From: a virus
Direction: 5' to 3' (one strand)
Length of the DNA: 64,000 nucleotides
Virus record (IMG/VR): IMGVR_UViG_3300032334_000335
Location: 1 to 64,000 of that record
Part shown: positions 1-64,000 of the stretch, piece by piece
Numbering within the stretch: the stretch's first letter is position 1
Layout of the letters: each line of letters opens with the position of its first letter
Notes under the pieces: model-generated
Told to the model about the DNA's origin: nothing
The model's input: the letters and a program-made list of their open reading frames with translations, nothing else
Database searches by the model: none
Made by a program: the position numbers and the translations under genes

Positions 1-414
1 ACACAATGGAATCCACTAACACTACAAGGTGCTGGTTTATTCCACATCGCAATGGGTGCAGTTCTTGGTATTGCGGCATTTGGTCGTACACAAGAAAAAC
101 TTAACGGAGCAAATAATGGCGGAGCACAAGTACCATCAAGCGGCTTTACAGCACCTAGCACACCTTCAACAGGATTCGGTGCCGCACCAGGGGGCTTCGG
201 TGCTCCAACAACAGGCAGTTTCGGAGGCGGCTTTGGAAGCGCACCTGCAACAGCAGCGCCATCAGCAACAGGCTTTGGTAGTAGTACAGGATTTGGAGCG
301 GCAACGCCTGCACCAAGTACAGCAGTTAACCCAACACCAAGCTGGGGAACAACACCGATAGCATCAAGCAGTGGTAAACTAGGCCCTGCGCCACAACAAG
401 ACCCAGTCTTATAA
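1..414 (+). CDS. Partial (5'-truncated) holin-like membrane protein with FG-rich low-complexity C-tail
   Basis: Frame +1 is open from base 1 (TQWNPLTLQGAGLFHIAMGAVLGIAAFGRTQEK). A hydrophobic helix resembling 3TM holin-like proteins is followed by a G/S/T/P/F-rich tail. Confidence 0.55.
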   Translation, partial: TQWNPLTLQGAGLFHIAMGAVLGIAAFGRTQEKLNGANNGGAQVPSSGFTAPSTPSTGFGAAPGGFGAPTTGSFGGGFGSAPATAAPSATGFGSSTGFGAATPAPSTAVNPTPSWGTTPIASSSGKLGPAPQQDPVL

Positions 415-426
415 GGAAAATATATC

Positions 427-642
427 ATGAAAAAACTATTAGCACTTTTGGTTATGGCAGCATTAGTAACTCCGGTTATGGCTGCTGAAGAAGGCACAAC
501 TAAAAAAGTATGTTTAGACGTTCAAGGCAAAGACGGTAAACCAGTTATCGATCCAAAAACTAAAAAGCCAAAACAAGATTGCAAGACTGTAAAAGTACAT
601 AAAAAACACGAAGGCACAGCGATTCCTGAAAAGAAAAAATAA
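427..642 (+). CDS. Small secreted/periplasmic basic protein
   Basis: SD AAGGA; Sec signal MKKLLALLVMAALVTPVMA-A; two Cys; Lys-rich. Confidence 0.7.
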   Translation: MKKLLALLVMAALVTPVMAAEEGTTKKVCLDVQGKDGKPVIDPKTKKPKQDCKTVKVHKKHEGTAIPEKKK

Positions 643-666
643 TCACTCAGTAAATCTTTATTAAAT

Positions 667-696
667 AATAGGACTGCTTGACAGTCCTATTTTTTT
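667..696 (+). terminator. Rho-independent terminator
   Basis: AATAGGACTG-cttga-CAGTCCTATT followed by a T run. Confidence 0.8.
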
Positions 697-706
697 CGTA
701 TATTAT
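678..706 (+). promoter_or_regulatory. Sigma70-type promoter for the dnaJ operon, overlapping the terminator
   Basis: TTGACA(678-683)-17 nt-TATTAT(701-706), 9 nt before the ATG at 716. Confidence 0.7.
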
Positions 707-715
707 AAAGAGACT

Positions 716-1558
716 ATGGATTATTATCAAACACTAGGTTTACGTAGAGGCGCATCAGACGCCGACATTAAAAAAGCCTATCGCAGCATGGCGATGAAGC
801 ATCATCCTGACCGCGGTGGGGACGAGAAGAAATTTAAAGAGATTTCTCAAGCCTATGATTTCTTAAGCGACCCAGAAAAGAAACGTATGATTGATGCTGG
901 TATGGACCCAAATCAGCAACAAGGCGGTTTCCATCATGGTGGCGGCAACCCATTCGAATTCCATTTTAATACTGGGAATATGGACGACATATTCAGCCAG
1001 TTCGGCTTCGGAGGATTTGGCCAACGTCCTATGAGAAAAAATAGGCATCTTAACATTACTATAGAACTATCGCTAGAAGAAGTACTCACAGGTAAAGAGT
1101 TAAATGCAGAACTTTCTGTCCCAGGAGGACAAAAGAAAATGATTAACATTTCAGTACCTGCTGGTATTGAAACTGGGCAACAGATTAGATATCAAGGCAT
1201 GGGCGACCATTCAATGCCAGACATTCCGCCAGGAGACTTATTGGTTAATGTTATTGTACAACATCATCCGCAGTTTCATAGAGAAGGTGATTCATTGATA
1301 TATGAACATCCTATTTCTGTATGGGATGCAATGATCGGAAGTAATATTAACATAACAACGTTAGATAATAAGAATCTAAATGTTATGGTTCCTCCAGGAA
1401 CACAACCGGATACAGTATTAGGATGCAAAGGTGAAGGTCTTCCTAATATGCGTACCAAAGTTCGTGGCAATCTTTTAATCAGATTAAAAGTTCAGATTCC
1501 TAGATCGCTTACTCCTAATCAACATGCAATGATAAGACAAATAAAAGATGGATTTTAA
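716..1558 (+). CDS. dnaJ: DnaJ/CbpA-class co-chaperone (J domain, G/F region, C-terminal domain, no Zn finger)
   Basis: DYYQTLG...HHPDRGG (HPD motif); C-domain GEGLP...RGNLL. Confidence 0.95.
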   Translation: MDYYQTLGLRRGASDADIKKAYRSMAMKHHPDRGGDEKKFKEISQAYDFLSDPEKKRMIDAGMDPNQQQGGFHHGGGNPFEFHFNTGNMDDIFSQFGFGGFGQRPMRKNRHLNITIELSLEEVLTGKELNAELSVPGGQKKMINISVPAGIETGQQIRYQGMGDHSMPDIPPGDLLVNVIVQHHPQFHREGDSLIYEHPISVWDAMIGSNINITTLDNKNLNVMVPPGTQPDTVLGCKGEGLPNMRTKVRGNLLIRLKVQIPRSLTPNQHAMIRQIKDGF

Positions 1559-2042
1559 ACTAGGCCCTCACGAAAGTCTAACAGAAGTTAGCACTCCTTG
1601 GAACTTTGAAACTGACGGCGATGCTGTTCAACTAGAACAACAAATGATCGATTTCATGAAAGCGAATCATGGAATCGGTCTTGCCGCAAACCAAATAGGC
1701 ATTCTGAAAAGAGTGTTTGTTATGGGCAGTGAAAACATTGAAGGATTCCCGAAACCTTTTGCTGTCTTTAACCCTGTTATTAAAGAAGCAAGTAAAGAAC
1801 TGATCTTAGATCAAGAAGGATGCCTAAGCTATCCTGATCTGTTTCTAAAAGTCAAACGTCCAGAGTGGATTGTTGCTGAATATCAAGACAGTCAGGGAAA
1901 TGTTAACGAAATTAAGATAGATGGATATCTAAGCAAATGCTTTCAACACGAATACGATCACCTGAATGGCATATGTTTTGTTGACAGGGTATCACGTATG
2001 AAGTTACAATTAGCTATGCAGAAACTAAGGAAAAAGAAATAA
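1548..2042 (+). CDS. def: Peptide deformylase
   Basis: Motifs GIGLAANQIG, EGCLS, QHEYDHLNG. Confidence 0.97.
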   Translation: MDFKLGPHESLTEVSTPWNFETDGDAVQLEQQMIDFMKANHGIGLAANQIGILKRVFVMGSENIEGFPKPFAVFNPVIKEASKELILDQEGCLSYPDLFLKVKRPEWIVAEYQDSQGNVNEIKIDGYLSKCFQHEYDHLNGICFVDRVSRMKLQLAMQKLRKKK

Positions 2043-2043
2043 T

Positions 2044-4386
2044 ATGATTGAACCAAGTCAAAGTCTCCAAACTATTTTTGAAAATTCAGTGTCAGTCGCT
2101 AAGAAACTCGGTCACGAGTATATTACCATAGAACATATAGTTTTTGGTATTATGAATGACCCAGAATCTTTTGCAATGATCGAAGGGTTTGGTGCCGATG
2201 CTAACTTTATCAAAACAAATCTAGATCATTATCTAAAAAATAATCTCAATGATATTAAGACCCTAGATCCTAATAATAGACCACGTAAAACAAACAGTGT
2301 TGAACGTGTGCTTAATCGATGCTTTACACAGGTATTGTTTAGCGGTCGTCAAAAGATGGAAGTATCTGATGTAATCATTAGTGTACTATCAGAAAAGAAT
2401 AGCTTTGGTTTTTACTTCCTACAAAAGGGCGGAGTTACTAAAGAAAAGTTTGTACAGTATTTTCAAGAACACCTTGTAGTTGAAGATGAAGAGGAACAAG
2501 AAACCAGAGTGATTAATCCTTCACAAGCAGACAAGATACTTAATCAGTTCTGTACTAATCTCAGTTTAAAAGCAAAACAGAAACTCATCGATCCAGTTAT
2601 CGGTCGTGATGAAGAACTTGAAAAAATACAACTTGTACTGGCTCGACGCAACAAGTGCAACGTGCTTATGGTAGGTGACCCAGGTGTAGGTAAAACTGCT
2701 ATCGCAGAAGGTCTCGCTAGAAAAATCTTTGAAGGTAAGGTTCCTAAGTTTATCAAAGATCACCAAGTGTATACTTTAGATATTTCAGCGTTACTTGCTG
2801 GCAGTAAGTATAGAGGTGACTTCGAAGAACGTGTCAAGGCTGTGTTGACTGCACTAGAACGCAAAGGTAAAATCATTTTGTTTATCGACGAAGCACACAT
2901 GATGCAGGGTGCAGGTGCTGCAAATCAAAGCAGCAACGACATGAGCAATATGATTAAACCTATCCTTACTAAGGGCGTGATTAAACTTATTGCATCAACT
3001 ACTTGGGAAGAATATCGCAAGCACTTTGAAAAGGATCGTGCGCTGATGCGTCGATTCCAACGCATCACTGTTGACGAACCAAGTCCAGAGATGACAGTTA
3101 AAATCCTTAAAGGTATTAAGAAGTATTACGAAAAACATCACAACGTTAGAATCTCTGATGCAGCTATCGATCAAGCAGTTAAACTTTCTGTCAAGTATAT
3201 GACAGATAAGAAGCTGCCAGATAAAGCCATCGACATCTTAGATTGTGCGGCCGCTCGATACAAGATCAAAGATGATCCGGAAACTGAAGGCGTAGAACAA
3301 ATAGTAGATATTGAGCAAGTTACATACGAACTTAGCAAAATGATTAACATGCCTTTAGAAACTGTGGCACAGAAAGAAAGCAAGAATCTTGCAGACTTAG
3401 AACAAGGCATGAAAGGTTCAGTCTACGGGCAAGACGGTGCTGTTAATACATTGCTTGATAAAATCTTTGTAGCACAAGCAGGAATGAAATCACCTAACAA
3501 ACCTATCGGGTCATTTTTACTACTTGGACCAACTGGTACAGGTAAAACAGAAACTGCTAAAACACTTGCAGACAAGATGGGAATGTCGTTGGTACGATTT
3601 GATATGGGTGAATACCAAGAGAAGCACTCTGTGGCACGATTGATCGGTGCTCCTCCTGGTTATGTTGGCTATGAAGATAATGCTGGTCAACTAATCACTA
3701 AGTTGCAGGAAACTCCAAATGCGATTTTGTTATTAGACGAAGTTGAAAAAGCACATCCAGATGTTATGAATATTTTGTTAGCATTCATGGATAATGGCTT
3801 TATCACTGGTTCGAATGGAAAACAAGCAGACGGTCGCAACACTATCTTGCTTATGACATCAAATCTAGGTGCTCGTGATAACGAAAACAATACTATTGGG
3901 TTTGGCGATCTTGGCAAAGACGGTGAAGATGACAAAGCAGTTAAGAAGTTCTTTGCTCCCGAGTTCCGTAATCGTTTAGATGCTATTATCAAGTTCACTA
4001 GCCTTAGCAGTGAAGTTGTATTGCAGATTGTTAAGAAGTTTGTCAGCGAACTCAACGGACAAATGAAAGACAAAGGAATCGAAATTGTTTTAGACAGCAA
4101 AGCAACGAAATGGTTAGCAGCAAAAGGCTATGACAAGAAGATGGGTGCTAGACCTTTATCTAGAGTTATTGATAACGAAGTTAAATCTCCGTTAAGTCGA
4201 CGTATCCTGTTCGGAGATCTAGTAGACGGCGGTCGTGTAAACATCACAGTTGAAGATGACAAACTGGTATTTACAGTCACTGAACTTCCTAAACCTCTAA
4301 CTAAAGAAGAAAAGAAAGCACTAAAGAGAGCGATGATTGAAAAGGAGTTAGCTGATGCAATTATCGAAGACCAAGATAACCAGTAG
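2044..4386 (+). CDS. clpA: ClpA-type AAA+ unfoldase
   Basis: Clp N domain; two Walker A motifs (GDPGVGKT, GPTGTGKT); LIGAPPGYVG; IGF ClpP-docking loop; no ClpB middle domain. Confidence 0.95.
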   Translation: MIEPSQSLQTIFENSVSVAKKLGHEYITIEHIVFGIMNDPESFAMIEGFGADANFIKTNLDHYLKNNLNDIKTLDPNNRPRKTNSVERVLNRCFTQVLFSGRQKMEVSDVIISVLSEKNSFGFYFLQKGGVTKEKFVQYFQEHLVVEDEEEQETRVINPSQADKILNQFCTNLSLKAKQKLIDPVIGRDEELEKIQLVLARRNKCNVLMVGDPGVGKTAIAEGLARKIFEGKVPKFIKDHQVYTLDISALLAGSKYRGDFEERVKAVLTALERKGKIILFIDEAHMMQGAGAANQSSNDMSNMIKPILTKGVIKLIASTTWEEYRKHFEKDRALMRRFQRITVDEPSPEMTVKILKGIKKYYEKHHNVRISDAAIDQAVKLSVKYMTDKKLPDKAIDILDCAAARYKIKDDPETEGVEQIVDIEQVTYELSKMINMPLETVAQKESKNLADLEQGMKGSVYGQDGAVNTLLDKIFVAQAGMKSPNKPIGSFLLLGPTGTGKTETAKTLADKMGMSLVRFDMGEYQEKHSVARLIGAPPGYVGYEDNAGQLITKLQETPNAILLLDEVEKAHPDVMNILLAFMDNGFITGSNGKQADGRNTILLMTSNLGARDNENNTIGFGDLGKDGEDDKAVKKFFAPEFRNRLDAIIKFTSLSSEVVLQIVKKFVSELNGQMKDKGIEIVLDSKATKWLAAKGYDKKMGARPLSRVIDNEVKSPLSRRILFGDLVDGGRVNITVEDDKLVFTVTELPKPLTKEEKKALKRAMIEKELADAIIEDQDNQ

Positions 4387-5026
4387 AAAGTTCTACAATA
4401 AATGGTTGTATAAAGTTTCTCTAAAAATGCCAGGAATGGCAGTATTTCGAAACAAAACTCTGGATGATGTTGAGCAATACTGCTTGATAGTCACTCCGGA
4501 GACTAAAGAAAGGTCTTATTCATTAGCTGCCAAAGTCTACGCTAATAAAGAATATCTCTTAGAGATGGTTAGATTCCTAAAGACGTATGACGAATCTATC
4601 TGGTCAAAGCGTATAGAAACAGATACTGTTGATCTTTATACCAATGATAAAGAGTTTTACGATGCTGTTTCTATAAAGTTTGACAACATGCTGGTTCATA
4701 GATTTGAGCCATCTGGTGAAACAATAGATTCTCATACTATTGTAGGAAAGAAACTGCCGCATAACAAATATCAGTTTAGAGTTTATCTACTGCCTCATAA
4801 AATGGCACACGACAAATCAACTAAGCAACAATACATTAACTGGATTAAAAAGCAAGGTGACAAGATTACCTGCACTCCTGCTGTAGAAAGTTGGTTTCTA
4901 ACTACAGACTGGAACTGGGACCGTAGATATGTACTAGTCGAAGATGAACAAACCCTGTTAATGCTTAAACTACGTAATGCTGAAGTTGTAGGTCGTATTT
5001 ACAAATATGTAGTTTCCGATAAATAA
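4355..5026 (+). CDS. Hypothetical protein
   Basis: 223-aa ORF overlapping the clpA end; AGGAG SD. Confidence 0.7.
   Translation: MQLSKTKITSRKFYNKWLYKVSLKMPGMAVFRNKTLDDVEQYCLIVTPETKERSYSLAAKVYANKEYLLEMVRFLKTYDESIWSKRIETDTVDLYTNDKEFYDAVSIKFDNMLVHRFEPSGETIDSHTIVGKKLPHNKYQFRVYLLPHKMAHDKSTKQQYINWIKKQGDKITCTPAVESWFLTTDWNWDRRYVLVEDEQTLLMLKLRNAEVVGRIYKYVVSDK
5020..5025 (+). promoter_or_regulatory. T4-like late promoter (TAAATA)
   Basis: GATAAATA-4 nt-ATG. Confidence 0.6.
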
Positions 5027-5029
5027 CAG

Positions 5030-5383
5030 ATGTCCACTGAAATCCTAACTCTACTATCAAACATCACTACAGAATCAGCTGATGCTAACTTCACTTATGG
5101 TGCAAAATGCAAAGGTGCTGGCTATCAAAAGGGCGGAGATGGCGTACATACTGCCGTTTACGTATTCAATAATTTTAAAGGAACTGTTAAAATACAGGCT
5201 ACTTTAGAACTTTATCCTGGTGATAACGATTGGTTTGATGTTACAGGAACAGAACTTGGCGGAGACAGTACAGTTATTAATGCTGCTACCCTTTCTCGCA
5301 CGTTTGTAGGCAAGTTTGTGTGGATTCGTGCTGCATATAATCTACAAAACGGTACAATCACCGAAATCCGTTATAATTACTAA
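5030..5383 (+). CDS. Hypothetical beta-rich late protein
   Basis: 117-aa ORF directly after TAAATA. Confidence 0.7.
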   Translation: MSTEILTLLSNITTESADANFTYGAKCKGAGYQKGGDGVHTAVYVFNNFKGTVKIQATLELYPGDNDWFDVTGTELGGDSTVINAATLSRTFVGKFVWIRAAYNLQNGTITEIRYNY

Positions 5384-5397
5384 CCAGCACTAAACGA

Positions 5398-5403
5398 TAA
5401 ATA
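5398..5403 (+). promoter_or_regulatory. T4-like late promoter (TAAATA)
   Basis: GATAAATA-4 nt-ATG. Confidence 0.6.
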
Positions 5404-5407
5404 TAGT

Positions 5408-5683
5408 ATGACTTCTCAGGAACATACTATGCGTGACATTTTATCAAAACTCGATGCTATCGTTAGCGAAACAGCACTAAACCCTAAAGATCCTAAAGGC
5501 GATTACGAAGCCAAATCTAAGGCTCTGCAAGATCTAGAGATGGATCCAGAAAGCAAAGATCCTGAGATCAGCAAGGCTATTATTCAACGTAAAGCCGATC
5601 TTGAAAAAGAAGCCAAAGCCGCAGGCATTAAAGAAAGCCTAGCACGTTGGCAAGAACGCTACAAAGCTAGCAGGGGCAAGTAA
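5408..5683 (+). CDS. Hypothetical protein, putative internal head protein
   Basis: Charged 91-aa ORF; MRDILSKLDAIVSE leader-like segment. Confidence 0.6.
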   Translation: MTSQEHTMRDILSKLDAIVSETALNPKDPKGDYEAKSKALQDLEMDPESKDPEISKAIIQRKADLEKEAKAAGIKESLARWQERYKASRGK

Positions 5684-6024
5684 TGTTACTAAAAGAGATG
5701 TTTTCGCCTATCGGAGCGCCTAAGGATGATCAATCTGAAATAGATTGGTTAGGTGATCTCAAGTTCTACATTGACAACAACGATGATATGCTAGACAAGC
5801 ATTTCTTCCCTGCTATCGAAAAACATAAAAAATATCATAAGCATCCAGAAGTATATAAGTTGTATATCAAACCCATTGAAAGAATGGCAGAATGCTACTG
5901 TGAAGAGTTTGATGTTGAGAATAAAGAAGAAAAGTTTCCTAAAGACAAGCTAATCGAACTGGCAAAAAGTATAGCCGATGAGCAAGATAGACATATAGAA
6001 CGCGGCGACTATGAAACTAAATGA
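5683..6024 (+). CDS. Hypothetical protein
   Basis: 113 aa; TAATG coupling; N-terminus MLLKEMF. Confidence 0.7.
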   Translation: MLLKEMFSPIGAPKDDQSEIDWLGDLKFYIDNNDDMLDKHFFPAIEKHKKYHKHPEVYKLYIKPIERMAECYCEEFDVENKEEKFPKDKLIELAKSIADEQDRHIERGDYETK

Positions 6025-7204
6025 GCTTTTTGAATCAGAAGTAAAGCATATAGCATTCTGCTTTGGCAGAATGAATCCTCCTACGATTGGTCATCAGCAG
6101 GTTTTATCTACAGTATCTAGCGTAGGTGGAGATTATAAAATCTTTGTTAGCCAGACACAAGATAAAAAGAAAAATCCCCTAGACTATCCTACAAAGATTA
6201 AGTTTTTAAAATTAATGTTTCCAAAGTTTGCTGGCGCTATTGTTGAAGATTCAAGTTTAAACACTATTGGCAAAGTTTGTAGTCACTTATATGATCAGGG
6301 ATATAGACATATAACCCTAGTCGCTGGTAGCGATAGACTAGAAGATATGTTAAAATTAATCAAAGACTACAACGGCATCGAAGGCAAAGCTCACGGATTC
6401 TACAAGTTTGATACTATCGATGGTAAGAGCAGCGGAGATCGAGATCCGGATGCCGAAGGTATATCAGGTGTTAGTGCCAGCAATGCTAGAGCAGCAGCAG
6501 CTAATGGAAACTTAGAAGAGTTTAACAAAGCCACTGGTGCTGGGCAATATGCAGAAGAACTTTATAATGCTGTTCGTAAAGGTATGGGCATTAAAGATGT
6601 TCCTGCTAAAGAAGGCTTTATGAATTTTCTAAAGACTGAACCGCCTAAAAAGAAATGGAATCCAGCAACTGATTCTAGAGTAATCAGTAACAAGAAAGAT
6701 GACGATAACTGGATTAAGCTTCTATTAGACAAACATCGTAGAGGCATCGAACTTACAGATCGTGAATGGCATTCTATAGAGCAATGGAAACTGAAACGTG
6801 CGATGAAAGGTGAAGATGCTGCCGGAGTTGGTACTATTACAAAACAAAACACAACTAAAGATGTAAACAAAGGCACACTTCGTAAAATGATGAAAGCCTA
6901 TCATCTTGTAGACGATGTCAATGAAGCACCTATTGAATTAGATCGTGAAGATCCAATGAATCCTATGATTTATGGACACGATAAAGCAAACCCTGCTAAA
7001 CTGAAATATCGTATGCTACGTGCAGCAGGTCAACTAAAAGATCTAGCTAGCCGTGCTGAAAATGCCAGTCCCGGAGAGTGGCAGTTGATGGCTCGACAGT
7101 TTGAAGAATTAAAAATGAACATAGAACAGATTCGCCATGCTCTTGAAGAACTTTCAAAGATTAGAAGCAAAGGCGGAATCAAATCTAGAGGAATAACAGT
7201 ATGA
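6011..7204 (+). CDS. Cytidylyltransferase-like (HxGH) nucleotidyltransferase with C-terminal extra modules
   Basis: FGRMNPPTIGH, KNPL, VAGSDR and SAS motifs, then about 200 aa of unrelated modules. Confidence 0.8.
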   Translation: MKLNELFESEVKHIAFCFGRMNPPTIGHQQVLSTVSSVGGDYKIFVSQTQDKKKNPLDYPTKIKFLKLMFPKFAGAIVEDSSLNTIGKVCSHLYDQGYRHITLVAGSDRLEDMLKLIKDYNGIEGKAHGFYKFDTIDGKSSGDRDPDAEGISGVSASNARAAAANGNLEEFNKATGAGQYAEELYNAVRKGMGIKDVPAKEGFMNFLKTEPPKKKWNPATDSRVISNKKDDDNWIKLLLDKHRRGIELTDREWHSIEQWKLKRAMKGEDAAGVGTITKQNTTKDVNKGTLRKMMKAYHLVDDVNEAPIELDREDPMNPMIYGHDKANPAKLKYRMLRAAGQLKDLASRAENASPGEWQLMARQFEELKMNIEQIRHALEELSKIRSKGGIKSRGITV

Positions 7205-7971
7205 AAGCAAAAGAATTTATCACAGGCGTTAAGCCTCGAAACTTTGTAGCCAAGAATGCCAAGACAGGTGGTGCAGGTGCTCATAAAGACAAAAAGAAAG
7301 CTGCTAAACAAGGTGATGTTAAACACAAGAAGCAAAGTGTAGAAGAAAGCGTTCAATGGCAAAATATGGATCCAAAGTCCGCTAGACGACTCCTTAGCGT
7401 TTACAGAGACCTATCATCTGATCTAGAACAACACGGTGATGAAGAACAAGCGAGTGCATTGTATAAAGAGCTAGCATCAACAGCAAGAGAAGAGGGTGTT
7501 CAAAGTGAATTTAGAAACCTATGTCATGCCGCTCAACACAGCGCACATATGGATTTTGATACTAACCCAGGACATTTTAAAAACTGGTTCCCCTATGTTG
7601 GTGAACTATTGGATCATGTTGCTGAGGAAGATGATGAGCCAGACTACGAAATGGAACCAGATGATAACACTGACGACAGCTATGCGTTAGCAAGTGCAGG
7701 TCACGGTAGCGATGAAGATTACGAAAGCATTAATATGGAACGTGTGCGAGATCCTGAAGATTGGGATGAAGGCAATACTGAGCCGCCAAATAACTTTGCT
7801 GTCTATATCAATGGTAAGAAATGGAAAGTATTTGCCGGACGTGGAACTTACGCCGACGATCAAAGAGAAAGACAACACTATCGCCAACTGCAAGACTGGG
7901 CTGCAAAGAAATCTGCATCAACAGGCAAGAAGTGGACTGTACACGTAACTGGTGAGGCACCTACAGCATAA
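7201..7971 (+). CDS. Modular hypothetical protein, putative internal head protein
   Basis: MKAKEFI N-terminus; basic module, acidic linker, C-terminal module. Confidence 0.65.
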   Translation: MKAKEFITGVKPRNFVAKNAKTGGAGAHKDKKKAAKQGDVKHKKQSVEESVQWQNMDPKSARRLLSVYRDLSSDLEQHGDEEQASALYKELASTAREEGVQSEFRNLCHAAQHSAHMDFDTNPGHFKNWFPYVGELLDHVAEEDDEPDYEMEPDDNTDDSYALASAGHGSDEDYESINMERVRDPEDWDEGNTEPPNNFAVYINGKKWKVFAGRGTYADDQRERQHYRQLQDWAAKKSASTGKKWTVHVTGEAPTA

Positions 7972-8192
7972 TGGACGAACTAGCTGATATCAAACGCCTT
8001 GCAGGCATAACAGAGTTCAAAGGCCTGCAGCCGTATGGTGGCAGCAATATAAGTATTACTGGTATGACTAATCAAGAGCTAGAACGTAAGCATAATATTA
8101 AACCAGGAACTCCAGAATGGTTTCAGTTATGGTTTTCAAAGCCATACTTAACAGGTGAAAAGAAAATAGGTGACGACAAATGGTTGAGATAA
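7971..8192 (+). CDS. Hypothetical protein
   Basis: 73 aa; [11 protein letters not shown]...[13 protein letters not shown]. Confidence 0.65.
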
Positions 8193-8506
8193 CAGAATCA
8201 GCAAAGAGTAAAATTATCGATCTTCTTACTGAAGAGAATAATCCCAAGTTGGCTCTTCGTACATTCGTTCAAGGTGGCGGGTGTGCTGGATTCAGTTATG
8301 GCTTTACATTTGACGAAGAAAGAAACGAAGATGATTTTGAGTTTCCTCTAAACGAAAAGTATAATGTTTTGGTAGATGCTATGAGTATGCAATACCTACA
8401 AGGCGCAGAGATAGACTACAAAGAAGAAATAATGGGCAGTCAGTTTGTGATTAAAAATCCTAATGCTCAAACTAGCTGTGGATGCGGGAGTAGCTTTTCA
8501 GTATGA
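8180..8506 (+). CDS. A-type Fe-S carrier (IscA/ErpA/HesB family)
   Basis: GGGCAGFSY and [14 protein letters not shown] motifs. Confidence 0.95.
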
Positions 8507-8688
8507 AAGACAAAAAATACTATTATACAAAAGAAGAGTGGGATCGTTTAGGATGCGGCCCATTGCCTGAAGATCGAGATATCGCTAAGTTAAATCCTCA
8601 AGATATTAACTGGGGTGCTTATCTTGTGTTTCCAGAAAGATTACATGAGGATTCGGACGAAAAAATAAATCCGTATAGCCAGGTATGA
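8503..8688 (+). CDS. Hypothetical protein
   Basis: 61-aa ORF with ATGA coupling at both ends. Confidence 0.55.
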
Positions 8689-9311
8689 GAATAACAGAAA
8701 TACTAACAGAAGCAGTCAAACAACGACTAGATCCAAAGTGCTGGAAAGGCAAACATAAAGAAGGCACTAAGATCAAAGGCGGTGTTCGTGTAAACAACTG
8801 TGTTCCTAACGAAGGCATTGAAGAAGCAGGTAGCCCAGCACAGCAGGCTGCGATTGCTATCAACATGAAGAAGCATCATAAGAAACCTAAGAATGAAAGT
8901 CTAGAGCAAGAGTTTGATCTTATCGAAAACATCATTGAACAGATCGCAGATCAAAATGCAGTTGATGTAGATCTTGTATGGGAAGATTTAGAAAGTCTAA
9001 CCGATGATGAGTTGTATGCGTTTGCTGTTACAACCCCAGTAATGGAAGACTGGCAGAAAGTTAACAAGCATGATAAGACTGACGGTATGAGCAAGAAAGC
9101 CGTTAATGCTTATCGTAGAGAACATCCAGGCAGCAAACTTAAAACTGCTGTAACTACCAAGCCTAGTAAGTTAAAGCGTGGCAGCAAAGCCAGCAAGCGT
9201 CGAAGCAGTTATTGTTCTAGATCAGCTGGTCAAAAGAAAATGCATCACATAGATTGTAGTAAAACTCCAGACAAAGCAATCTGTAAAGCACGTCGTCGTT
9301 GGAACTGCTGA
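8685..9311 (+). CDS. Modular basic protein, putative internal head/DNA-binding polyprotein
   Basis: MRITEILTE leader; CWKG...NCVP module; basic C-terminal module ending ARRRWNC. Confidence 0.65.
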   Translation: MRITEILTEAVKQRLDPKCWKGKHKEGTKIKGGVRVNNCVPNEGIEEAGSPAQQAAIAINMKKHHKKPKNESLEQEFDLIENIIEQIADQNAVDVDLVWEDLESLTDDELYAFAVTTPVMEDWQKVNKHDKTDGMSKKAVNAYRREHPGSKLKTAVTTKPSKLKRGSKASKRRSSYCSRSAGQKKMHHIDCSKTPDKAICKARRRWNC

Positions 9312-9709
9312 TGCGACAGTATATCAATATCCTAGAAGCAGCTAATAAGGGATGTCCTATTGCTACTCACGATTTAGAAATCAATGTCAAGAATCGTCAA
9401 ACAGCTATAGACAAACATCACTATGGTCCTGCCAATCCTGATGAACCGGGCAACTACTGGAAAGAGTCGGCCAAGCAATGGGGTATTGATGAAAAGACTG
9501 CTAAAACAATGCAATGTGCAAACTGTGCGGCATTTAACATTACAGATGCTATGTATAAATGTATACAAGACGGCATGGGCAAAGAAGCATACGAAGCAGA
9601 AAAGACTCGTGAAGCCGCAGACTTAGGTTATTGCAATCTACTACATTTTAAGTGTGCCGGTACACGCAGTTGCGAACTATGGATTACAGGTGGACCTATT
9701 ACCAAATGA
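9299..9709 (+). CDS. Cys-rich hypothetical protein (likely start MRQYINILE at 9311)
   Basis: CANCAAF, GYC, FKCAGTRSC pattern. Confidence 0.65.
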   Translation: MELLMRQYINILEAANKGCPIATHDLEINVKNRQTAIDKHHYGPANPDEPGNYWKESAKQWGIDEKTAKTMQCANCAAFNITDAMYKCIQDGMGKEAYEAEKTREAADLGYCNLLHFKCAGTRSCELWITGGPITK

Positions 9710-11301
9710 GAGCAAGTGATCTAAACTTACCGGAAGGCATGGAAGTCTATGTTGACATGGACGGAGTTGTTGCTGACTTTTTTACAGAATATGCAAAACT
9801 GGCAGGTGTACAATCAGGGAGTTATAGAGATATTCCTCCTGCTAAAGTAGACCCTACATTAGATAAAATGGTAGGCACGGATTTCTTTGCACGTCTTCCT
9901 AAGTTTCCTACAGCAGATAAACTTCTACAGATAGTTGTAGATGCTGCCGGTTCATATAATATCTGCTCTAGTCCACTTCGTGGTGATCACGAAGGTTCAG
10001 CAAAATACAAAAATATATGGATCAAGAAACATCTCAGTCCTCAACCTAAGCATATCTATATTGTTGCTAACAAAGCCAAGTATGCTAAAAATGCTAACGG
10101 ATTACCTAACGTGTTAATCGACGATAGAGGCAGTAATATTTCAGCCTGGGAAGCTGCTGGCGGCATTGGTATCAAATATCAAGCAGACGAAGACAGTCTT
10201 AAAGTTGTATTGGATGGTCTTAAACGTGCTCGACGTGTTGCTCAAGGTGAGCAAGAACACGAACCGCAAAAACTATCTAGTTTAGATCGCGGCAAGATGA
10301 TTGCTGTACATTCAAGCGGTGACAAAGAAGAAAGTATAAATTCAGAAAACTTTGCTGATGGCAAACATCCTGGTCGTAAAGGACTTGCTAAACGCAGTGG
10401 TGTTAACACCAAGGCTAGCGTTAGCAGTCTACGCAACACAGCTAAACACAGTACAGGCGAAAAAGCTCGTATGGCACACTGGCTGGCTAATATGAAAGCT
10501 GGTCGCGCTAAACATGAAGATGTAGAAGAAGCCAAGTTTCCATTTGCAGGAGCAGCAGTCGGCCAAAAAGAAGGTCCCGCTGGACAACTAAAAGCGAAAG
10601 ATCCTAAAGGATATCCTAAAGGTAAGTTAGTTGGCGGTACTGAAGATATTGACAACGAGGGATGGAAAGATGTTGCTGCCGCAGGCGCTCTTGCTACAGG
10701 ATTAGCATTTGGCGGAGCAGGTACGGCTGATGCTAAATCTCAACCAACAACTCATAAGCCCAGTGTTATTCAACAAGTTAGTAAAAAAGACATTGCAAAA
10801 AGTGTAACAGGTAATCCACACGAAGTATTCCTAAGAAAGGCTGCAGAAAAGGCAGGTATAGTAGGACACGAACTTACTGCATTCTTGTCACAGTGTGCGC
10901 ATGAAACTCTTGATTTTAAACATATGAAAGAGATTGGTGGCGGCTTGGATTTCCGTAAATATGATCCTAAATATGCTCCTCGTAAAGCAAAGCAGTTAGG
11001 AAACAAAGACATAGGAGATGGTGCAAAATACAAAGGGCGCGGATACATACAGCTAACAGGACGAGACAACTATAAAAAAGCCGGAGCAGCGTTAGGATTG
11101 CCTTTAGAGAAGCATCCTGAACTAGTTGAAAAACCTGAAATTGCTGCTAAGGTAGCAGTATGGTACTGGAAGAATCGTGTAGCACCTAATGTTGACAGTT
11201 TTAAAGATAACAAAGCAGTAACTAAAACAATCAATCCAGGTATGAAACATTTAGATCAACGTGCTGATAAGCTCAAGTCTTTCCAAGTAGCAATGCGATA
11301 A
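9706..11301 (+). CDS. Fusion: HAD 5'(3')-deoxyribonucleotidase-like domain + linker modules + GH19 lysozyme/chitinase-like domain
   Basis: DMDGVVADF and LIDD HAD motifs; FLSQCAHET, YKGRGYIQLTGRDNY and AVWYW GH19 motifs; start ATG overlaps the upstream TGA. Confidence 0.85.
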   Translation: MRASDLNLPEGMEVYVDMDGVVADFFTEYAKLAGVQSGSYRDIPPAKVDPTLDKMVGTDFFARLPKFPTADKLLQIVVDAAGSYNICSSPLRGDHEGSAKYKNIWIKKHLSPQPKHIYIVANKAKYAKNANGLPNVLIDDRGSNISAWEAAGGIGIKYQADEDSLKVVLDGLKRARRVAQGEQEHEPQKLSSLDRGKMIAVHSSGDKEESINSENFADGKHPGRKGLAKRSGVNTKASVSSLRNTAKHSTGEKARMAHWLANMKAGRAKHEDVEEAKFPFAGAAVGQKEGPAGQLKAKDPKGYPKGKLVGGTEDIDNEGWKDVAAAGALATGLAFGGAGTADAKSQPTTHKPSVIQQVSKKDIAKSVTGNPHEVFLRKAAEKAGIVGHELTAFLSQCAHETLDFKHMKEIGGGLDFRKYDPKYAPRKAKQLGNKDIGDGAKYKGRGYIQLTGRDNYKKAGAALGLPLEKHPELVEKPEIAAKVAVWYWKNRVAPNVDSFKDNKAVTKTINPGMKHLDQRADKLKSFQVAMR

Positions 11302-11304
11302 ATA
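11299..11304 (+). promoter_or_regulatory. T4-like late promoter (TAAATA)
   Basis: GATAAATA-4 nt-ATG. Confidence 0.6.
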
Positions 11305-11308
11305 CAGT

Positions 11309-11488
11309 ATGAAGATTAAAGAACTACTAGAAACAGCAACAGGTGGCGGTACTTCCGCCGGTAACATTGCTGTTGGCCCAGTTTACAACAATAAACCAGC
11401 AAAAACCCTTAAAAACAAGAACGGAACTGCTAAAAACGCCCTTGATTTAAAAGCTAACTTATTGACTGGCGGAAGCATCAAAAGATAA
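11309..11488 (+). CDS. 59-aa protein absent from the ORF track, putative internal head protein
   Basis: MKIKELLETATGGGTSAGNIAVG...GGSIKR*; fills the gap between two TAAATA sites. Confidence 0.7.
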   Translation: MKIKELLETATGGGTSAGNIAVGPVYNNKPAKTLKNKNGTAKNALDLKANLLTGGSIKR

Positions 11489-11491
11489 ATA
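11486..11491 (+). promoter_or_regulatory. T4-like late promoter (TAAATA)
   Basis: GATAAATA-4 nt-ATG. Confidence 0.6.
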
Positions 11492-11495
11492 CATT

Positions 11496-11798
11496 ATGGA
11501 CTTGAAAAATCACGATCATGAAGCAGCGATGGCAAAAGCAGAGTTGGCTCAAATAGCCAAGAACGCTATGGCTGTCTACAAAATGATTCAAGAGGGTGAC
11601 GAACTCGACGGTTGGATCAGCAGCTATATTACAGTAGCCAACGATCATTTAAACTCTGTGCAAGAACATATGGAATATGAAATGCACAAAAAAGATTCGA
11701 TGGAAATGGGTCCAAGAGAATACGAAGAATCATTGCATTATGCAGTAAAAAGCGGCCTTTGCGAACAATGGCTAAAGAAAAAATACCAAGGAAGATGA
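11496..11798 (+). CDS. Hypothetical protein
   Basis: 100 aa; DHEAAMAKAEL...LDGWISSYIT. Confidence 0.7.
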   Translation: MDLKNHDHEAAMAKAELAQIAKNAMAVYKMIQEGDELDGWISSYITVANDHLNSVQEHMEYEMHKKDSMEMGPREYEESLHYAVKSGLCEQWLKKKYQGR

Positions 11799-12799
11799 AC
11801 ATGGATTTCAAATCACTTATTAATAAATTGGATAGCATGGAAGCTCCTCCTTCTACTCCAAAAGCCCCAGAGCTACCAAAGGCAGTTCAACTAAACGAAG
11901 ACGCTCAGTTGCGTGTTCTCAGCGGATTTACTACATACAAAGCAGAAGCTGCTAAAGTAGAAGAAGCTGTTAAAGAAGAAATGAAAGTTGGCGATAAGAA
12001 ACAAATCGCTACAGGTACTGTTGAAAAAACTAAAACAGGTATTGTTCACAAGAGCAATAAGGCCTATGGCGGCAGCGAAGAAAAAGCCGACGACAAAGAT
12101 GACGAGCCAAAAGCCAAGAAAGCTAAAAAAGAATCTGTAGAAGAAGCTTCTGACAAAAAGAAAGCTGCTCAAGAAAAATTCAAAGCAATGATCGCTAAAA
12201 AGAAATCTGTAGATGAATCAGCTAAGGCAGATACAGAAGCAGACAAGAAGAAAAAAGAAGAAAAGAAAAAGAAAATTGCTAAGATTGTTGACGAAGGTTC
12301 TAAACCAGACTTCTTAGATGTCGACGGTGACGGTAACAAGAAAGAGCCATTCAAGAAAGCGGTTGCTGACAAAAAGAAAGCAGGCCCTAAAAAAGTTGAT
12401 GAAGTAAGTGACGCAACTAAAGCATCATATGTTAAGAAAGCATCTGCCGATGTTGGCAAAATGGCTACTGGTGAGAAAGACGGTAGCAAGATGTTGAAGC
12501 GTATGAAAGGCATTGAAAAAGCTCAAGAATCTAAAATGATGCCAAAAGGCAAAAAGCGTCCAGTTAAAGAATCAGTTGAAAACATTTTATCATTTAAAGA
12601 AATGTTAACACTAGTTCGTGAAAGTGGCGGTCAGCAACAAATCGATCCACTCGATCGTGAGTTGTTTGCATGGGCTCAACGTGTTGCTGTTCAAAAGCTA
12701 GGTGAAGGCGTTAAGGCTGATATCTATGCAGGCATGACATACGAGCGCATGGGTGGCAAGTTTGAAATGTACGATGTGCTATCCGAAGATACAAAATAA
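11795..12799 (+). CDS. Lys/Glu-rich protein, putative core/internal head protein
   Basis: Very K/E-rich; many V/L-x-E sites; DFLDVDGDGNKKE motif; start adjusted to the ATGA overlap. Confidence 0.65.
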   Translation: MNMDFKSLINKLDSMEAPPSTPKAPELPKAVQLNEDAQLRVLSGFTTYKAEAAKVEEAVKEEMKVGDKKQIATGTVEKTKTGIVHKSNKAYGGSEEKADDKDDEPKAKKAKKESVEEASDKKKAAQEKFKAMIAKKKSVDESAKADTEADKKKKEEKKKKIAKIVDEGSKPDFLDVDGDGNKKEPFKKAVADKKKAGPKKVDEVSDATKASYVKKASADVGKMATGEKDGSKMLKRMKGIEKAQESKMMPKGKKRPVKESVENILSFKEMLTLVRESGGQQQIDPLDRELFAWAQRVAVQKLGEGVKADIYAGMTYERMGGKFEMYDVLSEDTK

Positions 12800-12817
12800 T
12801 AAAACATTTTGGTAAAC

Positions 12818-12849
12818 AAAAGCCAGTCATAGGTTGACTGGCTTTTTTT
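12818..12849 (+). terminator. Rho-independent terminator ending the late cluster
   Basis: AAAAGCCAGTCA-taggt-TGACTGGCTTTT followed by Ts. Confidence 0.85.
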
Positions 12850-12862
12850 ATGACTATATAAT
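12834..12862 (+). promoter_or_regulatory. Sigma70-type promoter overlapping the terminator
   Basis: TTGACT(12834-39)-17 nt-TATAAT(12857-62). Confidence 0.8.
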
Positions 12863-12883
12863 AGTCTTATAGGAGAGCATATT

Positions 12884-13144
12884 ATGTCTAAAATGTACGG
12901 CGCAGAAGAAAAAGCGAAACTAGAAAGATTAATCAACGAAGGCTCGAATGTACTTCGTGAAGTAGAAGATCTCCAAGAAGGTCTGAAAGAAACAGTTAAA
13001 GCAGTAGCAGAAGAACTACAGATCAAACCAAGTTGGATCAATAAGGCCATCCGTATTGCTCATAAAGACAACTGGAAAGAGCACGAAGGTGAATGGGAAG
13101 AAATTGAAGGCATCCTTGGTGCTGTTAAACGCTTACCAGAATGA
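12884..13144 (+). CDS. Small helical DNA-binding-like protein (T4 DsbA/GapR-like)
   Basis: 86-aa helical protein, EDLQEGLKETVKAVAEELQI..INKAIR pattern; family call tentative. Confidence 0.5.
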   Translation: MSKMYGAEEKAKLERLINEGSNVLREVEDLQEGLKETVKAVAEELQIKPSWINKAIRIAHKDNWKEHEGEWEEIEGILGAVKRLPE

Positions 13145-13434
13145 TTATTGATTTTTTTAAACCTACTATAGATTGGATTCGCGATGACTATAATACCCAT
13201 CCTTTCCGCTTTGTTATTGAGCTTCTTGCTTGGGCGGTCTCTATCGGCTGCTCCATTACAATGGCAGTCACTGTACCCAACCCTCCATTACTTGCTCTTT
13301 ATCCTGTGTGGATCAGCGGTTGTGCTATGTATGCTTGGGCTGCTTATACTAGGAAATCGTTTGGCATGCTGGCTAACTACATCCTGCTGACTACTATTGA
13401 TACTATCGGTCTTGTGAGAATGTTAGTTAACTAA
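13141..13434 (+). CDS. Small membrane protein
   Basis: About three hydrophobic segments in 97 aa. Confidence 0.7.
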   Translation: MIIDFFKPTIDWIRDDYNTHPFRFVIELLAWAVSIGCSITMAVTVPNPPLLALYPVWISGCAMYAWAAYTRKSFGMLANYILLTTIDTIGLVRMLVN

Positions 13435-13451
13435 ATAAACTGAGAAAGGTC

Positions 13452-13505
13452 TGATCAGCCAGGAAATGATCACATTGGTATTTGTGGGCCGTAAATCACA
13501 AGGAG
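13452..13505 (+). promoter_or_regulatory. Twin-hairpin leader abutting the polymerase SD, candidate translational operator
   Basis: TGATCA-GCCAGGAAA-TGATCA and TTGTGG-GCCGTAAA-TCACAA, then AGGAG. Confidence 0.5.
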
Positions 13506-13511
13506 AAAAAT

Positions 13512-16181
13512 ATGAGTTACGTAGATGCTTTCTACAATAGAGAGCAAGACGTTATCAATGTTGTCGAACGTGACGACAAAGGTAACAGACATTTTAAAGA
13601 ATATCCTGCAAGGCATATCTTTTATTACCCTGATCCAAAGGGCAAATATCTTTCAATCAAGGGCGAACCCCTTAGTCGTGTAAGTTCTAAAAACGTTAAA
13701 GAACATCGCAAAGAACTTGCTATCCATTCCAACAAGCGACTGTTTGAAAGTGACATCAATCCAATCTATCGCTGTCTTGAAGACAACTATCTCAATGTTG
13801 ATGCTCCAAAGCTAAATGTAGCGTTCTTCGATATTGAGGTGGACTTCGATCCAGAACGTGGCTATGCGTCACCAGAAGATGCATTTATGCCAATCACTGC
13901 GATCGCTGTTCACTTGCAGTGGATGGACACTATGGTGTGTTTGGCTATTCCTCCAAAGACGCTGTCAATGGCAGAAGCTGAGAAACAGGTTGCTGAGTTT
14001 CCTAACACTATGTTGTTTGATAACGAAGCAAATATGCTAGACACGTTCCTCGATCTCATCAAAGATGCAGATGTGTTAAGCGGTTGGAACAGTGAAGGCT
14101 TTGATATTCCATATACTGTTAATCGTGTTACCAAGGTTCTCAGTAAAGAAGATACACGACGTTTCTGTTTATGGGATCAGTTTCCCAAGAAGCGTGAGTA
14201 TGAAAAATTTGGAAAGACCGCTATAACATATGATCTTGTTGGTCGTGTACACCTAGACAGTCTTGAACTGTATCGCAAGTATACCTATGAAGAACGTCAC
14301 ACCTATCGATTGGATGCTATCGGTGAGATGGAGATCGGTGAAAACAAAACTGTCTACGAAGGCACACTTGATCAGTTATACAATAATGATTTCCGCAAGT
14401 TTATTGAATACAATAGACAAGACTGTGCATTGCTAGACAAACTAGATAAAAAACTAAAGTTCTTGGATCTTGCTAACACACTGGCACATGAATGTACTGT
14501 ATTACTACAGACTACTATGGGTGCTGTTGCTGTTACAGAACAAGCTATTATCAACGAAGCTCATAAGCGTGGCATGATTGTTCCTAATCGTAAGAAGATG
14601 GAAGAACAAGGTGACACACAGGCCGCAGGTGCTTATGTTGCGTATCCAAAGAAAGGCATCCATGAATGGATTGGTTCTCTTGATATTAACAGTCTATATC
14701 CTTCTGCTATTAGGGCTTTGAACATGGGGCCGGAGACCATCGTTGGTCAGTTACGACAAGATGGTACCAAAGCATACATTGAAACAGAGATGGCAAAAGG
14801 CAAATCTTTTGCTTCTGCTTGGGAAGGTATATTCGGTAGTTTAGAATATACAGCAGTTATGGATAGAGACGTTGGACGTGAAATCACTATCGACTGGGAA
14901 GATGGCGGCAGTGATACATTATCGGCAGCACAGGTAAATGATTTAATCTTCGAAAGCAACCAGCCCTGGATGCTGTCAGCGAATGGTACTATCTTCACCT
15001 ACGAGAAAGAAGGTATCATTCCTGGACTGTTAAAGCGTTGGTATGCTGAACGTAAAGACATGCAGGCCAAACTCAAAGACTGTATTAAAGCAGGAAACAA
15101 GATTGAAGAAGAATACTGGGATAAGCGTCAACTCGTTAAAAAGATTAATCTTAATAGCCTTTATGGTGCGATCCTTAATCCTGGTTGCAGGTTTTTCGAT
15201 AATCGTATCGGGCAATCCACTACGTTAACTGGCAGAGCTATTGCTCGACACATGGCCGGTAAAGTCAATGAAATCATAACAGGTGAAAACAATCACATAG
15301 GTAAAGCTATTATCTACGGTGACACAGACTCTTGTTATTTCTCAGCATATACTACGTTAAAAACAGACATTGAAAAAGGTCTTATACCTTGGTCAAAAGA
15401 AAATGTAGTTGATCTTTACGACACCATAGGAGAAGAAGTAAATGGCACATTCCCCAAGTTTATGCAAGATGCTTTCCACTGCCCAAAAACCCGAGGAGAG
15501 GTTATCAAGGCAGGTCGCGAGATTGTTGCTTCCAAAGGATTATTCATCACTAAAAAGCGATACGCAGTTCTCTACTACGACAAAGAAGGAAAACGTGCCG
15601 ATGTCGAAGGTAAACCAGGAAAGATTAAAGCGATGGGGCTTGACCTCAAGCGATCAGATACCCCGGTTGTTATCCAAGACTTCTTGAGCGAAGTGCTGAC
15701 AAAAGTACTTAATGGTGCTGGTAAAGAAGAAGTTCTAGAATATATCGGTGAGTTCCGGACTGAGTTTAAAACTAGGCCTGGTTGGGAGAAAGGTAGTCCC
15801 AAACGTGCTAACAAGATTTCAGAATATCGCGACAAGGAAAAGAAAGCAGGTAAGACTAACATGCCCGGACACGTTCGTGCTAGCCTTAACTGGAATACTT
15901 TGAAGCGCATGATGGATGACAAGTACTCAGTTAACATTACAGATGGTGCCAAAGTCATTGTCTGTAAGATCAAAGATAACCCAATGGGCTATACCTCAGT
16001 TGCCTATCCAGTAGACGAACTGAGATTACCACAATGGTTTAAAGATCTGCCGTTCGACGATGCTGAAATGGAAACAACAGTTATCGACGAAAAGTTAGAA
16101 AACTTGATCGGTGTCTTGGAATGGGACATTAGTTCAACCCGCAATGATAATACATTCAACAAACTATTTGATTTTGAGTGA
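13512..16181 (+). CDS. Family B DNA polymerase
   Basis: Exo DIEV and GWNSEGFD; pol SLDINSLYPS, KINLNSLYG, YGDTDS; start at MSYVDA after AGGAG. Confidence 0.97.
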   Translation: MSYVDAFYNREQDVINVVERDDKGNRHFKEYPARHIFYYPDPKGKYLSIKGEPLSRVSSKNVKEHRKELAIHSNKRLFESDINPIYRCLEDNYLNVDAPKLNVAFFDIEVDFDPERGYASPEDAFMPITAIAVHLQWMDTMVCLAIPPKTLSMAEAEKQVAEFPNTMLFDNEANMLDTFLDLIKDADVLSGWNSEGFDIPYTVNRVTKVLSKEDTRRFCLWDQFPKKREYEKFGKTAITYDLVGRVHLDSLELYRKYTYEERHTYRLDAIGEMEIGENKTVYEGTLDQLYNNDFRKFIEYNRQDCALLDKLDKKLKFLDLANTLAHECTVLLQTTMGAVAVTEQAIINEAHKRGMIVPNRKKMEEQGDTQAAGAYVAYPKKGIHEWIGSLDINSLYPSAIRALNMGPETIVGQLRQDGTKAYIETEMAKGKSFASAWEGIFGSLEYTAVMDRDVGREITIDWEDGGSDTLSAAQVNDLIFESNQPWMLSANGTIFTYEKEGIIPGLLKRWYAERKDMQAKLKDCIKAGNKIEEEYWDKRQLVKKINLNSLYGAILNPGCRFFDNRIGQSTTLTGRAIARHMAGKVNEIITGENNHIGKAIIYGDTDSCYFSAYTTLKTDIEKGLIPWSKENVVDLYDTIGEEVNGTFPKFMQDAFHCPKTRGEVIKAGREIVASKGLFITKKRYAVLYYDKEGKRADVEGKPGKIKAMGLDLKRSDTPVVIQDFLSEVLTKVLNGAGKEEVLEYIGEFRTEFKTRPGWEKGSPKRANKISEYRDKEKKAGKTNMPGHVRASLNWNTLKRMMDDKYSVNITDGAKVIVCKIKDNPMGYTSVAYPVDELRLPQWFKDLPFDDAEMETTVIDEKLENLIGVLEWDISSTRNDNTFNKLFDFE

Positions 16182-16189
16182 TTTAGCTC

Positions 16190-16218
16190 TTGCTTTTCAC
16201 TCACGATCTAAATATAAT
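16190..16218 (+). promoter_or_regulatory. Sigma70-type promoter with overlapping TAAATA
   Basis: TTGCTT-17 nt-TATAAT(16213-18); TAAATA at 16209-14. Confidence 0.55.
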
Positions 16219-16241
16219 CTTAATATACAGGAGAATTCTCA

Positions 16242-16979
16242 ATGAAAGACATTTTACAAGATATCGTATCACATACGCAAAATCTAGGCTTCCTTACTAC
16301 AGTTAAAGTAACAGGCACAGAAGAAAAGACAACCATTAACTCGATGGCGGATGACCGTTCAGTTATTATGGAAGCAGAAACCAGTGCGCCATACGCAGAT
16401 ATGCTAGGTGTATTTGGTATGCCGCAACTTAACAAGTTGAAGTATTTGTTAGACGGTGCTGAATACAAAGACGATGCTAAGATCAGCGTTACCTTTGCAG
16501 AACGCAACGGCGAAACTATTCCAGTTGGCATACACTTTGAAAACAAAGACGGTGACTTTAAAAACGACTATCGTTTTATGAATAGTGAAATCATCAACGA
16601 AAAGATGAAGACTGTCAAGTTCCGTGGTGTTAAGTGGGATGTAGAAGTTGAGCCAACTGTTTCAGCAGTACAGCGTTTCAACTTCCAAGCAGGTGCTAAC
16701 AATGAGCATCCGACATTCCTTGCTAAAACAGACGGCGGTAACTTGAAGTTCATCTTCGGTGATGCTTCAACACACGGTGGCGAGTTTATTTTTGCACAGA
16801 ACGTTGCAGGCAAACTAGATCGCGGTTGGACTTGGCCAGTGTTGCCAATCTTGAGCATTTTAAAGATTGCAGATGTAAACAACACCAAGATGTCGTTGTC
16901 AAATGAAGGTGCTATTCAGATTACTCTTGATAGCGGATTGGCAACTTACAAATATATTATTCCAGCACAAGCTGCCTAA
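16242..16979 (+). CDS. Probable sliding clamp / polymerase processivity factor
   Basis: 245 aa, directly after polB, beta-rich, C-terminal ...YKYIIPA like PCNA/gp45 folds. Confidence 0.6.
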   Translation: MKDILQDIVSHTQNLGFLTTVKVTGTEEKTTINSMADDRSVIMEAETSAPYADMLGVFGMPQLNKLKYLLDGAEYKDDAKISVTFAERNGETIPVGIHFENKDGDFKNDYRFMNSEIINEKMKTVKFRGVKWDVEVEPTVSAVQRFNFQAGANNEHPTFLAKTDGGNLKFIFGDASTHGGEFIFAQNVAGKLDRGWTWPVLPILSILKIADVNNTKMSLSNEGAIQITLDSGLATYKYIIPAQAA

Positions 16980-16981
16980 AT

Positions 16982-17347
16982 ATGATCAAAGGTCTACAAG
17001 GTAATATAGGCATTACAGTCAGTGGTGGCGATACTAGTGTGCCTTATGTTAACAACAATCCTAGTAACCCTATGCAGGGTATGATGCGTATTAATGGCAC
17101 TGACATACAGGTGTTTGATGGCAACTCTTGGTTGAACTTGAGCACCAGCTATGCAACTGTAGGCCTAGATTCCGAAACACAGAATCTGTTGAACTGGGCA
17201 AGGAGTAAACAGAAGCAAGAGATTGACTTACTAGAACTAGCTACAAAAAACGAAGCCGTTCGTATTGCATTAGAAAATGTAAAAAAGGCACAAGATCAAC
17301 TTACTATAACAGCACATTTATCGAGAGACCATGAAACAACCAGTTAA
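16982..17347 (+). CDS. Hypothetical protein
   Basis: 121-aa ORF in operon. Confidence 0.65.
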   Translation: MIKGLQGNIGITVSGGDTSVPYVNNNPSNPMQGMMRINGTDIQVFDGNSWLNLSTSYATVGLDSETQNLLNWARSKQKQEIDLLELATKNEAVRIALENVKKAQDQLTITAHLSRDHETTS

Positions 17348-18941
17348 CTTAACACCATTACAGAAAGACTATGCTGTGTATTTGCCAGCTATCAGTTCTT
17401 TCTATTCAACATATGTTGCCAAGCAACGTCTAGAAGAGTTTGTTCCTAATGATCGCATTCCGCAAGGATTTGATCGTGGCATTGAAGGCATGAACTTCTT
17501 AAATGCTGACGAAGGATACTTTACCTACAAGTATGCTTTGTATTCAGCAGGTCACGCACAACTTGATTTAGAAAAGTCAATGGAACAAGAGTCAATGATC
17601 CAACAACGTGATCGACCTAACACAATGATCTTAGGTGACTCTGGCGGATACCAGATTGGTAAAGGTGTTCTTAAGTTTGACTGGTTGAACTTTGAAGGTC
17701 CAGAAGCCAACAAGACTCGTAAAAAGATTCTCGAATGGTTAGAGTTAACTGCTGATTGGTCAATGATGCTGGACGTGCCGACTTGGGCTTGTGACCATAT
17801 TCATAGTCCAAAGACTGGATTGAAAACATTTGAAGACTGTTTGGAAAAGACACGTTTCAATAACGACTACTTCTTACAGAATCGTCTTGGTCAAACTAAG
17901 TGGCTGAATGTGCTTCAAGGCGGTGACTGGGATACTGCTGAGAAATGGTATCGTGGTGTTGTAGAGTTCAGTGATCCTAAAGGCAAGTACGCTGGCAAGG
18001 AAGCAGAAGGTTGGGCCTTCGGTGGTGCTAATATGTGTAAGATGGATATTACACTCAAGCGTCTAATGACTATGCGTGACGAAGGTATGCTTACAGGTAA
18101 GAACTGGATTCACTTCTTGGGTACAGCACAACTTGACTGGAGTTGCTACCTAACACAGATCCAACGTCAGATCCGTAAACATATTAATCCAGAACTTACT
18201 ATTAGTTTTGACTGTGCAAGTCCGTTTATTGCTACTGCTCACGGTCTTGTCTACACAAACGCACAACATACCAATAAGCGTTGGTCGGTTATTATGGACA
18301 AGGCTCCTGATAACAAAGCACTTTCAGGACGTCATGATATTCCGTTTCCGTTTGAAAGCGAGTTTGCAAGTCGTTTAACCATGGGTGACATCGCATACTA
18401 TAACTACGGTGTTCGTAAGACAGACGAAGAACTCGGCGGAGTTAAGTTTAATCATTTAAATCCAGAACACTATCACGAAGTACCTCGTCTTAATAAGCTA
18501 GGTAAGATTCCAAATAAGACTAGTTGGGATAGTTTTAGTTACGCATTGATGATGGGCCATAATGTTGAATGCCATATCAAAGCAGTTCAACGTGCTCAAC
18601 AGTTAATGGATATCGAATGTGCTAGATTTAAGCCAGATTGGCGCACTTGGGGTCTTGAAGGTAAGAAAGAAATCGAGTTTAGTGACTGGGTTCCACGTAA
18701 GATTCTATACTTTGGTACATTTGTTGAAGAACTGTTTAATACTAAGACCAAATCAGAAGCATTTGATATGATTGAGACTGCCGGACAGTTCTTAAAATCA
18801 CTGGAAGGTGCTCGACTACAAGGTGGCCCTGCTGCTAATACATTTGGTAGTTTATTTGATTTTGACGATGGCAAGAAATCCACTGAGATTGATTTTGCAA
18901 ATCCGGACGATGATGACCTAAATAGTCTTGTAGCTGAATAA
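17331..18941 (+). CDS. dpdA: TGT-fold guanine transglycosylase, DpdA-like (DNA 7-deazaguanine insertion)
   Basis: DSGGYQ, MLD, VLQG, GWAFGG, HFLG and ISFD motifs of the TGT barrel; folE/queE nearby. Confidence 0.8.
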   Translation: MKQPVNLTPLQKDYAVYLPAISSFYSTYVAKQRLEEFVPNDRIPQGFDRGIEGMNFLNADEGYFTYKYALYSAGHAQLDLEKSMEQESMIQQRDRPNTMILGDSGGYQIGKGVLKFDWLNFEGPEANKTRKKILEWLELTADWSMMLDVPTWACDHIHSPKTGLKTFEDCLEKTRFNNDYFLQNRLGQTKWLNVLQGGDWDTAEKWYRGVVEFSDPKGKYAGKEAEGWAFGGANMCKMDITLKRLMTMRDEGMLTGKNWIHFLGTAQLDWSCYLTQIQRQIRKHINPELTISFDCASPFIATAHGLVYTNAQHTNKRWSVIMDKAPDNKALSGRHDIPFPFESEFASRLTMGDIAYYNYGVRKTDEELGGVKFNHLNPEHYHEVPRLNKLGKIPNKTSWDSFSYALMMGHNVECHIKAVQRAQQLMDIECARFKPDWRTWGLEGKKEIEFSDWVPRKILYFGTFVEELFNTKTKSEAFDMIETAGQFLKSLEGARLQGGPAANTFGSLFDFDDGKKSTEIDFANPDDDDLNSLVAE

Positions 18942-18951
18942 GGAGAATGTT

Positions 18952-19137
18952 ATGTATGAGCTTCGAATCAAACATTTGGAAGATGCACACCGTGCTTTGG
19001 ACAAACAAATTGATACTTTGGAAAAAAATGGCTTGTTTGAAGATCTAAAGTTAGAGAAATTGAAGAAAGAAAGGTTGCTCTTAAAGGACAAACTTGCTAT
19101 ACTAAAGCGTAAACAAGAACTCCACACACAGGCGTAA
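18952..19137 (+). CDS. DUF465/YdcH-like coiled-coil protein
   Basis: HRALDKQI...LKKERLLLKDKL pattern. Confidence 0.65.
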   Translation: MYELRIKHLEDAHRALDKQIDTLEKNGLFEDLKLEKLKKERLLLKDKLAILKRKQELHTQA

Positions 19138-19138
19138 C

Positions 19139-19342
19139 ATGGCATCATTCACCCTTAATCGAACACAAGTTGAAAAACTTGCTAAGATGGCGGCACACTT
19201 CAAGGAAGTAGATTGGTTCGTCCTTGAGGAAACACATACAAGCGGCATTGGCCCTACGGTCACTGTCAAGTTCAATCTTTTCAACGATGATGACAAAGAC
19301 ATTGACACCACCGTTGATATCACCGATGTGAGTACCTGGTAA
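19139..19342 (+). CDS. Hypothetical protein
   Basis: 67 aa ending DITDVSTW. Confidence 0.6.
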   Translation: MASFTLNRTQVEKLAKMAAHFKEVDWFVLEETHTSGIGPTVTVKFNLFNDDDKDIDTTVDITDVSTW

Positions 19343-19806
19343 TGAAACAAGAACTAGACGCATTGCTATGCGAGAAGTATCCTAAGATGATGGTTAACCG
19401 CAACAAGAACATGCAGGAAACTTGTATGTGTTGGGGCTTTGAATGCGGTGATGGTTGGTTTAATATTCTTGATCAACTGATGGGCAATATTCAACATCAT
19501 ATTGATTGGAAGAATCGAAAAGAAGAAGTTGTTCCACAAGTGACCCTAGATCAAGTTAAAGAAAAGTTTGGCACACTGCGTTTCTACTACCAAGGCGGTG
19601 ATGACTACATCAGCGGTCTTGTTAGCATGGCAGAATCAATGTCGGGTATCACCTGCGAAGGCTGTGGTGCTCAAGCTAAGACAAACTGGCCTAAAGCTGA
19701 GAATGGCGGCATCGGTGGCTGGGTTCGTACCATATGTGCTCCTTGCGAAACTAAGCGTGAAGAAGAACGTGCCAAATATATGAAATCACAAGGATTCGAA
19801 GAATGA
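19342..19806 (+). CDS. Hypothetical phage protein with Zn-ribbon
   Basis: ECGDGW, QVKEKFGTLRFY, CEGCG...CAPC. Confidence 0.7.
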   Translation: MKQELDALLCEKYPKMMVNRNKNMQETCMCWGFECGDGWFNILDQLMGNIQHHIDWKNRKEEVVPQVTLDQVKEKFGTLRFYYQGGDDYISGLVSMAESMSGITCEGCGAQAKTNWPKAENGGIGGWVRTICAPCETKREEERAKYMKSQGFEE

Positions 19807-19991
19807 AGTGCGACCTATGCGGTAAGGAGTATGACTCCGAGTGTGATTATCGGCAGGGTCGCTGCCCTCATCACCCATCAATGGTAGATAGTATTTTAGC
19901 TGATCCGTATAAAGCAAGATACTATAATCTTTTACAATCAATCAAAAACTTTTTCACAAAGAAAGACTGCGACTGCGGTCACAATCACTAA
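19803..19991 (+). CDS. Small Cys-rich hypothetical protein
   Basis: CDLC..C..CPH; coupled ORF. Confidence 0.55.
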   Translation: MKCDLCGKEYDSECDYRQGRCPHHPSMVDSILADPYKARYYNLLQSIKNFFTKKDCDCGHNH

Positions 19992-20548
19992 TGAAACGAA
20001 ACTATAACACAGGCGTTGAAGAAGCTGTAACATTCTTCACAGGTATAGAGATTGAAAAGACTCCTGCTTACGGAATGAAAACTCTATTTGTAGTAGGTGT
20101 TCACGATCCTTATACAATTTTAGATATTGTAAAAGAATCTAGATCATATAACGACGAATCTAAACATATTACACACATTTACTTTGGTGCCAATCAAAGT
20201 TTTAAGACTAACGGTGTCAATGATATTGAAACTTGGCGTCCTTGGGAAAATATGATCTATGTCTGCCTAGACAGCGAGTATGATCTTTGGTGTACACTTG
20301 ACTTCGATGTTCGTGAAGTAGAAGGCTTATTGGAAAGTGGCTTAACTGAGAAGCGTCAGTTTATTCCGCAGATTTCGGTTAAACTGCCCTATTTACAACA
20401 GCTGGGATATAATGCTACAATAAAGCTAGACGACAAAGATTTTAAAGCGACAAATCACGGAGTGTGGTGCCATAACCTCCATGACCTACTAGATAGAAAT
20501 AAGTTTACTAGTTGGGATCAATATGGTAAAGATGAGATTATCAAATGA
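19991..20548 (+). CDS. Hypothetical alpha/beta protein in the deazaguanine region
   Basis: 185 aa; TLFVVG, HIYFGANQSF, TIKLDD, NHGVWC. Confidence 0.7.
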   Translation: MKRNYNTGVEEAVTFFTGIEIEKTPAYGMKTLFVVGVHDPYTILDIVKESRSYNDESKHITHIYFGANQSFKTNGVNDIETWRPWENMIYVCLDSEYDLWCTLDFDVREVEGLLESGLTEKRQFIPQISVKLPYLQQLGYNATIKLDDKDFKATNHGVWCHNLHDLLDRNKFTSWDQYGKDEIIK

Positions 20549-20922
20549 GTGGTGGATACGCAGTAGCATCAACAGCAAAGCAGAGACGCATTCCTAGGAT
20601 CTCTAGTAATCGCGGTCCTCGGCCAAGACAATACATAGAAAAAAACACAATGAAACTAACATTCAAACAAAGACTACGCAACTGGTTGCTTAATGACGGC
20701 GACGATTTCGAACAAATGTCTGAAGACTGCGAAGGTCCAGAACTACATTCTCAAGGATTTCGCTTACAAGTTTACGGTGCCAGTGGCGGCACTATTGTAG
20801 AAACTACCAAGTACGACCGTAAGAGTGATGAGAATCGTCACAGTCTACACGTAGTCACTGAGGATAAAGACCTTGGTGAAGAACTAGCTAAAATCATCAC
20901 TATGGAACAGTTACGCTCATGA
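20545..20922 (+). CDS. Hypothetical protein
   Basis: 125-aa coupled ORF. Confidence 0.65.
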   Translation: MSGGYAVASTAKQRRIPRISSNRGPRPRQYIEKNTMKLTFKQRLRNWLLNDGDDFEQMSEDCEGPELHSQGFRLQVYGASGGTIVETTKYDRKSDENRHSLHVVTEDKDLGEELAKIITMEQLRS

Positions 20923-21314
20923 TTATCAAACAAGACATCCGACCACTTAAAATGATATGGGTCACTTTCCGCAAGGAAGGCATTCATAAATATCCTGCGG
21001 CACTAACAGATCCAAATCTAGCTACAGGAGACGAATATGATGTATCGTTTTTGGGTTATCCTCATCGCCACATCTTTCATTTCCGGGTGTGGATCAATGT
21101 GCTCCATAATGACAGGGACATCGAGTTCATCCAGTTCAAACGATGGCTCGAGTCGCTGTATAATGGTCAAGGTTCCGTTCTGAGCCTAGACTATAAAAGT
21201 TGCGAAATGATGTCAGATGATCTACATGACATCATTAGCAAGAAGTATCCAGGTCGTGAGATTTGGATTGAGGTCTCCGAAGACGGAGAAAATGGTTCAT
21301 TTATTAAGTACTAA
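20919..21314 (+). CDS. T-fold QueD-like protein of DpdL type
   Basis: EGIH, LGYPHRHIF (LxxxHRHxF instead of QueD CxxxHGH), SCEM, VSEDGENG. Confidence 0.7.
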   Translation: MIIKQDIRPLKMIWVTFRKEGIHKYPAALTDPNLATGDEYDVSFLGYPHRHIFHFRVWINVLHNDRDIEFIQFKRWLESLYNGQGSVLSLDYKSCEMMSDDLHDIISKKYPGREIWIEVSEDGENGSFIKY

Positions 21315-21332
21315 CTAGAAGAAGAGGCTGCA

Positions 21333-21599
21333 ATGGCTAAGAACTACAAGGATTATTCCTATTTTGAAAACCGCCCAGATGTTGTCAAGGTCTTTGATGA
21401 TCTTGATGCATACTTGGATTACTGCAGAATTGAACTCTGCGATTTTAACCCAGCAGATCTTTATCGCAAAGATTCTGCAAACTATCAGGCTTACCTACAA
21501 AGTAAGCGACCACGCCGGCCTTGGGTAGATCGAGGCGAACGTAAACCTTACCAAGGTAAAAATCCAAGGCCATATAACAATGACCGTTTTTCTCGTTGA
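21333..21599 (+). CDS. Hypothetical protein
   Basis: 88 aa; GAGG SD; basic C-terminus. Confidence 0.65.
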   Translation: MAKNYKDYSYFENRPDVVKVFDDLDAYLDYCRIELCDFNPADLYRKDSANYQAYLQSKRPRRPWVDRGERKPYQGKNPRPYNNDRFSR

Positions 21600-22677
21600 T
21601 CTAGAAGCAGTCGAGACAAGGTACACGGGACAATGGAAGTCCCATGTACCAGCTCTTTTACGAAAGGTGTCTAACGATGTTCAAGTTATCTCTGGCCCTA
21701 CGGATATTCCTACAGCCACTACTCCTGGTGCTTTCCTTAATTTTGGTGGCACCAATATATACAAGTCTGCTCAAGTTGAGCAAATCGGCAGGCTATTTTG
21801 CAACGGAGCCGTTCATCCCGGCGATCACTTTATTTTTACTGATGCTTGGCATCCTGGTATCATAAACTTAAAGTACATGAGTGAACTGTTGCAGATTCCT
21901 GTAACAACACACGGCTTATGGCATGCTGGTAGTTATGATCCTCAAGACTTCCTAGGTCGACTCGTTGGCAATAAGCCTTGGGTCAGACACGCTGAGAAGA
22001 GTTTCTTCCATGCGTTTGATCATAACTACTTTGCTACAAACTTTCACATTGAAATGTTTATTAAAAATCTACTCAATGATGAGTTGTTTGAAAATCCTTG
22101 GATGGAAGATCATCTTGCAGAAGCACTGAGAGGCGAATGTCCTAATATAGTGCGTACTGGTTGGCCAATGGAGTATATGGAAGATACCTTAATCATGTAC
22201 AAGAACATGAAGAAGCGTGATCTTATTTTATTTCCGCATCGCATCGCACCAGAGAAGCAGGTTGAAATCTTCCGTGATCTAAAAGAACACTTACCGCAAT
22301 ATGAGTTTGTTGTTTGTCAAGATCAACAACTAACAAAGAATGAATATCATAACTTGTTAGGTGAGGCTAAACTAGTGTTTAGTGCTAACTTGCAAGAAAC
22401 ATTGGGCATTAGTTGGTATGAAGGTGCGGTAGTTGATGCTATTCCTATGGTTCCGGATAGACTTAGTTACAGCGAAATGGCACATGATACATTTAAGTAT
22501 CCAAGTGAGTGGACGGAATCGTTTGAAGCATATACTGTACATCGTAAAGAAATCTGTATGAAGATTATACAGTATATAGAAAACTACGTAAAGTATTTGC
22601 CAAGCCTAAATAAACAGGTATATGATTTAAAAGAAAACTTTTTTAGTTGCAATAACCTGCTAGAGAAGTTAAAATAA
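21580..22677 (+). CDS. GT-B fold (GT4-like) glycosyltransferase
   Basis: FPHRIAPEKQ and SANLQETLGISWYEG (ExxGxxxxE) donor-binding motifs. Confidence 0.8.
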   Translation: MTVFLVDLEAVETRYTGQWKSHVPALLRKVSNDVQVISGPTDIPTATTPGAFLNFGGTNIYKSAQVEQIGRLFCNGAVHPGDHFIFTDAWHPGIINLKYMSELLQIPVTTHGLWHAGSYDPQDFLGRLVGNKPWVRHAEKSFFHAFDHNYFATNFHIEMFIKNLLNDELFENPWMEDHLAEALRGECPNIVRTGWPMEYMEDTLIMYKNMKKRDLILFPHRIAPEKQVEIFRDLKEHLPQYEFVVCQDQQLTKNEYHNLLGEAKLVFSANLQETLGISWYEGAVVDAIPMVPDRLSYSEMAHDTFKYPSEWTESFEAYTVHRKEICMKIIQYIENYVKYLPSLNKQVYDLKENFFSCNNLLEKLK

Positions 22678-22716
22678 ACAATATGTCATCCACGACATTA
22701 ACTCGGAGAATATTAA

Positions 22717-23541
22717 TTGACAAAAGATTTTAAACCAGATCCAATAATGAACACACCTGACAACAGGGAGTTTGTTAAGGATGAATATCAGCCTTTGGGG
22801 AAAGAAGTATATGTTAAGGCTGCAGACATGATGTCTGATAAAGGTTACCAAGAAGCTAATCTAGCAGATGCTATTCGCTTCAAACTGAAACGTGATAAGA
22901 AACGTTTCTGGGCTGGTGACAATATCAGTGATTATATCAGTGAAGAAGATAAAGACGTTCTAATCAAAGAAGCAACTGAAGCATTTGAAAAAGTACTCGA
23001 TACGTTGCTTATTGATCGTGAGACTGATCCTAACAGCAAAGGCACTGCCAAGCGCCTTGCTAAAATGTACTTTAACGAAATAATGGCAGGTAGATATGAT
23101 CCAGCACCAGACGCTACAGCGTTTCCAAATGATTCGCAGGACCGTTATGAGGGTATGCTCGTTGTTCGCAGTGAGCTTCGGAGTATGTGTAGCCATCATC
23201 ACCAACCCGTTACTGGCGTTGCTTATATTGGTATTTTGGCTGCTAACAAACTTATTGGACTATCCAAGTACACACGTATTGCCCAATGGTGTGCCCGTCG
23301 AGGTACTCTCCAGGAGGAGCTTTGTAATGATATTGCTAGGGAAATACAAAAAGCCACTGACTCAGAGAATGTAGCAGTCTATATCCAAGCGACACATGGA
23401 TGCTGTGAGAATCGTGGTATTATGGCACATAGTAGCTTAACACAGACTACAGTACTCAAAGGTGCGTTCAAAGACGACGGTAATACTAAGAAAGAGTTTT
23501 TTGATAATATTAAACTACAACAAGAGTTTGCGCCACGTTAA
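22717..23541 (+). CDS. folE: GTP cyclohydrolase I with N-terminal extension, TTG start
   Basis: SMCSHHHQP, GLSKYTRI, LQE, HGCCENRG. Confidence 0.95.
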   Translation: MTKDFKPDPIMNTPDNREFVKDEYQPLGKEVYVKAADMMSDKGYQEANLADAIRFKLKRDKKRFWAGDNISDYISEEDKDVLIKEATEAFEKVLDTLLIDRETDPNSKGTAKRLAKMYFNEIMAGRYDPAPDATAFPNDSQDRYEGMLVVRSELRSMCSHHHQPVTGVAYIGILAANKLIGLSKYTRIAQWCARRGTLQEELCNDIAREIQKATDSENVAVYIQATHGCCENRGIMAHSSLTQTTVLKGAFKDDGNTKKEFFDNIKLQQEFAPR

Positions 23542-23551
23542 GGAGAACATA

Positions 23552-23785
23552 ATGAAAACGTTTGATACATTTGAAGAAGTAGTCGGAATGATGCATTGCA
23601 TGAAAAGGCCGATTGTGGTTCATGCTAAGAAGATAGACGAGGAATTCCGTGTCAATACGCTAGAAGGCAACTATAAACAGGGAAAGCCTGGTGATTATCT
23701 TATGCGTGGTATTGATGGCGAGTTATATATTTGCGACGGACCTATATTTGAAAAAACTTATGATTTCTTAGAAGGAAAACAATGA
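23552..23785 (+). CDS. PGDYG-like small protein
   Basis: TLEG...GKPGDYLMRGIDGELY; start after AGGAG. Confidence 0.65.
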   Translation: MKTFDTFEEVVGMMHCMKRPIVVHAKKIDEEFRVNTLEGNYKQGKPGDYLMRGIDGELYICDGPIFEKTYDFLEGKQ

Positions 23786-24285
23786 GAGTCTATCGCATAA
23801 CACCACTCGAAAAGAAAAGCGTTGTATACCATGTAGAAATGTTCCGTGAAAATACGGATGGCTCTATCAGTTGGGTCAACATTGATGAGACATATCGATG
23901 GGGTCAAGGATTCATCGAAGAAGACATGGATTGTAACTTGCCGTATAAAGACAGTGATCTTGCCTACTGTGATCCTAATGCAGGTTGGGGCGCAGAACTA
24001 GACGACAGTTGTGCTTGCTGGTTTGAATACAGTGACGACTTTACCGATGAGGATAAAGAAGCGTTTGAAACAGCTTATCACGAAGGGGGTGCGGCTTGGT
24101 TGTTTGACGGTGAACACGATTGGCAAGAAGAACATTCTGCTATTCATGTACTAGCACCTTTCCAAGTTGATTTATGTGAAGCCGATGGCACAGTTATACA
24201 AGAAAACATTGAACTCAAAGATAGGCCTAACCCTAGTACAAGTTGGCCTTTTAGCGCAGCATTTCCAAAACCTGAGGAGGAATAA
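23782..24285 (+). CDS. Acidic hypothetical protein
   Basis: 167-aa D/E-rich ORF. Confidence 0.65.
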   Translation: MRVYRITPLEKKSVVYHVEMFRENTDGSISWVNIDETYRWGQGFIEEDMDCNLPYKDSDLAYCDPNAGWGAELDDSCACWFEYSDDFTDEDKEAFETAYHEGGAAWLFDGEHDWQEEHSAIHVLAPFQVDLCEADGTVIQENIELKDRPNPSTSWPFSAAFPKPEEE

Positions 24286-24503
24286 TGGAAACAGCCAAGG
24301 ATCTAACTGATCATTTGATATTCCGAGCAAAGAATATGCAGGAGTTTATTGTGGAAAGAGATTGGGATCTAATCCCTGCCGGTGTTGTTAAGTTTGATAT
24401 ACAGCACACACAAGGCGAACCTGCTCGTATATTTGTACATGCAATGACACAAGAAGAAGCAGAACGTCAAGTTGACGATTGGTTTGGAGAAGGTGTAGAA
24501 TGA
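24285..24503 (+). CDS. Hypothetical protein
   Basis: 72 aa; GAGGAGG SD. Confidence 0.6.
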   Translation: METAKDLTDHLIFRAKNMQEFIVERDWDLIPAGVVKFDIQHTQGEPARIFVHAMTQEEAERQVDDWFGEGVE

Positions 24504-24910
24504 TTAAGCCCTTACGTGACGATTTAATGGTACAACAACAAGTGGAAGATTCTTGGCAGCATTTTGTTGGCGTTATCATGCTGAACCAAACCGGACGTAA
24601 AGCAGTAAAGACCACACTTCCTGAGTTTCTATATTGGTTTCCGATGCCGCAGATACTGATAGATGCCGATCCAGATTTTGTCAAAACTATTATCAAACCA
24701 CTAGGAATGGTAAATGTTCGTTACCAGCGTTTGGTAAGAATGAGCCAAGACTACTTGACTTGGGACGGAAATGATGCTACAATGTTATATGGCATCGGAA
24801 AATATGGTTCCGATTCATATGAAATCTTTTATAAGCACAACTACACAGTTGAGCCCACTGACAAAGAACTAAAAAGATATCTAGAACAAGAGGTTTTTAA
24901 TGTTGCTTAA
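24500..24910 (+). CDS. HhH-GPD DNA glycosylase, MBD4-like
   Basis: W..F..IMLNQT, KPLG, LYGIGKYGSDSY.IF and P.D..L..Y match the MBD4 catalytic-domain layout. Confidence 0.8.
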   Translation: MIKPLRDDLMVQQQVEDSWQHFVGVIMLNQTGRKAVKTTLPEFLYWFPMPQILIDADPDFVKTIIKPLGMVNVRYQRLVRMSQDYLTWDGNDATMLYGIGKYGSDSYEIFYKHNYTVEPTDKELKRYLEQEVFNVA

Positions 24911-25382
24911 ACTATTGGACAAGTTAGGTCGTAAGCGTATTATTATGGATCGTGTTGATAACGAACCATATCTAGAACGCTATTATTTGTTCCTTAAAGA
25001 TCGCAATCGTTTTCCATTTAATATTTTTCTACATAAATTTTTAAAAGGCGATCCAGATGATGTGCATGATCATCCATGGCCCTATGCCACATTGATTTTG
25101 AAAGGTGGATATTATGAATGGATTCCGCAGTTTAATGCAGATGGTACAAAAAATTGTGAAATACGTAAATGGCGTGGACCCGGTCACTTTCGTACTTGTA
25201 GTCCTAACTCTTATCATCGTATTGAGCTTAAGCCTGGCGTGACTGCCTGGACATTGTTTATGCCCGGTCCTCATAAACGTGATTGGGGTTTCCTGGTCAA
25301 TGATAACTGGATTCAAAACGAACAATATATGAAAACAAGGAAAGAAGAAGCTTATGAAAAAGCACACAGTATCGTGGCATGA
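24900..25382 (+). CDS. Cupin-fold metalloprotein
   Basis: HDHPW...ILKGGYYE...HRIEL...WTLF. Confidence 0.7.
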   Translation: MLLKLLDKLGRKRIIMDRVDNEPYLERYYLFLKDRNRFPFNIFLHKFLKGDPDDVHDHPWPYATLILKGGYYEWIPQFNADGTKNCEIRKWRGPGHFRTCSPNSYHRIELKPGVTAWTLFMPGPHKRDWGFLVNDNWIQNEQYMKTRKEEAYEKAHSIVA

Positions 25383-25896
25383 TTTTCAAGGATTAATATC
25401 AAAGATTTGTAGAGACATCTCATTAAGCGATTGGAGACCAGACTATGTGGTAGGTATTACCCGTGGTGGTCTCCTTCCTGCAGTTATGATCAGTCATTAC
25501 TTTGATATTCCATGTCACACATTAAGTGTTCGCCTCCGTGACGGAGAAGAAGGTGCTGATACTGAAAGCAATCTTTGGATGGCAGAAGACGCATTTGGCC
25601 ATCCTATTTACGATCCTATGGCATCAGGCAGTGGTCGTAAAAATATTCTTGTTATTGATGACATCAACGACAGCGGTGCAACTATTAACTGGATCATGAA
25701 TGATTGGCCTAGCGGATGTTTTCCAGACGACCCATCATGGGAAGAAGTATGGAATAACAATGTTAGATTTGCAGTGTTGTTTGACAATCTAGACAGCAGA
25801 TGCAAAGTTGATATGGATTATGTTGGCACTGAAGTAAACAAAGCAGAAAACGATATTTGGATTGATTTTCCATTTGAAGATTGGTGGACAAAATGA
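25354..25896 (+). CDS. Type I purine phosphoribosyltransferase (Gpt-like)
   Basis: VVGITRGG, ILVIDDINDSGAT PRPP loop, WIDFPFE. Confidence 0.9.
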   Translation: MKKHTVSWHDFQGLISKICRDISLSDWRPDYVVGITRGGLLPAVMISHYFDIPCHTLSVRLRDGEEGADTESNLWMAEDAFGHPIYDPMASGSGRKNILVIDDINDSGATINWIMNDWPSGCFPDDPSWEEVWNNNVRFAVLFDNLDSRCKVDMDYVGTEVNKAENDIWIDFPFEDWWTK

Positions 25897-26132
25897 GTAC
25901 CATTACAAGGCACAGCAATACCTGTAAAGTAACACAAGCATCTAGCAACAAAACTGTCGATGCTGAAGTTATGTCTTTTAACGAAGGCCGTAACTTAACT
26001 GTTGTTATGAATAAATCAGTTAAACTGATGATGTCATGGAACGGACGTATGTATGAAGGCAGAATGGCAGGTATGGATTTTATCAGCGAAGGTCCTGCTG
26101 TAAGTAAGACACAAACAAGTGCAAGAGGTTAA
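25893..26132 (+). CDS. Hypothetical protein
   Basis: ATGA-coupled ORF beginning MSTITRH. Confidence 0.6.
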   Translation: MSTITRHSNTCKVTQASSNKTVDAEVMSFNEGRNLTVVMNKSVKLMMSWNGRMYEGRMAGMDFISEGPAVSKTQTSARG

Positions 26133-26133
26133 T

Positions 26134-26508
26134 ATGACGGACTTAGATGAAGCTAAACAATCAGGTGTTGCTCCGTGGGACAATGCCGTTGAAAATATGG
26201 AAGATTTTCATGTTCAAGTATTCCGAGACAAATATCCTGTAACGGAAGGTCATCTATTGTTTGTACCTAAATACAACACCGATGCGGTCATCCTTGAATG
26301 TTTTGAGTTTGCTTTAGAAGAAGGTCGACAGATGGTTGCTGCTGGTGAGTGTGACGGGTTTAATATCGGACTTAATGTAGGGCTGTCATCAGGGCAAACT
26401 GTTATGTATCCACATGTTCATCTTATTCCAAGACGTACAGGAGATATGGAAGATCCTCGAGGCGGAGTACGTCATGTTATTCCAGAAAAAGGTAACTATA
26501 AAAAATGA
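26134..26508 (+). CDS. HIT family nucleotide hydrolase
   Basis: YPVTEGHLL, GQTVMYPHVHLIPRR histidine-triad region. Confidence 0.9.
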   Translation: MTDLDEAKQSGVAPWDNAVENMEDFHVQVFRDKYPVTEGHLLFVPKYNTDAVILECFEFALEEGRQMVAAGECDGFNIGLNVGLSSGQTVMYPHVHLIPRRTGDMEDPRGGVRHVIPEKGNYKK

Positions 26509-26651
26509 AAATGTTTAAAAAAGTCAGTGCTATTTTTATTTCAGCCAGTGCATTAACCTTAGCAGTGTTACATTGGGGTACCCCGGAGAGCATGGCATGG
26601 GTAGTTGCGTTAGCAGGCTGGGTCCCACATTGTTTTAATGAAGGAGATTGA
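26505..26651 (+). CDS. 48-aa membrane protein absent from the ORF track
   Basis: MKMFKKVSAIFISASALTLAVLHWG...FNEGD*; ATGA-coupled and fills the gap. Confidence 0.55.
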   Translation: MKMFKKVSAIFISASALTLAVLHWGTPESMAWVVALAGWVPHCFNEGD

Positions 26652-26652
26652 T

Positions 26653-26880
26653 ATGCAAGTACGAGTAACAGAAGATGATAAAGAGTTTGGTAAGTGTGGT
26701 TGTGGTCGTAGCCCAACAGGTAAGTGTATTGGTTGGCATGGTCTAGAAGAAGGTGAGTTCCGCGAGAAACTGGCTGAATGGGAAATGGAAGACTATAAGC
26801 GCAGAGCGCAAGCGATGTGGAATGATAGTTGTACCAGCGTAAGAGCCCCTGGCGATTCTGAGGGTGGAGACATTGACTGA
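26653..26880 (+). CDS. CDGSH-like Fe-S/Zn-binding small protein
   Basis: CGCGRSPTGKCIGWH resembles C-x-C-xx-S-xxx-P-x-C-D-G-S-H. Confidence 0.6.
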   Translation: MQVRVTEDDKEFGKCGCGRSPTGKCIGWHGLEEGEFREKLAEWEMEDYKRRAQAMWNDSCTSVRAPGDSEGGDID

Positions 26881-27067
26881 GATCGTTGTCAAATGGGATA
26901 ATCAAAATGTTCCTTGGTGGAACGAAACTTGTGCTCTAGTATTAGAACATTTCGGACTACCTGGTGACAGATTTGTTTATACACCGCACGAAGACTATAT
27001 GACATTTAAGTTCTTTAACGAACACGATGGGCTTATGGCTAAAATACTATTGAGTGATAGGATATGA
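26864..27067 (+). CDS. Hypothetical protein
   Basis: 67 aa; WNETCA..FGLPG. Confidence 0.6.
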   Translation: METLTEIVVKWDNQNVPWWNETCALVLEHFGLPGDRFVYTPHEDYMTFKFFNEHDGLMAKILLSDRI

Positions 27068-27258
27068 GAGACACTATTATAACTATAGTCTTAGTAATAG
27101 TTTTAGCAATGATCATGTTGTTTTCAGACTTCACTGGAAGCAAGGTCGTTGTATATGACTGTGGAATGGCAGAATGGCATCCAGACATTCCACCAAGAGT
27201 CAAAGAAGAATGTCGTAGGTTAAAGTTAGAAGAATTAAAAAGCAGAGACACAATATGA
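27064..27258 (+). CDS. Small membrane-anchored protein
   Basis: N-terminal TM segment; YDC..HPD.P..C. Confidence 0.6.
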   Translation: MRDTIITIVLVIVLAMIMLFSDFTGSKVVVYDCGMAEWHPDIPPRVKEECRRLKLEELKSRDTI

Positions 27259-27437
27259 ACAGCTGGACATTAACTGTAGAAGAAGATCCCGAAACTGGTG
27301 ATGCTATCCTTACATTTCCTCCCGATCTATTAGAAAAATCAGGGTGGGTAGAAGGCGATACCCTAGAATGGATTGACCTAAATAATGGTAGTTGGCAACT
27401 CAAAAAAGTTGACAAAACTACTGAACAGAGTGTATAA
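27255..27437 (+). CDS. AbrB/MazE-like DNA-binding protein
   Basis: ILTFPPDLLEKSGWVEGDTLEW swapped-hairpin signature. Confidence 0.7.
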   Translation: MNSWTLTVEEDPETGDAILTFPPDLLEKSGWVEGDTLEWIDLNNGSWQLKKVDKTTEQSV

Positions 27438-27438
27438 T
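27409..27438 (+). promoter_or_regulatory. Sigma70-type promoter, probably leaderless queE transcript
   Basis: TTGACA(27409-14)-18 nt-TATAAT(27433-38), ATG at 27444. Confidence 0.7.
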
Positions 27439-27443
27439 ATACT

Positions 27444-28307
27444 ATGAGCAAAATTAAAATCGCAGAGCTGTTTTACAGCATTCAAGGTGAAGGACGCTAT
27501 ATGGGTGTTCCTTCTGTTTTCTTACGTACATTTGGTTGCAACTTTAAATGTGCTGGCTTTGGTATGCTACGTGGTACATTAAGCGGTGAAGCAGATGTGC
27601 TAGCAGAGAAACAAGAAAAATATAACAAGTGGCCTACGTATAATGAACTTCCATTAGTAAGCACAGGTTGTGACAGCTATGCTAGCTGGCATCCTAGCTT
27701 TAAAGAACTTAGCCCAATGCTTACTAGTGATGCCATTGCAGATCGTATTTGTGAGATATTGCCACATAATGAATGGCAAGACGAGCATCTGGTTATCACT
27801 GGCGGTGAGCCTTTGCTGGGTTGGCAACGTGCTTACCCAGACTTGCTGGATCATCCTAAGATGGCAGGACTAAAAGAGATCACATTTGAAACAAATGGTA
27901 CTCAAAAGCTAACAGAAGAGTTTAAAGAATATCTAGTAAAGTGGCAAATGCCTAACATGGATTTTGCAAGAGAAGTTACATTTTCAGTAAGTGCTAAACT
28001 TCCATGTAGTGGCGAAAAGTGGGAGGAAGCTATTCTGCCAGGAGTTGTTTGTGAATATGAAGACTTTGGTACAGCCTATTTGAAGTTTGTCATTGCCACT
28101 GAACAAGATTTTGCAGATGCAGAATGTGCTATTGCCGCTTATCGTACAGCAGGATTTAAAGGTCACATTTATCTCATGCCAGTGGGCGGTGTTGAAAGTG
28201 TTTATGCACTAAACAATCGCACAGTGGCAGACTTAGCTATGAAGAACGGTTTAAGATATAGTGATAGATTGCAAGTGCCGTTATTTAAAAATGAGTGGGG
28301 AACTTAA
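27444..28307 (+). CDS. queE: 7-carboxy-7-deazaguanine synthase (radical SAM)
   Basis: ELFYSIQGEG, FLRTFGCN, ITGGEP, ETNGT, RLQV; cluster motif Cx3Cx39C. Confidence 0.9.
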   Translation: MSKIKIAELFYSIQGEGRYMGVPSVFLRTFGCNFKCAGFGMLRGTLSGEADVLAEKQEKYNKWPTYNELPLVSTGCDSYASWHPSFKELSPMLTSDAIADRICEILPHNEWQDEHLVITGGEPLLGWQRAYPDLLDHPKMAGLKEITFETNGTQKLTEEFKEYLVKWQMPNMDFAREVTFSVSAKLPCSGEKWEEAILPGVVCEYEDFGTAYLKFVIATEQDFADAECAIAAYRTAGFKGHIYLMPVGGVESVYALNNRTVADLAMKNGLRYSDRLQVPLFKNEWGT

Positions 28308-28747
28308 TGAAGAAGATTATTGAAAAACTTTTTGGTATTGATAAAGTTCGAGCTGAAGCAGAGCGTTCAGTAGCAATAGCAGAAGAAGCAGCCAAGGCAG
28401 CGAAAGATGCTACCGCGGCAGCAGAGAGAGCCAAAGAAGCCGAAGAACTGGCAAAACTCAGTGCAAAAGATAGAGCAACCAAACTAAAAGAACCTTGGGT
28501 AGGTGTACTAAACACACATATCAACAAAGATAATATCCGCAATGGCTTCTTTGAGCTTGACTGGAACGACCATTTTGTGTTAAAATTAAAGCAAGAAGGA
28601 TACGGATTTGATGGTGATTTAGATGAAGAAATCGTAGACCGTTGGTTCCGTGAACTTTGTGCTAACGTGGTAGTTGACGGTGACTTTGGCGGTGCCGTTA
28701 ACACTGGCGTTATTGATATCAACTCAGTTAAAAAGAACAACAAATGA
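28307..28747 (+). CDS. Hypothetical protein
   Basis: TAATG-coupled; coiled N-terminus; GFFELDWN. Confidence 0.7.
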   Translation: MKKIIEKLFGIDKVRAEAERSVAIAEEAAKAAKDATAAAERAKEAEELAKLSAKDRATKLKEPWVGVLNTHINKDNIRNGFFELDWNDHFVLKLKQEGYGFDGDLDEEIVDRWFRELCANVVVDGDFGGAVNTGVIDINSVKKNNK

Positions 28748-29730
28748 ACTATATTTTAGTAGATACAGCAAATACCTTTTTCCGTGCTCGGCACGTTATC
28801 AACGGTGACGCTGATATCAAACTAGGAATGGCTTTTCATATTACACTTAATAGTGTAAAGAAAGCATGGCAAGACTTTAACGGCAGTCACGTTATCTTCT
28901 GTTTAGAAGGTCGTAGCTGGCGCAAGGACTTTTATGCTCCTTACAAAGCGCAACGTGCAGAAGCTCGTGCTGCTCATACAGAACGTGAAGCAGAAGAAGA
29001 AAAAGTCTTTTGGGAAGCCTTTGACACATTCAAAGAGTTTATTACAGAAAAGACTAACTGTACAGTTATGCAGAATCCACGCTTAGAAGCTGACGATCTT
29101 ATTGCTGGCTGGATTCAGAGTCATCCAAACGATAATCATATTATCATTTCGACAGACACAGATTTTGTACAACTTATTGCACCTAACGTCAAACAGTACA
29201 ACGGTGTTATGGAAACAACTATTACACACGAAGGTATCTTTGATGCAAAAGGCAAAAGAGTCATTGATAAGAAAACGCAAGAGCCCAAAGCAATCCCAGA
29301 TCCAGAATGGCTCTTGTTCGAAAAGTGTATGCGTGGTGATACCAGTGATAATGTCTTCTCAGCGTATCCGGGTGTGCGTACTAAAGGCACAAGCAAAAAA
29401 GTGGGTCTTACTGAAGCGTTCGAAGATCGTAAAAGCCGCGGATATGCGTGGAACAATCTCATGTTACAGAGATGGGTTGACCATAATGGCGTCGAACACA
29501 GAGTGTTAGAAGATTACGAACGCAACCGTCGACTTATTGATTTGAGTCATCAGCCAGAAGATATTAAAACGATCATTGCCGAGACCATTGCGACAGCAAC
29601 AGGTGCTAATAAAAATATCAGCCAAGTTGGCATTCGACTTATTAAGTTCTGTAACTTATACGATCTTAAGAAGATTGCCGACCAGGCACAGGCATATGCC
29701 GAACCATTAAATGCGAGGTACACCGTATGA
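28744..29730 (+). CDS. rnh: RNase H / 5'-3' flap exonuclease (T4 rnh-like)
   Basis: ILVD..N, YKAQR, EADD, STDTDF.QL, GDTSDN. Confidence 0.9.
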   Translation: MNYILVDTANTFFRARHVINGDADIKLGMAFHITLNSVKKAWQDFNGSHVIFCLEGRSWRKDFYAPYKAQRAEARAAHTEREAEEEKVFWEAFDTFKEFITEKTNCTVMQNPRLEADDLIAGWIQSHPNDNHIIISTDTDFVQLIAPNVKQYNGVMETTITHEGIFDAKGKRVIDKKTQEPKAIPDPEWLLFEKCMRGDTSDNVFSAYPGVRTKGTSKKVGLTEAFEDRKSRGYAWNNLMLQRWVDHNGVEHRVLEDYERNRRLIDLSHQPEDIKTIIAETIATATGANKNISQVGIRLIKFCNLYDLKKIADQAQAYAEPLNARYTV

Positions 29731-30203
29731 CAGAACTACATGCTAAACCAATCATCGATAACAAGTTTTGGATCGTCGAGAAAGATGGAGAAAAGTTTGC
29801 CACACTACGAAAGAATGATGACAATCGTTTTGTAATGAGCAATGAGCTCGGTGTTAAGATTTATGAGACAAAAGAAAAACTAACACGAGAGTTTGGTAAA
29901 AACTTTTTTGTAGTGAAGATTGTTAAAGAAGCAGATAACTCAGAGCCGAATGAAGTCCATGGATATCCTACAAGTACCTTGCCACACAACTCAATGTATG
30001 ACGTGCAAAGAAAACTGCCCCTGTTTACAAAAAGTGGAGACAGTAAAAGTCTGTACTGCGCCGGATATTATGTTATCCGATTTGATAAAGGCTGGGTTAA
30101 ATCCTTTTGTCCTAAGTTAATCACTTTGCAGAGATATGACTATAAAGGTCCGTTTAAGACTGATATAGAAATGAAACAGGTGCTATCAAATGTCTCAAAA
30201 TAA
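29727..30203 (+). CDS. Hypothetical protein
   Basis: 158-aa coupled ORF. Confidence 0.7.
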   Translation: MTELHAKPIIDNKFWIVEKDGEKFATLRKNDDNRFVMSNELGVKIYETKEKLTREFGKNFFVVKIVKEADNSEPNEVHGYPTSTLPHNSMYDVQRKLPLFTKSGDSKSLYCAGYYVIRFDKGWVKSFCPKLITLQRYDYKGPFKTDIEMKQVLSNVSK

Positions 30204-30441
30204 CTTTCCTGTAACATTACCAACTATTGAAAAGCTAATACAACGTATAGCATCAGCTGAAAAAACGCAACAGAAAGACATTCGTATTTCAATACAAGAA
30301 GCACGTGAGTTAACTTCTGAACTAGCTGTATTAACTTCAAAATTAGGCAAAACAGTTACTGATATACACCAAATGCTAGCCGAAATACGCGAATCAACTA
30401 CAAATATTGATGTAAAATTCGACGGCGGCGGCTTCAATTAG
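30190..30441 (+). CDS. Hypothetical protein
   Basis: 83-aa coiled protein ending DGGGFN. Confidence 0.65.
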   Translation: MSQNNFPVTLPTIEKLIQRIASAEKTQQKDIRISIQEARELTSELAVLTSKLGKTVTDIHQMLAEIRESTTNIDVKFDGGGFN

Positions 30442-30442
30442 A

Positions 30443-30481
30443 TATAAATATATACGTGGTTAATTAGGAACACGTATATAT
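30443..30481 (+). promoter_or_regulatory. Late promoter TATAAATA overlapping an RBS-occluding hairpin
   Basis: Perfect 11-bp inverted repeat ATATATACGTG/CACGTATATAT covering the start codon. Confidence 0.65.
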
Positions 30482-30764
30482 GAGCAGACCAAAACCTACA
30501 ATATTGCTAGAACACGCTAACAAGGAAACTTTTAAAATAGAGCAGATCCTTGATAGTGAAGCCATCTGGGCAGTATTTTACAAAGAACAACCATTTAACT
30601 TAAAGAGTGGTAGTTTGGTTGCCAGCTATCCCGGACCTAAATATAAGAAGGTATCATTTAGCAATCCCGGTCATGCGCACAACTTAGCTAAGAAGTTGAA
30701 TAGATTATTTAAGACAAAAGATTTCGCCGTTTATAAACTCACGCAAGGTGAGAAGGTAGAATAA
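30480..30764 (+). CDS. Hypothetical protein
   Basis: 94 aa; MSRPKP...GPKYKKVSFSNPGHA. Confidence 0.75.
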   Translation: MSRPKPTILLEHANKETFKIEQILDSEAIWAVFYKEQPFNLKSGSLVASYPGPKYKKVSFSNPGHAHNLAKKLNRLFKTKDFAVYKLTQGEKVE

Positions 30765-30766
30765 CT

Positions 30767-31168
30767 ATGGATCCCAAGGATGCCTACACTAAGGTGTTCT
30801 TACAGGCAGCAGGCACAAACGCTGATCCAGAGACCATTAAAAAATTTAGAGTAGTATGGTGGTGGAACGTGCGAGCCAAAGAAAAAGGAGGCCTTAGATT
30901 GACAGAACAGGCCTTGCAGTTCTTAGAAGAACATGCTAAAATAAAATCATACAAGATAGATTTCCCCAGCGATTTTTCAATAACTCCACAGGTGTTAGTT
31001 TGGTTAGACAACTTTATCGATTCACCTTTCTATATAACAAAGAAACACATAATAGTGTTAAAAGAACGTGCAGCATTTGAACTATATCTATTCTCCGGCG
31101 ATATTAGAAAGATGGGGCATAACAAAGCTCTAGCCAAAAGATTAAGCCAAGAATCAGTCCCCGAATAA
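30767..31168 (+). CDS. Hypothetical protein
   Basis: 133 aa; GGLRLT motif. Confidence 0.7.
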   Translation: MDPKDAYTKVFLQAAGTNADPETIKKFRVVWWWNVRAKEKGGLRLTEQALQFLEEHAKIKSYKIDFPSDFSITPQVLVWLDNFIDSPFYITKKHIIVLKERAAFELYLFSGDIRKMGHNKALAKRLSQESVPE

Positions 31169-31192
31169 TAGTAGTATATAAATATTTTTATC

Positions 31193-31465
31193 ATGTTTGA
31201 TCTAAACCCAATGGATGTGTTAAAACAACGGAAAGTAAAAATACTTCCTCCACACTTCGCGAAAATCAAGATATCCGACGGAGAACTCTTCGAAGGAAAT
31301 ATTGAACAATGGATTAAGTCGAAGTTAAAAGGAAGATTTGCTATCTGCGGTAGCCCATCTATTAACAAAGAAGGCACTCTCGAATCAACCACTTTTGTGG
31401 CCTTCGAGGATCATCAAGAGCTAACATACTTTATGTTGGCATGTCCACATTTAAGGAGAAACTAA
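31193..31465 (+). CDS. Hypothetical protein
   Basis: 90 aa; TATAAATA at 31177-84 upstream. Confidence 0.7.
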   Translation: MFDLNPMDVLKQRKVKILPPHFAKIKISDGELFEGNIEQWIKSKLKGRFAICGSPSINKEGTLESTTFVAFEDHQELTYFMLACPHLRRN

Positions 31466-31466
31466 A

Positions 31467-31691
31467 ATGGCAGAAGAAAACAAAGTTGAAGAACAGCAAC
31501 CAGCGGCAGCTCCGGCAGCAGCTCCAGCTGAGGAACCTGGTTTAAATATCAGTGACCTAATGGCATTAAAGAGCATTGTAGAAGTAGCGTCACAACGAGG
31601 AGCGTTCAAAGCAAATGAACTAGAAGCAGTTGGTAAAACTTTCAACAAGTTAACTACATTCTTAGAGTCAGTTGCTAAAAAGGAGGCTTAA
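31467..31691 (+). CDS. Hypothetical protein
   Basis: 74 aa; AGGAG SD; ASQRGAFKANEL. Confidence 0.7.
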   Translation: MAEENKVEEQQPAAAPAAAPAEEPGLNISDLMALKSIVEVASQRGAFKANELEAVGKTFNKLTTFLESVAKKEA

Positions 31692-31692
31692 T

Positions 31693-32358
31693 ATGAGAAG
31701 CCTAAAACACGTAGGACGTATGCAGAAGAATGATGCCAAAGTATTGGTAGCATTCCGCACACTGCCGGGTGAATCAAATACAGCATTGGTTATTCCAGTT
31801 TCGCAGCTCAATGACGAATATCATAACGATATCATGAAACTGGTCGAAACTGACCAAGCACAAGAAGTGTTTGAGTTCGGTGAAATCTTGTTTACTAGAT
31901 CTTTCACTGACGGTCGCCCAATGTTAAGAGCATTACAAGCAGACGGAATTATGCAGAAGGTTCCAACTGACTCTGTGTTGATGACTCCAACTCCTAATGA
32001 CACTATCCAGCTTCATCAGTTGAATACATTAATCGCCGAACAACGTAACTGTGCTGTTGACGATCTATGTACTTTTGTTTCTGGTGCTCCAAAACAAAAC
32101 TCATCTGAAGTTGAAGATATTGTACAGGTAAAAGATCTAGGTAGAGATATTGGTGAACCAAAACCTCTAAACGAATCGAAGCCTGCTCCTCTTAAGGCAG
32201 CAGAAAATTCAGTTCTTTCGGATACAGACATTGCTAAATCATATCGCAGTCAAGCTGATGCTATGTATAAAGAAGCAGCAAGACTACGTAAGCAAGCAGA
32301 TGAATTAGATCCGCCAAAGAAAAAAGCAACTAAATCTACAGAAGAACTAAGTGCCTAA
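31693..32358 (+). CDS. Hypothetical protein
   Basis: Start MRSLKHVG after AGGAGG. Confidence 0.7.
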   Translation: MRSLKHVGRMQKNDAKVLVAFRTLPGESNTALVIPVSQLNDEYHNDIMKLVETDQAQEVFEFGEILFTRSFTDGRPMLRALQADGIMQKVPTDSVLMTPTPNDTIQLHQLNTLIAEQRNCAVDDLCTFVSGAPKQNSSEVEDIVQVKDLGRDIGEPKPLNESKPAPLKAAENSVLSDTDIAKSYRSQADAMYKEAARLRKQADELDPPKKKATKSTEELSA

Positions 32359-32656
32359 TCCGTTATTTAAACCGCCGCGGCATTTAGTAAAAGAGTGGCC
32401 TGAAGTCTTTGAAGATCTATACATGAATACTATGCCGGTAGCATATCTAGTAAACATACATCTAGAGTTTGCTAACGGCAGAGTATGGCAGATCGATGTC
32501 AAAGAACAGTTGAAAGAACATGATGCAGATGAGATTGCCGCAAGATTATTAGATACCCTGCATGAATTTAAAGAAGATATAACTAAGATGGATTTCAAGA
32601 TCGATGTAGACAAACTCAAGACAGATATAAAGAGTTCGTCTAAAAAGATTTTTTAA
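32351..32656 (+). CDS. Hypothetical protein
   Basis: 101 aa; last gene of the long + strand run. Confidence 0.65.
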   Translation: MPNPLFKPPRHLVKEWPEVFEDLYMNTMPVAYLVNIHLEFANGRVWQIDVKEQLKEHDADEIAARLLDTLHEFKEDITKMDFKIDVDKLKTDIKSSSKKIF

Positions 32657-33435
32657 TTTATTAGAGTATATCTATCAATATGTTCAAGCAAAGTATTTGC
32701 TAGATTTTCCTGATCCAGTGGTAACGTATGATACCCTGGATCTTTAAATTTGATAGGATTTCTTTTGTTGTAGGCTTTTATATTTTTTTGACAAGCATTC
32801 CACCATTGTTGTTTTTCAACAGTGGTATTTTTTTCATTTAACCAAGAACATTTATCTTTTATTTTTAAATCATCTAATATAAGAAGATATGGTATTTTTG
32901 ATTCTTCTAACTTATGTAACATAGCATAGACACACCAGGTGTCTATTTTTAATTTCCAGTTATGGTCATACAAGTTTGCAAAATACAGTTTTACGTTCTT
33001 TTTTATTGTTGATAGGTTTGGAACTGTATCTTCGTATTGAGTATACGGATAATCGGGTAACATTGATTGAATGGTATCCGATATCATTTTTGGATCTTTA
33101 TTCTTTTCAGGATCAAAAGAACTTATCGACTGCTGATGTTTATAAAGTATGTTATCTAATGTGACATCAGATTCGTGCCCGTACAAGGTTGAACCGATAG
33201 GATTTATAGGTATTTCTAATCTATCAATCAGGGTGGTGTTTACTATAATAAAATCTGCATTTTTCTCAATGGCATGTTCGAGTTGCACACATATACCTCC
33301 ATTGCTCATTCCGCCACGGGATAGTATCGTTAAATCATATCCTATCTTGGTTGAGAGTATTTCAGAAAAATGTTGTCCTGGAGTTTCGGGGCTCGGTGTC
33401 ATGAAGCTGTCACCGCAGATATATAGTTTTTTCAT
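32653..33435 (-). CDS. SGNH/GDSL-like hydrolase or acyltransferase
   Basis: ICGDSF block I, RGGMSN, DPGYHT. Confidence 0.6.
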   Translation of the reverse strand: MKKLYICGDSFMTPSPETPGQHFSEILSTKIGYDLTILSRGGMSNGGICVQLEHAIEKNADFIIVNTTLIDRLEIPINPIGSTLYGHESDVTLDNILYKHQQSISSFDPEKNKDPKMISDTIQSMLPDYPYTQYEDTVPNLSTIKKNVKLYFANLYDHNWKLKIDTWCVYAMLHKLEESKIPYLLILDDLKIKDKCSWLNEKNTTVEKQQWWNACQKNIKAYNKRNPIKFKDPGYHTLPLDQENLANTLLEHIDRYTLIN

Positions 33436-33440
33436 CGTGA

Positions 33441-33462
33441 AATATTTATATGGTTAAATATT
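33441..33462. promoter_or_regulatory. Back-to-back late promoters
   Basis: AATATTTA-tatggt-TAAATATT gives TAAATA on both strands between divergent genes. Confidence 0.55.
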
Positions 33463-33476
33463 CCAAAGGATAGTTA

Positions 33477-34421
33477 ATGAATCTAGTAACAGTTACATAT
33501 TTTGCCGATCTTCGAAACATGCTAGTTCAAGCTGAAAGCATCAATAGATTTGCATTAGGAGTAACACACTGGGTAGTTATTTGTAGCACATCTAACAATA
33601 TGGCTAGATGGCGGCGACTACTAGAGCCATATTATCAAGGATCAAATCGATTAAAATTAATTCGAGCACCATCTGAGTTAATGACTGCGAAATCTGGATA
33701 TATGAATCAACAGTTACTGAAACTATGGATTGCAGGGTCTATTCAAGATGACTATCTTATCCTAGACTCTAAGAACTTTTTTATACAGCCAACGGATTCC
33801 TCAGTGTACGAAAACTATATAGCTACTAACGGATGGGGCTATGATATATCGGATGAGACATTTCCTGGTACAATATATAAAACTTGTGCTATAGAATCTA
33901 GTCGCTATTTAGGAAATACAACAACTAGATTTGTCATACCCGGAATCGGTACCCCATATAAAATAAGTTGGAAAAACATGCAGAAACTTATAGAAAAATT
34001 TCAAAGTATTGATTTAGCTATGCTATGGGTTAAATCTGTTATTGAGAAGGGCAAAAGATTTCAACCAGGACGTGCAGATGTATTTTCAGAGTTTGTATTT
34101 TATGCTCAACTAATGGATGACGATGAAGTTGATATTCTCAAAAACACAGTTCTTGAAAGAATAGATACAAATAGAACTGTATGGGATCAAGGAACATTTA
34201 TTAACTATCTTGCACACAATAGACTCTCTTCAAAGAAAAAAAGACCGGTGACAGCGTTACTAGAATGTTTTACAAAAAAGCAAGTGCATACCGTTGCATT
34301 TCACCGAAGGTGGTTTTATGATCACCCAGAGTATTTGCCAGACATTAACAAATGGCTGTCTGAACAGGGGATAAACACTAAACTAAAAATCGGCAGAAGC
34401 TATAATGCACCGTGGGTTTAA
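33477..34421 (+). CDS. GT-A-like hypothetical protein
   Basis: GYMNQQLLKL, YLILDSKNFFI, FSEFVFY. Confidence 0.55.
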   Translation: MNLVTVTYFADLRNMLVQAESINRFALGVTHWVVICSTSNNMARWRRLLEPYYQGSNRLKLIRAPSELMTAKSGYMNQQLLKLWIAGSIQDDYLILDSKNFFIQPTDSSVYENYIATNGWGYDISDETFPGTIYKTCAIESSRYLGNTTTRFVIPGIGTPYKISWKNMQKLIEKFQSIDLAMLWVKSVIEKGKRFQPGRADVFSEFVFYAQLMDDDEVDILKNTVLERIDTNRTVWDQGTFINYLAHNRLSSKKKRPVTALLECFTKKQVHTVAFHRRWFYDHPEYLPDINKWLSEQGINTKLKIGRSYNAPWV

Positions 34422-35782
34422 TTGACTACCCATTTTCCTGTTATGTCACAGCCATACATCAGTGAATCAGGATATTGTGTTTTTACTGTAGATATAAAAT
34501 CTCGATATTTTTCATCTGCTTCTTCACGTGTAAACATAACCATAGTAAAATCTGTGGCAAATATATTACTGTAATAAAAAAGTGGTCGTGTTGTTGTGAC
34601 ATTTGATAACACCGATGTTAGATCATTGTTGTCAAAGAGATTGCATTTTATAAACTCAGCTTTAGAAGATCTAAATATATTCCATAGTTTCTTAAATTTT
34701 TCTTCGCCGCCGAAATCTCTGAATAACAATAACTGGTTTTCTTCAACAGACGAGTTTATATATTTGTATTTCTTTTTAAGTTCTAGAGGTTTATTTTTAA
34801 TGTAGGAAGGAAAGTCGTTACCATCCCAATTTTCTTTTAAATCTTTAATCCAATCAAGAGACTCTTCACTGTAATCATAAAATACAAATTTAACATCGTC
34901 GTTGTAGTTTAATATGTCAAGATATTTAAATCCTGCAGCCGTTCCGACATATGTATCACAATATTTTAATGGAACACTAAATCGATAGTTTTCACTGTTG
35001 TAGATCCAAATAGTTGATTTAGGTGAGAGACTATTCTTTATCCATTTCTTTTGATTGGGGTTTGAAACTAGAGATTCATCTCTATTTAAAAATGCATTAT
35101 ATAGATTTTCGCTTTCGTGCTCTGGATAAATGTACAAACGACAATCTCTCATACGCTGTGTAAAATTATCAATCTGCATTCCGTTAGACAAAGCTGCTTT
35201 AATAAATCCCCAACCTGGATATCTACGAGTCATCATTGATGATCCGTCTGATCCTTTTATCCAATAAGGAGTATATCTGTCGTGGAAGTTTTCCTCTGAT
35301 CGAATATAGTTAGGCAGTTCTTCTGTAGCTGTTTCCCATCCTCCAAACTTCGGAGATCCTAACTTCTTCCATGTATGTACGTTAACTACCATCATCTGAT
35401 TATGTATTTCAATCCACCCTTCTCCTTTTTCACTTTGCCAATCAAGTGTAAAAGCAAGAAGGAAAAAAGAGGGGTTCGATTTGTAATAGTTATTAAGCTC
35501 TTCAAAAAAACTATTTTGTCTGATAAAGTTTCCCACTGATTGTACAATAACGATATCATAGTTATCAGAAGAATCCATGGCATCGTCAATGGTATTAAAA
35601 TATCTAACATCTCCCCGGGTCGTAGATTCTGATAGTCGTTGTGTCATTACAAACGTAATATCGAGAACTTTTTTAAATAACTTAGGGTGTTTATTTCTTA
35701 CTTCTGCTTGATCCACAACAGCATATAAGATCTTTTTAGATCCTAATACTTCTGGGTGTAAATTTACTTTGGTATAGCTCAT
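34418..35782 (-). CDS. Hypothetical two-domain protein, C-terminus possibly methyltransferase-like
   Basis: 454 aa; GTAAG..FVFYDYS..KCNLF..YYSNIF is weakly Rossmann-like. Confidence 0.5.
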   Translation of the reverse strand: MSYTKVNLHPEVLGSKKILYAVVDQAEVRNKHPKLFKKVLDITFVMTQRLSESTTRGDVRYFNTIDDAMDSSDNYDIVIVQSVGNFIRQNSFFEELNNYYKSNPSFFLLAFTLDWQSEKGEGWIEIHNQMMVVNVHTWKKLGSPKFGGWETATEELPNYIRSEENFHDRYTPYWIKGSDGSSMMTRRYPGWGFIKAALSNGMQIDNFTQRMRDCRLYIYPEHESENLYNAFLNRDESLVSNPNQKKWIKNSLSPKSTIWIYNSENYRFSVPLKYCDTYVGTAAGFKYLDILNYNDDVKFVFYDYSEESLDWIKDLKENWDGNDFPSYIKNKPLELKKKYKYINSSVEENQLLLFRDFGGEEKFKKLWNIFRSSKAEFIKCNLFDNNDLTSVLSNVTTTRPLFYYSNIFATDFTMVMFTREEADEKYRDFISTVKTQYPDSLMYGCDITGKWVVN

Positions 35783-36438
35783 AGGTATTGAAAATCCGAT
35801 GCGTAGTGTCCATGTACTATTATATGATATCTAGCTTCATTGCTTTGATTTATCACAATGTGTTCTCTTGCAACATCTAATACCATTCCTTTTCCTGCTT
35901 TAAAAGGAACTATGCCCTTTTCTCTAAAAACAAAATGGCATCCTTCAGGATTATTAATAGCAATGTTTAACGGTCCAAACAATCTTCCTGGCCCATCTGT
36001 GTGCGGCATTATATAACCGCCAGGAGCAAGTCTCATGATCCTAACACGATCAAACTTAGTGTATGGTAATGATTTTAAAAAGTTACAGAGATTAGGAAGT
36101 TGTTCACATACATCTGTCCAGTGATATCCTGCTTCATCTAAACTAGTAAAACCATATTTGGTATAATGTTCGGTCTTGTGCTTGTCTATTCCATGCAGAG
36201 TTAAACTCTGCCATCCTTCATGCCCGTAGCCTTTTTTCTTATCCTGACTTCGATGATTAAAATATAAATCATCAACACCTTGGCATTCTTCTAGAAACAA
36301 AGCATGATCAAAATCAAACTGTACAGGATAAAACATGCATTCGTTATCTTCCTTTGCAGACATAACAGATCCATGAACAGGGTTTTTAAAATCCTTGTTC
36401 TGATTATAAAAATCAATAAGTTCTTGTGGAAACAACAT
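35779..36438 (-). CDS. 2OG-Fe(II) oxygenase, Asp/Asn beta-hydroxylase-like
   Basis: RVRIMRLAPGGYIMPHTD (HxD) ... H.VIN...RYHIIVH. Confidence 0.85.
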   Translation of the reverse strand: MLFPQELIDFYNQNKDFKNPVHGSVMSAKEDNECMFYPVQFDFDHALFLEECQGVDDLYFNHRSQDKKKGYGHEGWQSLTLHGIDKHKTEHYTKYGFTSLDEAGYHWTDVCEQLPNLCNFLKSLPYTKFDRVRIMRLAPGGYIMPHTDGPGRLFGPLNIAINNPEGCHFVFREKGIVPFKAGKGMVLDVAREHIVINQSNEARYHIIVHGHYASDFQYL

Positions 36439-37292
36439 TATTTTAATTTCTCTTCTATATTTGAACTAAAGCCGGCCTTGAACATATCAGACAAGAATCC
36501 TTTTTCTACGTATTCTCGATATTGTTGTTTTGTTACCAACGGTTCAAACATATTGGCTCGAAAAGAATCGTAGTTAAACACAGTTAAGTCTTGTGTCTTT
36601 AATGCATGAAATATAATGTTTGCAAAAATCTGAGCATTTATTTTCGAAAGATGGTTGAATCGGATGTCATACCCTGTATTCTTAACCCAATCATTATAAG
36701 ATTTGAAATTAATAATCTCAGACTCAGACACTTTTCCAAGAAAAAAATCCGGACATAAGAAGTTTGTCGGGCGATCTCCCATTGGTAGTGTTATGTTAAA
36801 GTTACTTTGAGAATATGTTTGAACTACTAAAAACTTAGAGTTAGGATATGCTTGAGCTAGAGATTTAATAGTATGTATATAAGAATAATAGTTAATAGCA
36901 TCTATATGCATATCTCTATTTGTTATATAAAACTCTAGATGTTTTCTGTTTTTAATAAACCAGTTAGCTGCTTCGCCTTCGTACGACTCGATATTATTCC
37001 AAAAATAGCAAGATGTCTCAGGATACATCAACTGTATATTAAAATGTAAACGCCCTGCATTAGTCATAACAAATATTACTACATCGCCATCTACTAATTT
37101 GTTTGTAGATACGTCTTCTACTAGTTTTCTCATAGAATAGGATAAACTGCTACCAGCAACTGCAGAGTTTGACACTGGCATATTTAAAAAGTGGCCAACT
37201 CTTTCCATCCAAGAAACTATTTCCTTGGCGTGTTCGTTGCCTCCATATTGCTGAGATGCAAAACTATCTCCGTAAATCCTAAGGGTGTTCAT
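36438..37292 (-). CDS. SGNH/GDSL-like protein
   Basis: IYGDSF, AVAGSS, RFNHLS. Confidence 0.6.
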   Translation of the reverse strand: MNTLRIYGDSFASQQYGGNEHAKEIVSWMERVGHFLNMPVSNSAVAGSSLSYSMRKLVEDVSTNKLVDGDVVIFVMTNAGRLHFNIQLMYPETSCYFWNNIESYEGEAANWFIKNRKHLEFYITNRDMHIDAINYYSYIHTIKSLAQAYPNSKFLVVQTYSQSNFNITLPMGDRPTNFLCPDFFLGKVSESEIINFKSYNDWVKNTGYDIRFNHLSKINAQIFANIIFHALKTQDLTVFNYDSFRANMFEPLVTKQQYREYVEKGFLSDMFKAGFSSNIEEKLK

Positions 37293-37293
37293 G

Positions 37294-38244
37294 TTAATCG
37301 TTAAAAATCTTGTTTATATTTACATCTGTAGTACAATGACAAATGCGTTTATTACATATTACAGGATCAGTAGGCCACATAATACCTTCCGGATTGTTGA
37401 TATTTCCTATCGACCCATTAATCCCACAGTTTGATAATAGTATATCTCCATGATGGTCCACAAATAAACTCTTTAATCCCACTTCGCAAGAATATCCGTA
37501 AAAGTTTGTCATACCATCATTGATATATTTCAATGAGTTTGGTGCGTGTTCAACTTCGCCGTCATCTAGATAAAAATCAGACCATATGTCTACTGTTTTT
37601 GGCTGAACTTCAAAATGCGATAGAAACTTTTCAGTGTTGCCGTTGTTATGGTTGAACCATTCTAGTTGCTCATTGGAATATAAATGTGCTGATCGATTCT
37701 CACCAGTCCAATCTAAAATTCTTACAGGTTCTACTCTTACGTGTTCGATTTTAGATAGTTTTTCAATCATTTCAATACAATGATCCCATCTCGAAGGCAG
37801 CATCATGACTCGGACACAAACAGGAGTATGCCAGCCTGCGGCTGAAATCTTTTCAACAAACTGCGGATCAGGAAACTCTGGGTGATAAGAAAAACAAATG
37901 TAGTTTAGCATCTTAGCTATTTCATCCCAGTATCTTACTGGTTTAGCTGCATTACTAGTCAATCCAATAGTATGTCCAGCTTCATAAAATGTTTTTACAA
38001 TCTCAGGAAGAAACGGACTTACACTCGGTTCGCCACCTGCTATAGTACAATGTATAGTTGGATATTTTTTAAACAACTGCTGAAAGAATCTTCTGGCATT
38101 ATCCCAATCATAGTTATGATTTGCACCATTATGCAAACTCGCAGGACAATAAGAACAAGAGTTAGTACATATATTGTTGATAATCCATGTGAGATGTAAT
38201 GACGGAGCTGTAGGAGCTTGTACTACTTTTATTATTTTTTTCAT
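37294..38244 (-). CDS. Radical SAM protein with C-terminal Cys-rich domain
   Basis: CTNSCSYC, GGEP, C-terminal C...C...CNKRICHCTTD. Confidence 0.9.
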   Translation of the reverse strand: MKKIIKVVQAPTAPSLHLTWIINNICTNSCSYCPASLHNGANHNYDWDNARRFFQQLFKKYPTIHCTIAGGEPSVSPFLPEIVKTFYEAGHTIGLTSNAAKPVRYWDEIAKMLNYICFSYHPEFPDPQFVEKISAAGWHTPVCVRVMMLPSRWDHCIEMIEKLSKIEHVRVEPVRILDWTGENRSAHLYSNEQLEWFNHNNGNTEKFLSHFEVQPKTVDIWSDFYLDDGEVEHAPNSLKYINDGMTNFYGYSCEVGLKSLFVDHHGDILLSNCGINGSIGNINNPEGIMWPTDPVICNKRICHCTTDVNINKIFND

Positions 38245-39287
38245 AAATTAATTATCTCTGCTTTCTTAATGCTGTTAAAAGCACTCCATACATTTATGTT
38301 CCATTCAATCTTTTCTTTTTCAGAAAGTTCAGGAAGATGAATGATCTCGCCTTCTTTTATTTTGTAACTATGCAATCTAGCTACTGGTATAAATCCTAAA
38401 GCAAGATCTTCAAGTCTCATTCTAGGATTGATTTTTTCTGAAAAGTTATTTTTTCTCCACCAGTTGTAAAGATCAATACGTGTCGAATAATCAGAATCTG
38501 GCCTAAAATTCATATATGATTCAGCTGCAAATCTTGCTTGAGGGCGGATTTGTCCTCGGATAACAACTTCAATATCATCGTCATGACATGCACTTGACCA
38601 ATGCTTTCCAAGAGTGTTGTATCCAAGATATAACCAACCCCATTTATGTTCCGATGTAAACAAAAAATAATCTTCAGGTTCTAATGGCTCGTGCAAATAA
38701 TCTTCAGGAACAATATCATTAGGATCGCCCTTAGGCAAAAAATCAAATAAGCAAGTACATATAGATTTCGTTTCTTTATTCCATGTTCTATATACAGCTT
38801 CAAAATTATGAATCTGCTCATTTAATCTTAAAAAAGCAGCGTGAGTAATTTTATCATGAATGTCTCCTGGCCAAACAGGATTGTATTCAGGATGCTCGGA
38901 TGGTTTATCAAAGTAACCTTCGGAAATAAGACGTTCTAATCTATCTCCGTATACTTCAAACTCCTCGTGAAGATCATTTAAAACGTGAGCATTGTTTCGT
39001 AAATCTTCTACAGAAACTATTTCTGTTAAATGCCTATCGTAGTGTGCATTGATATACTCAATATTCTGTTTAAACTCTTGAAAGTTTTCTTCAATCTCTA
39101 CTTCATTTAAAATTTTTCTGTAGTTAAACTTGATTAAGTTATTTCTAGAGTTATTCTCGTCAATCAACCTCGACCATCTGTCAGCTATATCCATGTCAAC
39201 AATAGCATAGAATAACTCGAGATTGTCTTGAGTTTTAGAGTTTTCTACTGTGACCTTAAGAGTTTTATTCTTTTTCCAGTCGGTCAT
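38241..39287 (-). CDS. Hypothetical protein
   Basis: 348 aa; LNDLHEEFE, LNEQIH..E, LYLGYNTLGK. Confidence 0.7.
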   Translation of the reverse strand: MTDWKKNKTLKVTVENSKTQDNLELFYAIVDMDIADRWSRLIDENNSRNNLIKFNYRKILNEVEIEENFQEFKQNIEYINAHYDRHLTEIVSVEDLRNNAHVLNDLHEEFEVYGDRLERLISEGYFDKPSEHPEYNPVWPGDIHDKITHAAFLRLNEQIHNFEAVYRTWNKETKSICTCLFDFLPKGDPNDIVPEDYLHEPLEPEDYFLFTSEHKWGWLYLGYNTLGKHWSSACHDDDIEVVIRGQIRPQARFAAESYMNFRPDSDYSTRIDLYNWWRKNNFSEKINPRMRLEDLALGFIPVARLHSYKIKEGEIIHLPELSEKEKIEWNINVWSAFNSIKKAEIINL

Positions 39288-40594
39288 TCTACCCTTCCTA
39301 CTAGATCCTTAACTACTGTCATCTCTGGGATTACTTCAAAGGTATTTTCATTTCTAAGTTCATCAATCTTATTAGTGTTCCACATAAACTTCTGGGCTGC
39401 ATATAAATCAAATGGTTTTTCAAGCTCGCTGAAAATGTGAGTGAATGCATGATCAATAGTTGTATTGTACTTCTTATTATGCTCGCTGATAAACAATTTA
39501 AGTTCTGCTATTGTTTCTTTTCTATAGTCATCTGGCAATATATGAACATGATAATGAGTTGGATGTTCTAAAAGATTAATAAAGAAATTTTGATACTTGT
39601 GTCTTTCGCAGACCACACCAATATCAATAAGGTGATTGATTATCGCAGGCAGTCTACGAACGTTCCATGCACCGATGGTCATACCTGGCCTTACAGTTAT
39701 GTTATCTAACGTAGTTAGTAACTTTAAGTTTTCTTCTACTTTAGACCAAACAGTTCCAGATCGTATTAACTCGGCACGTGGTCCGATCTCGTCAATGCTT
39801 GGCCAAACTTCAATTTTTCCATTTTCCCATTGACTCCAATAATCTAATGCGCTCTTTCCATTATATGTCAACGTAGAACAGTTTGTATTGTAACTGATCT
39901 TAACATCAAACCTTTTATTTTCAACTAGAAGATCTAAAGTCTGCCAATGTTCCGGCATGAGCAATGGTTCGCCGCCTGCAAAATAAATTTTCTGCACATG
40001 CTTGACTTGATCCTTTAGAAAATCATAGTTAGTCTTGTCTTCGACGCTTTCAATACTCCATACTTTTTCTTGGTCCGACCATCCTAGCTTTTTGTGATCA
40101 GGGACCCAAGCCGAACTGTAGCGTGGTCCGCAGCTTCTGCATTTAAAGTTGCAGAGATTACTGAATCGAAAATCCCAATATTTTAACTGCATAGTCTTAC
40201 AGGTACCGTCAGGTTCGGTAATTTCTGGAATGATTTTTATAAAATCTTTAAACTCTTTGTTCTGCCAATATCTGCCGCTTTCACCTGTAACTTTTTCTCT
40301 ATCAAAACAAGTGGCGCAAATCTTTGGTTCTTCTTTATTAAGAAACTGTACTCGCAACTCTTTCATATTATCGCTATTCCAAATTTCTTCAATAGACTGT
40401 TTGTTTAAGTCTCCGGCAAAATAGTTATGATGACTTGTAAGACAGCAAGGGACTACTTTACCATTTGGTTCAAAATTTAAATGTAGGAATGGTACAACAC
40501 AAAGGGTTTCTTTAGACATTTGGTTCTTCTTTTTAATGAGCTTACGTTTATATTTACGATAATACTTTTCTAGTGTAGCATATATTGGAATCAT
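39284..40594 (-). CDS. Radical SAM protein with N-terminal SPASM/twitch-like domain
   Basis: CVVPF...VPCC...CATC, then CNFKCRSC and FAGGEP. Confidence 0.9.
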   Translation of the reverse strand: MIPIYATLEKYYRKYKRKLIKKKNQMSKETLCVVPFLHLNFEPNGKVVPCCLTSHHNYFAGDLNKQSIEEIWNSDNMKELRVQFLNKEEPKICATCFDREKVTGESGRYWQNKEFKDFIKIIPEITEPDGTCKTMQLKYWDFRFSNLCNFKCRSCGPRYSSAWVPDHKKLGWSDQEKVWSIESVEDKTNYDFLKDQVKHVQKIYFAGGEPLLMPEHWQTLDLLVENKRFDVKISYNTNCSTLTYNGKSALDYWSQWENGKIEVWPSIDEIGPRAELIRSGTVWSKVEENLKLLTTLDNITVRPGMTIGAWNVRRLPAIINHLIDIGVVCERHKYQNFFINLLEHPTHYHVHILPDDYRKETIAELKLFISEHNKKYNTTIDHAFTHIFSELEKPFDLYAAQKFMWNTNKIDELRNENTFEVIPEMTVVKDLVGRVE

Positions 40595-42282
40595 ACATTT
40601 TCTCTCGTTAACTTAAACTGTTGTTCTAGCCAATCAAAATCATTGATCTTCGCTAGATCAGAGGGAGAATCTTTCCATTTCATCCCAAACTCTTTGCCGG
40701 CAAGTGCTCCTGCATATGCATAGAATCCATAAGGAACATTTTCTTCTAATGTACACCAGCGGTCTAATCGAGTCTGTGTCTCAGCTTCAACTTGCCCATC
40801 GATAATTTTACTTGCCAGTTTACAGCATTCTCTAAAAGCAGACTTCCAGGTGTTAAACGGATCAGTGTTAAACGATGTAATATTCGACACTCGAGGGATG
40901 GCTCTAAATCGCTTACTGATAGATGTAGTCATATCAGCTGAAGATGTATCCATAGCTAATGTTAAATCTCTAGGCAACAGTTTAACTCCTCCATAACCAT
41001 ACGTTAGATTGTTAATGGGATTTTTACTATGCCATACACAGACAATGTCTCGTTCATATCGAGAAACTCGATAATCAAAGTTGAAATCATCAGTTATTAC
41101 AGCATCACCATCGACTACCCAAAACATGTGTGTATCTACTAGTTTAGCTGCTTCTATATGTGCCTGATGTATTCCTTTAACACCGTGAACTCGTTTTGCA
41201 TTTTTAAATCTCGAAGATAGATTTTTAAAATTTTCATCTGCATTTGGTTCATTGTAACTAATGAAAACTATGTCATATGGTTTATGAACTGATACTACTA
41301 TCTCATGCTCTTTCTGCTCTAGCAAAAATCTAAAATCTATTTCTTTAGCAGTCCTTGGTGAATGTTTTGACATCAGCATGATACCATTGTATGTTTTTTC
41401 ACTTTTAAATCTGTGTTGAAATGCATGATTTATATTTCTATCAAAGTCATAAGCACCGTTATTAGGATCAAAATATAAATCAAATATTGTTTCGTCGGTG
41501 ACTTTTATTTCTGGCCATATGACCCAAAACATTTCTTGGGGTGATGTTTCTAGTAGCTGTTGATATTCTGCGTATGTATCTATAAAATATCTAGGATATC
41601 TGCTTATAGTTACAACAGTATCGTGTTCTTTTTTGTCTACAGGAAATCTGTTTTCGATTTCTCTCTTAGACAGTGGATTATTCCTCGGACTTAACATTGT
41701 TCCATTAACATATTCCTCAGATGGTCCGCATCTGTTTTTAAAAATATGTGTGGTATTTCTGTCAAAGTCATATGTGCCGTCTAACGGATCAAAAAATATT
41801 TTAAAAACTGAATCATCTAATATCTCCGTGCCTTCCCATACAGTCCACAACATTTCCGTTGTTGAAGAGTTGACAGCTTTTAAATAATCGTCATACGAAG
41901 ATATTGTGAATCTATCATATACTCTAGGTTTAGATAACTCAATGTCTATTTCTTTTTTTTCTAAGAAAAATCTATTATCAAACTCTTTATTAGATACAGA
42001 TGATTTTTTTGGAAATAGGCAAATACCCGAACGTCTAAAATTATAAAAACCATTTTTAAATACGTGTATGTATTTTCGATCCCATACTGGGACTTCGAAA
42101 GTTTTTAAATCAATAATATCATTTAATACGACATCATCCCACATGACCCAAAACATCGATGTTAGAGATCGGCGTGATATCTCATTAAATGAGATATTCT
42201 CAAATCGCTGAGCAAGCGGATATTTAGATTTTAGCTTTTGCCATTCGTCGGTTTCTTTTCCGACATAAAATATATCATACAT
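40591..42282 (-). CDS. GT-A-like protein with three N-terminal repeats
   Basis: Repeated M(F/L)W..W...H.F...G..L...KE units; C-terminal YDIVFISYNEPNA...WVVDGD. Confidence 0.7.
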   Translation of the reverse strand: MYDIFYVGKETDEWQKLKSKYPLAQRFENISFNEISRRSLTSMFWVMWDDVVLNDIIDLKTFEVPVWDRKYIHVFKNGFYNFRRSGICLFPKKSSVSNKEFDNRFFLEKKEIDIELSKPRVYDRFTISSYDDYLKAVNSSTTEMLWTVWEGTEILDDSVFKIFFDPLDGTYDFDRNTTHIFKNRCGPSEEYVNGTMLSPRNNPLSKREIENRFPVDKKEHDTVVTISRYPRYFIDTYAEYQQLLETSPQEMFWVIWPEIKVTDETIFDLYFDPNNGAYDFDRNINHAFQHRFKSEKTYNGIMLMSKHSPRTAKEIDFRFLLEQKEHEIVVSVHKPYDIVFISYNEPNADENFKNLSSRFKNAKRVHGVKGIHQAHIEAAKLVDTHMFWVVDGDAVITDDFNFDYRVSRYERDIVCVWHSKNPINNLTYGYGGVKLLPRDLTLAMDTSSADMTTSISKRFRAIPRVSNITSFNTDPFNTWKSAFRECCKLASKIIDGQVEAETQTRLDRWCTLEENVPYGFYAYAGALAGKEFGMKWKDSPSDLAKINDFDWLEQQFKLTRENV

Positions 42283-43168
42283 TTATCGGCACCGAAAAAT
42301 ATGTAAGACCGAGATTAACAGCTTCTTCATAGAGATCAAGAGTGTACTTGCTTTGTTGGGCATTAAAGTTTGGCCAATCGAATCCAAGTTTTACTTTTAG
42401 GTTTCTTCCAAGATCTTCTATTTCATATCCTAGATGATCGTGGTTAACATGTTGTTCATATATATTTCTTAATATTTCAAAATCTCTAACTTGTACATAA
42501 TCCCAATCGGTGCAGTTAGTCATCCATGTGCCTAGTCGGGCACCGTGTATTGCATAAAGACCATTTTCTTCGTGTGCTCCAACTGTTGACCACATACGCA
42601 ATCTATGAATATTGTGCCACCAAATGCGTTCTTTGATTTCCTGAGGTGGAACTTTAACTCCGTCAAGCAATGTCATTTTAACACCTTCACGGAATCCTGC
42701 TCTCCAGGCTTGGAATGGACTACCTGTAATAATACTATCGCTGTATACTCTTGGAAAATTACGATATCCATCTTCCCAACAAAAATCAACCTGTCCTCTT
42801 TCGCTATCACTGGCTTCATGTGTTTTCATGTTTAAAACAAAATCACGTTTCCAAACTTTTGGGCCGCCATTACCGTAACATAAGCCGTTAATAACATTCT
42901 TTCCGCACCATCCATAGACTTGAATCTTTGGATCGGACATATCGAGATCAAGATTAAAAAACTTTGGATCAACGATGTTATCTGCGTCAATGGTTACGAA
43001 CCATTCAGTTTCTGAAGCTTCGGCGGCAGCTTTGTGTGCAGCATCTGACCCTTTAACTCCATGTATACGTTTTGCCCAAGGCACTTTATTACACAGATCT
43101 GCATAGTGTAAATCAGCATTAGGTTCATCATAGCTGAGAAAAATAATATCAAACTCTATTACTTTCAT
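42275..43168 (-). CDS. GT-A-like glycosyltransferase
   Basis: DIIFLSYDEPNAD, IDADN (DxD), AWRAGFREGVK; paralog of the neighbouring gene's C-domain. Confidence 0.7.
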   Translation of the reverse strand: MKVIEFDIIFLSYDEPNADLHYADLCNKVPWAKRIHGVKGSDAAHKAAAEASETEWFVTIDADNIVDPKFFNLDLDMSDPKIQVYGWCGKNVINGLCYGNGGPKVWKRDFVLNMKTHEASDSERGQVDFCWEDGYRNFPRVYSDSIITGSPFQAWRAGFREGVKMTLLDGVKVPPQEIKERIWWHNIHRLRMWSTVGAHEENGLYAIHGARLGTWMTNCTDWDYVQVRDFEILRNIYEQHVNHDHLGYEIEDLGRNLKVKLGFDWPNFNAQQSKYTLDLYEEAVNLGLTYFSVPINV

Positions 43169-43788
43169 TTGATTTCCATTACATAGTTTTTAAATAATCT
43201 TCTTGTATAAACACTAAACTTCGCAGGAACATCAACATCTTCATAAATCATCGGAGATTCGCTTAGATCGGAAATTTTAAAAGACAGCATTTTATAAAGA
43301 ACATTAGGATCATTATAGTCTGTTATAAGAAAACTCATTTCTAAAGAACCTTCCCATATTACTTTACGTTTCTTTGCAGGTTGATATTTCTTAGGAAGTT
43401 TTTTTGAACCTCCAAGTTCCTCTGTTAACTCGAAAGTTAAAGTTTTTTTCTTTTTATTATATGTTACAAATAAATCTGGTTTTTCGATATCCGACCATTT
43501 CTTGTCAACTATTCTGTGTAATACATCATCTATCTTATAGACATTCTTAAGCTCGGCAACTTCAAAAGTACCAGTGGTAAGATCTACAAAACAATTTTGT
43601 ATTCTTACTTTGCCTTCGATGACTCTTTCAGCGATCTCATTGTCTATAACAATCTTGTTAGTCTCGTGTTCAAAAGCCGATTCGGGTCCGATACTTACAA
43701 TTTCTCCAGTATCGGAATTAAACAACGCTACGTAAATCAACGGAACATAAGGAATTTCTAAAGGTTCAAGTTCGATTACTTCTTCCAT
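43165..43788 (-). CDS. Hypothetical protein
   Basis: 207-aa coupled ORF. Confidence 0.65.
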   Translation of the reverse strand: MEEVIELEPLEIPYVPLIYVALFNSDTGEIVSIGPESAFEHETNKIVIDNEIAERVIEGKVRIQNCFVDLTTGTFEVAELKNVYKIDDVLHRIVDKKWSDIEKPDLFVTYNKKKKTLTFELTEELGGSKKLPKKYQPAKKRKVIWEGSLEMSFLITDYNDPNVLYKMLSFKISDLSESPMIYEDVDVPAKFSVYTRRLFKNYVMEIK

Positions 43789-44621
43789 AAAATCTCCTCT
43801 AATACGTTAATAAACTCATCTGTCATTTTATCTTTTTCTACATAATGAACAATATTGTGTTGTTGGTAGTTTCCTATTTTTAGCTTGCCAGATTTGTTAA
43901 GATAAAATCCAACATGATCTGATACTGTTTCTGCTTCCCATGGCCAGTTCTGTATCAACGGTTTTAGATGAGTGACTCTCGGAAACTCTAACTTATAAGA
44001 AATATCGTCGGCAATATCTAATAGTTTAGCCGAAAGTGCGAATGCTTCATCTGTTCCTAACACTCTAGGTTTATAAGCAGAAAGATGCAGATTAGAAAAC
44101 TCCACAGGATTGCTTATTATAGCACGACCTAAGGTAAAAAATTCATTGGCTATCTCCGAATCTTTCTTGAAAAATGTCCAGAAAGAATAGAGATTAGGTA
44201 GATCATTTTTAATAAACGCTTTTCTGTAGTGCTCATCTTTTACAATCTCATCTCGATATGTATAAGATCTATTGGCTATGTATAACTCTGAGTTTGCAAT
44301 AAAGTAATCAATCCAATGACTGTAATCTCTGGTGAACAACATGTCAGCATCTAAGCATACTGTCTGATCAAAAGGAGTTAGTTTATCCATCCAACTGCGA
44401 CCATCCCAGTGCGGAGGCAACTCCTTCTCGATTATATGATCAAACACCCATAAAGATTTGAATCTCTCTAGCTGGCTTTTATCATCAATAACTATCGCAA
44501 CTCTATCATATCCTTCTTTTTGAGTATTTTTAATACTGATAGCAAGGGCATATGCCATTGCAGGATAATCGATCGTTGATACATTGTTTGTAGATACTAC
44601 TATAAGATAACCAAAATTCAT
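43776..44621 (-). CDS. GT-A (GT8-like) glycosyltransferase
   Basis: TPFDQTVCLDADML, TDEAFAL, THLKP. Confidence 0.7.
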   Translation of the reverse strand: MNFGYLIVVSTNNVSTIDYPAMAYALAISIKNTQKEGYDRVAIVIDDKSQLERFKSLWVFDHIIEKELPPHWDGRSWMDKLTPFDQTVCLDADMLFTRDYSHWIDYFIANSELYIANRSYTYRDEIVKDEHYRKAFIKNDLPNLYSFWTFFKKDSEIANEFFTLGRAIISNPVEFSNLHLSAYKPRVLGTDEAFALSAKLLDIADDISYKLEFPRVTHLKPLIQNWPWEAETVSDHVGFYLNKSGKLKIGNYQQHNIVHYVEKDKMTDEFINVLEEILWKK

Positions 44622-45481
44622 ATTAGCCCCATTAATGCATCGGCATTTCTTGTAATACTTGATTTGTTCATAACATGAATATCCATACCTTTAGTCGAGG
44701 CAAGACAGTAGTTGTCATTTAGTGTCGGTGATACTAAAAACTTTAAAAGACCAGATTCATTTACTTCAAGTAGTATGTCTCTGTCAAGTGCAGTTAACAC
44801 AGGCGGCAAAGACACAGTGGCATTTGTTTCAAATCCGTCTAATATATGTTTTGCTACACTAAATGAAATGTCATTTCGATATTGTCTAGTGGTAAATCTA
44901 AATAAATCGCCATAATAATCGTACCTATTCCTAACAAAATCTACCATGTCAAAAATAGATTTTGAATAATCATTCTTGGTAAACATTATAGTTGTGGCCC
45001 AAAATAAGTGTACTCCGGTATCAGAAATATACCTATCATGGACTCCTAGTCTATCAATATCTACTATATCATTGATAGCTTTTGATATTAAAAAATCTTC
45101 TTCTACATCCCAGTATTGTGCTAGTCTGTCTGAAAATATTAAAAAGTCACTGTCTATTAATAATGTTCTATCATACGGAGTAATATCCCAAGCAGAGCAT
45201 CTATTGGCATTTACAAAAGGCACAACTTTATTTTCAACACCGTCATAGAGTTTACGAGTATTATCAGTTTGAGGGCGATCAACTAGAATGATATTTTCAA
45301 AAACAGATTTTGCTTTGTCGTAAATGCCAGAAGCTTTCATCCATTCTGCTGTGGACTCGTCAGTTACTAGTGAAGCAGGAACCTTGAGATGCTTTGACGC
45401 AAGGCCTCCGGCTATTATAGCATGTAGAGCATAATCAACTTCTGGATTGTTATGCGCAAATATTAAAATGCCTTTTTTCAT
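44618..45481 (-). CDS. GT-A (GT8-like) glycosyltransferase
   Basis: TPYDRTLLIDSDF, RNDISFS, HVMNK. Confidence 0.7.
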   Translation of the reverse strand: MKKGILIFAHNNPEVDYALHAIIAGGLASKHLKVPASLVTDESTAEWMKASGIYDKAKSVFENIILVDRPQTDNTRKLYDGVENKVVPFVNANRCSAWDITPYDRTLLIDSDFLIFSDRLAQYWDVEEDFLISKAINDIVDIDRLGVHDRYISDTGVHLFWATTIMFTKNDYSKSIFDMVDFVRNRYDYYGDLFRFTTRQYRNDISFSVAKHILDGFETNATVSLPPVLTALDRDILLEVNESGLLKFLVSPTLNDNYCLASTKGMDIHVMNKSSITRNADALMGLI

Positions 45482-45828
45482 AGATCGAGAAGTTTCTCAA
45501 CAGTTCTACTTTTTTTAATTTTTTCATATTCGTCAAAATACTCTATTGTAGATACAAAATATCTATCTAAAATCTCATCTCTAAAGGATTCAAGATCTGG
45601 GATAACTATCGGATTATCATTTATATCTAGTAAAGGAACATCTTTCGAACGACCAAGGTCAACTAGCATTTGAACAAATGAGATTAAAGATCTATCGATC
45701 TTAAAAATGCCGCCATTAACTCCGTAGGTTAACTTAGCATCAATTTTTTCTTTTAGGGTTTTTCTTTGAATAGAAAAGGTCTGACGATAGTTAGAAAAGT
45801 CGAGAGCTTTTTTGAGTTGATCTTCCAT
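45478..45828 (-). CDS. Hypothetical protein, first gene of the glycosyltransferase operon
   Basis: 116 aa; AGGAG SD. Confidence 0.7.
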   Translation of the reverse strand: MEDQLKKALDFSNYRQTFSIQRKTLKEKIDAKLTYGVNGGIFKIDRSLISFVQMLVDLGRSKDVPLLDINDNPIVIPDLESFRDEILDRYFVSTIEYFDEYEKIKKSRTVEKLLDL

Positions 45829-45833
45829 TGTTT

Positions 45834-45876
45834 CTCCTAGTTAACATAGCAGTTTATTTATTTGCTATACTAGGAG
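45834..45876 (-). promoter_or_regulatory. Anti-SD hairpin with late promoter in its loop
   Basis: Minus strand: CTCCTAG-t-ATAGCA-aaTAAATAaac-TGCTAT-gttaa-CTAGGAG-aaaca-ATG. Confidence 0.65.
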
Positions 45877-45887
45877 GAGAAGATATT

Positions 45888-46850
45888 TTAGGCAGGAGCT
45901 ATTTGAGTGATAGTCACTGTTGGCGATTCAACTCTAAAATTACCTGCACCAGCAGGCAATAGAGTTCCATATGCTTCATAGGTTGTTATATTCAAACTAA
46001 AGGTTCCGTCAACTGCATCAAAAGGAGGCCATGCTGGGCTGTTTCCTTCAGGATCATTATAATCGTCAGTCCATCTAATTCTAAACTCTATAGAGTTAGC
46101 ATCACCATTGCTATTATCAAACGTGTTTGGAGTTCTAGCATCAATAGCATAAATGTTACTTGAATATGGTGAAGAACCGCTTTGAGCATACCAAGTTCCA
46201 AAACTGCTTGACAATCGATAAAAGTTTTGTCCGTCATTTGGTTCAGTACCAGTCTGTGGTTTATTTCCGCCAAATGCCTGCGTACCAGCTGTATTTAAAA
46301 TTGTTGTCCAAGCTAAGATCTGCGAAGTGCTGGTTCCACCAGTTCGAGTTGAAGTAAATTGAATCTCGCTTCCGCTGTTGAAAAAGTGTCTTGCTGCTTG
46401 AGCATTAGACCAACTTACTGTTGCAATACATTGTATTTTTGTACTCCAAGAACTTCCAAAAACTCCTGGCCACGAGGTTGATGCTGTACCTTTATTAGTG
46501 GTAATAGATTGACTCGGCGGCGGTTTATTAAATTTATTAGATACAATGCTATCAGCGATCGAGTCAAACTGTGAAACTGGTGCTGTAGTTGGGTCGTATC
46601 TTACTGTACCGCCTTCGGCGACTTGTACTAAAGATGGAATACTTCCGTTTTGATGATTGTATGCATTAATCATATCATAACGAAGATTGGCCCATTCATT
46701 GATGGTTACTTTGCTAGATTCGGTAACTGCTGAACTCAATACAGTTTGTCCATACCCATTATTTCCGCCAGGAGAGAGACCTAATACCGGAACAACTTTA
46801 TCCCGAATATTATTATAATCTGCTTTATAGATGATGTCATTAACGGCCAT
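45888..46850 (-). CDS. Virion structural protein (tail/baseplate associated)
   Basis: S/T/G-rich; paralogous to the N-terminal about 300 aa of 46898..49666; TAAATA at 46876-81. Confidence 0.7.
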   Translation of the reverse strand: MAVNDIIYKADYNNIRDKVVPVLGLSPGGNNGYGQTVLSSAVTESSKVTINEWANLRYDMINAYNHQNGSIPSLVQVAEGGTVRYDPTTAPVSQFDSIADSIVSNKFNKPPPSQSITTNKGTASTSWPGVFGSSWSTKIQCIATVSWSNAQAARHFFNSGSEIQFTSTRTGGTSTSQILAWTTILNTAGTQAFGGNKPQTGTEPNDGQNFYRLSSSFGTWYAQSGSSPYSSNIYAIDARTPNTFDNSNGDANSIEFRIRWTDDYNDPEGNSPAWPPFDAVDGTFSLNITTYEAYGTLLPAGAGNFRVESPTVTITQIAPA

Positions 46851-46897
46851 GTTTTAAACTCTATTATCGATAGAATATTTACGCAAAAAAGAAATCG

Positions 46898-49666
46898 TCA
46901 TGTGTAATACCGAACAATAACAACTCCCGAGTTGCCGTCGCCGCCACGAGAGTTTCCGCTTACGCTTCCGCCACCACCGCCACCACCGTAGAATATAGCA
47001 TTACCGCCTGTTGATGAGCCACCACCACCGCGACCTCCTGGTACCGCTGTGGACGATATTGCAGTTCCGCCTGCACCTCCGCCTCCATAGTATACTGAAG
47101 ATCCAGTAATGCCACTTGCAGTACCATCACCGCCTGCTCCCGCCGATGTAGATGAAGCATAAGATCCTGGTCTTCCTGCTTGGCCGGTTGGTCCACCGCC
47201 GCCACCGCCGCCACCGTTAGTCCAATTATAGTTAACAACGGCTCCTTGATCAGATGCAATAATACATCCAAAAGATCCCGGACCTCCGGTATTAACTCCG
47301 CTTAATCGAACTGTGTGATTTCCAGCAGCGATTGATTTAGAAGCATTATAGTTTCCGCCAAATCCGCTAACATCTAAAGCATTAACTCCATCTATGTAAA
47401 CTTTTCCATAGTTATCACAAGATGCTTGTATGTAATAGGTAGTTGAAGTTGGGAAATAAACATCATAAGATATGTCAAAACTTCCAGCATTAACATTATT
47501 CAAAGTCCAAACACCAAATGTGTTCAAGAATGCGTTATACGCTGGATTTGCATATTTTGTTACTCGAGCGGGATCACTATACAATGAGTTGAATATGTTG
47601 GCATAACCTGCACCATTTCCGCTACGGCCTCCGGTTTGATTATTTCCGTAATATTGAGCAGTTGGGAATCCAAAGCCAATCTGCCCAATATCACCACCAT
47701 TGCCGCCGCCTCCGCCGGCTGAATCGCCGTTATTTCTTGCGGCTGATACTTCGCGACATCCGTTTCCGCCTTGGCCGCCAACTGCTTTATACGAGAAGCC
47801 TGGACCGGAAATAGTAGAATCGGCACCGTTAGTACCTGCGCCGCCATTACTGCCACCCGACCCTCCACTGCCGCTGGTTATTCTTATATTAGCACCGGCA
47901 GTTACTGATATTCCGTTGATAGTGCGTACTTCTCCGCCTCCACCACCACCACCTGCACCATGCAGTGGATTTCCGTCAGCGCCGCCGCCACCAGCGCCAC
48001 CAGCGACAAGTAAGACATCGATATATCTAACATTGGCTGGAACTGCCCAGTTAGTATCCGAGGTGAATGTTGCCACTGCGTTAACAGGAGCTAAGAAAGA
48101 AGTGTCTGATATAATTACCGGTGTAGATTGTGCGAATAATGTTCCGTAAGAATCCGGAGAATATTTTCTTATTTGTAATACAATCGATTCTGTTCCTTCA
48201 GATCCATAATCATTTTTCAATGTACGAACAACAGTTCCTGTGTTATTGTTGATGACAAAAGATCCGCTGTTTGCATCATCAGTAAAATCAGCACCGTTAG
48301 TTGTACCGGCATTGGTCCAGAACAATGTAGTTCCGTTAGATATACCAGATGTTATAATATTATATGTTACTGTACCACCTTCGTTTACAGTAGATGCATT
48401 TGGGGTTACCTGGCATGTAGGCACCGATGTGTCAGTAACTGATACTGTTGCTGCCGTAGCAACAATAGGACCAACATTTGATGATGTTCTTAAATTCATC
48501 ACAATCGATTCTACACCTTCTAAGGATAGATCGTTGGTTAATGTTCTAGTAAATGTTCCGAGGCCGCTATTGATCGTTACAGATCCTTGATTTTGACCGT
48601 CAGTAAAATCGCTGGCATCAGTGTTACCACTATTAGTCCAATATAAAACGGTGCCATTATCAACATAAGATGTTGATACTGTAAAAGTTATTGTACCGCC
48701 TTCATTGACCGATATATTATTTGGCATAACTTGATATATTGGCGTTGGAGGCGGTGGAACGTATATAACTCCGGTAATCGCTATAGAAGATATAGAATAT
48801 GTAGGAGGAGTAATAGTAAAACTGCCGCCTTGTAATAATGTTCCTGTTGCTCTAAGCTCTTCAACAGAAACAGTTAATGTTCCGTCAACTTGATCGGGTG
48901 GAGGTGGATATCCTGGATCGGTATATCCGTCATACAATGTAACTCTAAATGTCAATACTGTTGCTGTTCCACTTGAGTTATTAGCAACGTTTGATTTTAC
49001 TTCTAACTGATAGTTATTTGCAGAGTACGGTGTTGACGATGCCGAAGTATAATAGTTCTGATAACTGTTTGTTAATGTATAAAAATTAAGGAACAGAGAA
49101 GTGTTTGCACCAAACTCTTGTGCTCCGGCAGTGGCCAATAAGTTAGTCCATGCACCATTCTGCTGAGTTGCAGATCCGCCTGTTCTGGTTGTTGATATTC
49201 TAATTTTTCCGCCAGTATTAAAAAAATACCTAGCTGCATTCGCTGAACCAAAAGTTACTGTTACTTCACATTGTGCAGATTGAGACCAAGCATCTGTCAA
49301 GGACTGCGATGCTCTTGAAGAAATTACAGACATGCCTTGACCAATAACAAATCTGTTTGCTATTATCTGATCAGCTACTGAGTTATAGTTTGTATTAGGG
49401 TTAGCAGCTCCAAATCTAACAGCATCGCCTGCTGAAACTTGTATTAAGTTTACCGGAGGCGTTCCGTCCTGATGAAGTTTTGCATTGTATAGGTCAATCC
49501 TTAGATTTTCCCATTGTTGTCTTGTGATTGTGTTACCTGAAGAAACTGCGCTGCTGGCGATTGATTGTCCGTATCCAAACGATCCGGAACCAGTTCCTAT
49601 TACACTTACAACTTTATTGCGTATGGTATTATAATCAACCGCCGCAACTTGTGAACCTGTTGGCAT
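46898..49666 (-). CDS. Virion protein with Calx-beta/Ig-like repeats and Gly-rich C-terminal domain
   Basis: Two VNEGGT.T...DFTD...L.ND...EG.ES repeats; VAGGAGGG...GNSGVVIVRY Gly-rich domain split by a lectin/PA14-like insert. Confidence 0.75.
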   Translation of the reverse strand: MPTGSQVAAVDYNTIRNKVVSVIGTGSGSFGYGQSIASSAVSSGNTITRQQWENLRIDLYNAKLHQDGTPPVNLIQVSAGDAVRFGAANPNTNYNSVADQIIANRFVIGQGMSVISSRASQSLTDAWSQSAQCEVTVTFGSANAARYFFNTGGKIRISTTRTGGSATQQNGAWTNLLATAGAQEFGANTSLFLNFYTLTNSYQNYYTSASSTPYSANNYQLEVKSNVANNSSGTATVLTFRVTLYDGYTDPGYPPPPDQVDGTLTVSVEELRATGTLLQGGSFTITPPTYSISSIAITGVIYVPPPPTPIYQVMPNNISVNEGGTITFTVSTSYVDNGTVLYWTNSGNTDASDFTDGQNQGSVTINSGLGTFTRTLTNDLSLEGVESIVMNLRTSSNVGPIVATAATVSVTDTSVPTCQVTPNASTVNEGGTVTYNIITSGISNGTTLFWTNAGTTNGADFTDDANSGSFVINNNTGTVVRTLKNDYGSEGTESIVLQIRKYSPDSYGTLFAQSTPVIISDTSFLAPVNAVATFTSDTNWAVPANVRYIDVLLVAGGAGGGGADGNPLHGAGGGGGGGEVRTINGISVTAGANIRITSGSGGSGGSNGGAGTNGADSTISGPGFSYKAVGGQGGNGCREVSAARNNGDSAGGGGGNGGDIGQIGFGFPTAQYYGNNQTGGRSGNGAGYANIFNSLYSDPARVTKYANPAYNAFLNTFGVWTLNNVNAGSFDISYDVYFPTSTTYYIQASCDNYGKVYIDGVNALDVSGFGGNYNASKSIAAGNHTVRLSGVNTGGPGSFGCIIASDQGAVVNYNWTNGGGGGGGGPTGQAGRPGSYASSTSAGAGGDGTASGITGSSVYYGGGGAGGTAISSTAVPGGRGGGGSSTGGNAIFYGGGGGGGSVSGNSRGGDGNSGVVIVRYYT

Positions 49667-49667
49667 A

Positions 49668-51434
49668 TTATAAAATCACCGCTTCAATAAGTTTTAGACC
49701 TGTGTCATCGCTTGACTCTAGTGCGATTGCAAACGTGTATAAATCAACGTGTCTTGCTACTGCGCATCCGTTGTCAGAGGCCACTAAATGATCTCCTTTC
49801 TTGACTGCTCCTGATACTTTAACTGGAACTCGTCCTTTTAGTGCAATGTAAGTTCCACCTTCTAGATCTTTATTCATCATAAATGCTGGATTAGCACTTA
49901 CTACACCTACAGCTCTCACACCATTGTGACTTGCTGTTACTTCTTTTTCTCCACCAATCATTACCACAGTTCCAACTTCATAATCTTGATCTGCTAGGTA
50001 TTTTTCAGCTAGGTCAGCATAACGAGCTGCGGTTGCTGTACCTTGGAATAGTGTAGCATATAAGTCACCGCTGGGATCTCTTGCTGCAATACTATTTGCT
50101 GTTGCTGTAGTTTTTGCTGTTCTATAAGTGGCATCTGTATCAGTAGCACTGTCATCTATTTTAATTCTGTCTGCTTTATCAGTAATACCAATAAATTTTG
50201 TTGCTGCAATATTACCTGTAGCATCACGAACTGGAATCGAGATCTTGTTTACTGCGCTAGGAACCGCCACTGATGGAGCAATCCCAGTCAACTTGCTGGC
50301 ATTATCTGCATTACCTGTTAGGTCTCCCTGTACACTACCAAATAAGTTTCCTCTTAAACTTGCGCCATCGTATCCGATTTGTCCAGTAGTGGCATTAATT
50401 AAAACCGTAGTATCAATCGCTAGTATATTTCCTGTGTGTACTCCATTGGTATCTCCTGTAAGATTGCCACTAAATGTACCGTAAAAGTTCGATGAATAGA
50501 CATTTTTCCATCTAGCCGTTGTAGTTCCTAAACTGTATTCGTCATCCTCGCCTGGTGTAATCGTTGTAAAATCAAATGTAGCAATTTTATTTTTTACACC
50601 GCCGGATGTAATTCTTATTGTGATTGGTCCGCCTAACTGGCTAGCTAACACTAACCCGTCTGTGAGTTCTTTAGCAATCAATAAATCGTTATTTGCGCCA
50701 ACTGTGATACCGTCATCTGTAAAAGAAATCTTGCTGGTAAACTTAAGATCGTCTTTCTTTAAGAAACTAGAGGATGAAAATCCATTTAGTGTCAGTGCAT
50801 TAGATGCTGTTCCCCAAAAATAGTGATCATCACCAGTCACTCCAGTGCTTGGAGTTTTAACTAAGGTGATACCTTTCTTAATGAGGTTGAAATCTTGTAT
50901 AGGGTTAGTTGTAGGATTAAGAGTGAACTCGTCTTGACTAACTATTGCTACCACTACACCAGCAGAAACCATCTTAATAATGGTATGATTGTTATTCAAT
51001 GTATCTTTAACAACTTGTGCAGATACAGAACTAGCACCTAAATCTGGGCTAGCAGCTGGTCCAACTAGTACATAATCAGTACCGGACCATGTATATAACT
51101 GTTTTGCAACACTATCCCACCAAAACTCGCCTGTGGCTAATCCAGATGGTGCTGTAGAACTAACCTCAGCGCCATTTGCTACTTTAAATTTTGATCCTGT
51201 ATAGAACTTTAGTTTGCTGTTAGCACTATCGTACCAAATCTGACCCATAACAGCTTTCGGAGGAGCAGTGGTATTTGCAAAACTTTCTAATAAATGTAGG
51301 TAGTTTTCATTCTGAACTTCACCGTATCCAGCGTAGTTTTTACCTACAAATCGTAGATCTGTAGTTGTGTCAATAGTACCGTCTTCTACAGCTACTAAAA
51401 ACGTTCCATTAAATTTGTTTACTTGATATGCCAT
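49668..51434 (-). CDS. Tail fibre-like protein with C-terminal autocleaving chaperone-like domain
   Basis: GKNYAGYGE..NEN..LLE.FA N-domain; YADLAEKY...GVVS.NPA..MN...ALKGRVPVKV C-domain; TATAAATA at 51457-64. Confidence 0.75.
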   Translation of the reverse strand: MAYQVNKFNGTFLVAVEDGTIDTTTDLRFVGKNYAGYGEVQNENYLHLLESFANTTAPPKAVMGQIWYDSANSKLKFYTGSKFKVANGAEVSSTAPSGLATGEFWWDSVAKQLYTWSGTDYVLVGPAASPDLGASSVSAQVVKDTLNNNHTIIKMVSAGVVVAIVSQDEFTLNPTTNPIQDFNLIKKGITLVKTPSTGVTGDDHYFWGTASNALTLNGFSSSSFLKKDDLKFTSKISFTDDGITVGANNDLLIAKELTDGLVLASQLGGPITIRITSGGVKNKIATFDFTTITPGEDDEYSLGTTTARWKNVYSSNFYGTFSGNLTGDTNGVHTGNILAIDTTVLINATTGQIGYDGASLRGNLFGSVQGDLTGNADNASKLTGIAPSVAVPSAVNKISIPVRDATGNIAATKFIGITDKADRIKIDDSATDTDATYRTAKTTATANSIAARDPSGDLYATLFQGTATAARYADLAEKYLADQDYEVGTVVMIGGEKEVTASHNGVRAVGVVSANPAFMMNKDLEGGTYIALKGRVPVKVSGAVKKGDHLVASDNGCAVARHVDLYTFAIALESSDDTGLKLIEAVIL

Positions 51435-51484
51435 TTCTGCTCCACCTTAATCTTTGTATTTATAGTATTTCTAACTTGTGCTTG

Positions 51485-53701
51485 TTACAGCTTCATGATG
51501 TAAAATAATGCTACGTAAGGAGGAACAGTATCTACTGTTATTCCTGCAACAGTTGCAGATCCGCTTAACGTGTGAGAGTGTACACCGTCTGCTCTAATAA
51601 CGTGAGAGTGAGACTGATTTCCACCTGCAGATTCAGTTACACTCGGAAAACCATAGGATCCATTGTCTTGGTCGCCGTCTGATGCATTACCGTTAGTATA
51701 AAAACTAGGGTAAATGTATGTTCCGTTTCGATCTCTAACAGGACCTGTACTTCCGCCTAGGCCGTAATCACCGATAATAGCATATGTATCTGTGAACAGA
51801 TGTGTATGAGCTGGCATTTCTGCCGGAGTAATAGTATGCCCATCGGTGACACCGTTGTGTACGTGGCTACCTGCGTTGGCTGTAGTTCCGCTAAATGTCA
51901 CAGATTGACTACCTGCTGACCCTGTAGTTGATCCGCCAGTGGCTCCTAGGCCATAAGTTGATCCAGCACCTACCACAAACTTGTTTCTTAAATCAGGGGT
52001 TCCGTTGGCACCGTCACATACTGCCCATCCGTTGGGTACTGCATTTGATGGGCCGTACCATTGCATGACCATCCCACGTATAAATGATGTTCCCCATACT
52101 GGGTCGCCTGAAGCATTTGATTGTAGAACCTGTCCATCTGCGCCTGGGGCTAACATCGCTGTCGCTCCGGCTGCTGATTGATAAACTAGTGAACCTCTAG
52201 TTCCGCCAGCAATATGTGTTGTTGTGACTGCTGTAGTTGCACTGTCTGCATTACCATGAAATGTTGCTCCATACACATCTGTTGCACGAACATTATTTGC
52301 ATAAACATTATTCCATTTAGCAGTAGGATGTCCTAGGTTAGTGACATTTTCTGTATCTGGAATCAGTGCAGGAGCCTGTAAGCCTCCCTGCGACAGTGAT
52401 ATAGATGAAGGAATGAAGTTTAAATCAGTTGAACCACCAGGTTGTAAAGGATCCACAATTTCAAAATTTAGTGGAGTATTAGGCAGTTGAACTTTTACTG
52501 TAGGATTTCCGTTATCTATAAACAGTTTAAGTTGTTCCGAGTTACCAATTTTAACACCAACATCTACTACTGTGAGCCCTTGCAATATTCCTACTGATTC
52601 CAAACTTGAATATCTAACATTGTCATTTAAATGTGTACCTGTTAAGGTTCCGGCATCGGCTGTAATACTAATATCTTCAGTACCGTTGAAGAATACTCCA
52701 TTGATTGTTCGACCATTTGCCAACTTAGTAGCTGAAAATGCATTACCTGTTAATGTGGCGCCGACAAACTTCGTGGCTCTAATTTCAGCGAAACTGCTAA
52801 ATCCGTCTATCGCTGTTACATTTCCTGTAACATTACCAACTAAATCTGCTGTGATAGTTCCAGCAGCAAAATCTCCAGATGCGTTTCTTAAAACTATTTT
52901 GCCTACAACATTTCCAGAGGCAGCATCTACTCCCCATGTTGCTGATTCAGTTCCATCAAAGTTATCACCTATAAGAAACTGACCTCGAATTAATGGTCTA
53001 GTGGTGCTGGCTCTGATAATGATATCATCTTGGCCGTCAAACCCTATACCGTTTATAGTTCTCTTGTTCTCTAATCTAACTGCCCTATCAGCGACTCCTT
53101 CGAGATCGCCGTGTATTTTTGTTAATCCAGACATTGTTATGCCTGACAATAATCTATCAAACCCTGGTATAGGATTTGCGAAACCAATTCTAAAAGGTGC
53201 TGAAGATATTATTCCAATAACAGAACCATTTACTTCAAGCAATATCACCGCATGATTAACTCCTTCGGTATCTGCTAATAATGCAGAACGTGTTTTAGTG
53301 GAAGCGAACCCTTCAACTTTTTCTGGTCCAATTAATACCCAAATATTACCGTCCCAAACATATAGTATTCCCGGAGGATTCTTATACCATAATGCCCCCG
53401 GAGGTGGATTTTCTGGCGGAGCTGCTGTTAAAGTTGGATTCCCTACTACTACCCATTGTGTACCGTCGTATACATTTAAAAGATTAAGAGTAGTATTATA
53501 CCATGTTTGACCGGATATAGGTCTTGCTGGAGGAAAATCGTTAGCAAAGTTTTCTAACAAGAATAAAAAATTCTCATTCTGTGTTTCACCGTAGCCTACG
53601 TAGTTTCGACCTACTAGTCCTAAGGTAGTGGTAGTATCAATAGTTCCGTCATCTAGAACTACTAACTCAACTCCACTGTATCTATTAATTGTATAAGGCA
53701 T
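51485..53701 (-). CDS. Tail fibre with tail-collar domain
   Basis: Same N-domain; PNGWAVCDG..TPDLRNKF; HxH repeats; PPYVALFYIMK. Confidence 0.85.
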   Translation of the reverse strand: MPYTINRYSGVELVVLDDGTIDTTTTLGLVGRNYVGYGETQNENFLFLLENFANDFPPARPISGQTWYNTTLNLLNVYDGTQWVVVGNPTLTAAPPENPPPGALWYKNPPGILYVWDGNIWVLIGPEKVEGFASTKTRSALLADTEGVNHAVILLEVNGSVIGIISSAPFRIGFANPIPGFDRLLSGITMSGLTKIHGDLEGVADRAVRLENKRTINGIGFDGQDDIIIRASTTRPLIRGQFLIGDNFDGTESATWGVDAASGNVVGKIVLRNASGDFAAGTITADLVGNVTGNVTAIDGFSSFAEIRATKFVGATLTGNAFSATKLANGRTINGVFFNGTEDISITADAGTLTGTHLNDNVRYSSLESVGILQGLTVVDVGVKIGNSEQLKLFIDNGNPTVKVQLPNTPLNFEIVDPLQPGGSTDLNFIPSSISLSQGGLQAPALIPDTENVTNLGHPTAKWNNVYANNVRATDVYGATFHGNADSATTAVTTTHIAGGTRGSLVYQSAAGATAMLAPGADGQVLQSNASGDPVWGTSFIRGMVMQWYGPSNAVPNGWAVCDGANGTPDLRNKFVVGAGSTYGLGATGGSTTGSAGSQSVTFSGTTANAGSHVHNGVTDGHTITPAEMPAHTHLFTDTYAIIGDYGLGGSTGPVRDRNGTYIYPSFYTNGNASDGDQDNGSYGFPSVTESAGGNQSHSHVIRADGVHSHTLSGSATVAGITVDTVPPYVALFYIMKL

Positions 53702-53721
53702 TTAAACCGCTCCTGATCTCA

Positions 53722-55659
53722 TTATGGTGGCAATATTGTGTCGGACACATGGTTCCAAGCACCGGCGTTAATCTGGAATATCTTAACAAGTCTAGTTGTT
53801 GTTATGGATTCTGCAGGCACTGTTGCTTGGCTGATTGATACGTTAGTAACTGCCGATGCTGTTCCACTTGGAGTATTAAATGTCGAAACACTTTGATTTA
53901 TCAAAGGATTAATATCTACCACAGTAGTCGAGTTGTTGATAATCGAACACAATATTCTAGCTTCTGTTAGTTCTCTGTACTCATCAGGTGGAGCAATAAG
54001 ATTTAAAATATTCAATATAATATAGCTATTTGGTTTACCGTCTGATAAATCCATGCTTAATACAATATTTCTACTTTCAGTAGTTTTATCTACGTATTCT
54101 TTTGTGGCCGCATCTTGTGCAGTTGTCGGATCTGCTAGTCCTGTTATCTTTGGCGATCCTAGAAGAACTATATTACCCGTACCATTTGGTTCTATCTCAA
54201 GATCTTGGTTAGTCTGTAGTGTAGAAATTTTAGTATTTTCTATTCGAATATAAGGTGGATCTGTTGATAGTCCAGGTCCAATGTTAACAACTGTTTGTTT
54301 ACCAAAGCTGGTTACACCTGGAATAGATGTAACTGCTGTAGTTAACGCAAATGTTTCGCTACCAGATACTATACTAGTTTGTTCAATAAGAGGGATGCCG
54401 TCAATGGCATAATATTTTCCCTGTTTTAAGTTAATGCTTTCACTACTGTTCCATGCAGATGATTTTAATTTTGGCCATGTATCGTTATACCCGCCAGCAA
54501 TGGCATCTGCCGAATTACTTGTGGCTGCTTGATTTGTCTGAGACCATAAAAATATTTTAGCAGTAGCACCTTGTAAAATAATACCGCCAGTTGATGCATT
54601 TGCTTCAGTCGGCGTTACTCCAGTTTGTTTTGCTAGAACAATGTTTTTATCTTCGACTGTAACTGTTTCGGTATTGAATGTAGTAGTTGTACCCTGTACA
54701 GTTAAGTTGCCGCCGATGGTCAAACTTCCCCCAACGTTCACTGAGCTGGTGTTAACTCCGTTTACCAGGAAATCGTTTCCTACATATAAGTTAACTGTTC
54801 TTGTTGCTGCAAATATCTCTAAAGCATTTTCTTGAGAAATACCACGTCGAACGTTTAAGATTAAATCCTTGTCACTGGCTGCGTTTGAAAGATAGACATT
54901 ACCGTTGTTCACTGTTAAGTTGGCTTGTCCAGCGCCGCCTGCAACGAGTCCAAGATCTGTGGTAATTCTAATCTGTCCGTTGATAGCATTAGATGTGTCT
55001 TTTCTTACATATGTTGTTGATGCGATTCCGCCAAGCTGATCAGAATTAGTAGAAGTTACATTAAACTTAATATTACTCAAAGTTCCTGCATTGAATCCTG
55101 GAGAAATATTTCCAGTAAATCCTGTAATGGCGTTTTTTGGAGTAAATGTTGCATTAGAGGAAAATATCCCTAGCAACAAACCATTATTATAAAATAAAGT
55201 AATAACACGAGTTTGATTAAGAGTATCTAAAATGCTGTTAACTTTTAATCCGCTGAGACCTTGGCTTTGAGAATATGTCGGTCCCAACAATAATGTTGAG
55301 GTACCGTCATAGAAATATAACTGTTTATCAATATTATTAAACCATAAATCGCCGACACCTAGTGTAGACGGTTGTGCATTTGATATTGTTGCAGAGCTAA
55401 CTGGAAGGAACTGTGTTCCGCTGTAAACTTTAAGTTTTAGTTCTGACGCATCGAACCAAATCTGTCCTCGTATAGGATGAAGTGGTTTAGATGTTCCAGC
55501 AAAGTTTTCTAACAGCTTGATCAAGTTTTCATTAAAAACTTCGCCGAATCCACTGTAATTTTTTCCTATAAGAGTCAAGTCCGTAGATAGCTGATCCAGC
55601 TGGCCGTCTGCCACTGTAGCTACTATCGATCCGTCTGTCTTATTAATTTGATATGCCAT
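53722..55659 (-). CDS. Tail fibre/baseplate protein
   Basis: Same N-domain; DPTTAQDAATKEYVD motif. Confidence 0.75.
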   Translation of the reverse strand: MAYQINKTDGSIVATVADGQLDQLSTDLTLIGKNYSGFGEVFNENLIKLLENFAGTSKPLHPIRGQIWFDASELKLKVYSGTQFLPVSSATISNAQPSTLGVGDLWFNNIDKQLYFYDGTSTLLLGPTYSQSQGLSGLKVNSILDTLNQTRVITLFYNNGLLLGIFSSNATFTPKNAITGFTGNISPGFNAGTLSNIKFNVTSTNSDQLGGIASTTYVRKDTSNAINGQIRITTDLGLVAGGAGQANLTVNNGNVYLSNAASDKDLILNVRRGISQENALEIFAATRTVNLYVGNDFLVNGVNTSSVNVGGSLTIGGNLTVQGTTTTFNTETVTVEDKNIVLAKQTGVTPTEANASTGGIILQGATAKIFLWSQTNQAATSNSADAIAGGYNDTWPKLKSSAWNSSESINLKQGKYYAIDGIPLIEQTSIVSGSETFALTTAVTSIPGVTSFGKQTVVNIGPGLSTDPPYIRIENTKISTLQTNQDLEIEPNGTGNIVLLGSPKITGLADPTTAQDAATKEYVDKTTESRNIVLSMDLSDGKPNSYIILNILNLIAPPDEYRELTEARILCSIINNSTTVVDINPLINQSVSTFNTPSGTASAVTNVSISQATVPAESITTTRLVKIFQINAGAWNHVSDTILPP

Positions 55660-55681
55660 GTTATTACCTTAAATGTTCTCG

Positions 55682-57973
55682 TTAAAATGCCGGTGGTCCT
55701 GATCTAATAATATAGTTTATAGTTAGATAAGGATTCATTAGTGGAATAGGATCTCCTAACGTGAAACTTGGATCTGGTTTTTTCACTGGACCGGATGTGT
55801 TTAAGTACTGAGCCGATCCCGGTGATGTTGGTCCTAAACCTGTTGCTGCCGGTGGATTAATAGCTGTATCAACTCTTACAGCAGAATATTGTATTCCGTT
55901 ATATGTTAAGCTATGCTCGTGGTCTGGAATATTTGACAAACTTAAACCAACTGAGCTTTGGCCGGCATCACCACCTAAAATCGTTGCTTTAACGTCTGGT
56001 ACTCGTCCTGAGCTGCCGCCACCTGCATCAATGTAAGATCCGTTTAGTGTCGGTACTGTGCTGCCATTATCCATATTATCTTTACCTAGTGTAAACCTTC
56101 CACGTAAATCAGGAACACGGAATGTATTAACACCAGCATATGTAATCGTTGATGCAGCGCCTGTACCATCAGCAGCAGTTGCATTTCTAGAAGCTATAAA
56201 AGAGACACCGACTGCGTTTGTTGTTGCTCCAAAACTTATAAAGTTTGTGGTGCCGACAGCTTCAATCGTATATGTTTGATCTTTAATCAACTGTGTAGCT
56301 AAACGAATAGTTTTACTGAAAGATGTACCGATAATGTCATAGAGGGCTTGATACTTTGCAATTTCTTGTTCACTTCCGTCGCAGAATAGATAACCATACG
56401 GTACTGATTTACCACCATACGGTAATATTGTTCCTATTGGAACCCCTAAGTCTCCAATAAAATTATCTCTGCTTTGTTTTAATAGACCCGATGCTACACC
56501 AGTTGCTGCGCTAGCTCTATAAGTTAGCACATAGTCTGTTCCCAATGATTTCGAAACTTCATCTTTTGAACTGATGATGTTTGCAGTAAGTGTTGTATTG
56601 AATATTTTTGTAAAACTTCCTTTCTGTCCGTCGAACTCGATCGGCGGGGAAGACACGTCACCGGTTAGTGCAAAAGAAGTTACGTTTTTTAAATTTGTAG
56701 CTGTGTTGGCATTACCGTTAATATTTCCAGACAACACACCTTGGATGGTATCTGCTACGATTGTTTTTGCTCGTACAGTTCTCCATCGCTTTGTTGCTGA
56801 ACCTAGGTCAGAAGCATCAGTAACACCTGGTTGAAGTGTTGACGTTTGAGTCACTCCAGTAACCACAAGATCTGTGCCAACTAAAAGGTTTTTAGATATA
56901 GCTACGCCGCCAGCTGTTCGAATACTACCATTATTAAAGTTAGTTGAAGGAGTAGTATCTGTTACAATGATACCGCCTGTTGAAGCAATATTTCCTACGA
57001 CATCTAAAGATTCTTCAGGAACTGCTTTGTTAATACCAACCTTGTTATCAAGGATTCTTAAGATCGTATTAGGAATTCCATCTCTGTTTACCTGTAGATC
57101 TAGAGAACTTCCAGAAGCCGCATTGTATATGGTAGCTGCTGTTGTTGAGTTTGAAATAATTAATGTTCCATCAACTCCAAGAGTAATACCGTTATTACTA
57201 CGAATATTAATTCCCTGTTCGGTTGTGTTAACTTGATCTTTTCTTAAAAAATAAGAAGCTGCTACGCCGTCTGGTTCACCAGTCTGAGAGTTGATCCCGG
57301 TATAGAGCTTATCAGCAAAGGTAGAGATTCCTGCAAGTTTAGGAAGAACATTACCAACGAAGTTTGCCTGTTCTGTTGCATTTGCAGGATTATTGATGTT
57401 TATCCCTGATTGTATTCCGATGAAACCAGTAATCTTGGATTTTGGAGTAAATGTATCTTTGCTTATGATGGCAACAGGAATATCTGCCACATAAAATATA
57501 ACTATTGATCTGTTAACGTTATCTGTATCAACGATTCTTTCAACTGCTGGACCGTATCTCAGACCATCAACTGAGCTTTCTGTAGGTCCAACTAGAATCC
57601 ATCGAGTACCTGTAAAAATACGCAACTGCTGATTAGTAGTGTCAACCCAAAGTTCGCCAACCTTGGCTGTTTCAACTGAAGGTTCAGAGTTGCTTTTTTG
57701 AATATTACTAGCTGCCTTCCAGTTAGTTCCATCCCATAACTGCATATAGCCATTACCACTATCATACCAAAGTTGACCTTCAATCGGAGCTTCTGGTTCA
57801 GTGGTGCTGGCGAAGTTTTCTAAAAGATGAAGAAAATTCTCTGCAATAATTTGACCGTAACCGGTTACATTTCTACCCGGAAATCTTAAACTAGTGTCTT
57901 CGCTAGAAGTATTGTCAAATACTGTTATTGGACTTTTGTTATTACTGTCGGTAAAATTTACAATATATGGCAT
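55682..57973 (-). CDS. Tail fibre with tail-collar domain
   Basis: Related N-domain; PIGTILPY..GYLFCDG..VPDLRGRF; MNPYLTINYII. Confidence 0.85.
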   Translation of the reverse strand: MPYIVNFTDSNNKSPITVFDNTSSEDTSLRFPGRNVTGYGQIIAENFLHLLENFASTTEPEAPIEGQLWYDSGNGYMQLWDGTNWKAASNIQKSNSEPSVETAKVGELWVDTTNQQLRIFTGTRWILVGPTESSVDGLRYGPAVERIVDTDNVNRSIVIFYVADIPVAIISKDTFTPKSKITGFIGIQSGININNPANATEQANFVGNVLPKLAGISTFADKLYTGINSQTGEPDGVAASYFLRKDQVNTTEQGINIRSNNGITLGVDGTLIISNSTTAATIYNAASGSSLDLQVNRDGIPNTILRILDNKVGINKAVPEESLDVVGNIASTGGIIVTDTTPSTNFNNGSIRTAGGVAISKNLLVGTDLVVTGVTQTSTLQPGVTDASDLGSATKRWRTVRAKTIVADTIQGVLSGNINGNANTATNLKNVTSFALTGDVSSPPIEFDGQKGSFTKIFNTTLTANIISSKDEVSKSLGTDYVLTYRASAATGVASGLLKQSRDNFIGDLGVPIGTILPYGGKSVPYGYLFCDGSEQEIAKYQALYDIIGTSFSKTIRLATQLIKDQTYTIEAVGTTNFISFGATTNAVGVSFIASRNATAADGTGAASTITYAGVNTFRVPDLRGRFTLGKDNMDNGSTVPTLNGSYIDAGGGSSGRVPDVKATILGGDAGQSSVGLSLSNIPDHEHSLTYNGIQYSAVRVDTAINPPAATGLGPTSPGSAQYLNTSGPVKKPDPSFTLGDPIPLMNPYLTINYIIRSGPPAF

Positions 57974-57975
57974 GA

Positions 57976-58638
57976 TTAAACCTCAGTAAAACTAGTTAAG
58001 CTCTGTACACGGATTGTATAATCAATCTGTAAAAGTCTATTCAAACTTTTTTGTACTGGGTGGAAAATAACATGAGTCAACAGTTTTCCTTCTCCATTAG
58101 GGTTGTAAGATTTAAGACCAAGTTCATCAAATACAAAGTTTCCACTTAAATCAACAGAGTTATCAAATGCTTCTTGTTCTGTAGGCTCACCATAATCTAA
58201 AAGACAAGATACTAGTATATCACTGTATGTTGCTCCGCTGACATGGCGGATTTCCATTTTATTTCTAACAGGATCGGTGTTTGCTATGCTATTTTGATCT
58301 ACAACTTTAGCATATGTTTGATTATATAAGCTAGAGTTAACACCTACGGTATTTGTTGTCAAGTATGTAATCAATCCTGTAGGATCTACAGTTGTACCGC
58401 CTGTGCCAAATGCCATTTGATAGATAGTACCTTGTCCTTGATTACTCAACGCATTAACCATTGCCACTGACATATTTTCGTAGTGGATCGCATTTCGCTT
58501 GTCGATAAAAACTTCGCCGGATTGCGGGTCAAATATCTTTATATGCCCTTCAAAATGGAAGCCGCCTGTCTCATTTGGACGAGTTTCTTGTTGATTTTGA
58601 TCTTTATTTTCTGCCATATTAGTCTCTTGTGATTCCAT
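57976..58638 (-). CDS. Baseplate-associated structural protein
   Basis: GHIKIFD..NAIH, FDELGL, HPVQKS; TAAATA 5 nt upstream (58644-49). Confidence 0.65.
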   Translation of the reverse strand: MESQETNMAENKDQNQQETRPNETGGFHFEGHIKIFDPQSGEVFIDKRNAIHYENMSVAMVNALSNQGQGTIYQMAFGTGGTTVDPTGLITYLTTNTVGVNSSLYNQTYAKVVDQNSIANTDPVRNKMEIRHVSGATYSDILVSCLLDYGEPTEQEAFDNSVDLSGNFVFDELGLKSYNPNGEGKLLTHVIFHPVQKSLNRLLQIDYTIRVQSLTSFTEV

Positions 58639-58646
58639 AAGTGTAT

Positions 58647-61600
58647 TTATTCGGGTAGTTTCGTAGTCCTTTGAGCTATGAAAATAGCCTGAGGAGTTGT
58701 ATTTTCAAGCAGAGTTACCCCTGTAAGCGTGGTATCTGTTCCAAGATTGTACCATACTCTACCAGTTTTTCTAATGATCGTAATGCGTGTTCCTGCATCA
58801 AACTTGTTTGTTAAACGAATATAGTTTGTTGAGCCGTCAACTGAAAAATCAGCTTCTCTTACTTCATCAGCGGCCGGACTTGCTGCTCCAAGCGTCTGAT
58901 TATATATCGAGATCGGATCTTTAAACAAACGTTTTCCTGCTACAAAAACTTCAACGGTATCGCAAGGATAGAATCCTTCTGGGATCGTATCAGTGTAAGT
59001 AAACTCTACAGTGGCTCCCAAAGAATCTATTCGTTTCTGAGGAATAAAGTCCAATGGTCCGATTAACAATGAGCTGCCGTCGCTTACGAAATCTGTACGT
59101 TCCTGATTTTCGTTATAAGGAATTACTTCACTCGAACTGCTGTTAGCAATCAATGTTCCTGTATTGTAGCTGTTTCCAATCGGTGTTCCAGCAACACCCC
59201 GTCTTAGTTGAGATAAAGTATTGTCAACCTTTGACATGTATTCTATTTTTTCTCCGGCTATTGAAATTATACCAGGTATATTTCTAGATGGAATCGGGTC
59301 CGGTAGTTCTGCAGCATTGTTAACAACCATAGAAGTATCATAATAATTCAATGGTTGGGCCAAACTAACTTCGTTTATTGAATATCTCTTATATTGATAG
59401 ATGTTTAACATATCTTTAAAGATTTCATAACCGCTAGGAGCTCTATAAATTTCAGATCCAAAAAGAACAATTTTTATCTTATCGTTGACAGTTGTAGTAT
59501 CTTTGAGATACACTACAGATCTAGGCAGCGACACAGAATAATCAAGATCTTGAGTTAATCTATTTCCATTTTTATATACCCAGACATAGCTTATATTCAC
59601 AGGCTCATGAGCCAACTGATATTGAACTTTGCCGCCAGTGAACTCGTCGGAGACTATCTTCATCGAAGGATATTCACCAAACCATGTAACTTGAACATCG
59701 TCTCCGGTTGTTAAACTAATAGAATCGTCGATAACTATATCGTTACCATCTACATAATACTGTGTTCTAAAGTTATTTGTTATCTTAATGATATCACCGT
59801 GATTGAGAATCGATGGCTCGATAGTTAGAACTTTTGTTGTTCCGTCATATACATAATCCTGAACAAACGTTCTAAGCTCATCATTTACATAAACAAAAAT
59901 ATTAGTTGGTAAGATAGTACCAGGAGGTTCTACTGGATCTAATCCCAATACAAACTCATTCACAGTACCATCATATGTTGAATACAGTGTATCAACACCT
60001 ATCAATGCTACATTGTTTATTTGAACTATCATCGACTCAACTGCTGACGCTGTGGCAAGAGTTACAAAGTTATCAAGGCCAAATCGTCTTTCAGTACCAC
60101 GATAGGTAAATGATTGTTGATTGACTCTAACTATTGGTATAGAAGAAGTGTCGGTGTTTCCTGATGAACCTAGGGATATAATCTTTATAATATCTCTGTT
60201 ATTTGGCTTGATACCGAACTGTACTAAAACTTTTCCTTCAGTGTCGATAACACCAGTACTGTCAATAAATCCGATATCTTGATACTCTCCATTTACTGTA
60301 ACAAAGATTGAAGATGTATCCGCATAGTTAGCTTTGGTTAAAAATAGACCAGTTTCGCCGTCAGCTTCAAACTCTTGATAATCAAGTAAAGACACTCCGC
60401 CTACGCCTATTGAAATAATCTCAACAATAGATCCAGCTGTTGGTGCAGTTACAAACTCTACAGAAAGAGTTCTTAGGTTGACAGAATAATCAAGAGGGTC
60501 TGTTCCTGTATTGCGCTTAACTTTATCAACGTATACCAATACAGACTGTGATTCTAAAACATTAAGACCGATGCTAAAAATCTTTCCTCCTGATGCTACA
60601 GCGATTCTAGATTGCAAAGGAGCCACTCCAAATCTTGTAGAATGGAATACTTTAATAGAAACACTGTCAAGGACTTGTCCTGGAACATTTTCCTCCGGAG
60701 CTGGCACTTGATCAGGGCTAACAAATTTGTCTCCGTCTACTACGATATCCTCGGCTGATAGTCCATTTGCCGTTTGATAAGCACCTTGTATTGCGGATAA
60801 TGTTCCTCCGCTTAGTCTTGTATCTAATAGGTTTGGATCTAAAATAGTTACAGATCCATCACTTTCTAAAGGACGGAATATCAATGTATCACCGTTATTC
60901 AACTCGACGTATTGAGTTATTTCAATAATATTTGAAGTACCATTAGCAATAAACGTTGGCATTTCTGCATATGGATTTATAGCCGACGATGAATCCCATT
61001 CTGTTTGTTGATAGTTTGGATCATCTATTCTTACTGCCGATAACTGTCCGACACGTTTAATGTAAACAGTAATCTGTTGTCCTTCAGGCGGAGTATAAGG
61101 TAGCACAATGTTAAAATCTTCCCAGTAATCCTGCCAGTTATTTTCAGTCAATGGCAGTATAACATTACCAGCAGAGTCGGCTGTCTTTTTTATAGCTCTA
61201 TATAAGCGATTACTGTATTTTATTACTGAACCTTTTTTATATGCAGTAGTTGAATCAGCACTTGAGTCGATATCCATTACATAATAAAAATCTGAAGATG
61301 ATTCTACGCTATCCCAACTGTCCGTGAACCAAGGTAGGGCATCCCATCCTCCAGTAACATCAAAAGTTGTACCCTGTATCTGTACACCACCAAAATCTAT
61401 ACCAGTCATTAACTGGCTTAAATCGTTTCCTATCATCGAGGATGATGGGTTATAGAATTTCTGTATCCTGTTAACAGAATCTAATAATGAATCATTCTTT
61501 TCATAGGTTATTTCTATGACATCGTTTTTGGCTGGTGCATCTACAAGTATCAACTTGCCTTTTAGCTGACGATAGGTGTCAGACATTTCAGTGTATAAGC

Positions 61601-63998
61601 TGATAGAGTATTCACTGCCTAATAAAATTCTATTGTTTTTTATTACAGTTATCTTGCTTTTATTTCTATTTGGCGCATAGCTTAATGTGAAACTTCCAGT
61701 CGCTCCAGTAGCCACGAATCTCTGAGACTGAGTAAATGATGAATACAATCCGTCTTTGGTAATACGATCCAACTTCATAGAAAGACTGAATGTTCTTGCT
61801 TTTGAATCTCCGATGATAGCAACTGCCATAGCAGTGGCAGAGCCGGAAGAGTTTCCGCCAACTAAAGTTATTGTTGGTGCTACGGTGTAACCTGCGCCAG
61901 GAGTTAATACTTTTATTCCAGACACAAATCCATTTGAAATAAATGCCTGAGCTGTTGCTCCTTTGCCGTTGCCGTCGACACTTGTAATGATCACAGTCGG
62001 TGGAGCATTATAATCTTCACCTTTCGAGAACAACTCAATAGATGTTACAGAATAACCGTGATTATCTGACCACAACTTCCAAGGATAGTTTCCGATGATA
62101 TCATTTCGAGATGTTACAGGAACAACTTTACCGTCAACTGTTGAATATGTTGGTGGAAGATCAAAATCTCCGACTGCTGTATTTGTAGGTTCAATAGTGT
62201 TATATCGACTTACATATTCTCGAACTGTGGTACGATATGGTTTAACTTCGTTGATGTATTCTTGGAAACTTAGTAGATTATCATTTTTGTAATTTAATTT
62301 TTCTACTAACGGTCCTACATTATGTACAGCATTTAAGAAGCTGGTCTTGAAAGCCCAGTCAACGTATTGTTGCTCAGCAAATACATATCTAATAGAACTA
62401 AAGAATAGGTTATTCCATTCAACTGCATACTCGCCTACAAAGATATCATTTTTCACTGCTGCAAAGATATTTCTCATTTCTTTTGAGTTTTCAATGTCGT
62501 AGAATCCCGTATCAAAAGATTGTGCAGTATCGTAACCGATACCTGCAGATGCTGTCTGATATAACGTACTCTTAATGTTAATAGTACCTTTTTCTCTAGC
62601 AACCATTGAGTATCGATCTATAAATGTTGCGCCAGTTTCGCTGGTTTTTTGGAATATTGCCCAGCCGCCGGTTCCGTATTCTTTTATTTTTATTAAATCT
62701 CCAAGTAAAACTGTTATTGTTTCTTCTTCTGTAACATTGGCAATTTCTTTGATTATACGTGAAGTTATCGAATAACCAGACTTCCACCAATCAGTCAACT
62801 CCCAATACTTGGTTGTATCATATGCTTGAGATTTACTTCTAAAGAATACTCCACGGACATCGTCCCATGCATATATGCTCCAGAAATTATTTGCTGTCGA
62901 ATCTATGTTAACTAATACTGAGAAGTTTCTTACTGTTGCTGTTGCGGTAGTGTAGTTTCTACCTCTATTCGTTATTGAAACTGCTGTTATTCTTCCTTGG
63001 CCATCCATGTGACAAATAGCTGATGCATTAACGCCGTCGCCACTAACTACGATCGGAGGACCTTTGTAGACATTTGGCACTTCTTGATTGAACAGTTCTT
63101 TTGGTTTATATCCAAACCCAGCATCAACAATATCAATAGTATCAATTTGACCATCAACAATATTGGCTCTTAACTTGGCTTGTTTAATGCGATTAGTACC
63201 AACTGTAGTTAAATCAATGTAAGTATCTACTTCTATATCATAGAGATTTAACAAACTATTTGGCTGACTGTCAACTAGATTTAAATTTTCAAAACTTATA
63301 GTGTCAGCGAACGGTTCTTCAAGAAGAACTGTATTAATTTTTCCAACTACAGTTTTTAAAATAGGAAGTCGATCCACAAACATACTTTGTCGTGGTCTAA
63401 ATAATAATCCATATTTTTGTTTTGCAGGCAACGCCGGATCCGGTACTCTGTTCCCTGCTGTGTCGTATCCTACTAAACTATCTAACCATTTATTTTCAAG
63501 TTTTGCAGAAGGTAAACTATCAGCTACTCCTTCTGTCAGAAGTTGGTATTCATTGTGAACCAAGTTCAATGGTTTGTTATTCTTCTTGTATTCGATATTA
63601 ATCAGTGCAGTATCTGATAATACATTTGGAAAGTTATAAGCCAAGAACTTATCAGTGTCAATAAATGCTATGAAAGCAATTCCCGATCCAGACGGATTAG
63701 AAATCAATGATGCCACCGATGCTGCTGAAATAGATCTGTTGTCAGCTGATGTAGGTACTATTACTTTATTTTTTACCCAATAGTAATACAATGTACTAGT
63801 TGGTTGTCCTGTGACAGCATTGTACAATACCTTAACAGTATATACATCATTATTAGGATGCAACGGCTGTCCTGAAATTCCTTCTACTATACCCTCATTG
63901 GTATCTGCAAGAGCACTCCATTCGTTTGGCAGTAATGGAGTTTCGATCCATTCATAGATATCTATACTAGCACCTTCGGCTAATACTCCCCAGTTCCC
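58647..63998 (-). CDS. Very large baseplate wedge-like structural protein (5'-truncated)
   Basis: Frame stays open to the window end; YINEVKPYRT motif, G.GY..AP.I repeats and repeated beta modules. Confidence 0.75.
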   Translation of the reverse strand, partial: GNWGVLAEGASIDIYEWIETPLLPNEWSALADTNEGIVEGISGQPLHPNNDVYTVKVLYNAVTGQPTSTLYYYWVKNKVIVPTSADNRSISAASVASLISNPSGSGIAFIAFIDTDKFLAYNFPNVLSDTALINIEYKKNNKPLNLVHNEYQLLTEGVADSLPSAKLENKWLDSLVGYDTAGNRVPDPALPAKQKYGLLFRPRQSMFVDRLPILKTVVGKINTVLLEEPFADTISFENLNLVDSQPNSLLNLYDIEVDTYIDLTTVGTNRIKQAKLRANIVDGQIDTIDIVDAGFGYKPKELFNQEVPNVYKGPPIVVSGDGVNASAICHMDGQGRITAVSITNRGRNYTTATATVRNFSVLVNIDSTANNFWSIYAWDDVRGVFFRSKSQAYDTTKYWELTDWWKSGYSITSRIIKEIANVTEEETITVLLGDLIKIKEYGTGGWAIFQKTSETGATFIDRYSMVAREKGTINIKSTLYQTASAGIGYDTAQSFDTGFYDIENSKEMRNIFAAVKNDIFVGEYAVEWNNLFFSSIRYVFAEQQYVDWAFKTSFLNAVHNVGPLVEKLNYKNDNLLSFQEYINEVKPYRTTVREYVSRYNTIEPTNTAVGDFDLPPTYSTVDGKVVPVTSRNDIIGNYPWKLWSDNHGYSVTSIELFSKGEDYNAPPTVIITSVDGNGKGATAQAFISNGFVSGIKVLTPGAGYTVAPTITLVGGNSSGSATAMAVAIIGDSKARTFSLSMKLDRITKDGLYSSFTQSQRFVATGATGSFTLSYAPNRNKSKITVIKNNRILLGSEYSISLYTEMSDTYRQLKGKLILVDAPAKNDVIEITYEKNDSLLDSVNRIQKFYNPSSSMIGNDLSQLMTGIDFGGVQIQGTTFDVTGGWDALPWFTDSWDSVESSSDFYYVMDIDSSADSTTAYKKGSVIKYSNRLYRAIKKTADSAGNVILPLTENNWQDYWEDFNIVLPYTPPEGQQITVYIKRVGQLSAVRIDDPNYQQTEWDSSSAINPYAEMPTFIANGTSNIIEITQYVELNNGDTLIFRPLESDGSVTILDPNLLDTRLSGGTLSAIQGAYQTANGLSAEDIVVDGDKFVSPDQVPAPEENVPGQVLDSVSIKVFHSTRFGVAPLQSRIAVASGGKIFSIGLNVLESQSVLVYVDKVKRNTGTDPLDYSVNLRTLSVEFVTAPTAGSIVEIISIGVGGVSLLDYQEFEADGETGLFLTKANYADTSSIFVTVNGEYQDIGFIDSTGVIDTEGKVLVQFGIKPNNRDIIKIISLGSSGNTDTSSIPIVRVNQQSFTYRGTERRFGLDNFVTLATASAVESMIVQINNVALIGVDTLYSTYDGTVNEFVLGLDPVEPPGTILPTNIFVYVNDELRTFVQDYVYDGTTKVLTIEPSILNHGDIIKITNNFRTQYYVDGNDIVIDDSISLTTGDDVQVTWFGEYPSMKIVSDEFTGGKVQYQLAHEPVNISYVWVYKNGNRLTQDLDYSVSLPRSVVYLKDTTTVNDKIKIVLFGSEIYRAPSGYEIFKDMLNIYQYKRYSINEVSLAQPLNYYDTSMVVNNAAELPDPIPSRNIPGIISIAGEKIEYMSKVDNTLSQLRRGVAGTPIGNSYNTGTLIANSSSSEVIPYNENQERTDFVSDGSSLLIGPLDFIPQKRIDSLGATVEFTYTDTIPEGFYPCDTVEVFVAGKRLFKDPISIYNQTLGAASPAADEVREADFSVDGSTNYIRLTNKFDAGTRITIIRKTGRVWYNLGTDTTLTGVTLLENTTPQAIFIAQRTTKLPE

Positions 63999-64000
63999 TG

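Follow-up and report, generated by a model that had tools for sequence, protein, structure and literature searches.

The virus record IMGVR_UViG_3300032334_000335 is 86.5 kb long and approximately 23% complete; the window, i.e., the whole stretch of DNA analyzed here, comprises its positions 1–64,000. According to the ORF list, all named genes of the module lie on the plus strand, where a sequence-only reading had placed them. ORFs, profiles, and AlphaFold/Foldseek confirmed its arrangement of TGT-fold, glycosyltransferase (GT), FolE, and QueE genes on one strand, with polB and a clamp-like gene upstream. The features of the region are as follows:

13482..16181, +, family-B DNA polymerase (polB), a context gene (PF00136, 2.1e-35; PF03104, 5.7e-19)
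16242..16979, +, clamp-like 245-aa protein, putative sliding clamp (by position, size, and the label on its Phosso homolog)
17331..18941, +, divergent TGT-fold guanine transglycosylase, DpdA-like (AlphaFold, Foldseek, VIA-align, hhalign)
19991..20548, +, 185-aa conserved protein (confident model, pLDDT 91.7)
20919..21314, +, DpdL-family protein, QueD-like, proposed CDG decarboxylase, motif LGYPHRHIF (phrog_17812, 1.1e-32)
21333..21599, +, 88-aa ORF preceding the GT gene and overlapping its start, conserved in closer clades
21580..22677, +, GT4/Glycos_transf_1 glycosyltransferase, EX7E (E273, E281)
22717..23541, +, GTP cyclohydrolase I, FolE (PF01227, 3.4e-40 over residues 88–265; phrog_2197)
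24479..24910, +, small HhH-GPD (EndoIII/MutY-like) protein, clade-specific accessory (PF00730, 6.1e-07)
24900..25382, +, cupin-like protein, clade-specific accessory (phrog_4786, 2.7e-38)
25354..25896, +, xanthine/guanine-type phosphoribosyltransferase, PRTase (PF00156, 2.6e-11; NF006613 XPRT, 3e-11, below cut-off)
26119..26508, +, HIT-domain protein, accessory (PF01230, 1.2e-08)
27444..28307, +, QueE-like radical-SAM CDG synthase (phrog_2076, 1.4e-49)
28744..29730, +, 5'-3' exonuclease/RNase H, downstream end of the conserved replication block (PF02739, 1.7e-19)

Conservation was assessed in two sets of loci, each drawn from the best 80 of a scan: 75 transglycosylase-centered viral loci with at least 6 kb downstream and, as a reverse test, 51 GT-centered loci with at least 3 kb on both sides. 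The loci are mutually related, and all counts out of 75 or 51 given below refer to these best-80 sets and represent non-independent events. The clamp-like gene, either adjacent to the transglycosylase gene on its upstream side or separated from it by one small ORF, was present in 73/75 loci. The Phosso homolog of its product was annotated by the depositors as a sliding clamp, and its family, phrog_12062, has no assigned function in PHROGs. A comparison of the 245-aa protein with the PDB and with T4 gp45 detected no similarity; thus, the upstream clamp of the sequence-only reading stands as a conserved gene, but its identity as a clamp is putative. The exonuclease gene is syntenic in PA5oct and Phosso. 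A perfect sigma-70 consensus (TTGACA-18-TATAAT) was located at 27409..27438 (+), directly upstream of queE; the total of promoter-like sites across the region (48 vs 44.9 expected by chance) was not above chance.

The 536-aa ORF had no match in Pfam, PHROGs, NCBIfam, or PADLOC, and no TGT/DpdA HMM matched it. Its AlphaFold model (pLDDT 90.4) adopts the TGT fold, and Foldseek returned 187 matches at E ≤ 0.001, all of them tRNA-guanine transglycosylases among the matches listed. The VIA-align Z values were 17.7 for archaeosine TGT, 16.2 for both TGT and QTRT2, and 15.2 for DpdA (7UI4), compared with at most 11.6 for other TIM barrels. In the hhalign comparison with Escherichia coli TGT, the DSGG(Y/F)Q, LD/FD, QG(G/S), and FDC motifs and the GW/GY-A-x-GG stretch were all aligned. 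Among 69 diverse members, the catalytic aspartates D103 and D294 were invariant and D148 was nearly so, and the transglycosylase was the most conserved member of the module, as judged from this alignment and the 75 best-80 loci. The CXCX2C...H zinc site and invariant cysteines were absent. The clade is very large and is recognized by none of the family libraries searched. The disordered tail of the enzyme contains TFGSLFDF, similar to the TFNKLFDFE of the polB C-terminus (...NTFNKLFDFE), and the pattern [FY]xx[LM]F occurred in 18 of the 69 tails, against a mean of 2.0 and a maximum of 7 after shuffling. Since the gene follows polB and the clamp-like gene, with one small ORF in between, and its product bears a polB-like LFDF tail, the enzyme is likely to act at the replication fork or behind it, where it might be tethered to the putative clamp. 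In Vibrio phage 2.275.O, the homolog of the transglycosylase gene adjoins QueF, a YhhQ-like transporter, QueC, FolE, and QueD.

The 20919..21314 product is homologous to DpdL of Cellulophaga phage phiST (hhalign 99.1%, E 7.7e-19), and the motif LxxxHRHxF is kept across 99 homologs; the assignment to a DpdL-type T-fold protein was thus upheld as regards the DpdL family and its motif, the T-fold itself being putative. The N-terminus of FolE is extended by about 87 aa. Five NCBIfam QueE models matched the QueE-like protein (1e-14 to 4e-11), none of them reaching its cut-off and most of them matching in two stretches, with an insertion separating the N-terminal stretch from the main one. DpdL was found in 73/75, FolE in 64/75, and QueE in 54/75 of the best-80 transglycosylase-centered loci. 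No match to QueC, QueD, or Pfam-TGT was obtained anywhere in the 86.5-kb record, in agreement with the reported lack of QueC in the window; however, with a record that is approximately 23% complete, little can be concluded from this for the phage itself. The claim that the pathway stops at 7-carboxy-7-deazaguanine (CDG) for want of QueC was not supported. The contig represents a fragment of the genome; in relatives, QueD is encoded 23–39 kb past the position equivalent to the contig end, and all three near-complete environmental relatives (G001, G002, and G004) carry elsewhere a divergent QueC-like PP-loop gene with SGGxDS, a C-terminal Cys cluster, and a PF06508 score of 23.7 bits (cut-off 22). 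Such a gene could alter which base is made.

The GT protein of the window itself had no match in the Pfam search, while 27 of the 45 members of its family matched PF00534. EX7E is invariant in the family, and a PDB glycosyltransferase was matched at E 7.6e-7; judging from these sequence features, the enzyme is catalytically plausible. Its profile (A2) matched 73 of the 75 best-80 loci, and the other two (L160 and L163) were devoid of GT, DpdL, and the 185-aa gene alike. Conversely, the 51 GT-centered loci contained DpdL in 51/51 cases, usually as the immediate neighbor, the TGT-fold gene in 49/51, QueE in 34/51, and QueD in 26/51. The GT gene adjoins or lies near DpdL in PA5oct-like phages, Phosso, ACP17, BUDD, X1, and BCSR5. 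Thus, the GT gene is rarely found apart from DpdL and the transglycosylase, a nearly obligate linkage. These results bore out the inclusion of the GT in the module and showed the neighborhood to be conserved in related phages, and the gene families together with their linkage support the assignment to 7-deazaguanine DNA modification. In distant lineages, a second GT subtype (PF00534, 26.9 bits) precedes a gene for an NDP-sugar epimerase/dehydratase (PF01370, 2.4e-54); this enzyme was present in 15/22 distant loci. As for an alternative acceptor route, no ThyA-family hydroxymethylase candidate was found in G001 (93% complete) or ACP17.

The other genes of the cluster differed in their conservation. 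The 185-aa gene occurred in 69/75 best-80 loci, usually just upstream of DpdL, which substantiated its place in the module within this phage group; its product had no family match (Pfam, PHROGs, NCBIfam), and its model had no clear fold match. The PRTase gene, also counted as part of the system, was found in 54/75 transglycosylase-centered loci, and its cultured-phage homologs occur almost only in deazaguanine phages (21/25 records); however, it was present in none of the 51 GT-centered loci and is therefore not core. The cupin-like gene, previously listed with these, proved to be clade-specific and outside the core (42/75), as did the HIT (36/75) and HhH-GPD (25/75) genes.

The best explanation of these data, to which we assign an even chance, is the replication-coupled insertion of a 7-deazaguanine derivative into DNA, most likely followed by decoration with a sugar. 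FolE, QueD, and QueE would turn GTP into CDG, with FolE and QueE encoded in the window and QueD presumably supplied from outside the contig, as in relatives. The DpdL-family protein would then convert CDG into the base used; decarboxylation to 7-deazaguanine is the published proposal. The 536-aa enzyme would exchange guanine in DNA for the deazaguanine by the double-displacement chemistry of TGT/DpdA. The GT4 enzyme would use an NDP-sugar to glycosylate the deazaguanine, acting either on DNA once the base has been inserted or on the base beforehand; candidate attachment sites are C7 (during or following decarboxylation), N2, and the CDG carboxylate. Finally, the XPRT-like PRTase would plausibly recycle the released guanine to GMP. 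Against this reading, 7-deazaguanine offers, to our knowledge, no obvious hydroxyl acceptor for a sugar, the GT of the window has no Pfam match, and the transglycosylase lacks the structural Zn site and matches no TGT/DpdA HMM.

The accessible part of a preprint on END nucleases (PMC12191111) reports that several restriction enzymes fail to cut the DNA of PA5oct, the pattern of resistance implying a modified G, whose chemistry is not given in that part, and that the phage is restricted by END nucleases sensing hypermodified bases. The glycosylated-deazaguanine reading is therefore directly testable in PA5oct; the linkage of the GT to the cluster suggests a sugar-bearing guanine substitute not yet described in DNA.

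A doubtful but serious alternative is that 7-deazaguanine is the final product, as in phiST, and that the GT acts elsewhere, e.g., on protein, or leaves DNA unaffected. According to the available text of Cui, Hutinet et al. (NAR 2023, PMC10516641), the set DpdA, FolE, QueD, and QueE without QueC is the pattern of DpdL phages, and phiST, with DpdA3, DpdL, and FolE/QueD/QueE, makes dDG; the core is consequently not outside the described set. phiST shares the DpdL family, also has a PRTase homolog, and makes plain dDG without any GT; thus, DpdL does not require glycosylation. However, a plain dDG system leaves unexplained both the linkage of DpdL, GT, and transglycosylase (73/75; DpdL 51/51; best-80 loci) and the swaps of GT and NDP-sugar enzymes within the cluster. 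Moreover, the same text states that heterologously expressed DpdA and DpdL of ACP17 gave no dDG, and its authors raise the possibility that further enzymes are required. The GT linkage, the sugar variation, and the unrecognized Zn-less transglycosylase clade with its LFDF tail go beyond the published pattern. As a prediction from the GT linkage, a product beyond the described set, as the sequence-only reading had it, is well supported, although the core genes correspond to the known dDG pattern.

It is unlikely that the QueC-like PP-loop enzyme activates the CDG carboxylate, yielding an ADG/preQ0-like base or an amide conjugate, with DpdL and the GT otherwise employed. The motifs of the genes in G001, G002, and G004 are in line with this route, and the accessible part of 10.64898/2026.04.15.718813 reports amide-bond-forming QueC homologs in roseomycin clusters. 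However, the complete genomes of PA5oct and Phosso carry the module with no QueC match, and the QueC-like gene has no homolog among cultured phages. In addition, over 100 kb separate this gene from the cluster in G001 and G004, and its neighbors in G001 encode a twitch radical-SAM protein and an Asp/Asn hydroxylase-like protein.

It also seems quite improbable that the PRTase makes a deazaguanine nucleotide for incorporation by the phage polymerase, the TGT-fold enzyme being auxiliary or tRNA-acting. In favor of this route, the PRTase is frequent in the cluster, and its homologs are concentrated in deazaguanine phages, including complete G replacers reported in the accessible text of PMC10516641. 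However, DpdL and the TGT-fold gene persist in the GT-centered loci without it, the transglycosylase keeps all its catalytic aspartates, a search of the window for tRNA genes found none, and Cui et al. argue in the same text that all known cases are post-replicative. It is very improbable that the linkage reflects shared ancestry only, the genes being functionally unrelated neighbors in a single replication block conserved among related jumbo phages: most loci do come from one broad phage group with a conserved polB–clamp–transglycosylase order, and the PA5oct 185-aa gene lies 26 kb off the cluster, but the DpdL–GT–transglycosylase trio recurs in unrelated backbones (T4-like ACP17, BUDD/X1, and BCSR5) with another transglycosylase type and gene order, and in Phosso DpdL and the GT are kept together with FolE and QueE, the transglycosylase being encoded elsewhere.

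Comparison of the proposed insertion and glycosylation of a deazaguanine with known systems demonstrated both similarities and differences. Like phiST, the phage has CDG-making genes and a TGT-fold transglycosylase besides DpdL and the PRTase; however, phiST DpdA3 has 259 aa and is weakly related to the 536-aa enzyme (hhalign 81%, E 1.2e-5, 84 columns), which belongs to a replication block and has the polB-like tail. Bacterial DpdA (PDB 7UI4) and TGT share with this enzyme the TIM-barrel TGT fold and three aligned active-site aspartates (residues from PMC10164549). In contrast, a structural Zn site is conserved in TGT and in the studied bacterial DpdA family (PMC10164549) and is missing here, as is any PF01702 or PADLOC match, and the TGT-type QGG position has Gln instead of the His181 described for bacterial DpdA. 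The Pseudomonas jumbo phage PA5oct (Wroclawvirus) shares the block of polB, the clamp-like gene, the transglycosylase (43% identity), GT, DpdL, a PRTase-like gene, QueE, and the exonuclease; unlike in the window, its GT lies directly 3' of the transglycosylase, and FolE and two QueD paralogs are 55 kb away. The accessible part of the END-nuclease preprint (PMC12191111) names QueE and PTPS in PA5oct, and neither the transglycosylase nor the GT.

In T4, where 5-hydroxymethylcytosine is glucosylated, a base is likewise altered before a phage GT-B enzyme glycosylates it, with the sugar varying by lineage, but a pyrimidine is modified, hydroxymethylation occurs at the nucleotide level, and hhalign detected no similarity between the GT of the window and T4 beta-GT (probability 0.1%). 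In mannosyl-Q and galactosyl-Q of vertebrate tRNA, the products of QTMAN and QTGAL, a 7-deazaguanine inserted by a TGT-family enzyme is subsequently glycosylated within the nucleic acid (available part of 10.64898/2026.06.28.735034). There, however, the substrate is RNA, and the sugar is on the queuine cyclopentenediol, which the phage pathway cannot make. In the huimycin pathway, HuiG uses UDP-GlcNAc to glycosylate a free preQ0-derived 7-deazapurine base (accessible text of 10.64898/2026.04.15.718813). Although HuiG belongs to bacterial secondary metabolism and acts on a free base and not on DNA, its activity indicates that 7-deazapurine bases can serve as GT acceptors.

The window covers the first 64 kb of an 86.5-kb IMG/VR record, which was 23% complete by CheckV estimate. 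Megablast of the region against 50,697 phage records gave no match, and the nearest cultured relatives at the protein level were PA5oct, a jumbo phage of Pseudomonas, and related phages. Thirteen cultured records matched the 536-aa protein; 11 of them belonged to the PA5oct group (42.9% identity), and the remaining two were Sinorhizobium phage Phosso and Vibrio phage 2.275.O. Uncultured close relatives reached 282–332 kb. At about 32000–46000 in the window, the GC content passed from ~0.40 to ~0.35 and the sign of the GC skew flipped. The list of open reading frames bore out the gene positions of the sequence-only reading, all on the plus strand:

13482–16181, DNA polymerase gene polB
16242–16979, clamp-like gene
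17331–18941, plus strand, 536-aa transglycosylase
19991–20548, plus strand, 185-aa gene
20919–21314, plus strand, 131-aa DpdL
21580–22677, plus strand, 365-aa glycosyltransferase (GT)
22717–23541, plus strand, FolE
27444–28307, plus strand, QueE

Pfam matches were obtained for polB, FolE, an HhH-GPD protein, a PRTase, a HIT protein, and a 5'-3' exonuclease, and a cupin-like protein matched phrog_4786. The 536-aa, 131-aa, and 365-aa proteins matched nothing in Pfam, PHROGs, NCBIfam, or PADLOC, except for phrog_17812 (function unknown) in the case of the 131-aa protein. Since no informative family match was available for these three proteins, deeper tests were needed.

For the 536-aa protein, a genome search with PF01702 was also negative. 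PDB sequences gave no match to the single sequence, and the profile search reached TGT only at E about 1; with no usable match from either, a fold search was required. The AlphaFold model (pLDDT 90.4, pTM 0.90) gave 187 PDB matches in Foldseek at E<=0.001. All the matches listed were tRNA-guanine transglycosylases, the best being TGT with E about 1e-7 and probability 1.00. In VIA-align, the model scored Z 17.7 against archaeosine TGT 1iq8 (301 aligned, rmsd 5.0), 15.2 against the DNA preQ0 insertase DpdA 7UI4 (302 aligned, rmsd 4.4), 16.2 against bacterial TGT and QTRT2, and 14.2 against Cap10, with unrelated or generic TIM barrels at Z <=11.6. With the cut-off at E<=0.001, a full-library HMMER search assigned 865 cluster representatives to the family (50% identity level), and over 7,500 clusters of a second collection, built at 90% identity, scored. 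An alignment of 69 diverse members had seven invariant columns, D103 and D294 among them, and D148 was conserved in at least 90%. In the hhalign alignment of the family profile with E. coli TGT, the paired motifs were DSGGYQ/DSGGFQ, LDVPT/FDECT, LQGG/IQGS, GWAFGG/GYAVGG, and SFDCASP/MFDCVMP, so that D103, D148, and D294 aligned with the DSGGFQ, FDE, and FDC motifs. The aspartates that define TGT and DpdA act as general acid/base, in base recognition, and as nucleophile (PMC10164549). The modeled fold thus identifies the 536-aa protein as a predicted TGT-fold transglycosylase, for which the linkage to FolE, QueE, and DpdL and the modified G reported in PA5oct DNA provided the context of a putative G exchange in DNA.

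The structural Zn site CXCX2C...H was absent from the 536-aa sequence, and the alignment of 69 members had no invariant or nearly invariant Cys column. TGT and the bacterial DpdA family examined in PMC10164549 have this site conserved. Compared by hhalign, the family matched the transglycosylase of the cultured phage ACP17 at 96.3% (E 1.6e-9) and DpdA3 of phage phiST (CGPG_00065) at 81% (E 1.2e-5) over 84 columns only. By profile, it appears nearer to the ACP17 transglycosylase than to phiST DpdA3.

The 131-aa protein carried the motif LGYPHRHIF. The signature LxxxHRHxF distinguishes DpdL from QueD, which has CxxxHGH (Cui et al., PMC10516641), and in an alignment of 99 homologs the motif variants seen most often followed this pattern. 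The phiST DpdL matched the 131-aa protein in tblastn (E 5e-8) and in hhalign (99.1%, E 7.7e-19, 107 columns). The comparison with ACP17 QueD gave an hhalign value of 8.9%, PF01242 did not pick up the protein, and its profile search of the PDB returned no PTPS chains. The nearest family-bearing cluster in the Atlas was PTPS, assigned on 20% of members with a score of 0.94, and is a lead only. By motif and profile match, we assign the protein to DpdL, the proposed decarboxylase of 7-carboxy-7-deazaguanine (CDG).

The 365-aa GT itself matched zero families, PF00534 included, but PF00534 was matched by 27 of 45 aligned relatives (best 5.5e-9) and by the homologs in the cultured phages BUDD and BCSR5 (45.7 and 42 bits, cut-off 26.4). 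The EX7E pair E273/E281 was invariant in the 45 sequences, as was the equivalent pair in the ACP17-like GT set; EX7E is the hallmark of GT4 enzymes. The profile also matched PDB entry 8xsg, a "putative glycosyltransferase" (E 7.6e-7). These matches make the protein a probable GT4-type (Glycos_transf_1) glycosyltransferase; more than 4,600 GT clusters at 90% identity scored. Kinship with T4 beta-GT was rejected, as direct comparison revealed no similarity. Distant lineages contained a second GT subtype of 400–419 aa (PF00534, 26.9 bits). In 15 of 22 distant loci, a locus-wide search turned up an NDP-sugar epimerase/dehydratase that is NAD-dependent (PF01370, 2.4e-54), usually directly downstream of this subtype; in two loci (L129 and L137), the match was weak and upstream. 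Two examples lay between DpdL and FolE:

L099, 13181–15436, second GT subtype, then NDP-sugar epimerase/4,6-dehydratase-family gene
L142, 15012–17158, second GT subtype, then NDP-sugar epimerase/4,6-dehydratase-family gene

As to the acceptor of the sugar, hydroxymethyl-pyrimidines usually derive from a ThyA-family enzyme. In PA5oct and the complete environmental relative G004, a gene next to FolE or QueD matched ThyA strongly. No ThyA-family enzyme was found in the near-complete relative G001 or in ACP17, and a hydroxymethyl-pyrimidine acceptor was rejected for these two phages. With G001 and ACP17 lacking this enzyme, deazaguanine would be the most economical acceptor.

Linkage of these genes was analyzed at 80 close and 80 distant transglycosylase loci, the top-ranked ones among 586 and 585 confirmed matches, respectively. 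One locus was common to both scans. All 159 distinct loci, searched with the proteins of the window, carried the transglycosylase match. Counts were taken from the 75 loci that extended 6 kb or more downstream and are not independent because the loci are related to one another.

Genes present in 75 transglycosylase-centered loci (from the best 80 of each scan)
Clamp-like gene, 73/75
DpdL, 73/75
185-aa gene, 69/75
FolE, 64/75
PRTase, 54/75
QueE, 54/75 (count limited by the 10-kb flank)
Cupin, 42/75
HIT, 36/75
HhH-GPD, 25/75

The GT was detected in 58 of the 75 loci by tblastn and in 73 by the GT-family profile, and the two exceptions (L160 and L163) also lacked DpdL and the 185-aa gene. At their frequencies of co-occurrence, the cupin, HIT, and HhH-GPD genes were rejected as core parts. 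For a reverse scan, ACP17-like GTs served as the starting point, and of 124 loci the 80 best were retained. The GT was present in 79 of them and DpdL in 77 of the 79, with the GT at the contig edge in both misses. Among the 51 GT-centered loci with at least 3 kb on each side, DpdL was found in all 51, usually as the adjoining gene, and a TGT-fold gene in 49 (44 of the window type and 5 ACP17/BUDD-like); QueE was present in 34, QueD in 26, FolE in 25, and PRTase in none. Conservation of the gene neighborhood in related phages, proposed as a check in the sequence-only reading, was found in both directions.

The trio of DpdL, GT, and transglycosylase recurred in cultured phages with other backbones and gene orders. 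In ACP17, the order was QueD, FolE, an intervening gene, DpdA, GT, DpdL, and QueE, with the GT between DpdA and DpdL; in BUDD, FolE was followed at some distance by GT, DpdA, DpdL, and QueE; and in BCSR5 the same genes lay close by. PA5oct had polB, the clamp-like gene, an intervening gene, DpdA, GT, and DpdL, and further on a PRTase-like gene and QueE. In Phosso, DpdL, GT, FolE, and QueE stayed with polB and the clamp, and the transglycosylase was 170 kb off. The PA5oct polB (L001, 216.6–221.8 kb) is annotated as two pieces around a Hef-like homing endonuclease, and that of the window is one 899-aa ORF. In phage 2.275.O, the transglycosylase adjoined an amidoligase-like gene, QueF, QueC, and GATase instead. 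This locus (L085, 330–345 kb) encoded a 596-aa transglycosylase homolog, then an amidoligase-like protein (PF12224, 21.9 bits, cut-off 22), QueF, a YhhQ-like transporter, QueC, a class-II GATase-like protein, FolE, and QueD. Judged by its gene content, 2.275.O is predicted to use another decoration route on the same transglycosylase type.

QueE of the window had a full-length match to phrog_2076 (1.4e-49); five NCBIfam QueE models matched below their equivalog cut-offs, and the Pfam radical-SAM match was weak. The NCBIfam matches were mostly in two stretches, at about residues 3–37 and 91–285. The first two cluster Cys (CNFKC) are separated by ~39 residues from the next Cys (GCDS), a spacing that suggests that the loop of the radical-SAM cluster holds an unusual insertion. 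A perfect 12/12 sigma-70 consensus (TTGACA, 18 nt, TATAAT) at 27409–27438 ended 6 bases upstream of the start codon of queE; over the region as a whole, promoter-like sites were not in excess (48, with 44.9 expected by chance).

No QueC, QueD, or Pfam TGT was found in the whole 86.5-kb record, which is a 23% fragment. The first base of the window maps to about 50.5 kb of G001 (93% complete), in which QueD is located at 26.7 kb, and in a second environmental relative, G002, QueD was 39 kb past the corresponding end. These positions place QueD of the studied phage most likely just off the fragment. The complete genomes of PA5oct and Phosso contained QueD and no QueC. G001, G002, and the terminally repeated G004 each had one divergent QueC-like PP-loop protein (PF06508, 23.7 bits, cut-off 22); in G001 and G004, its distance from the cluster exceeded 100 kb. 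The proteins of G001 and G004 (235 and 202 aa; L088, G001 240.8–244.0 kb, and L180, G004 37.4–40.6 kb) had the SGGxDS motif and a C-terminal Cys cluster and were 24% identical. The absence of QueC noted in the sequence-only reading was borne out for the window and was shared by PA5oct and Phosso; as relatives carry such genes and the record is a fragment, it may not extend to the phage as a whole. Neighbors of the G001 QueC-like gene were a twitch-domain radical-SAM/SPASM gene (NF033640, 1.5e-96) and, on the other side, an Asp/Asn hydroxylase-like gene. The QueC-like gene had no counterpart among the cultured phages or in the window; its site lies outside the contig, and the studied phage may carry one. 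A paralog of the twitch radical-SAM gene (28.7% identity) was located at 39497–40510 of the window, on the minus strand.

The disordered tail of the transglycosylase (pLDDT <50 at residues 497–518; window 18820–18860) contained the sequence TFGSLFDF. The polB C-terminus (window 16140–16181) ended in TFNKLFDFE, and T4 gp43 ends in SLDFLFG; such polymerase C-termini bind the sliding clamp. The pattern [FY]xx[LM]F was present in 18 of 69 family tails; over 500 shuffles, the count averaged 2.0 and never exceeded 7. The tail motif, together with the fixed place of the gene after polB and the clamp-like gene, suggests that the transglycosylase may be tethered to the putative clamp. The latter matched a PHROG of unknown function, gave nothing in a PDB profile search, and aligned with T4 gp45 at an hhalign value of 2%.

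A confident model was obtained for the 185-aa protein. Neither Foldseek at E<=0.001 nor a PDB profile search returned a match. The best VIA-align Z values were 7.1 (STAS/SpoIIAA-like) and 5.8 (QueE partial barrel); both identities were dropped, as the tool rates these values as the common range. A Cys-rich 154-aa ORF without a family match (19342–19806), between the transglycosylase and the 185-aa gene, was present in only 28 of 177 loci, all from close relatives. PRTase homologs were found in 25 phage records, 21 of which were PA5oct-like, phiST-like, Flavobacterium immuto, or a DpdL-bearing cyanophage. A role in guanine salvage is plausible for this gene, which is not universal. The 143-aa HhH-GPD/EndoIII-like protein (24479–24910) was in the cluster in the close clade only, and in Phosso the clamp and DpdL had an unrelated "glycosylase" between them. 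In the host END nucleases that target PA5oct, an inactive EndoIII domain serves as sensor, and one may speculate that the HhH-GPD protein is linked to them, for example as a decoy or in repair.

The gene cluster behind the sequence-only reading of a non-canonical 7-deazaguanine DNA-modification system with a glycosyltransferase was confirmed, with a chemistry that we infer. Taken jointly, the data allow a tentative reading, to which we give somewhat less than an even chance. Big phages that form a very large group and abound in the environment, PA5oct, Phosso, ACP17, and BUDD included, would swap guanine for a glycosylated 7-deazaguanine. The zinc-less transglycosylase, tethered to the clamp, would insert the base at the fork, and the dedicated DpdL-paired GT4 would add a sugar, perhaps through decarboxylative C-glycosylation at C7. 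This sugar would differ in lineages with their own NDP-sugar-tailoring enzyme. If true, the DNA of these phages would carry a type of purine hypermodification that has so far gone undescribed. Given the size of both enzyme families, the modification, if real, would be common in nature. In addition, the zinc-less clade is not recognized by family libraries, so current screens for deazaguanine phages miss such genomes. The presence of the module in several cultured phages makes the reading quickly testable.

Such a modification would also bear on two published observations. In PA5oct, a therapeutic-candidate phage, a modified G has been inferred, and the phage is restricted by nucleases that sense hypermodified bases; the sections of that report covered here leave the base unidentified (PMC12191111). 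Glycosylated deazaguanine, if true, would account for both this modified G and its sensing by END nucleases. Heterologous expression of ACP17 DpdA and DpdL gave no 7-deazaguanine in DNA (dDG), and more enzymes are perhaps needed (Cui et al., PMC10516641); a required GT would account for the failed reconstitution with these two proteins alone.

We found no literature report of glycosylated deazaguanine in phage DNA or of a GT in DpdL clusters. The words "glycosyl" and "sugar" are absent from the main text of PMC10516641, whose Supplementary Data S1, a list of the phages and DpdA subfamilies, may already contain transglycosylases of the PA5oct or ACP17 type. Queuosine in tRNA is mannosylated and galactosylated (10.64898/2026.06.28.735034), and HuiG glycosylates a free 7-deazapurine base (10.64898/2026.04.15.718813); these are precedents for a sugar on 7-deazaguanines, but on tRNA or the free base and not on DNA. 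In the literature covered here, the described sugar-bearing DNA bases are pyrimidines and the described DNA deazaguanines carry small C7 groups, and a glycosylated deazaguanine, if true, would be a new chemical class of DNA modification. Phage phiST, which has plain dDG DNA, carries DpdL and PRTase but no GT. In conclusion, the core of the cluster is the published DpdL-type deazaguanine system, to which the studied phages add a predicted dedicated glycosyltransferase with lineage-specific sugar enzymes, an unrecognized zinc-less transglycosylase clade within the replication block, and a conserved 185-aa partner without a recognized fold.

Follow-up and report, generated by a model that had tools for sequence, protein, structure and literature searches.

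Gene content of the locus

The window, a stretch of 64,000 nucleotides that corresponds to positions 1 to 64,000 of the virus record IMGVR_UViG_3300032334_000335 (86.5 kb in total, 23% complete by CheckV), carries a set of plus-strand genes assigned to 7-deazaguanine metabolism, with a glycosyltransferase (GT) gene lying among them (Table 1). A megablast search of positions 17000-30500 against phage records gave no matches. The GT open reading frame runs from an ATG to a stop codon, and its start codon is right because the first residues of the protein align with the N-termini of its homologs. The start shares 20 nt with the end of the 88-aa ORF upstream, and 39 nt separate the stop from folE, which begins with a TTG. 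A first-pass annotation of this DNA had placed the GT gene between a DpdL-like gene and folE, and more than 10 kb away from a putative GT-A cluster near the tail genes. The first arrangement is real, and the minus-strand gene run at 34418-45828 lies more than 11 kb from the GT, in keeping with the second.

Table 1. Genes in and around the deazaguanine module in the window, with positions counted from its first letter.
Feature	Position	Strand	Length or evidence
DpdA-like (TGT-superfamily) transglycosylase, 'long' type	17331..18941	+	536 aa
185-aa protein	19991..20548	+	no Pfam or NCBIfam match
DpdL-type T-fold protein, proposed CDG decarboxylase	20919..21314	+	131 aa; LGYPHRHIF
Basic ORF between DpdL and GT	21333..21599	+	88 aa; lineage-specific
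GT-B (GT4-like, retaining-type) glycosyltransferase, predicted	21580..22677	+	365 aa; ORF and predicted structure
FolE, GTP cyclohydrolase I	22717..23541	+	PF01227, E 3.4e-40
Phosphoribosyltransferase, accessory, in part of the family loci	25354..25896	+	PF00156, E 2.6e-11
QueE-like radical SAM enzyme, 7-carboxy-7-deazaguanine synthase	27444..28307	+	NCBIfam QueE, E 1e-14, under cut-offs

Taken alone, the DpdA-like protein matched no Pfam model. The profile of its family matches the Z. mobilis TGT (E 9e-5) in an alignment that covers the DSGG, D-P, QG, GG, LGVG and FDS motifs, and the best 50 PDB matches of its AF2 model (pLDDT 86.7) were all tRNA-guanine transglycosylases. The protein is 43% identical to a counterpart in the PA5oct group, whose gene immediately precedes the GT gene of those phages. 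The DpdL gene, two places upstream of the GT, encodes a motif that fits the signature LxxxHRHxF described for DpdL by Cui et al. (PMC10516641); this motif was present in 201 of 219 DpdL family matches, and tblastn recovered the DpdL of ACP17 and phiST. The QueE-like protein matched the NCBIfam QueE models at E 1e-14, which is under their cut-offs, and Radical_SAM models weakly, and it clusters with the annotated QueE of PAC2, ACP17, BUDD and BCSR5. Homologs of the 185-aa protein found with jackhmmer abut DpdA in ACP17 (L003:6209-6718) and the GT in four other distant loci (L215, L209, L223, L211).

The remaining genes proved less constant. The phosphoribosyltransferase neighboured the GT in 35 of 45 close relatives vs 12 of 65 diverse viral loci, and the 88-aa ORF had phmmer matches in 84 loci of close relatives and in none outside that group. 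Neither this ORF nor the cupin-like ORF at 24900-25382 resembled the ORF in the same or a similar position, respectively, in PAC2. The HhH-GPD, HIT and PGDYG genes, the cupin-like ORF and the 88-aa ORF were all limited to close relatives and were consequently dropped from the conserved module. A cupin hydroxylase as the universal maker of a hydroxyl acceptor was rejected on the same grounds.

Fold and conserved residues of the glycosyltransferase

The window GT matched none of the Pfam, PHROG and NCBIfam models, its sole Pfam glycosyltransferase match being Glyco_transf_61 at E 0.046, under the cut-off, and a sequence search of the PDB gave nothing significant. Its AF2 model (pLDDT 95.7, pTM 0.92) has a two-domain GT-B fold and matches retaining glycosyltransferases of the GT4/GT5 type over its full length (Foldseek E 3e-9), with a best VIA match of Z 25.4 (rmsd 3.2 over 315 aligned residues). 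The initial assignment as a GT-B, GT4-like enzyme was thus borne out by structure, without a direct family match. Among 71 homologs with 28-54% identity, 40 matched PF00534 (Glycos_transf_1; best E 4.5e-9) and three matched PF13439.

The window protein contains R221, K226 and E273-x7-E281, i.e. a C-terminal E-x7-E with an Arg/Lys pair upstream, which I take to mark the donor site of GT4-like enzymes. E281 is invariant among the 71 homologs, and R221, K226 and E273 are at least 90% conserved; the E-x7-E lines up with that of 8xsg, a solved putative glycosyltransferase. On the strength of its sequence and model, the protein is predicted to be an active glycosyltransferase of the retaining GT-B (GT4-like) type. 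Closest among the Foldseek and VIA matches listed were BshA, MshA and sucrose-phosphate synthase (Z 23.8-25.4), and they share the E-x7-E and the Arg/Lys pair with the window GT at a sequence identity of only 8-11%. They differ in that the N-terminal acceptor domain of the window GT has an invariant set of its own, comprising E9, R14, Y15, W19, K62, Q65, D82, D88, W90, H115, D120, D123 and E139.

The GT family is acidic, with a median pI of 5.6 and 10% of members above pI 7, and the window protein has a net charge of -13, which is unlike what a DNA-binding enzyme should be. The DpdA-like protein of the window is as acidic as the GT, and net charge and pI gave no separation of DNA from small-molecule acceptors. 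At E <= 1e-3 the family comprised 1096 clusters at 50% identity, and at 90% clustering at least 8000 candidates were scored, all of which passed; Atlas clusters of the family were 95-100% viral. No fused form in the range of 640-2000 aa was recovered at E <= 1e-10, which is weak evidence.

Linkage of the glycosyltransferase to deazaguanine genes

Gene neighbourhoods were compared for 199 non-identical full-length GT members, 140 of which had 3 kb or more of sequence on either side. Counted over these phylogenetically non-independent loci, and with neighbour HMMs built on the same loci, a 7-deazaguanine gene was located within 5 kb of the GT in 140/140 cases and a DpdA-type gene in 135/140, with 54/140 at 150 bp or less. 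DpdL (125/140), FolE (105/140) and QueE (94/140) were likewise found near the GT, within about 5-6 kb. In contrast, only one of the 17 loci in a control set of generic GT4 matches, which cover part of the family model, carried any 7-deazaguanine gene. GT homologs standing apart from dpdA, which would have spoken against a role in this system, were therefore the exception, and the core idea of the first-pass annotation, that the GT belongs to deazaguanine DNA modification, is strongly backed by its neighbourhood. That the enzyme is part of a deazaguanine DNA-modification system, and neither a cell-envelope nor a virion enzyme, is strongly supported.

The link was seen in the jumbo phages PA5oct and Phosso, in ACP17, in Xanthomonas and Burkholderia phages, in many uncultured viral contigs and in alphaproteobacterial genomes, where the gene order is DpdA, a YhhQ-like (Vut_1) transporter and GT. 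Gene orders differ among the PA5oct-group phages, ACP17, Phosso, BUDD and BCSR5 while the linkage is kept, and in ACP17 and PAC2 the stop and start codons of the GT and DpdA genes overlap. In the GT tree, a split with 99% support separates a clade whose partners are long DpdA-like proteins from one whose partners are mainly short ones; these two DpdA-like families were related in hhalign with a probability of 66% (E 5.6e-5), and the short family did not recapture the DpdA3 of phiST at E 1e-5. Some clusters (L184) carry an extra GT4 together with a GFO/IDH/MocA oxidoreductase, which fits real glycan building. This GT was absent from 11 of 28 DpdL-bearing phage records, phiST among them, so the enzyme is dispensable for making and inserting the base.

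The predicted base and the acceptor atom

QueC was found in none of five larger relatives (55-70% complete), while QueD was found in all five. With DpdL present and QueC not found, the predicted base is plain 7-deazaguanine without a C7 substituent, which makes it doubtful that such a substituent is the acceptor, as had been proposed at first. Unsubstituted 7-deazaguanine has no ordinary O-nucleophile that could serve as the acceptor atom, which speaks against sugar transfer to this base. A reading of DpdL as an alternative pterin synthase that yields a 7-hydroxymethyl base was rejected as the main one, because QueD co-occurs with DpdL (in 45 of 65 diverse loci as well as in the five relatives) and because the DNA of phiST is reported to contain plain dDG (PMC10516641).

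Pyrimidine acceptors were considered as well. The first-pass annotation had seen no hmC synthase in the window, and this holds across the 86.5-kb record, in which PF00303 (thymidylate synthase) had no matches, the record being 23% complete by CheckV. In four of the five larger relatives, a homolog of thymidylate synthase (349-361 bits against PF00303) is encoded at a distance of about 14 kb or more from the GT. A single ORF was read, that of relative G001, and it keeps a ...PFNIAS... segment that presumably marks a dUMP-specific ThyA. As the ThyA of the relatives looks canonical, hmC, hmU and 5hoC were rejected as acceptors. The GT did not co-occur with a candidate dCMP/dUMP hydroxymethylase in the record or these relatives, its constant neighbours being DpdA and DpdL.

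Proposed role in DNA hypermodification and alternative explanations

The near-constant adjacency of GT and deazaguanine genes suggests glycosylation of 7-deazaguanine in some phages. The reading I favour, with a probability of roughly 45%, is that the GT is a dedicated member of the DpdA/DpdL module that glycosylates deazaguanine, most likely in DNA. 7-Carboxy-7-deazaguanine would be made by FolE and QueE together with QueD, whose gene lies elsewhere in the genome; DpdL would turn it into 7-deazaguanine, and the TGT-fold DpdA-like enzyme would then swap guanine in the phage DNA for this base. The GT would move a sugar from an NDP-sugar to the deazaguanine, most likely once it is in DNA, and the glycosylated base might protect the genome against restriction enzymes as well as against host enzymes recognising plain deazaguanine. 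Phage DNA with plain 7-deazaguanine is described as a target of many host glycosylases (10.1101/2025.10.29.685425), which provides a selective reason for capping the base.

A sugar cap could also explain two published observations. PA5oct DNA is reported to resist restriction enzymes with G-containing sites and to be sensed by END nucleases, which target hypermodified DNA (PMC12191111), and a sugar-capped deazaguanine could account for DNA that is restriction-resistant yet visible to END nucleases. Similarly, it could account for the reported failure of ACP17 dpdA and dpdL alone to produce dDG in E. coli, for which the authors suggest that further enzymes may be needed (PMC10516641). A literature search returned no report of a glycosylated deazaguanine in DNA and no mass-spectrometry data for any GT-bearing phage. 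To my knowledge, the DNA glycosylations known so far are all on pyrimidines. This agrees with the description of DNA glycosylations in PMC13326640, and the deazaguanine modifications named by Cui et al. (2023, PMC10516641) carry a small group (cyano, amido, aminomethyl, methyl, formyl or carboxy) or none. The GT as a near-obligate partner of DpdA and DpdL points to purine hypermodification of a class not reported so far.

In a bolder version, which I consider quite unlikely, the retaining GT4 enzyme would make a C-glycosylated 7-deazaguanine with the sugar on ring carbon C7 or C8, in widespread uncultured giant phages as well as in PA5oct, ACP17, Phosso and their relatives. The sugar would have evolved to protect the base from host glycosylases and nucleases recognising its plain form, and the alphaproteobacterial loci with DpdA, transporter and GT would be cellular self-marking systems using the same base. 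If true, a glycosylated purine would be known from DNA for the first time. Glycosylation of deazaguanine would be relevant for the sequencing and engineering of GT-bearing phages, including candidates for phage therapy of P. aeruginosa, and the GT could supply an enzyme for site-specific sugar labelling of DNA containing 7-deaza-dG. Cultured GT-bearing phages exist, and the question is therefore testable now.

Among the alternatives, it is conceivable but unlikely that sugar transfer by the GT precedes insertion, with free 7-deazaguanine or CDG as the acceptor, much as with HuiG, and that the product is then inserted by a DpdA-type enzyme or stays in a soluble pool. HuiG from Kutzneria albida, which was compared with the window GT by description, belongs to the GT-B/GT4 type, is encoded in a cluster with homologs of folE, queD and queE, and acts on a 7-deazaguanine-type ring (PMC7439116; 10.64898/2026.04.15.718813). 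It has been assigned GlcNAc transfer to the 2-amino group of a free 7-deazapurine (PMC7439116), and clusters of the huimycin family are described as carrying GT4-type glycosyltransferases with PF13439 (10.64898/2026.04.15.718813). A free acceptor would also suit the small-molecule acceptors of the closest solved folds, the acidity of the family, the many invariant Asp/Glu and aromatic residues of the N-terminal domain, which might accommodate a guanine-like ring, and the base transporter between DpdA and GT in alphaproteobacteria. However, HuiG acts on the free base in secondary metabolism, and its clusters are defined by the absence of dpdA, whereas the family of the window GT is defined by a DpdA-type gene. 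In TGT structures the 2-amino group is buried inside the base pocket, and an N2-glycosylated base should therefore not fit; a bulky sugar in the minor groove should, moreover, impede replication. Translational coupling with DpdA is compatible with either order of action.

It is improbable that the GT assists the DpdA-type transglycosylase, for example as a scaffold or nucleotide-binding helper with a role like that of DpdB or QTRT2, and that the DNA carries no sugar. The close spacing and overlapping codons of the two genes, the agreement of the GT tree with DpdA type, and the reported failure of DpdA3 enzymes on their own in E. coli (PMC10516641) would all be expected of such a partner. Nevertheless, the invariant or nearly invariant Arg/Lys pair and E-x7-E argue for catalysis, and the addition of a sugar oxidoreductase and a second GT in some clusters and, as weak evidence, the lack of fused forms of at least 640 aa point the same way.

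Action on a pathway intermediate such as a pterin, as with the cyanobacterial tetrahydrobiopterin glucosyltransferase, appears very improbable. The structure of that enzyme (9v0l) was matched at Foldseek rank 23 (E 2.4e-7), dozens of other GT4 enzymes doing just as well, and the frequent presence of FolE near the GT is offset by genome loci with GT and DpdA, in which FolE was absent within 6 kb in 22 of 25 and QueE in 21 of 25, so that the constant partner is the transglycosylase and not the pterin enzymes. Finally, an ordinary phage glycosyltransferase directed at an unrelated target, such as polymers of the host envelope, proteins of the virion or DNA pyrimidines with a hydroxymethyl or hydroxy group, is the least probable explanation, since database labels such as 'glycosyltransferase involved in cell wall biosynthesis' (JGI names), the reading of tagE/tarM-like genes of phage X1 as host-surface genes (PMC13384950) and the thymidylate-synthase homologs of relatives are outweighed by the difference in deazaguanine linkage from generic GT4 matches, by the canonical features of those homologs, and by bacterial loci that have GT and DpdA without any thymidylate-synthase-type gene noted.

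Comparison with known modification enzymes

A sugar is known to be placed on a 7-deazaguanine derivative already in nucleic acid by QTMAN/GTDC1, a GT4-like tRNA queuosine mannosyltransferase that acts on a hydroxyl in the cyclopentenediol moiety of queuosine in tRNA. The family PF12038, which I take to be the N-terminal domain of QTMAN/GTDC1, was not among the nine families matched by the 71 GT members (E <= 0.01). Within DNA modification, DpdC, DpdM and DpdN resemble the GT in being encoded beside dpdA and in altering a deazaguanine that is inserted or about to be inserted, and they are described as hydrolysing, methylating or formylating the C7 side chain, none of them being a glycosyltransferase (PMC10516641). 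Unlike their targets, the base of the window lineage is predicted to have no C7 side chain.

The analogy with T4 drawn in the first-pass annotation is supported at the level of fold only. The T4 alpha- and beta-glucosyltransferases share the GT-B fold with the window GT, their genes likewise lie among those for early replication and nucleotide functions in a large myovirus, and glucosylation of hmC may offer a parallel in logic, with a sugar on a pre-modified base protecting the DNA. Beyond fold class no relationship was seen: the T4 chains were absent from the best 50 PDB matches listed (Foldseek, VIA), and the model of an S-TIM5 cyanophage 'DNA alpha-GT' ranked 48th in BFVD, with a TM of 0.48 against the window GT. 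The partners differ too, as the T4 enzymes go with a dCMP hydroxymethylase and the window GT goes with a purine pathway represented by DpdA and DpdL.

Gene neighbourhood of the glycosyltransferase

The 365-aa glycosyltransferase (GT) is encoded within a long co-oriented run of plus-strand genes reaching from the B-family DNA polymerase to the 5'-3' exonuclease, and its stop codon lies 39 nt from folE. The source record is an 86,555-base IMG/VR virus fragment with a completeness of 23% (CheckV). The position of GT between a DpdL-like gene and folE, as the first-pass annotation had it, was confirmed by the ORF coordinates, the LGYPHRHIF motif and the PF01227 match; the motif fits LxxxHRHxF, given in the available text of Cui et al. 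(2023, PMC10516641) as the signature of DpdL, a proposed 7-carboxy-7-deazaguanine (CDG) decarboxylase. Consensus scans showed no enrichment of promoter-like (43 vs 39.0 ± 7.0 in shuffles) or terminator-like sites (14 vs 9.7 ± 3.8).

Location of GT, its neighbours and related features (L, collected GT loci; G, larger relatives of the window; other positions refer to the window)
Feature	Location	Strand	Basis or remark
B-family DNA polymerase	13482-16181	+	PF00136
DpdA-type protein, 536 aa	17331-18941		Family profile and AF2 model
185-aa protein	19991-20548		Homologs adjoin DpdA or GT in other loci
DpdL-like	20919-21314		LGYPHRHIF motif; two genes upstream of GT
88-aa ORF, Arg/Lys/Pro-rich tail	21333-21599		End overlaps GT start by 20 nt
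GT, 365 aa	21580-22677	+	ATG-to-stop ORF
folE	22717-23541		PF01227, E 3.4e-40
PGDYG, HhH-GPD glycosylase, cupin-like ORF, PRTase, HIT protein	within 23462-26508		Between folE and queE
Phosphoribosyltransferase (PRTase)	25354-25896		Downstream of GT
QueE-like	27444-28307		Downstream of GT
5'-3' exonuclease	28744-29730	+	
Short DpdA-type genes	L169:8936-9817, L191:8965-9900, L223:8993-9898		Also about 100 other viral loci
DpdA-like/Vut_1/GT rows	L094:7882-13485, L097:8013-11050, L107:9489-12554		GTDB genome loci
Radical-SAM variant clusters	L161:6592-7998, L180:7055-7996, L184:4841-7112		
Radical-SAM gene with intein	L124:5078-7321		Paceibacterota-binned contig
Divided DNA polymerase of PAC2	L002:1-5215		
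ThyA-like protein	G001:C1:141172-142035		Full-length

The PGDYG, HhH-GPD, cupin-like, HIT and 88-aa ORFs were found in close relatives only (the last in 84 such loci), while the PRTase was not so confined; together, the PRTase and the HIT protein point to some handling of the base at the level of nucleotides. Homologs of the 185-aa protein adjoin DpdA in phage ACP17 and GT in four other loci (L215, L209, L223 and L211), so that this protein may belong to the module as well.

Linkage of GT to the deazaguanine pathway

A tblastn search of 50,697 phage records detected GT in 22, with identities of 50% in Phosso, 43% in eleven PA5oct-group records, 34% in two ACP17 records, 25% in BUDD and X1, 24% in BCSR5, and 25% over 66% of the query in five Xanthomonas/Erwinia jumbo-phage records. 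Gene order was read in five of these 22 and differed between them: DpdA-like, GT, DpdL-like, ..., PRTase, QueE in PAC2; QueD, FolE, x, DpdA, GT, DpdL, QueE in ACP17; FolE, ..., GT, 'queuine tRNA-ribosyltransferase', x, QueE in BUDD; GT, DpdA-like, x, QueE, ..., FolE in BCSR5; and DpdL, GT, x, FolE, ..., QueE in Phosso, where the DpdA-like gene is far away.

Metagenomes held at least 8000 candidates at E 1e-3, and 50% clustering gave 1096 representatives with E <= 1e-3 and 220 with E <= 1e-30; the Atlas clusters of the family were 95-100% viral. I collected 80 IMG/VR loci with GTs closely similar to that of the window (from at least 592 such loci), 60 loci from GTDB genomes, and 41 and 80 IMG/VR loci of two distant GT subfamilies, and annotated their stop-to-stop ORFs with HMMs derived iteratively from the window and the five cultured phages. 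Removal of identical GTs left 199 full-length members (HMM coverage >= 0.83), of which 59 were set aside for having a flank shorter than 3 kb and 140 were counted; L146-L149, collected for other reasons, were left out of the count.

These loci are interrelated, 45 of the 140 being close relatives of the window, and the HMMs that scored them were trained on this same set. One or more 7-deazaguanine genes lay within 5 kb of GT in 140/140 cases, versus 1/17, a radical-SAM match in L144, among controls with enough flank, which came from 28 loci matching only part of the GT model (generic GT4 C-domains). The proposed profiling against dpdA, folE and queE bore out a strong link: a DpdA-type gene lay within 5 kb in 135/140 loci (54 of them within 150 bp) and DpdL in 125/140, with FolE and QueE within 6 kb in 105/140 and 94/140, respectively. 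The five loci lacking a nearby DpdA-type gene were Phosso, L158, L178, L268 and L055, where it is 5,972 bp away. The exact LxxxHRHxF signature was present in 201 of 219 DpdL matches. Reverse tblastn with DpdL matched 28 phage records, 17 with GT and 11 without (Rhizobium RHph_I1_18, two Vibrio phages, Aeromonas Ahp1, Synechococcus BUCT-ZZ01, five Cellulophaga phages and Chryseobacterium MA9V-3), and five GT phage records gave no DpdL match by tblastn. Linkage of GT to a TGT-fold enzyme and DpdL is near-obligate, and it persists through changes in gene order and genome type and at identities as low as about 25%.

Fold and conserved residues of GT

GT had no significant match among Pfam, PHROG and NCBIfam models or PDB sequences. 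Its AlphaFold2 model (pLDDT 95.7, pTM 0.92), built from 71 aligned homologs with identities of 28-54%, retrieved GT4/GT5-type GT-B retaining glycosyltransferases from the PDB with Foldseek, including BshA (3mbo, E 3.2e-9), glycogen synthases, MshA, PglA and TarM. VIA-align matched it to sucrose-phosphate synthase 6kih (Z 25.4, rmsd 3.2, 315 aligned), BshA (Z 24.4) and MshA (Z 23.8), these matches spanning residues 1-365. Scanned singly, 40 of the 71 homologs matched Glycos_transf_1 (best E 4.5e-9) and three matched Glyco_transf_4. E281 is invariant among the homologs and R221, K226 and E273 are each at least 90% conserved; the two glutamates, E273 and E281, make up an E-x7-E motif, whose counterpart in the solved structure of a putative glycosyltransferase (8xsg) aligns with it (E 8e-5). 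In GT4 enzymes, an Arg/Lys pair and the E-x7-E residues bind the NDP-sugar, and GT is predicted to have an intact donor site of this type. The structural matches, the Glycos_transf_1 matches and the retained residues therefore uphold the earlier GT-B, GT4-like assignment. In the N-terminal (acceptor) domain, E9, R14, Y15, W19, K62, Q65, D82, D88, W90, H115, D120, D123, E139 and D147 are invariant or nearly so.

A BFVD search with the model ranked the homolog from ACP17 (E 1.3e-31) and a second relative ahead of generic viral GT4 proteins. A cyanophage 'DNA alpha-GT' came only at rank 48 (TM 0.48); the kinship seen with the T4 glucosyltransferases, drawn on previously, was at the level of the fold class.

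Long and short DpdA-type enzymes

The 536-aa protein of the window had no Pfam match, but a profile of ten family members matched Zymomonas TGT (E 9e-5), with motifs DSGG, D..P, QG, GG, LGVG and FDS aligned to the corresponding TGT segments. The best 50 PDB matches of its AF2 model (pLDDT 86.7) were tRNA-guanine transglycosylases only (E 1.6e-7 and weaker), and it is 43% identical to the gene directly upstream of GT in the PA5oct group. It is a DpdA-type enzyme of the long kind (about 420-550 aa). Most of the distant viral contigs carry, directly downstream of GT, a gene for a protein of about 300 aa with motifs DSGA, IAIGG, KVHGFA and YSVDS and no Pfam match. Linked to the long family by hhalign (probability 66%, E 5.6e-5), this protein seems to be a short transglycosylase of the DpdA type, and its resemblance both to the long family and to DpdA3 of phage phiST is remote. 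A FastTree phylogeny of 79 GTs (55% identity clustering) split into two clades (local support 99%): 16 of the 18 rows in the first, window GT included, adjoin a long DpdA, while the 61 rows of the second comprise 49 with short, 6 with long and 6 with no DpdA. DpdA type changed 13 times on the tree versus 26.6 with shuffled labels, and 0/200 shuffles were as low.

Proposed pathway and sugar acceptor

Five larger relatives of the window (212-245 kb, 55-70% complete) all encode QueD/PTPS, tens of kb from their other deazaguanine genes, and QueC was found in 0/5 at that completeness. Four of the five have a thymidylate-synthase homolog, which is absent from the 86.5-kb source record; the one read, in G001, contains PFNIAS, a segment that marks the dUMP-specific form, and therefore resembles a normal thymidylate synthase (the others are in relatives G003-G005).

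FolE, QueD and QueE would produce CDG, the base would be expected to be unsubstituted 7-deazaguanine because DpdL is present and QueC absent, the DpdA-type enzyme would place it in DNA, and GT would add a sugar. Sugar transfer to an inserted deazaguanine, suggested before, is partly supported: the pathway link is strong, and the C7 substituent put forward as acceptor is unlikely to exist in the window lineage. Plain 7-deazaguanine has no hydroxyl, and the acceptor atom is the weak point of the proposal; C7 and C8 are nucleophilic ring carbons, and candidate acceptors are C7/C8 (giving a C-glycoside), the 2-amino group, or some group that as yet unassigned enzymes would add. A precedent for plain base is phiST, in which the 7-deazaguanine nucleoside (dDG) replaces all dG according to the available text of PMC10516641.

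I favour action of GT on DNA, after base insertion, at a probability of roughly 0.45. Transfer to the free base prior to its insertion ranks second and is rather improbable; its precedent is HuiG, to which PMC7439116 assigns the attachment of GlcNAc to a free 7-deazapurine at its 2-amino group, and the HuiG family has PF13439-type GTs (10.64898/2026.04.15.718813). The acidic GT family (median pI 5.6) speaks mildly against direct DNA binding, although the DpdA-like protein of the window has the same pI.

A selective rationale for modifying the inserted base with GT comes from three reports, each as far as its available text goes: the DNA of PA5oct is resistant to G-containing restriction enzymes but is a target for END nucleases, which recognise hypermodified DNA (PMC12191111); many integron glycosylases attack a phage with plain 7-deazaguanine DNA (10.1101/2025.10.29.685425); and ACP17 dpdL plus dpdA yielded no dDG in E. 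coli, where the authors considered that other enzymes may be needed and where the GT encoded between these genes was seemingly absent (PMC10516641). Full-text searches, which extended neither to the supplementary material of Cui et al. nor to an MMBR review of 2024, turned up no report of glycosylated deazaguanine in DNA or of GT as part of the dpd pathway, and the available text of the X1 and PhiXhv genome papers does not mention deazaguanine. The enzyme class and the strategy of adding sugar to a pre-modified base are already known; novelty would lie, if the proposal is true, in a purine as the target and in the pairing with DpdA and DpdL.

Variant clusters and bacterial loci

Some viral clusters carry a non-QueE radical-SAM enzyme between DpdL and GT, with a SPASM domain in L180, and L184 has an additional GFO/IDH/MocA oxidoreductase and a second Glycos_transf_1 (GT4-type) protein; these additions hint at a sugar that is elaborated or oxidised. 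The GT-adjoining radical-SAM gene of L124 contains an intein (Intein_splicing, E 1.6e-17). In the PAC2 deposit, the DNA polymerase is annotated as two pieces with a Hef-like homing endonuclease gene between them.

Alphaproteobacterial genomes (Pelagibacterium, Ochrobactrum, Shimia and others) showed the order DpdA, Vut_1/YhhQ-like membrane protein (PF02592, E 3e-6 and 4e-5), GT, usually with no FolE or QueE within 6 kb. YhhQ is a transporter of queuosine precursors. An OLD-family TOPRIM/AAA_15 nuclease-ATPase adjoins the row in L094. Such rows could represent either a cellular island for deazaguanine-based self-marking and restriction or a module of prophage origin.
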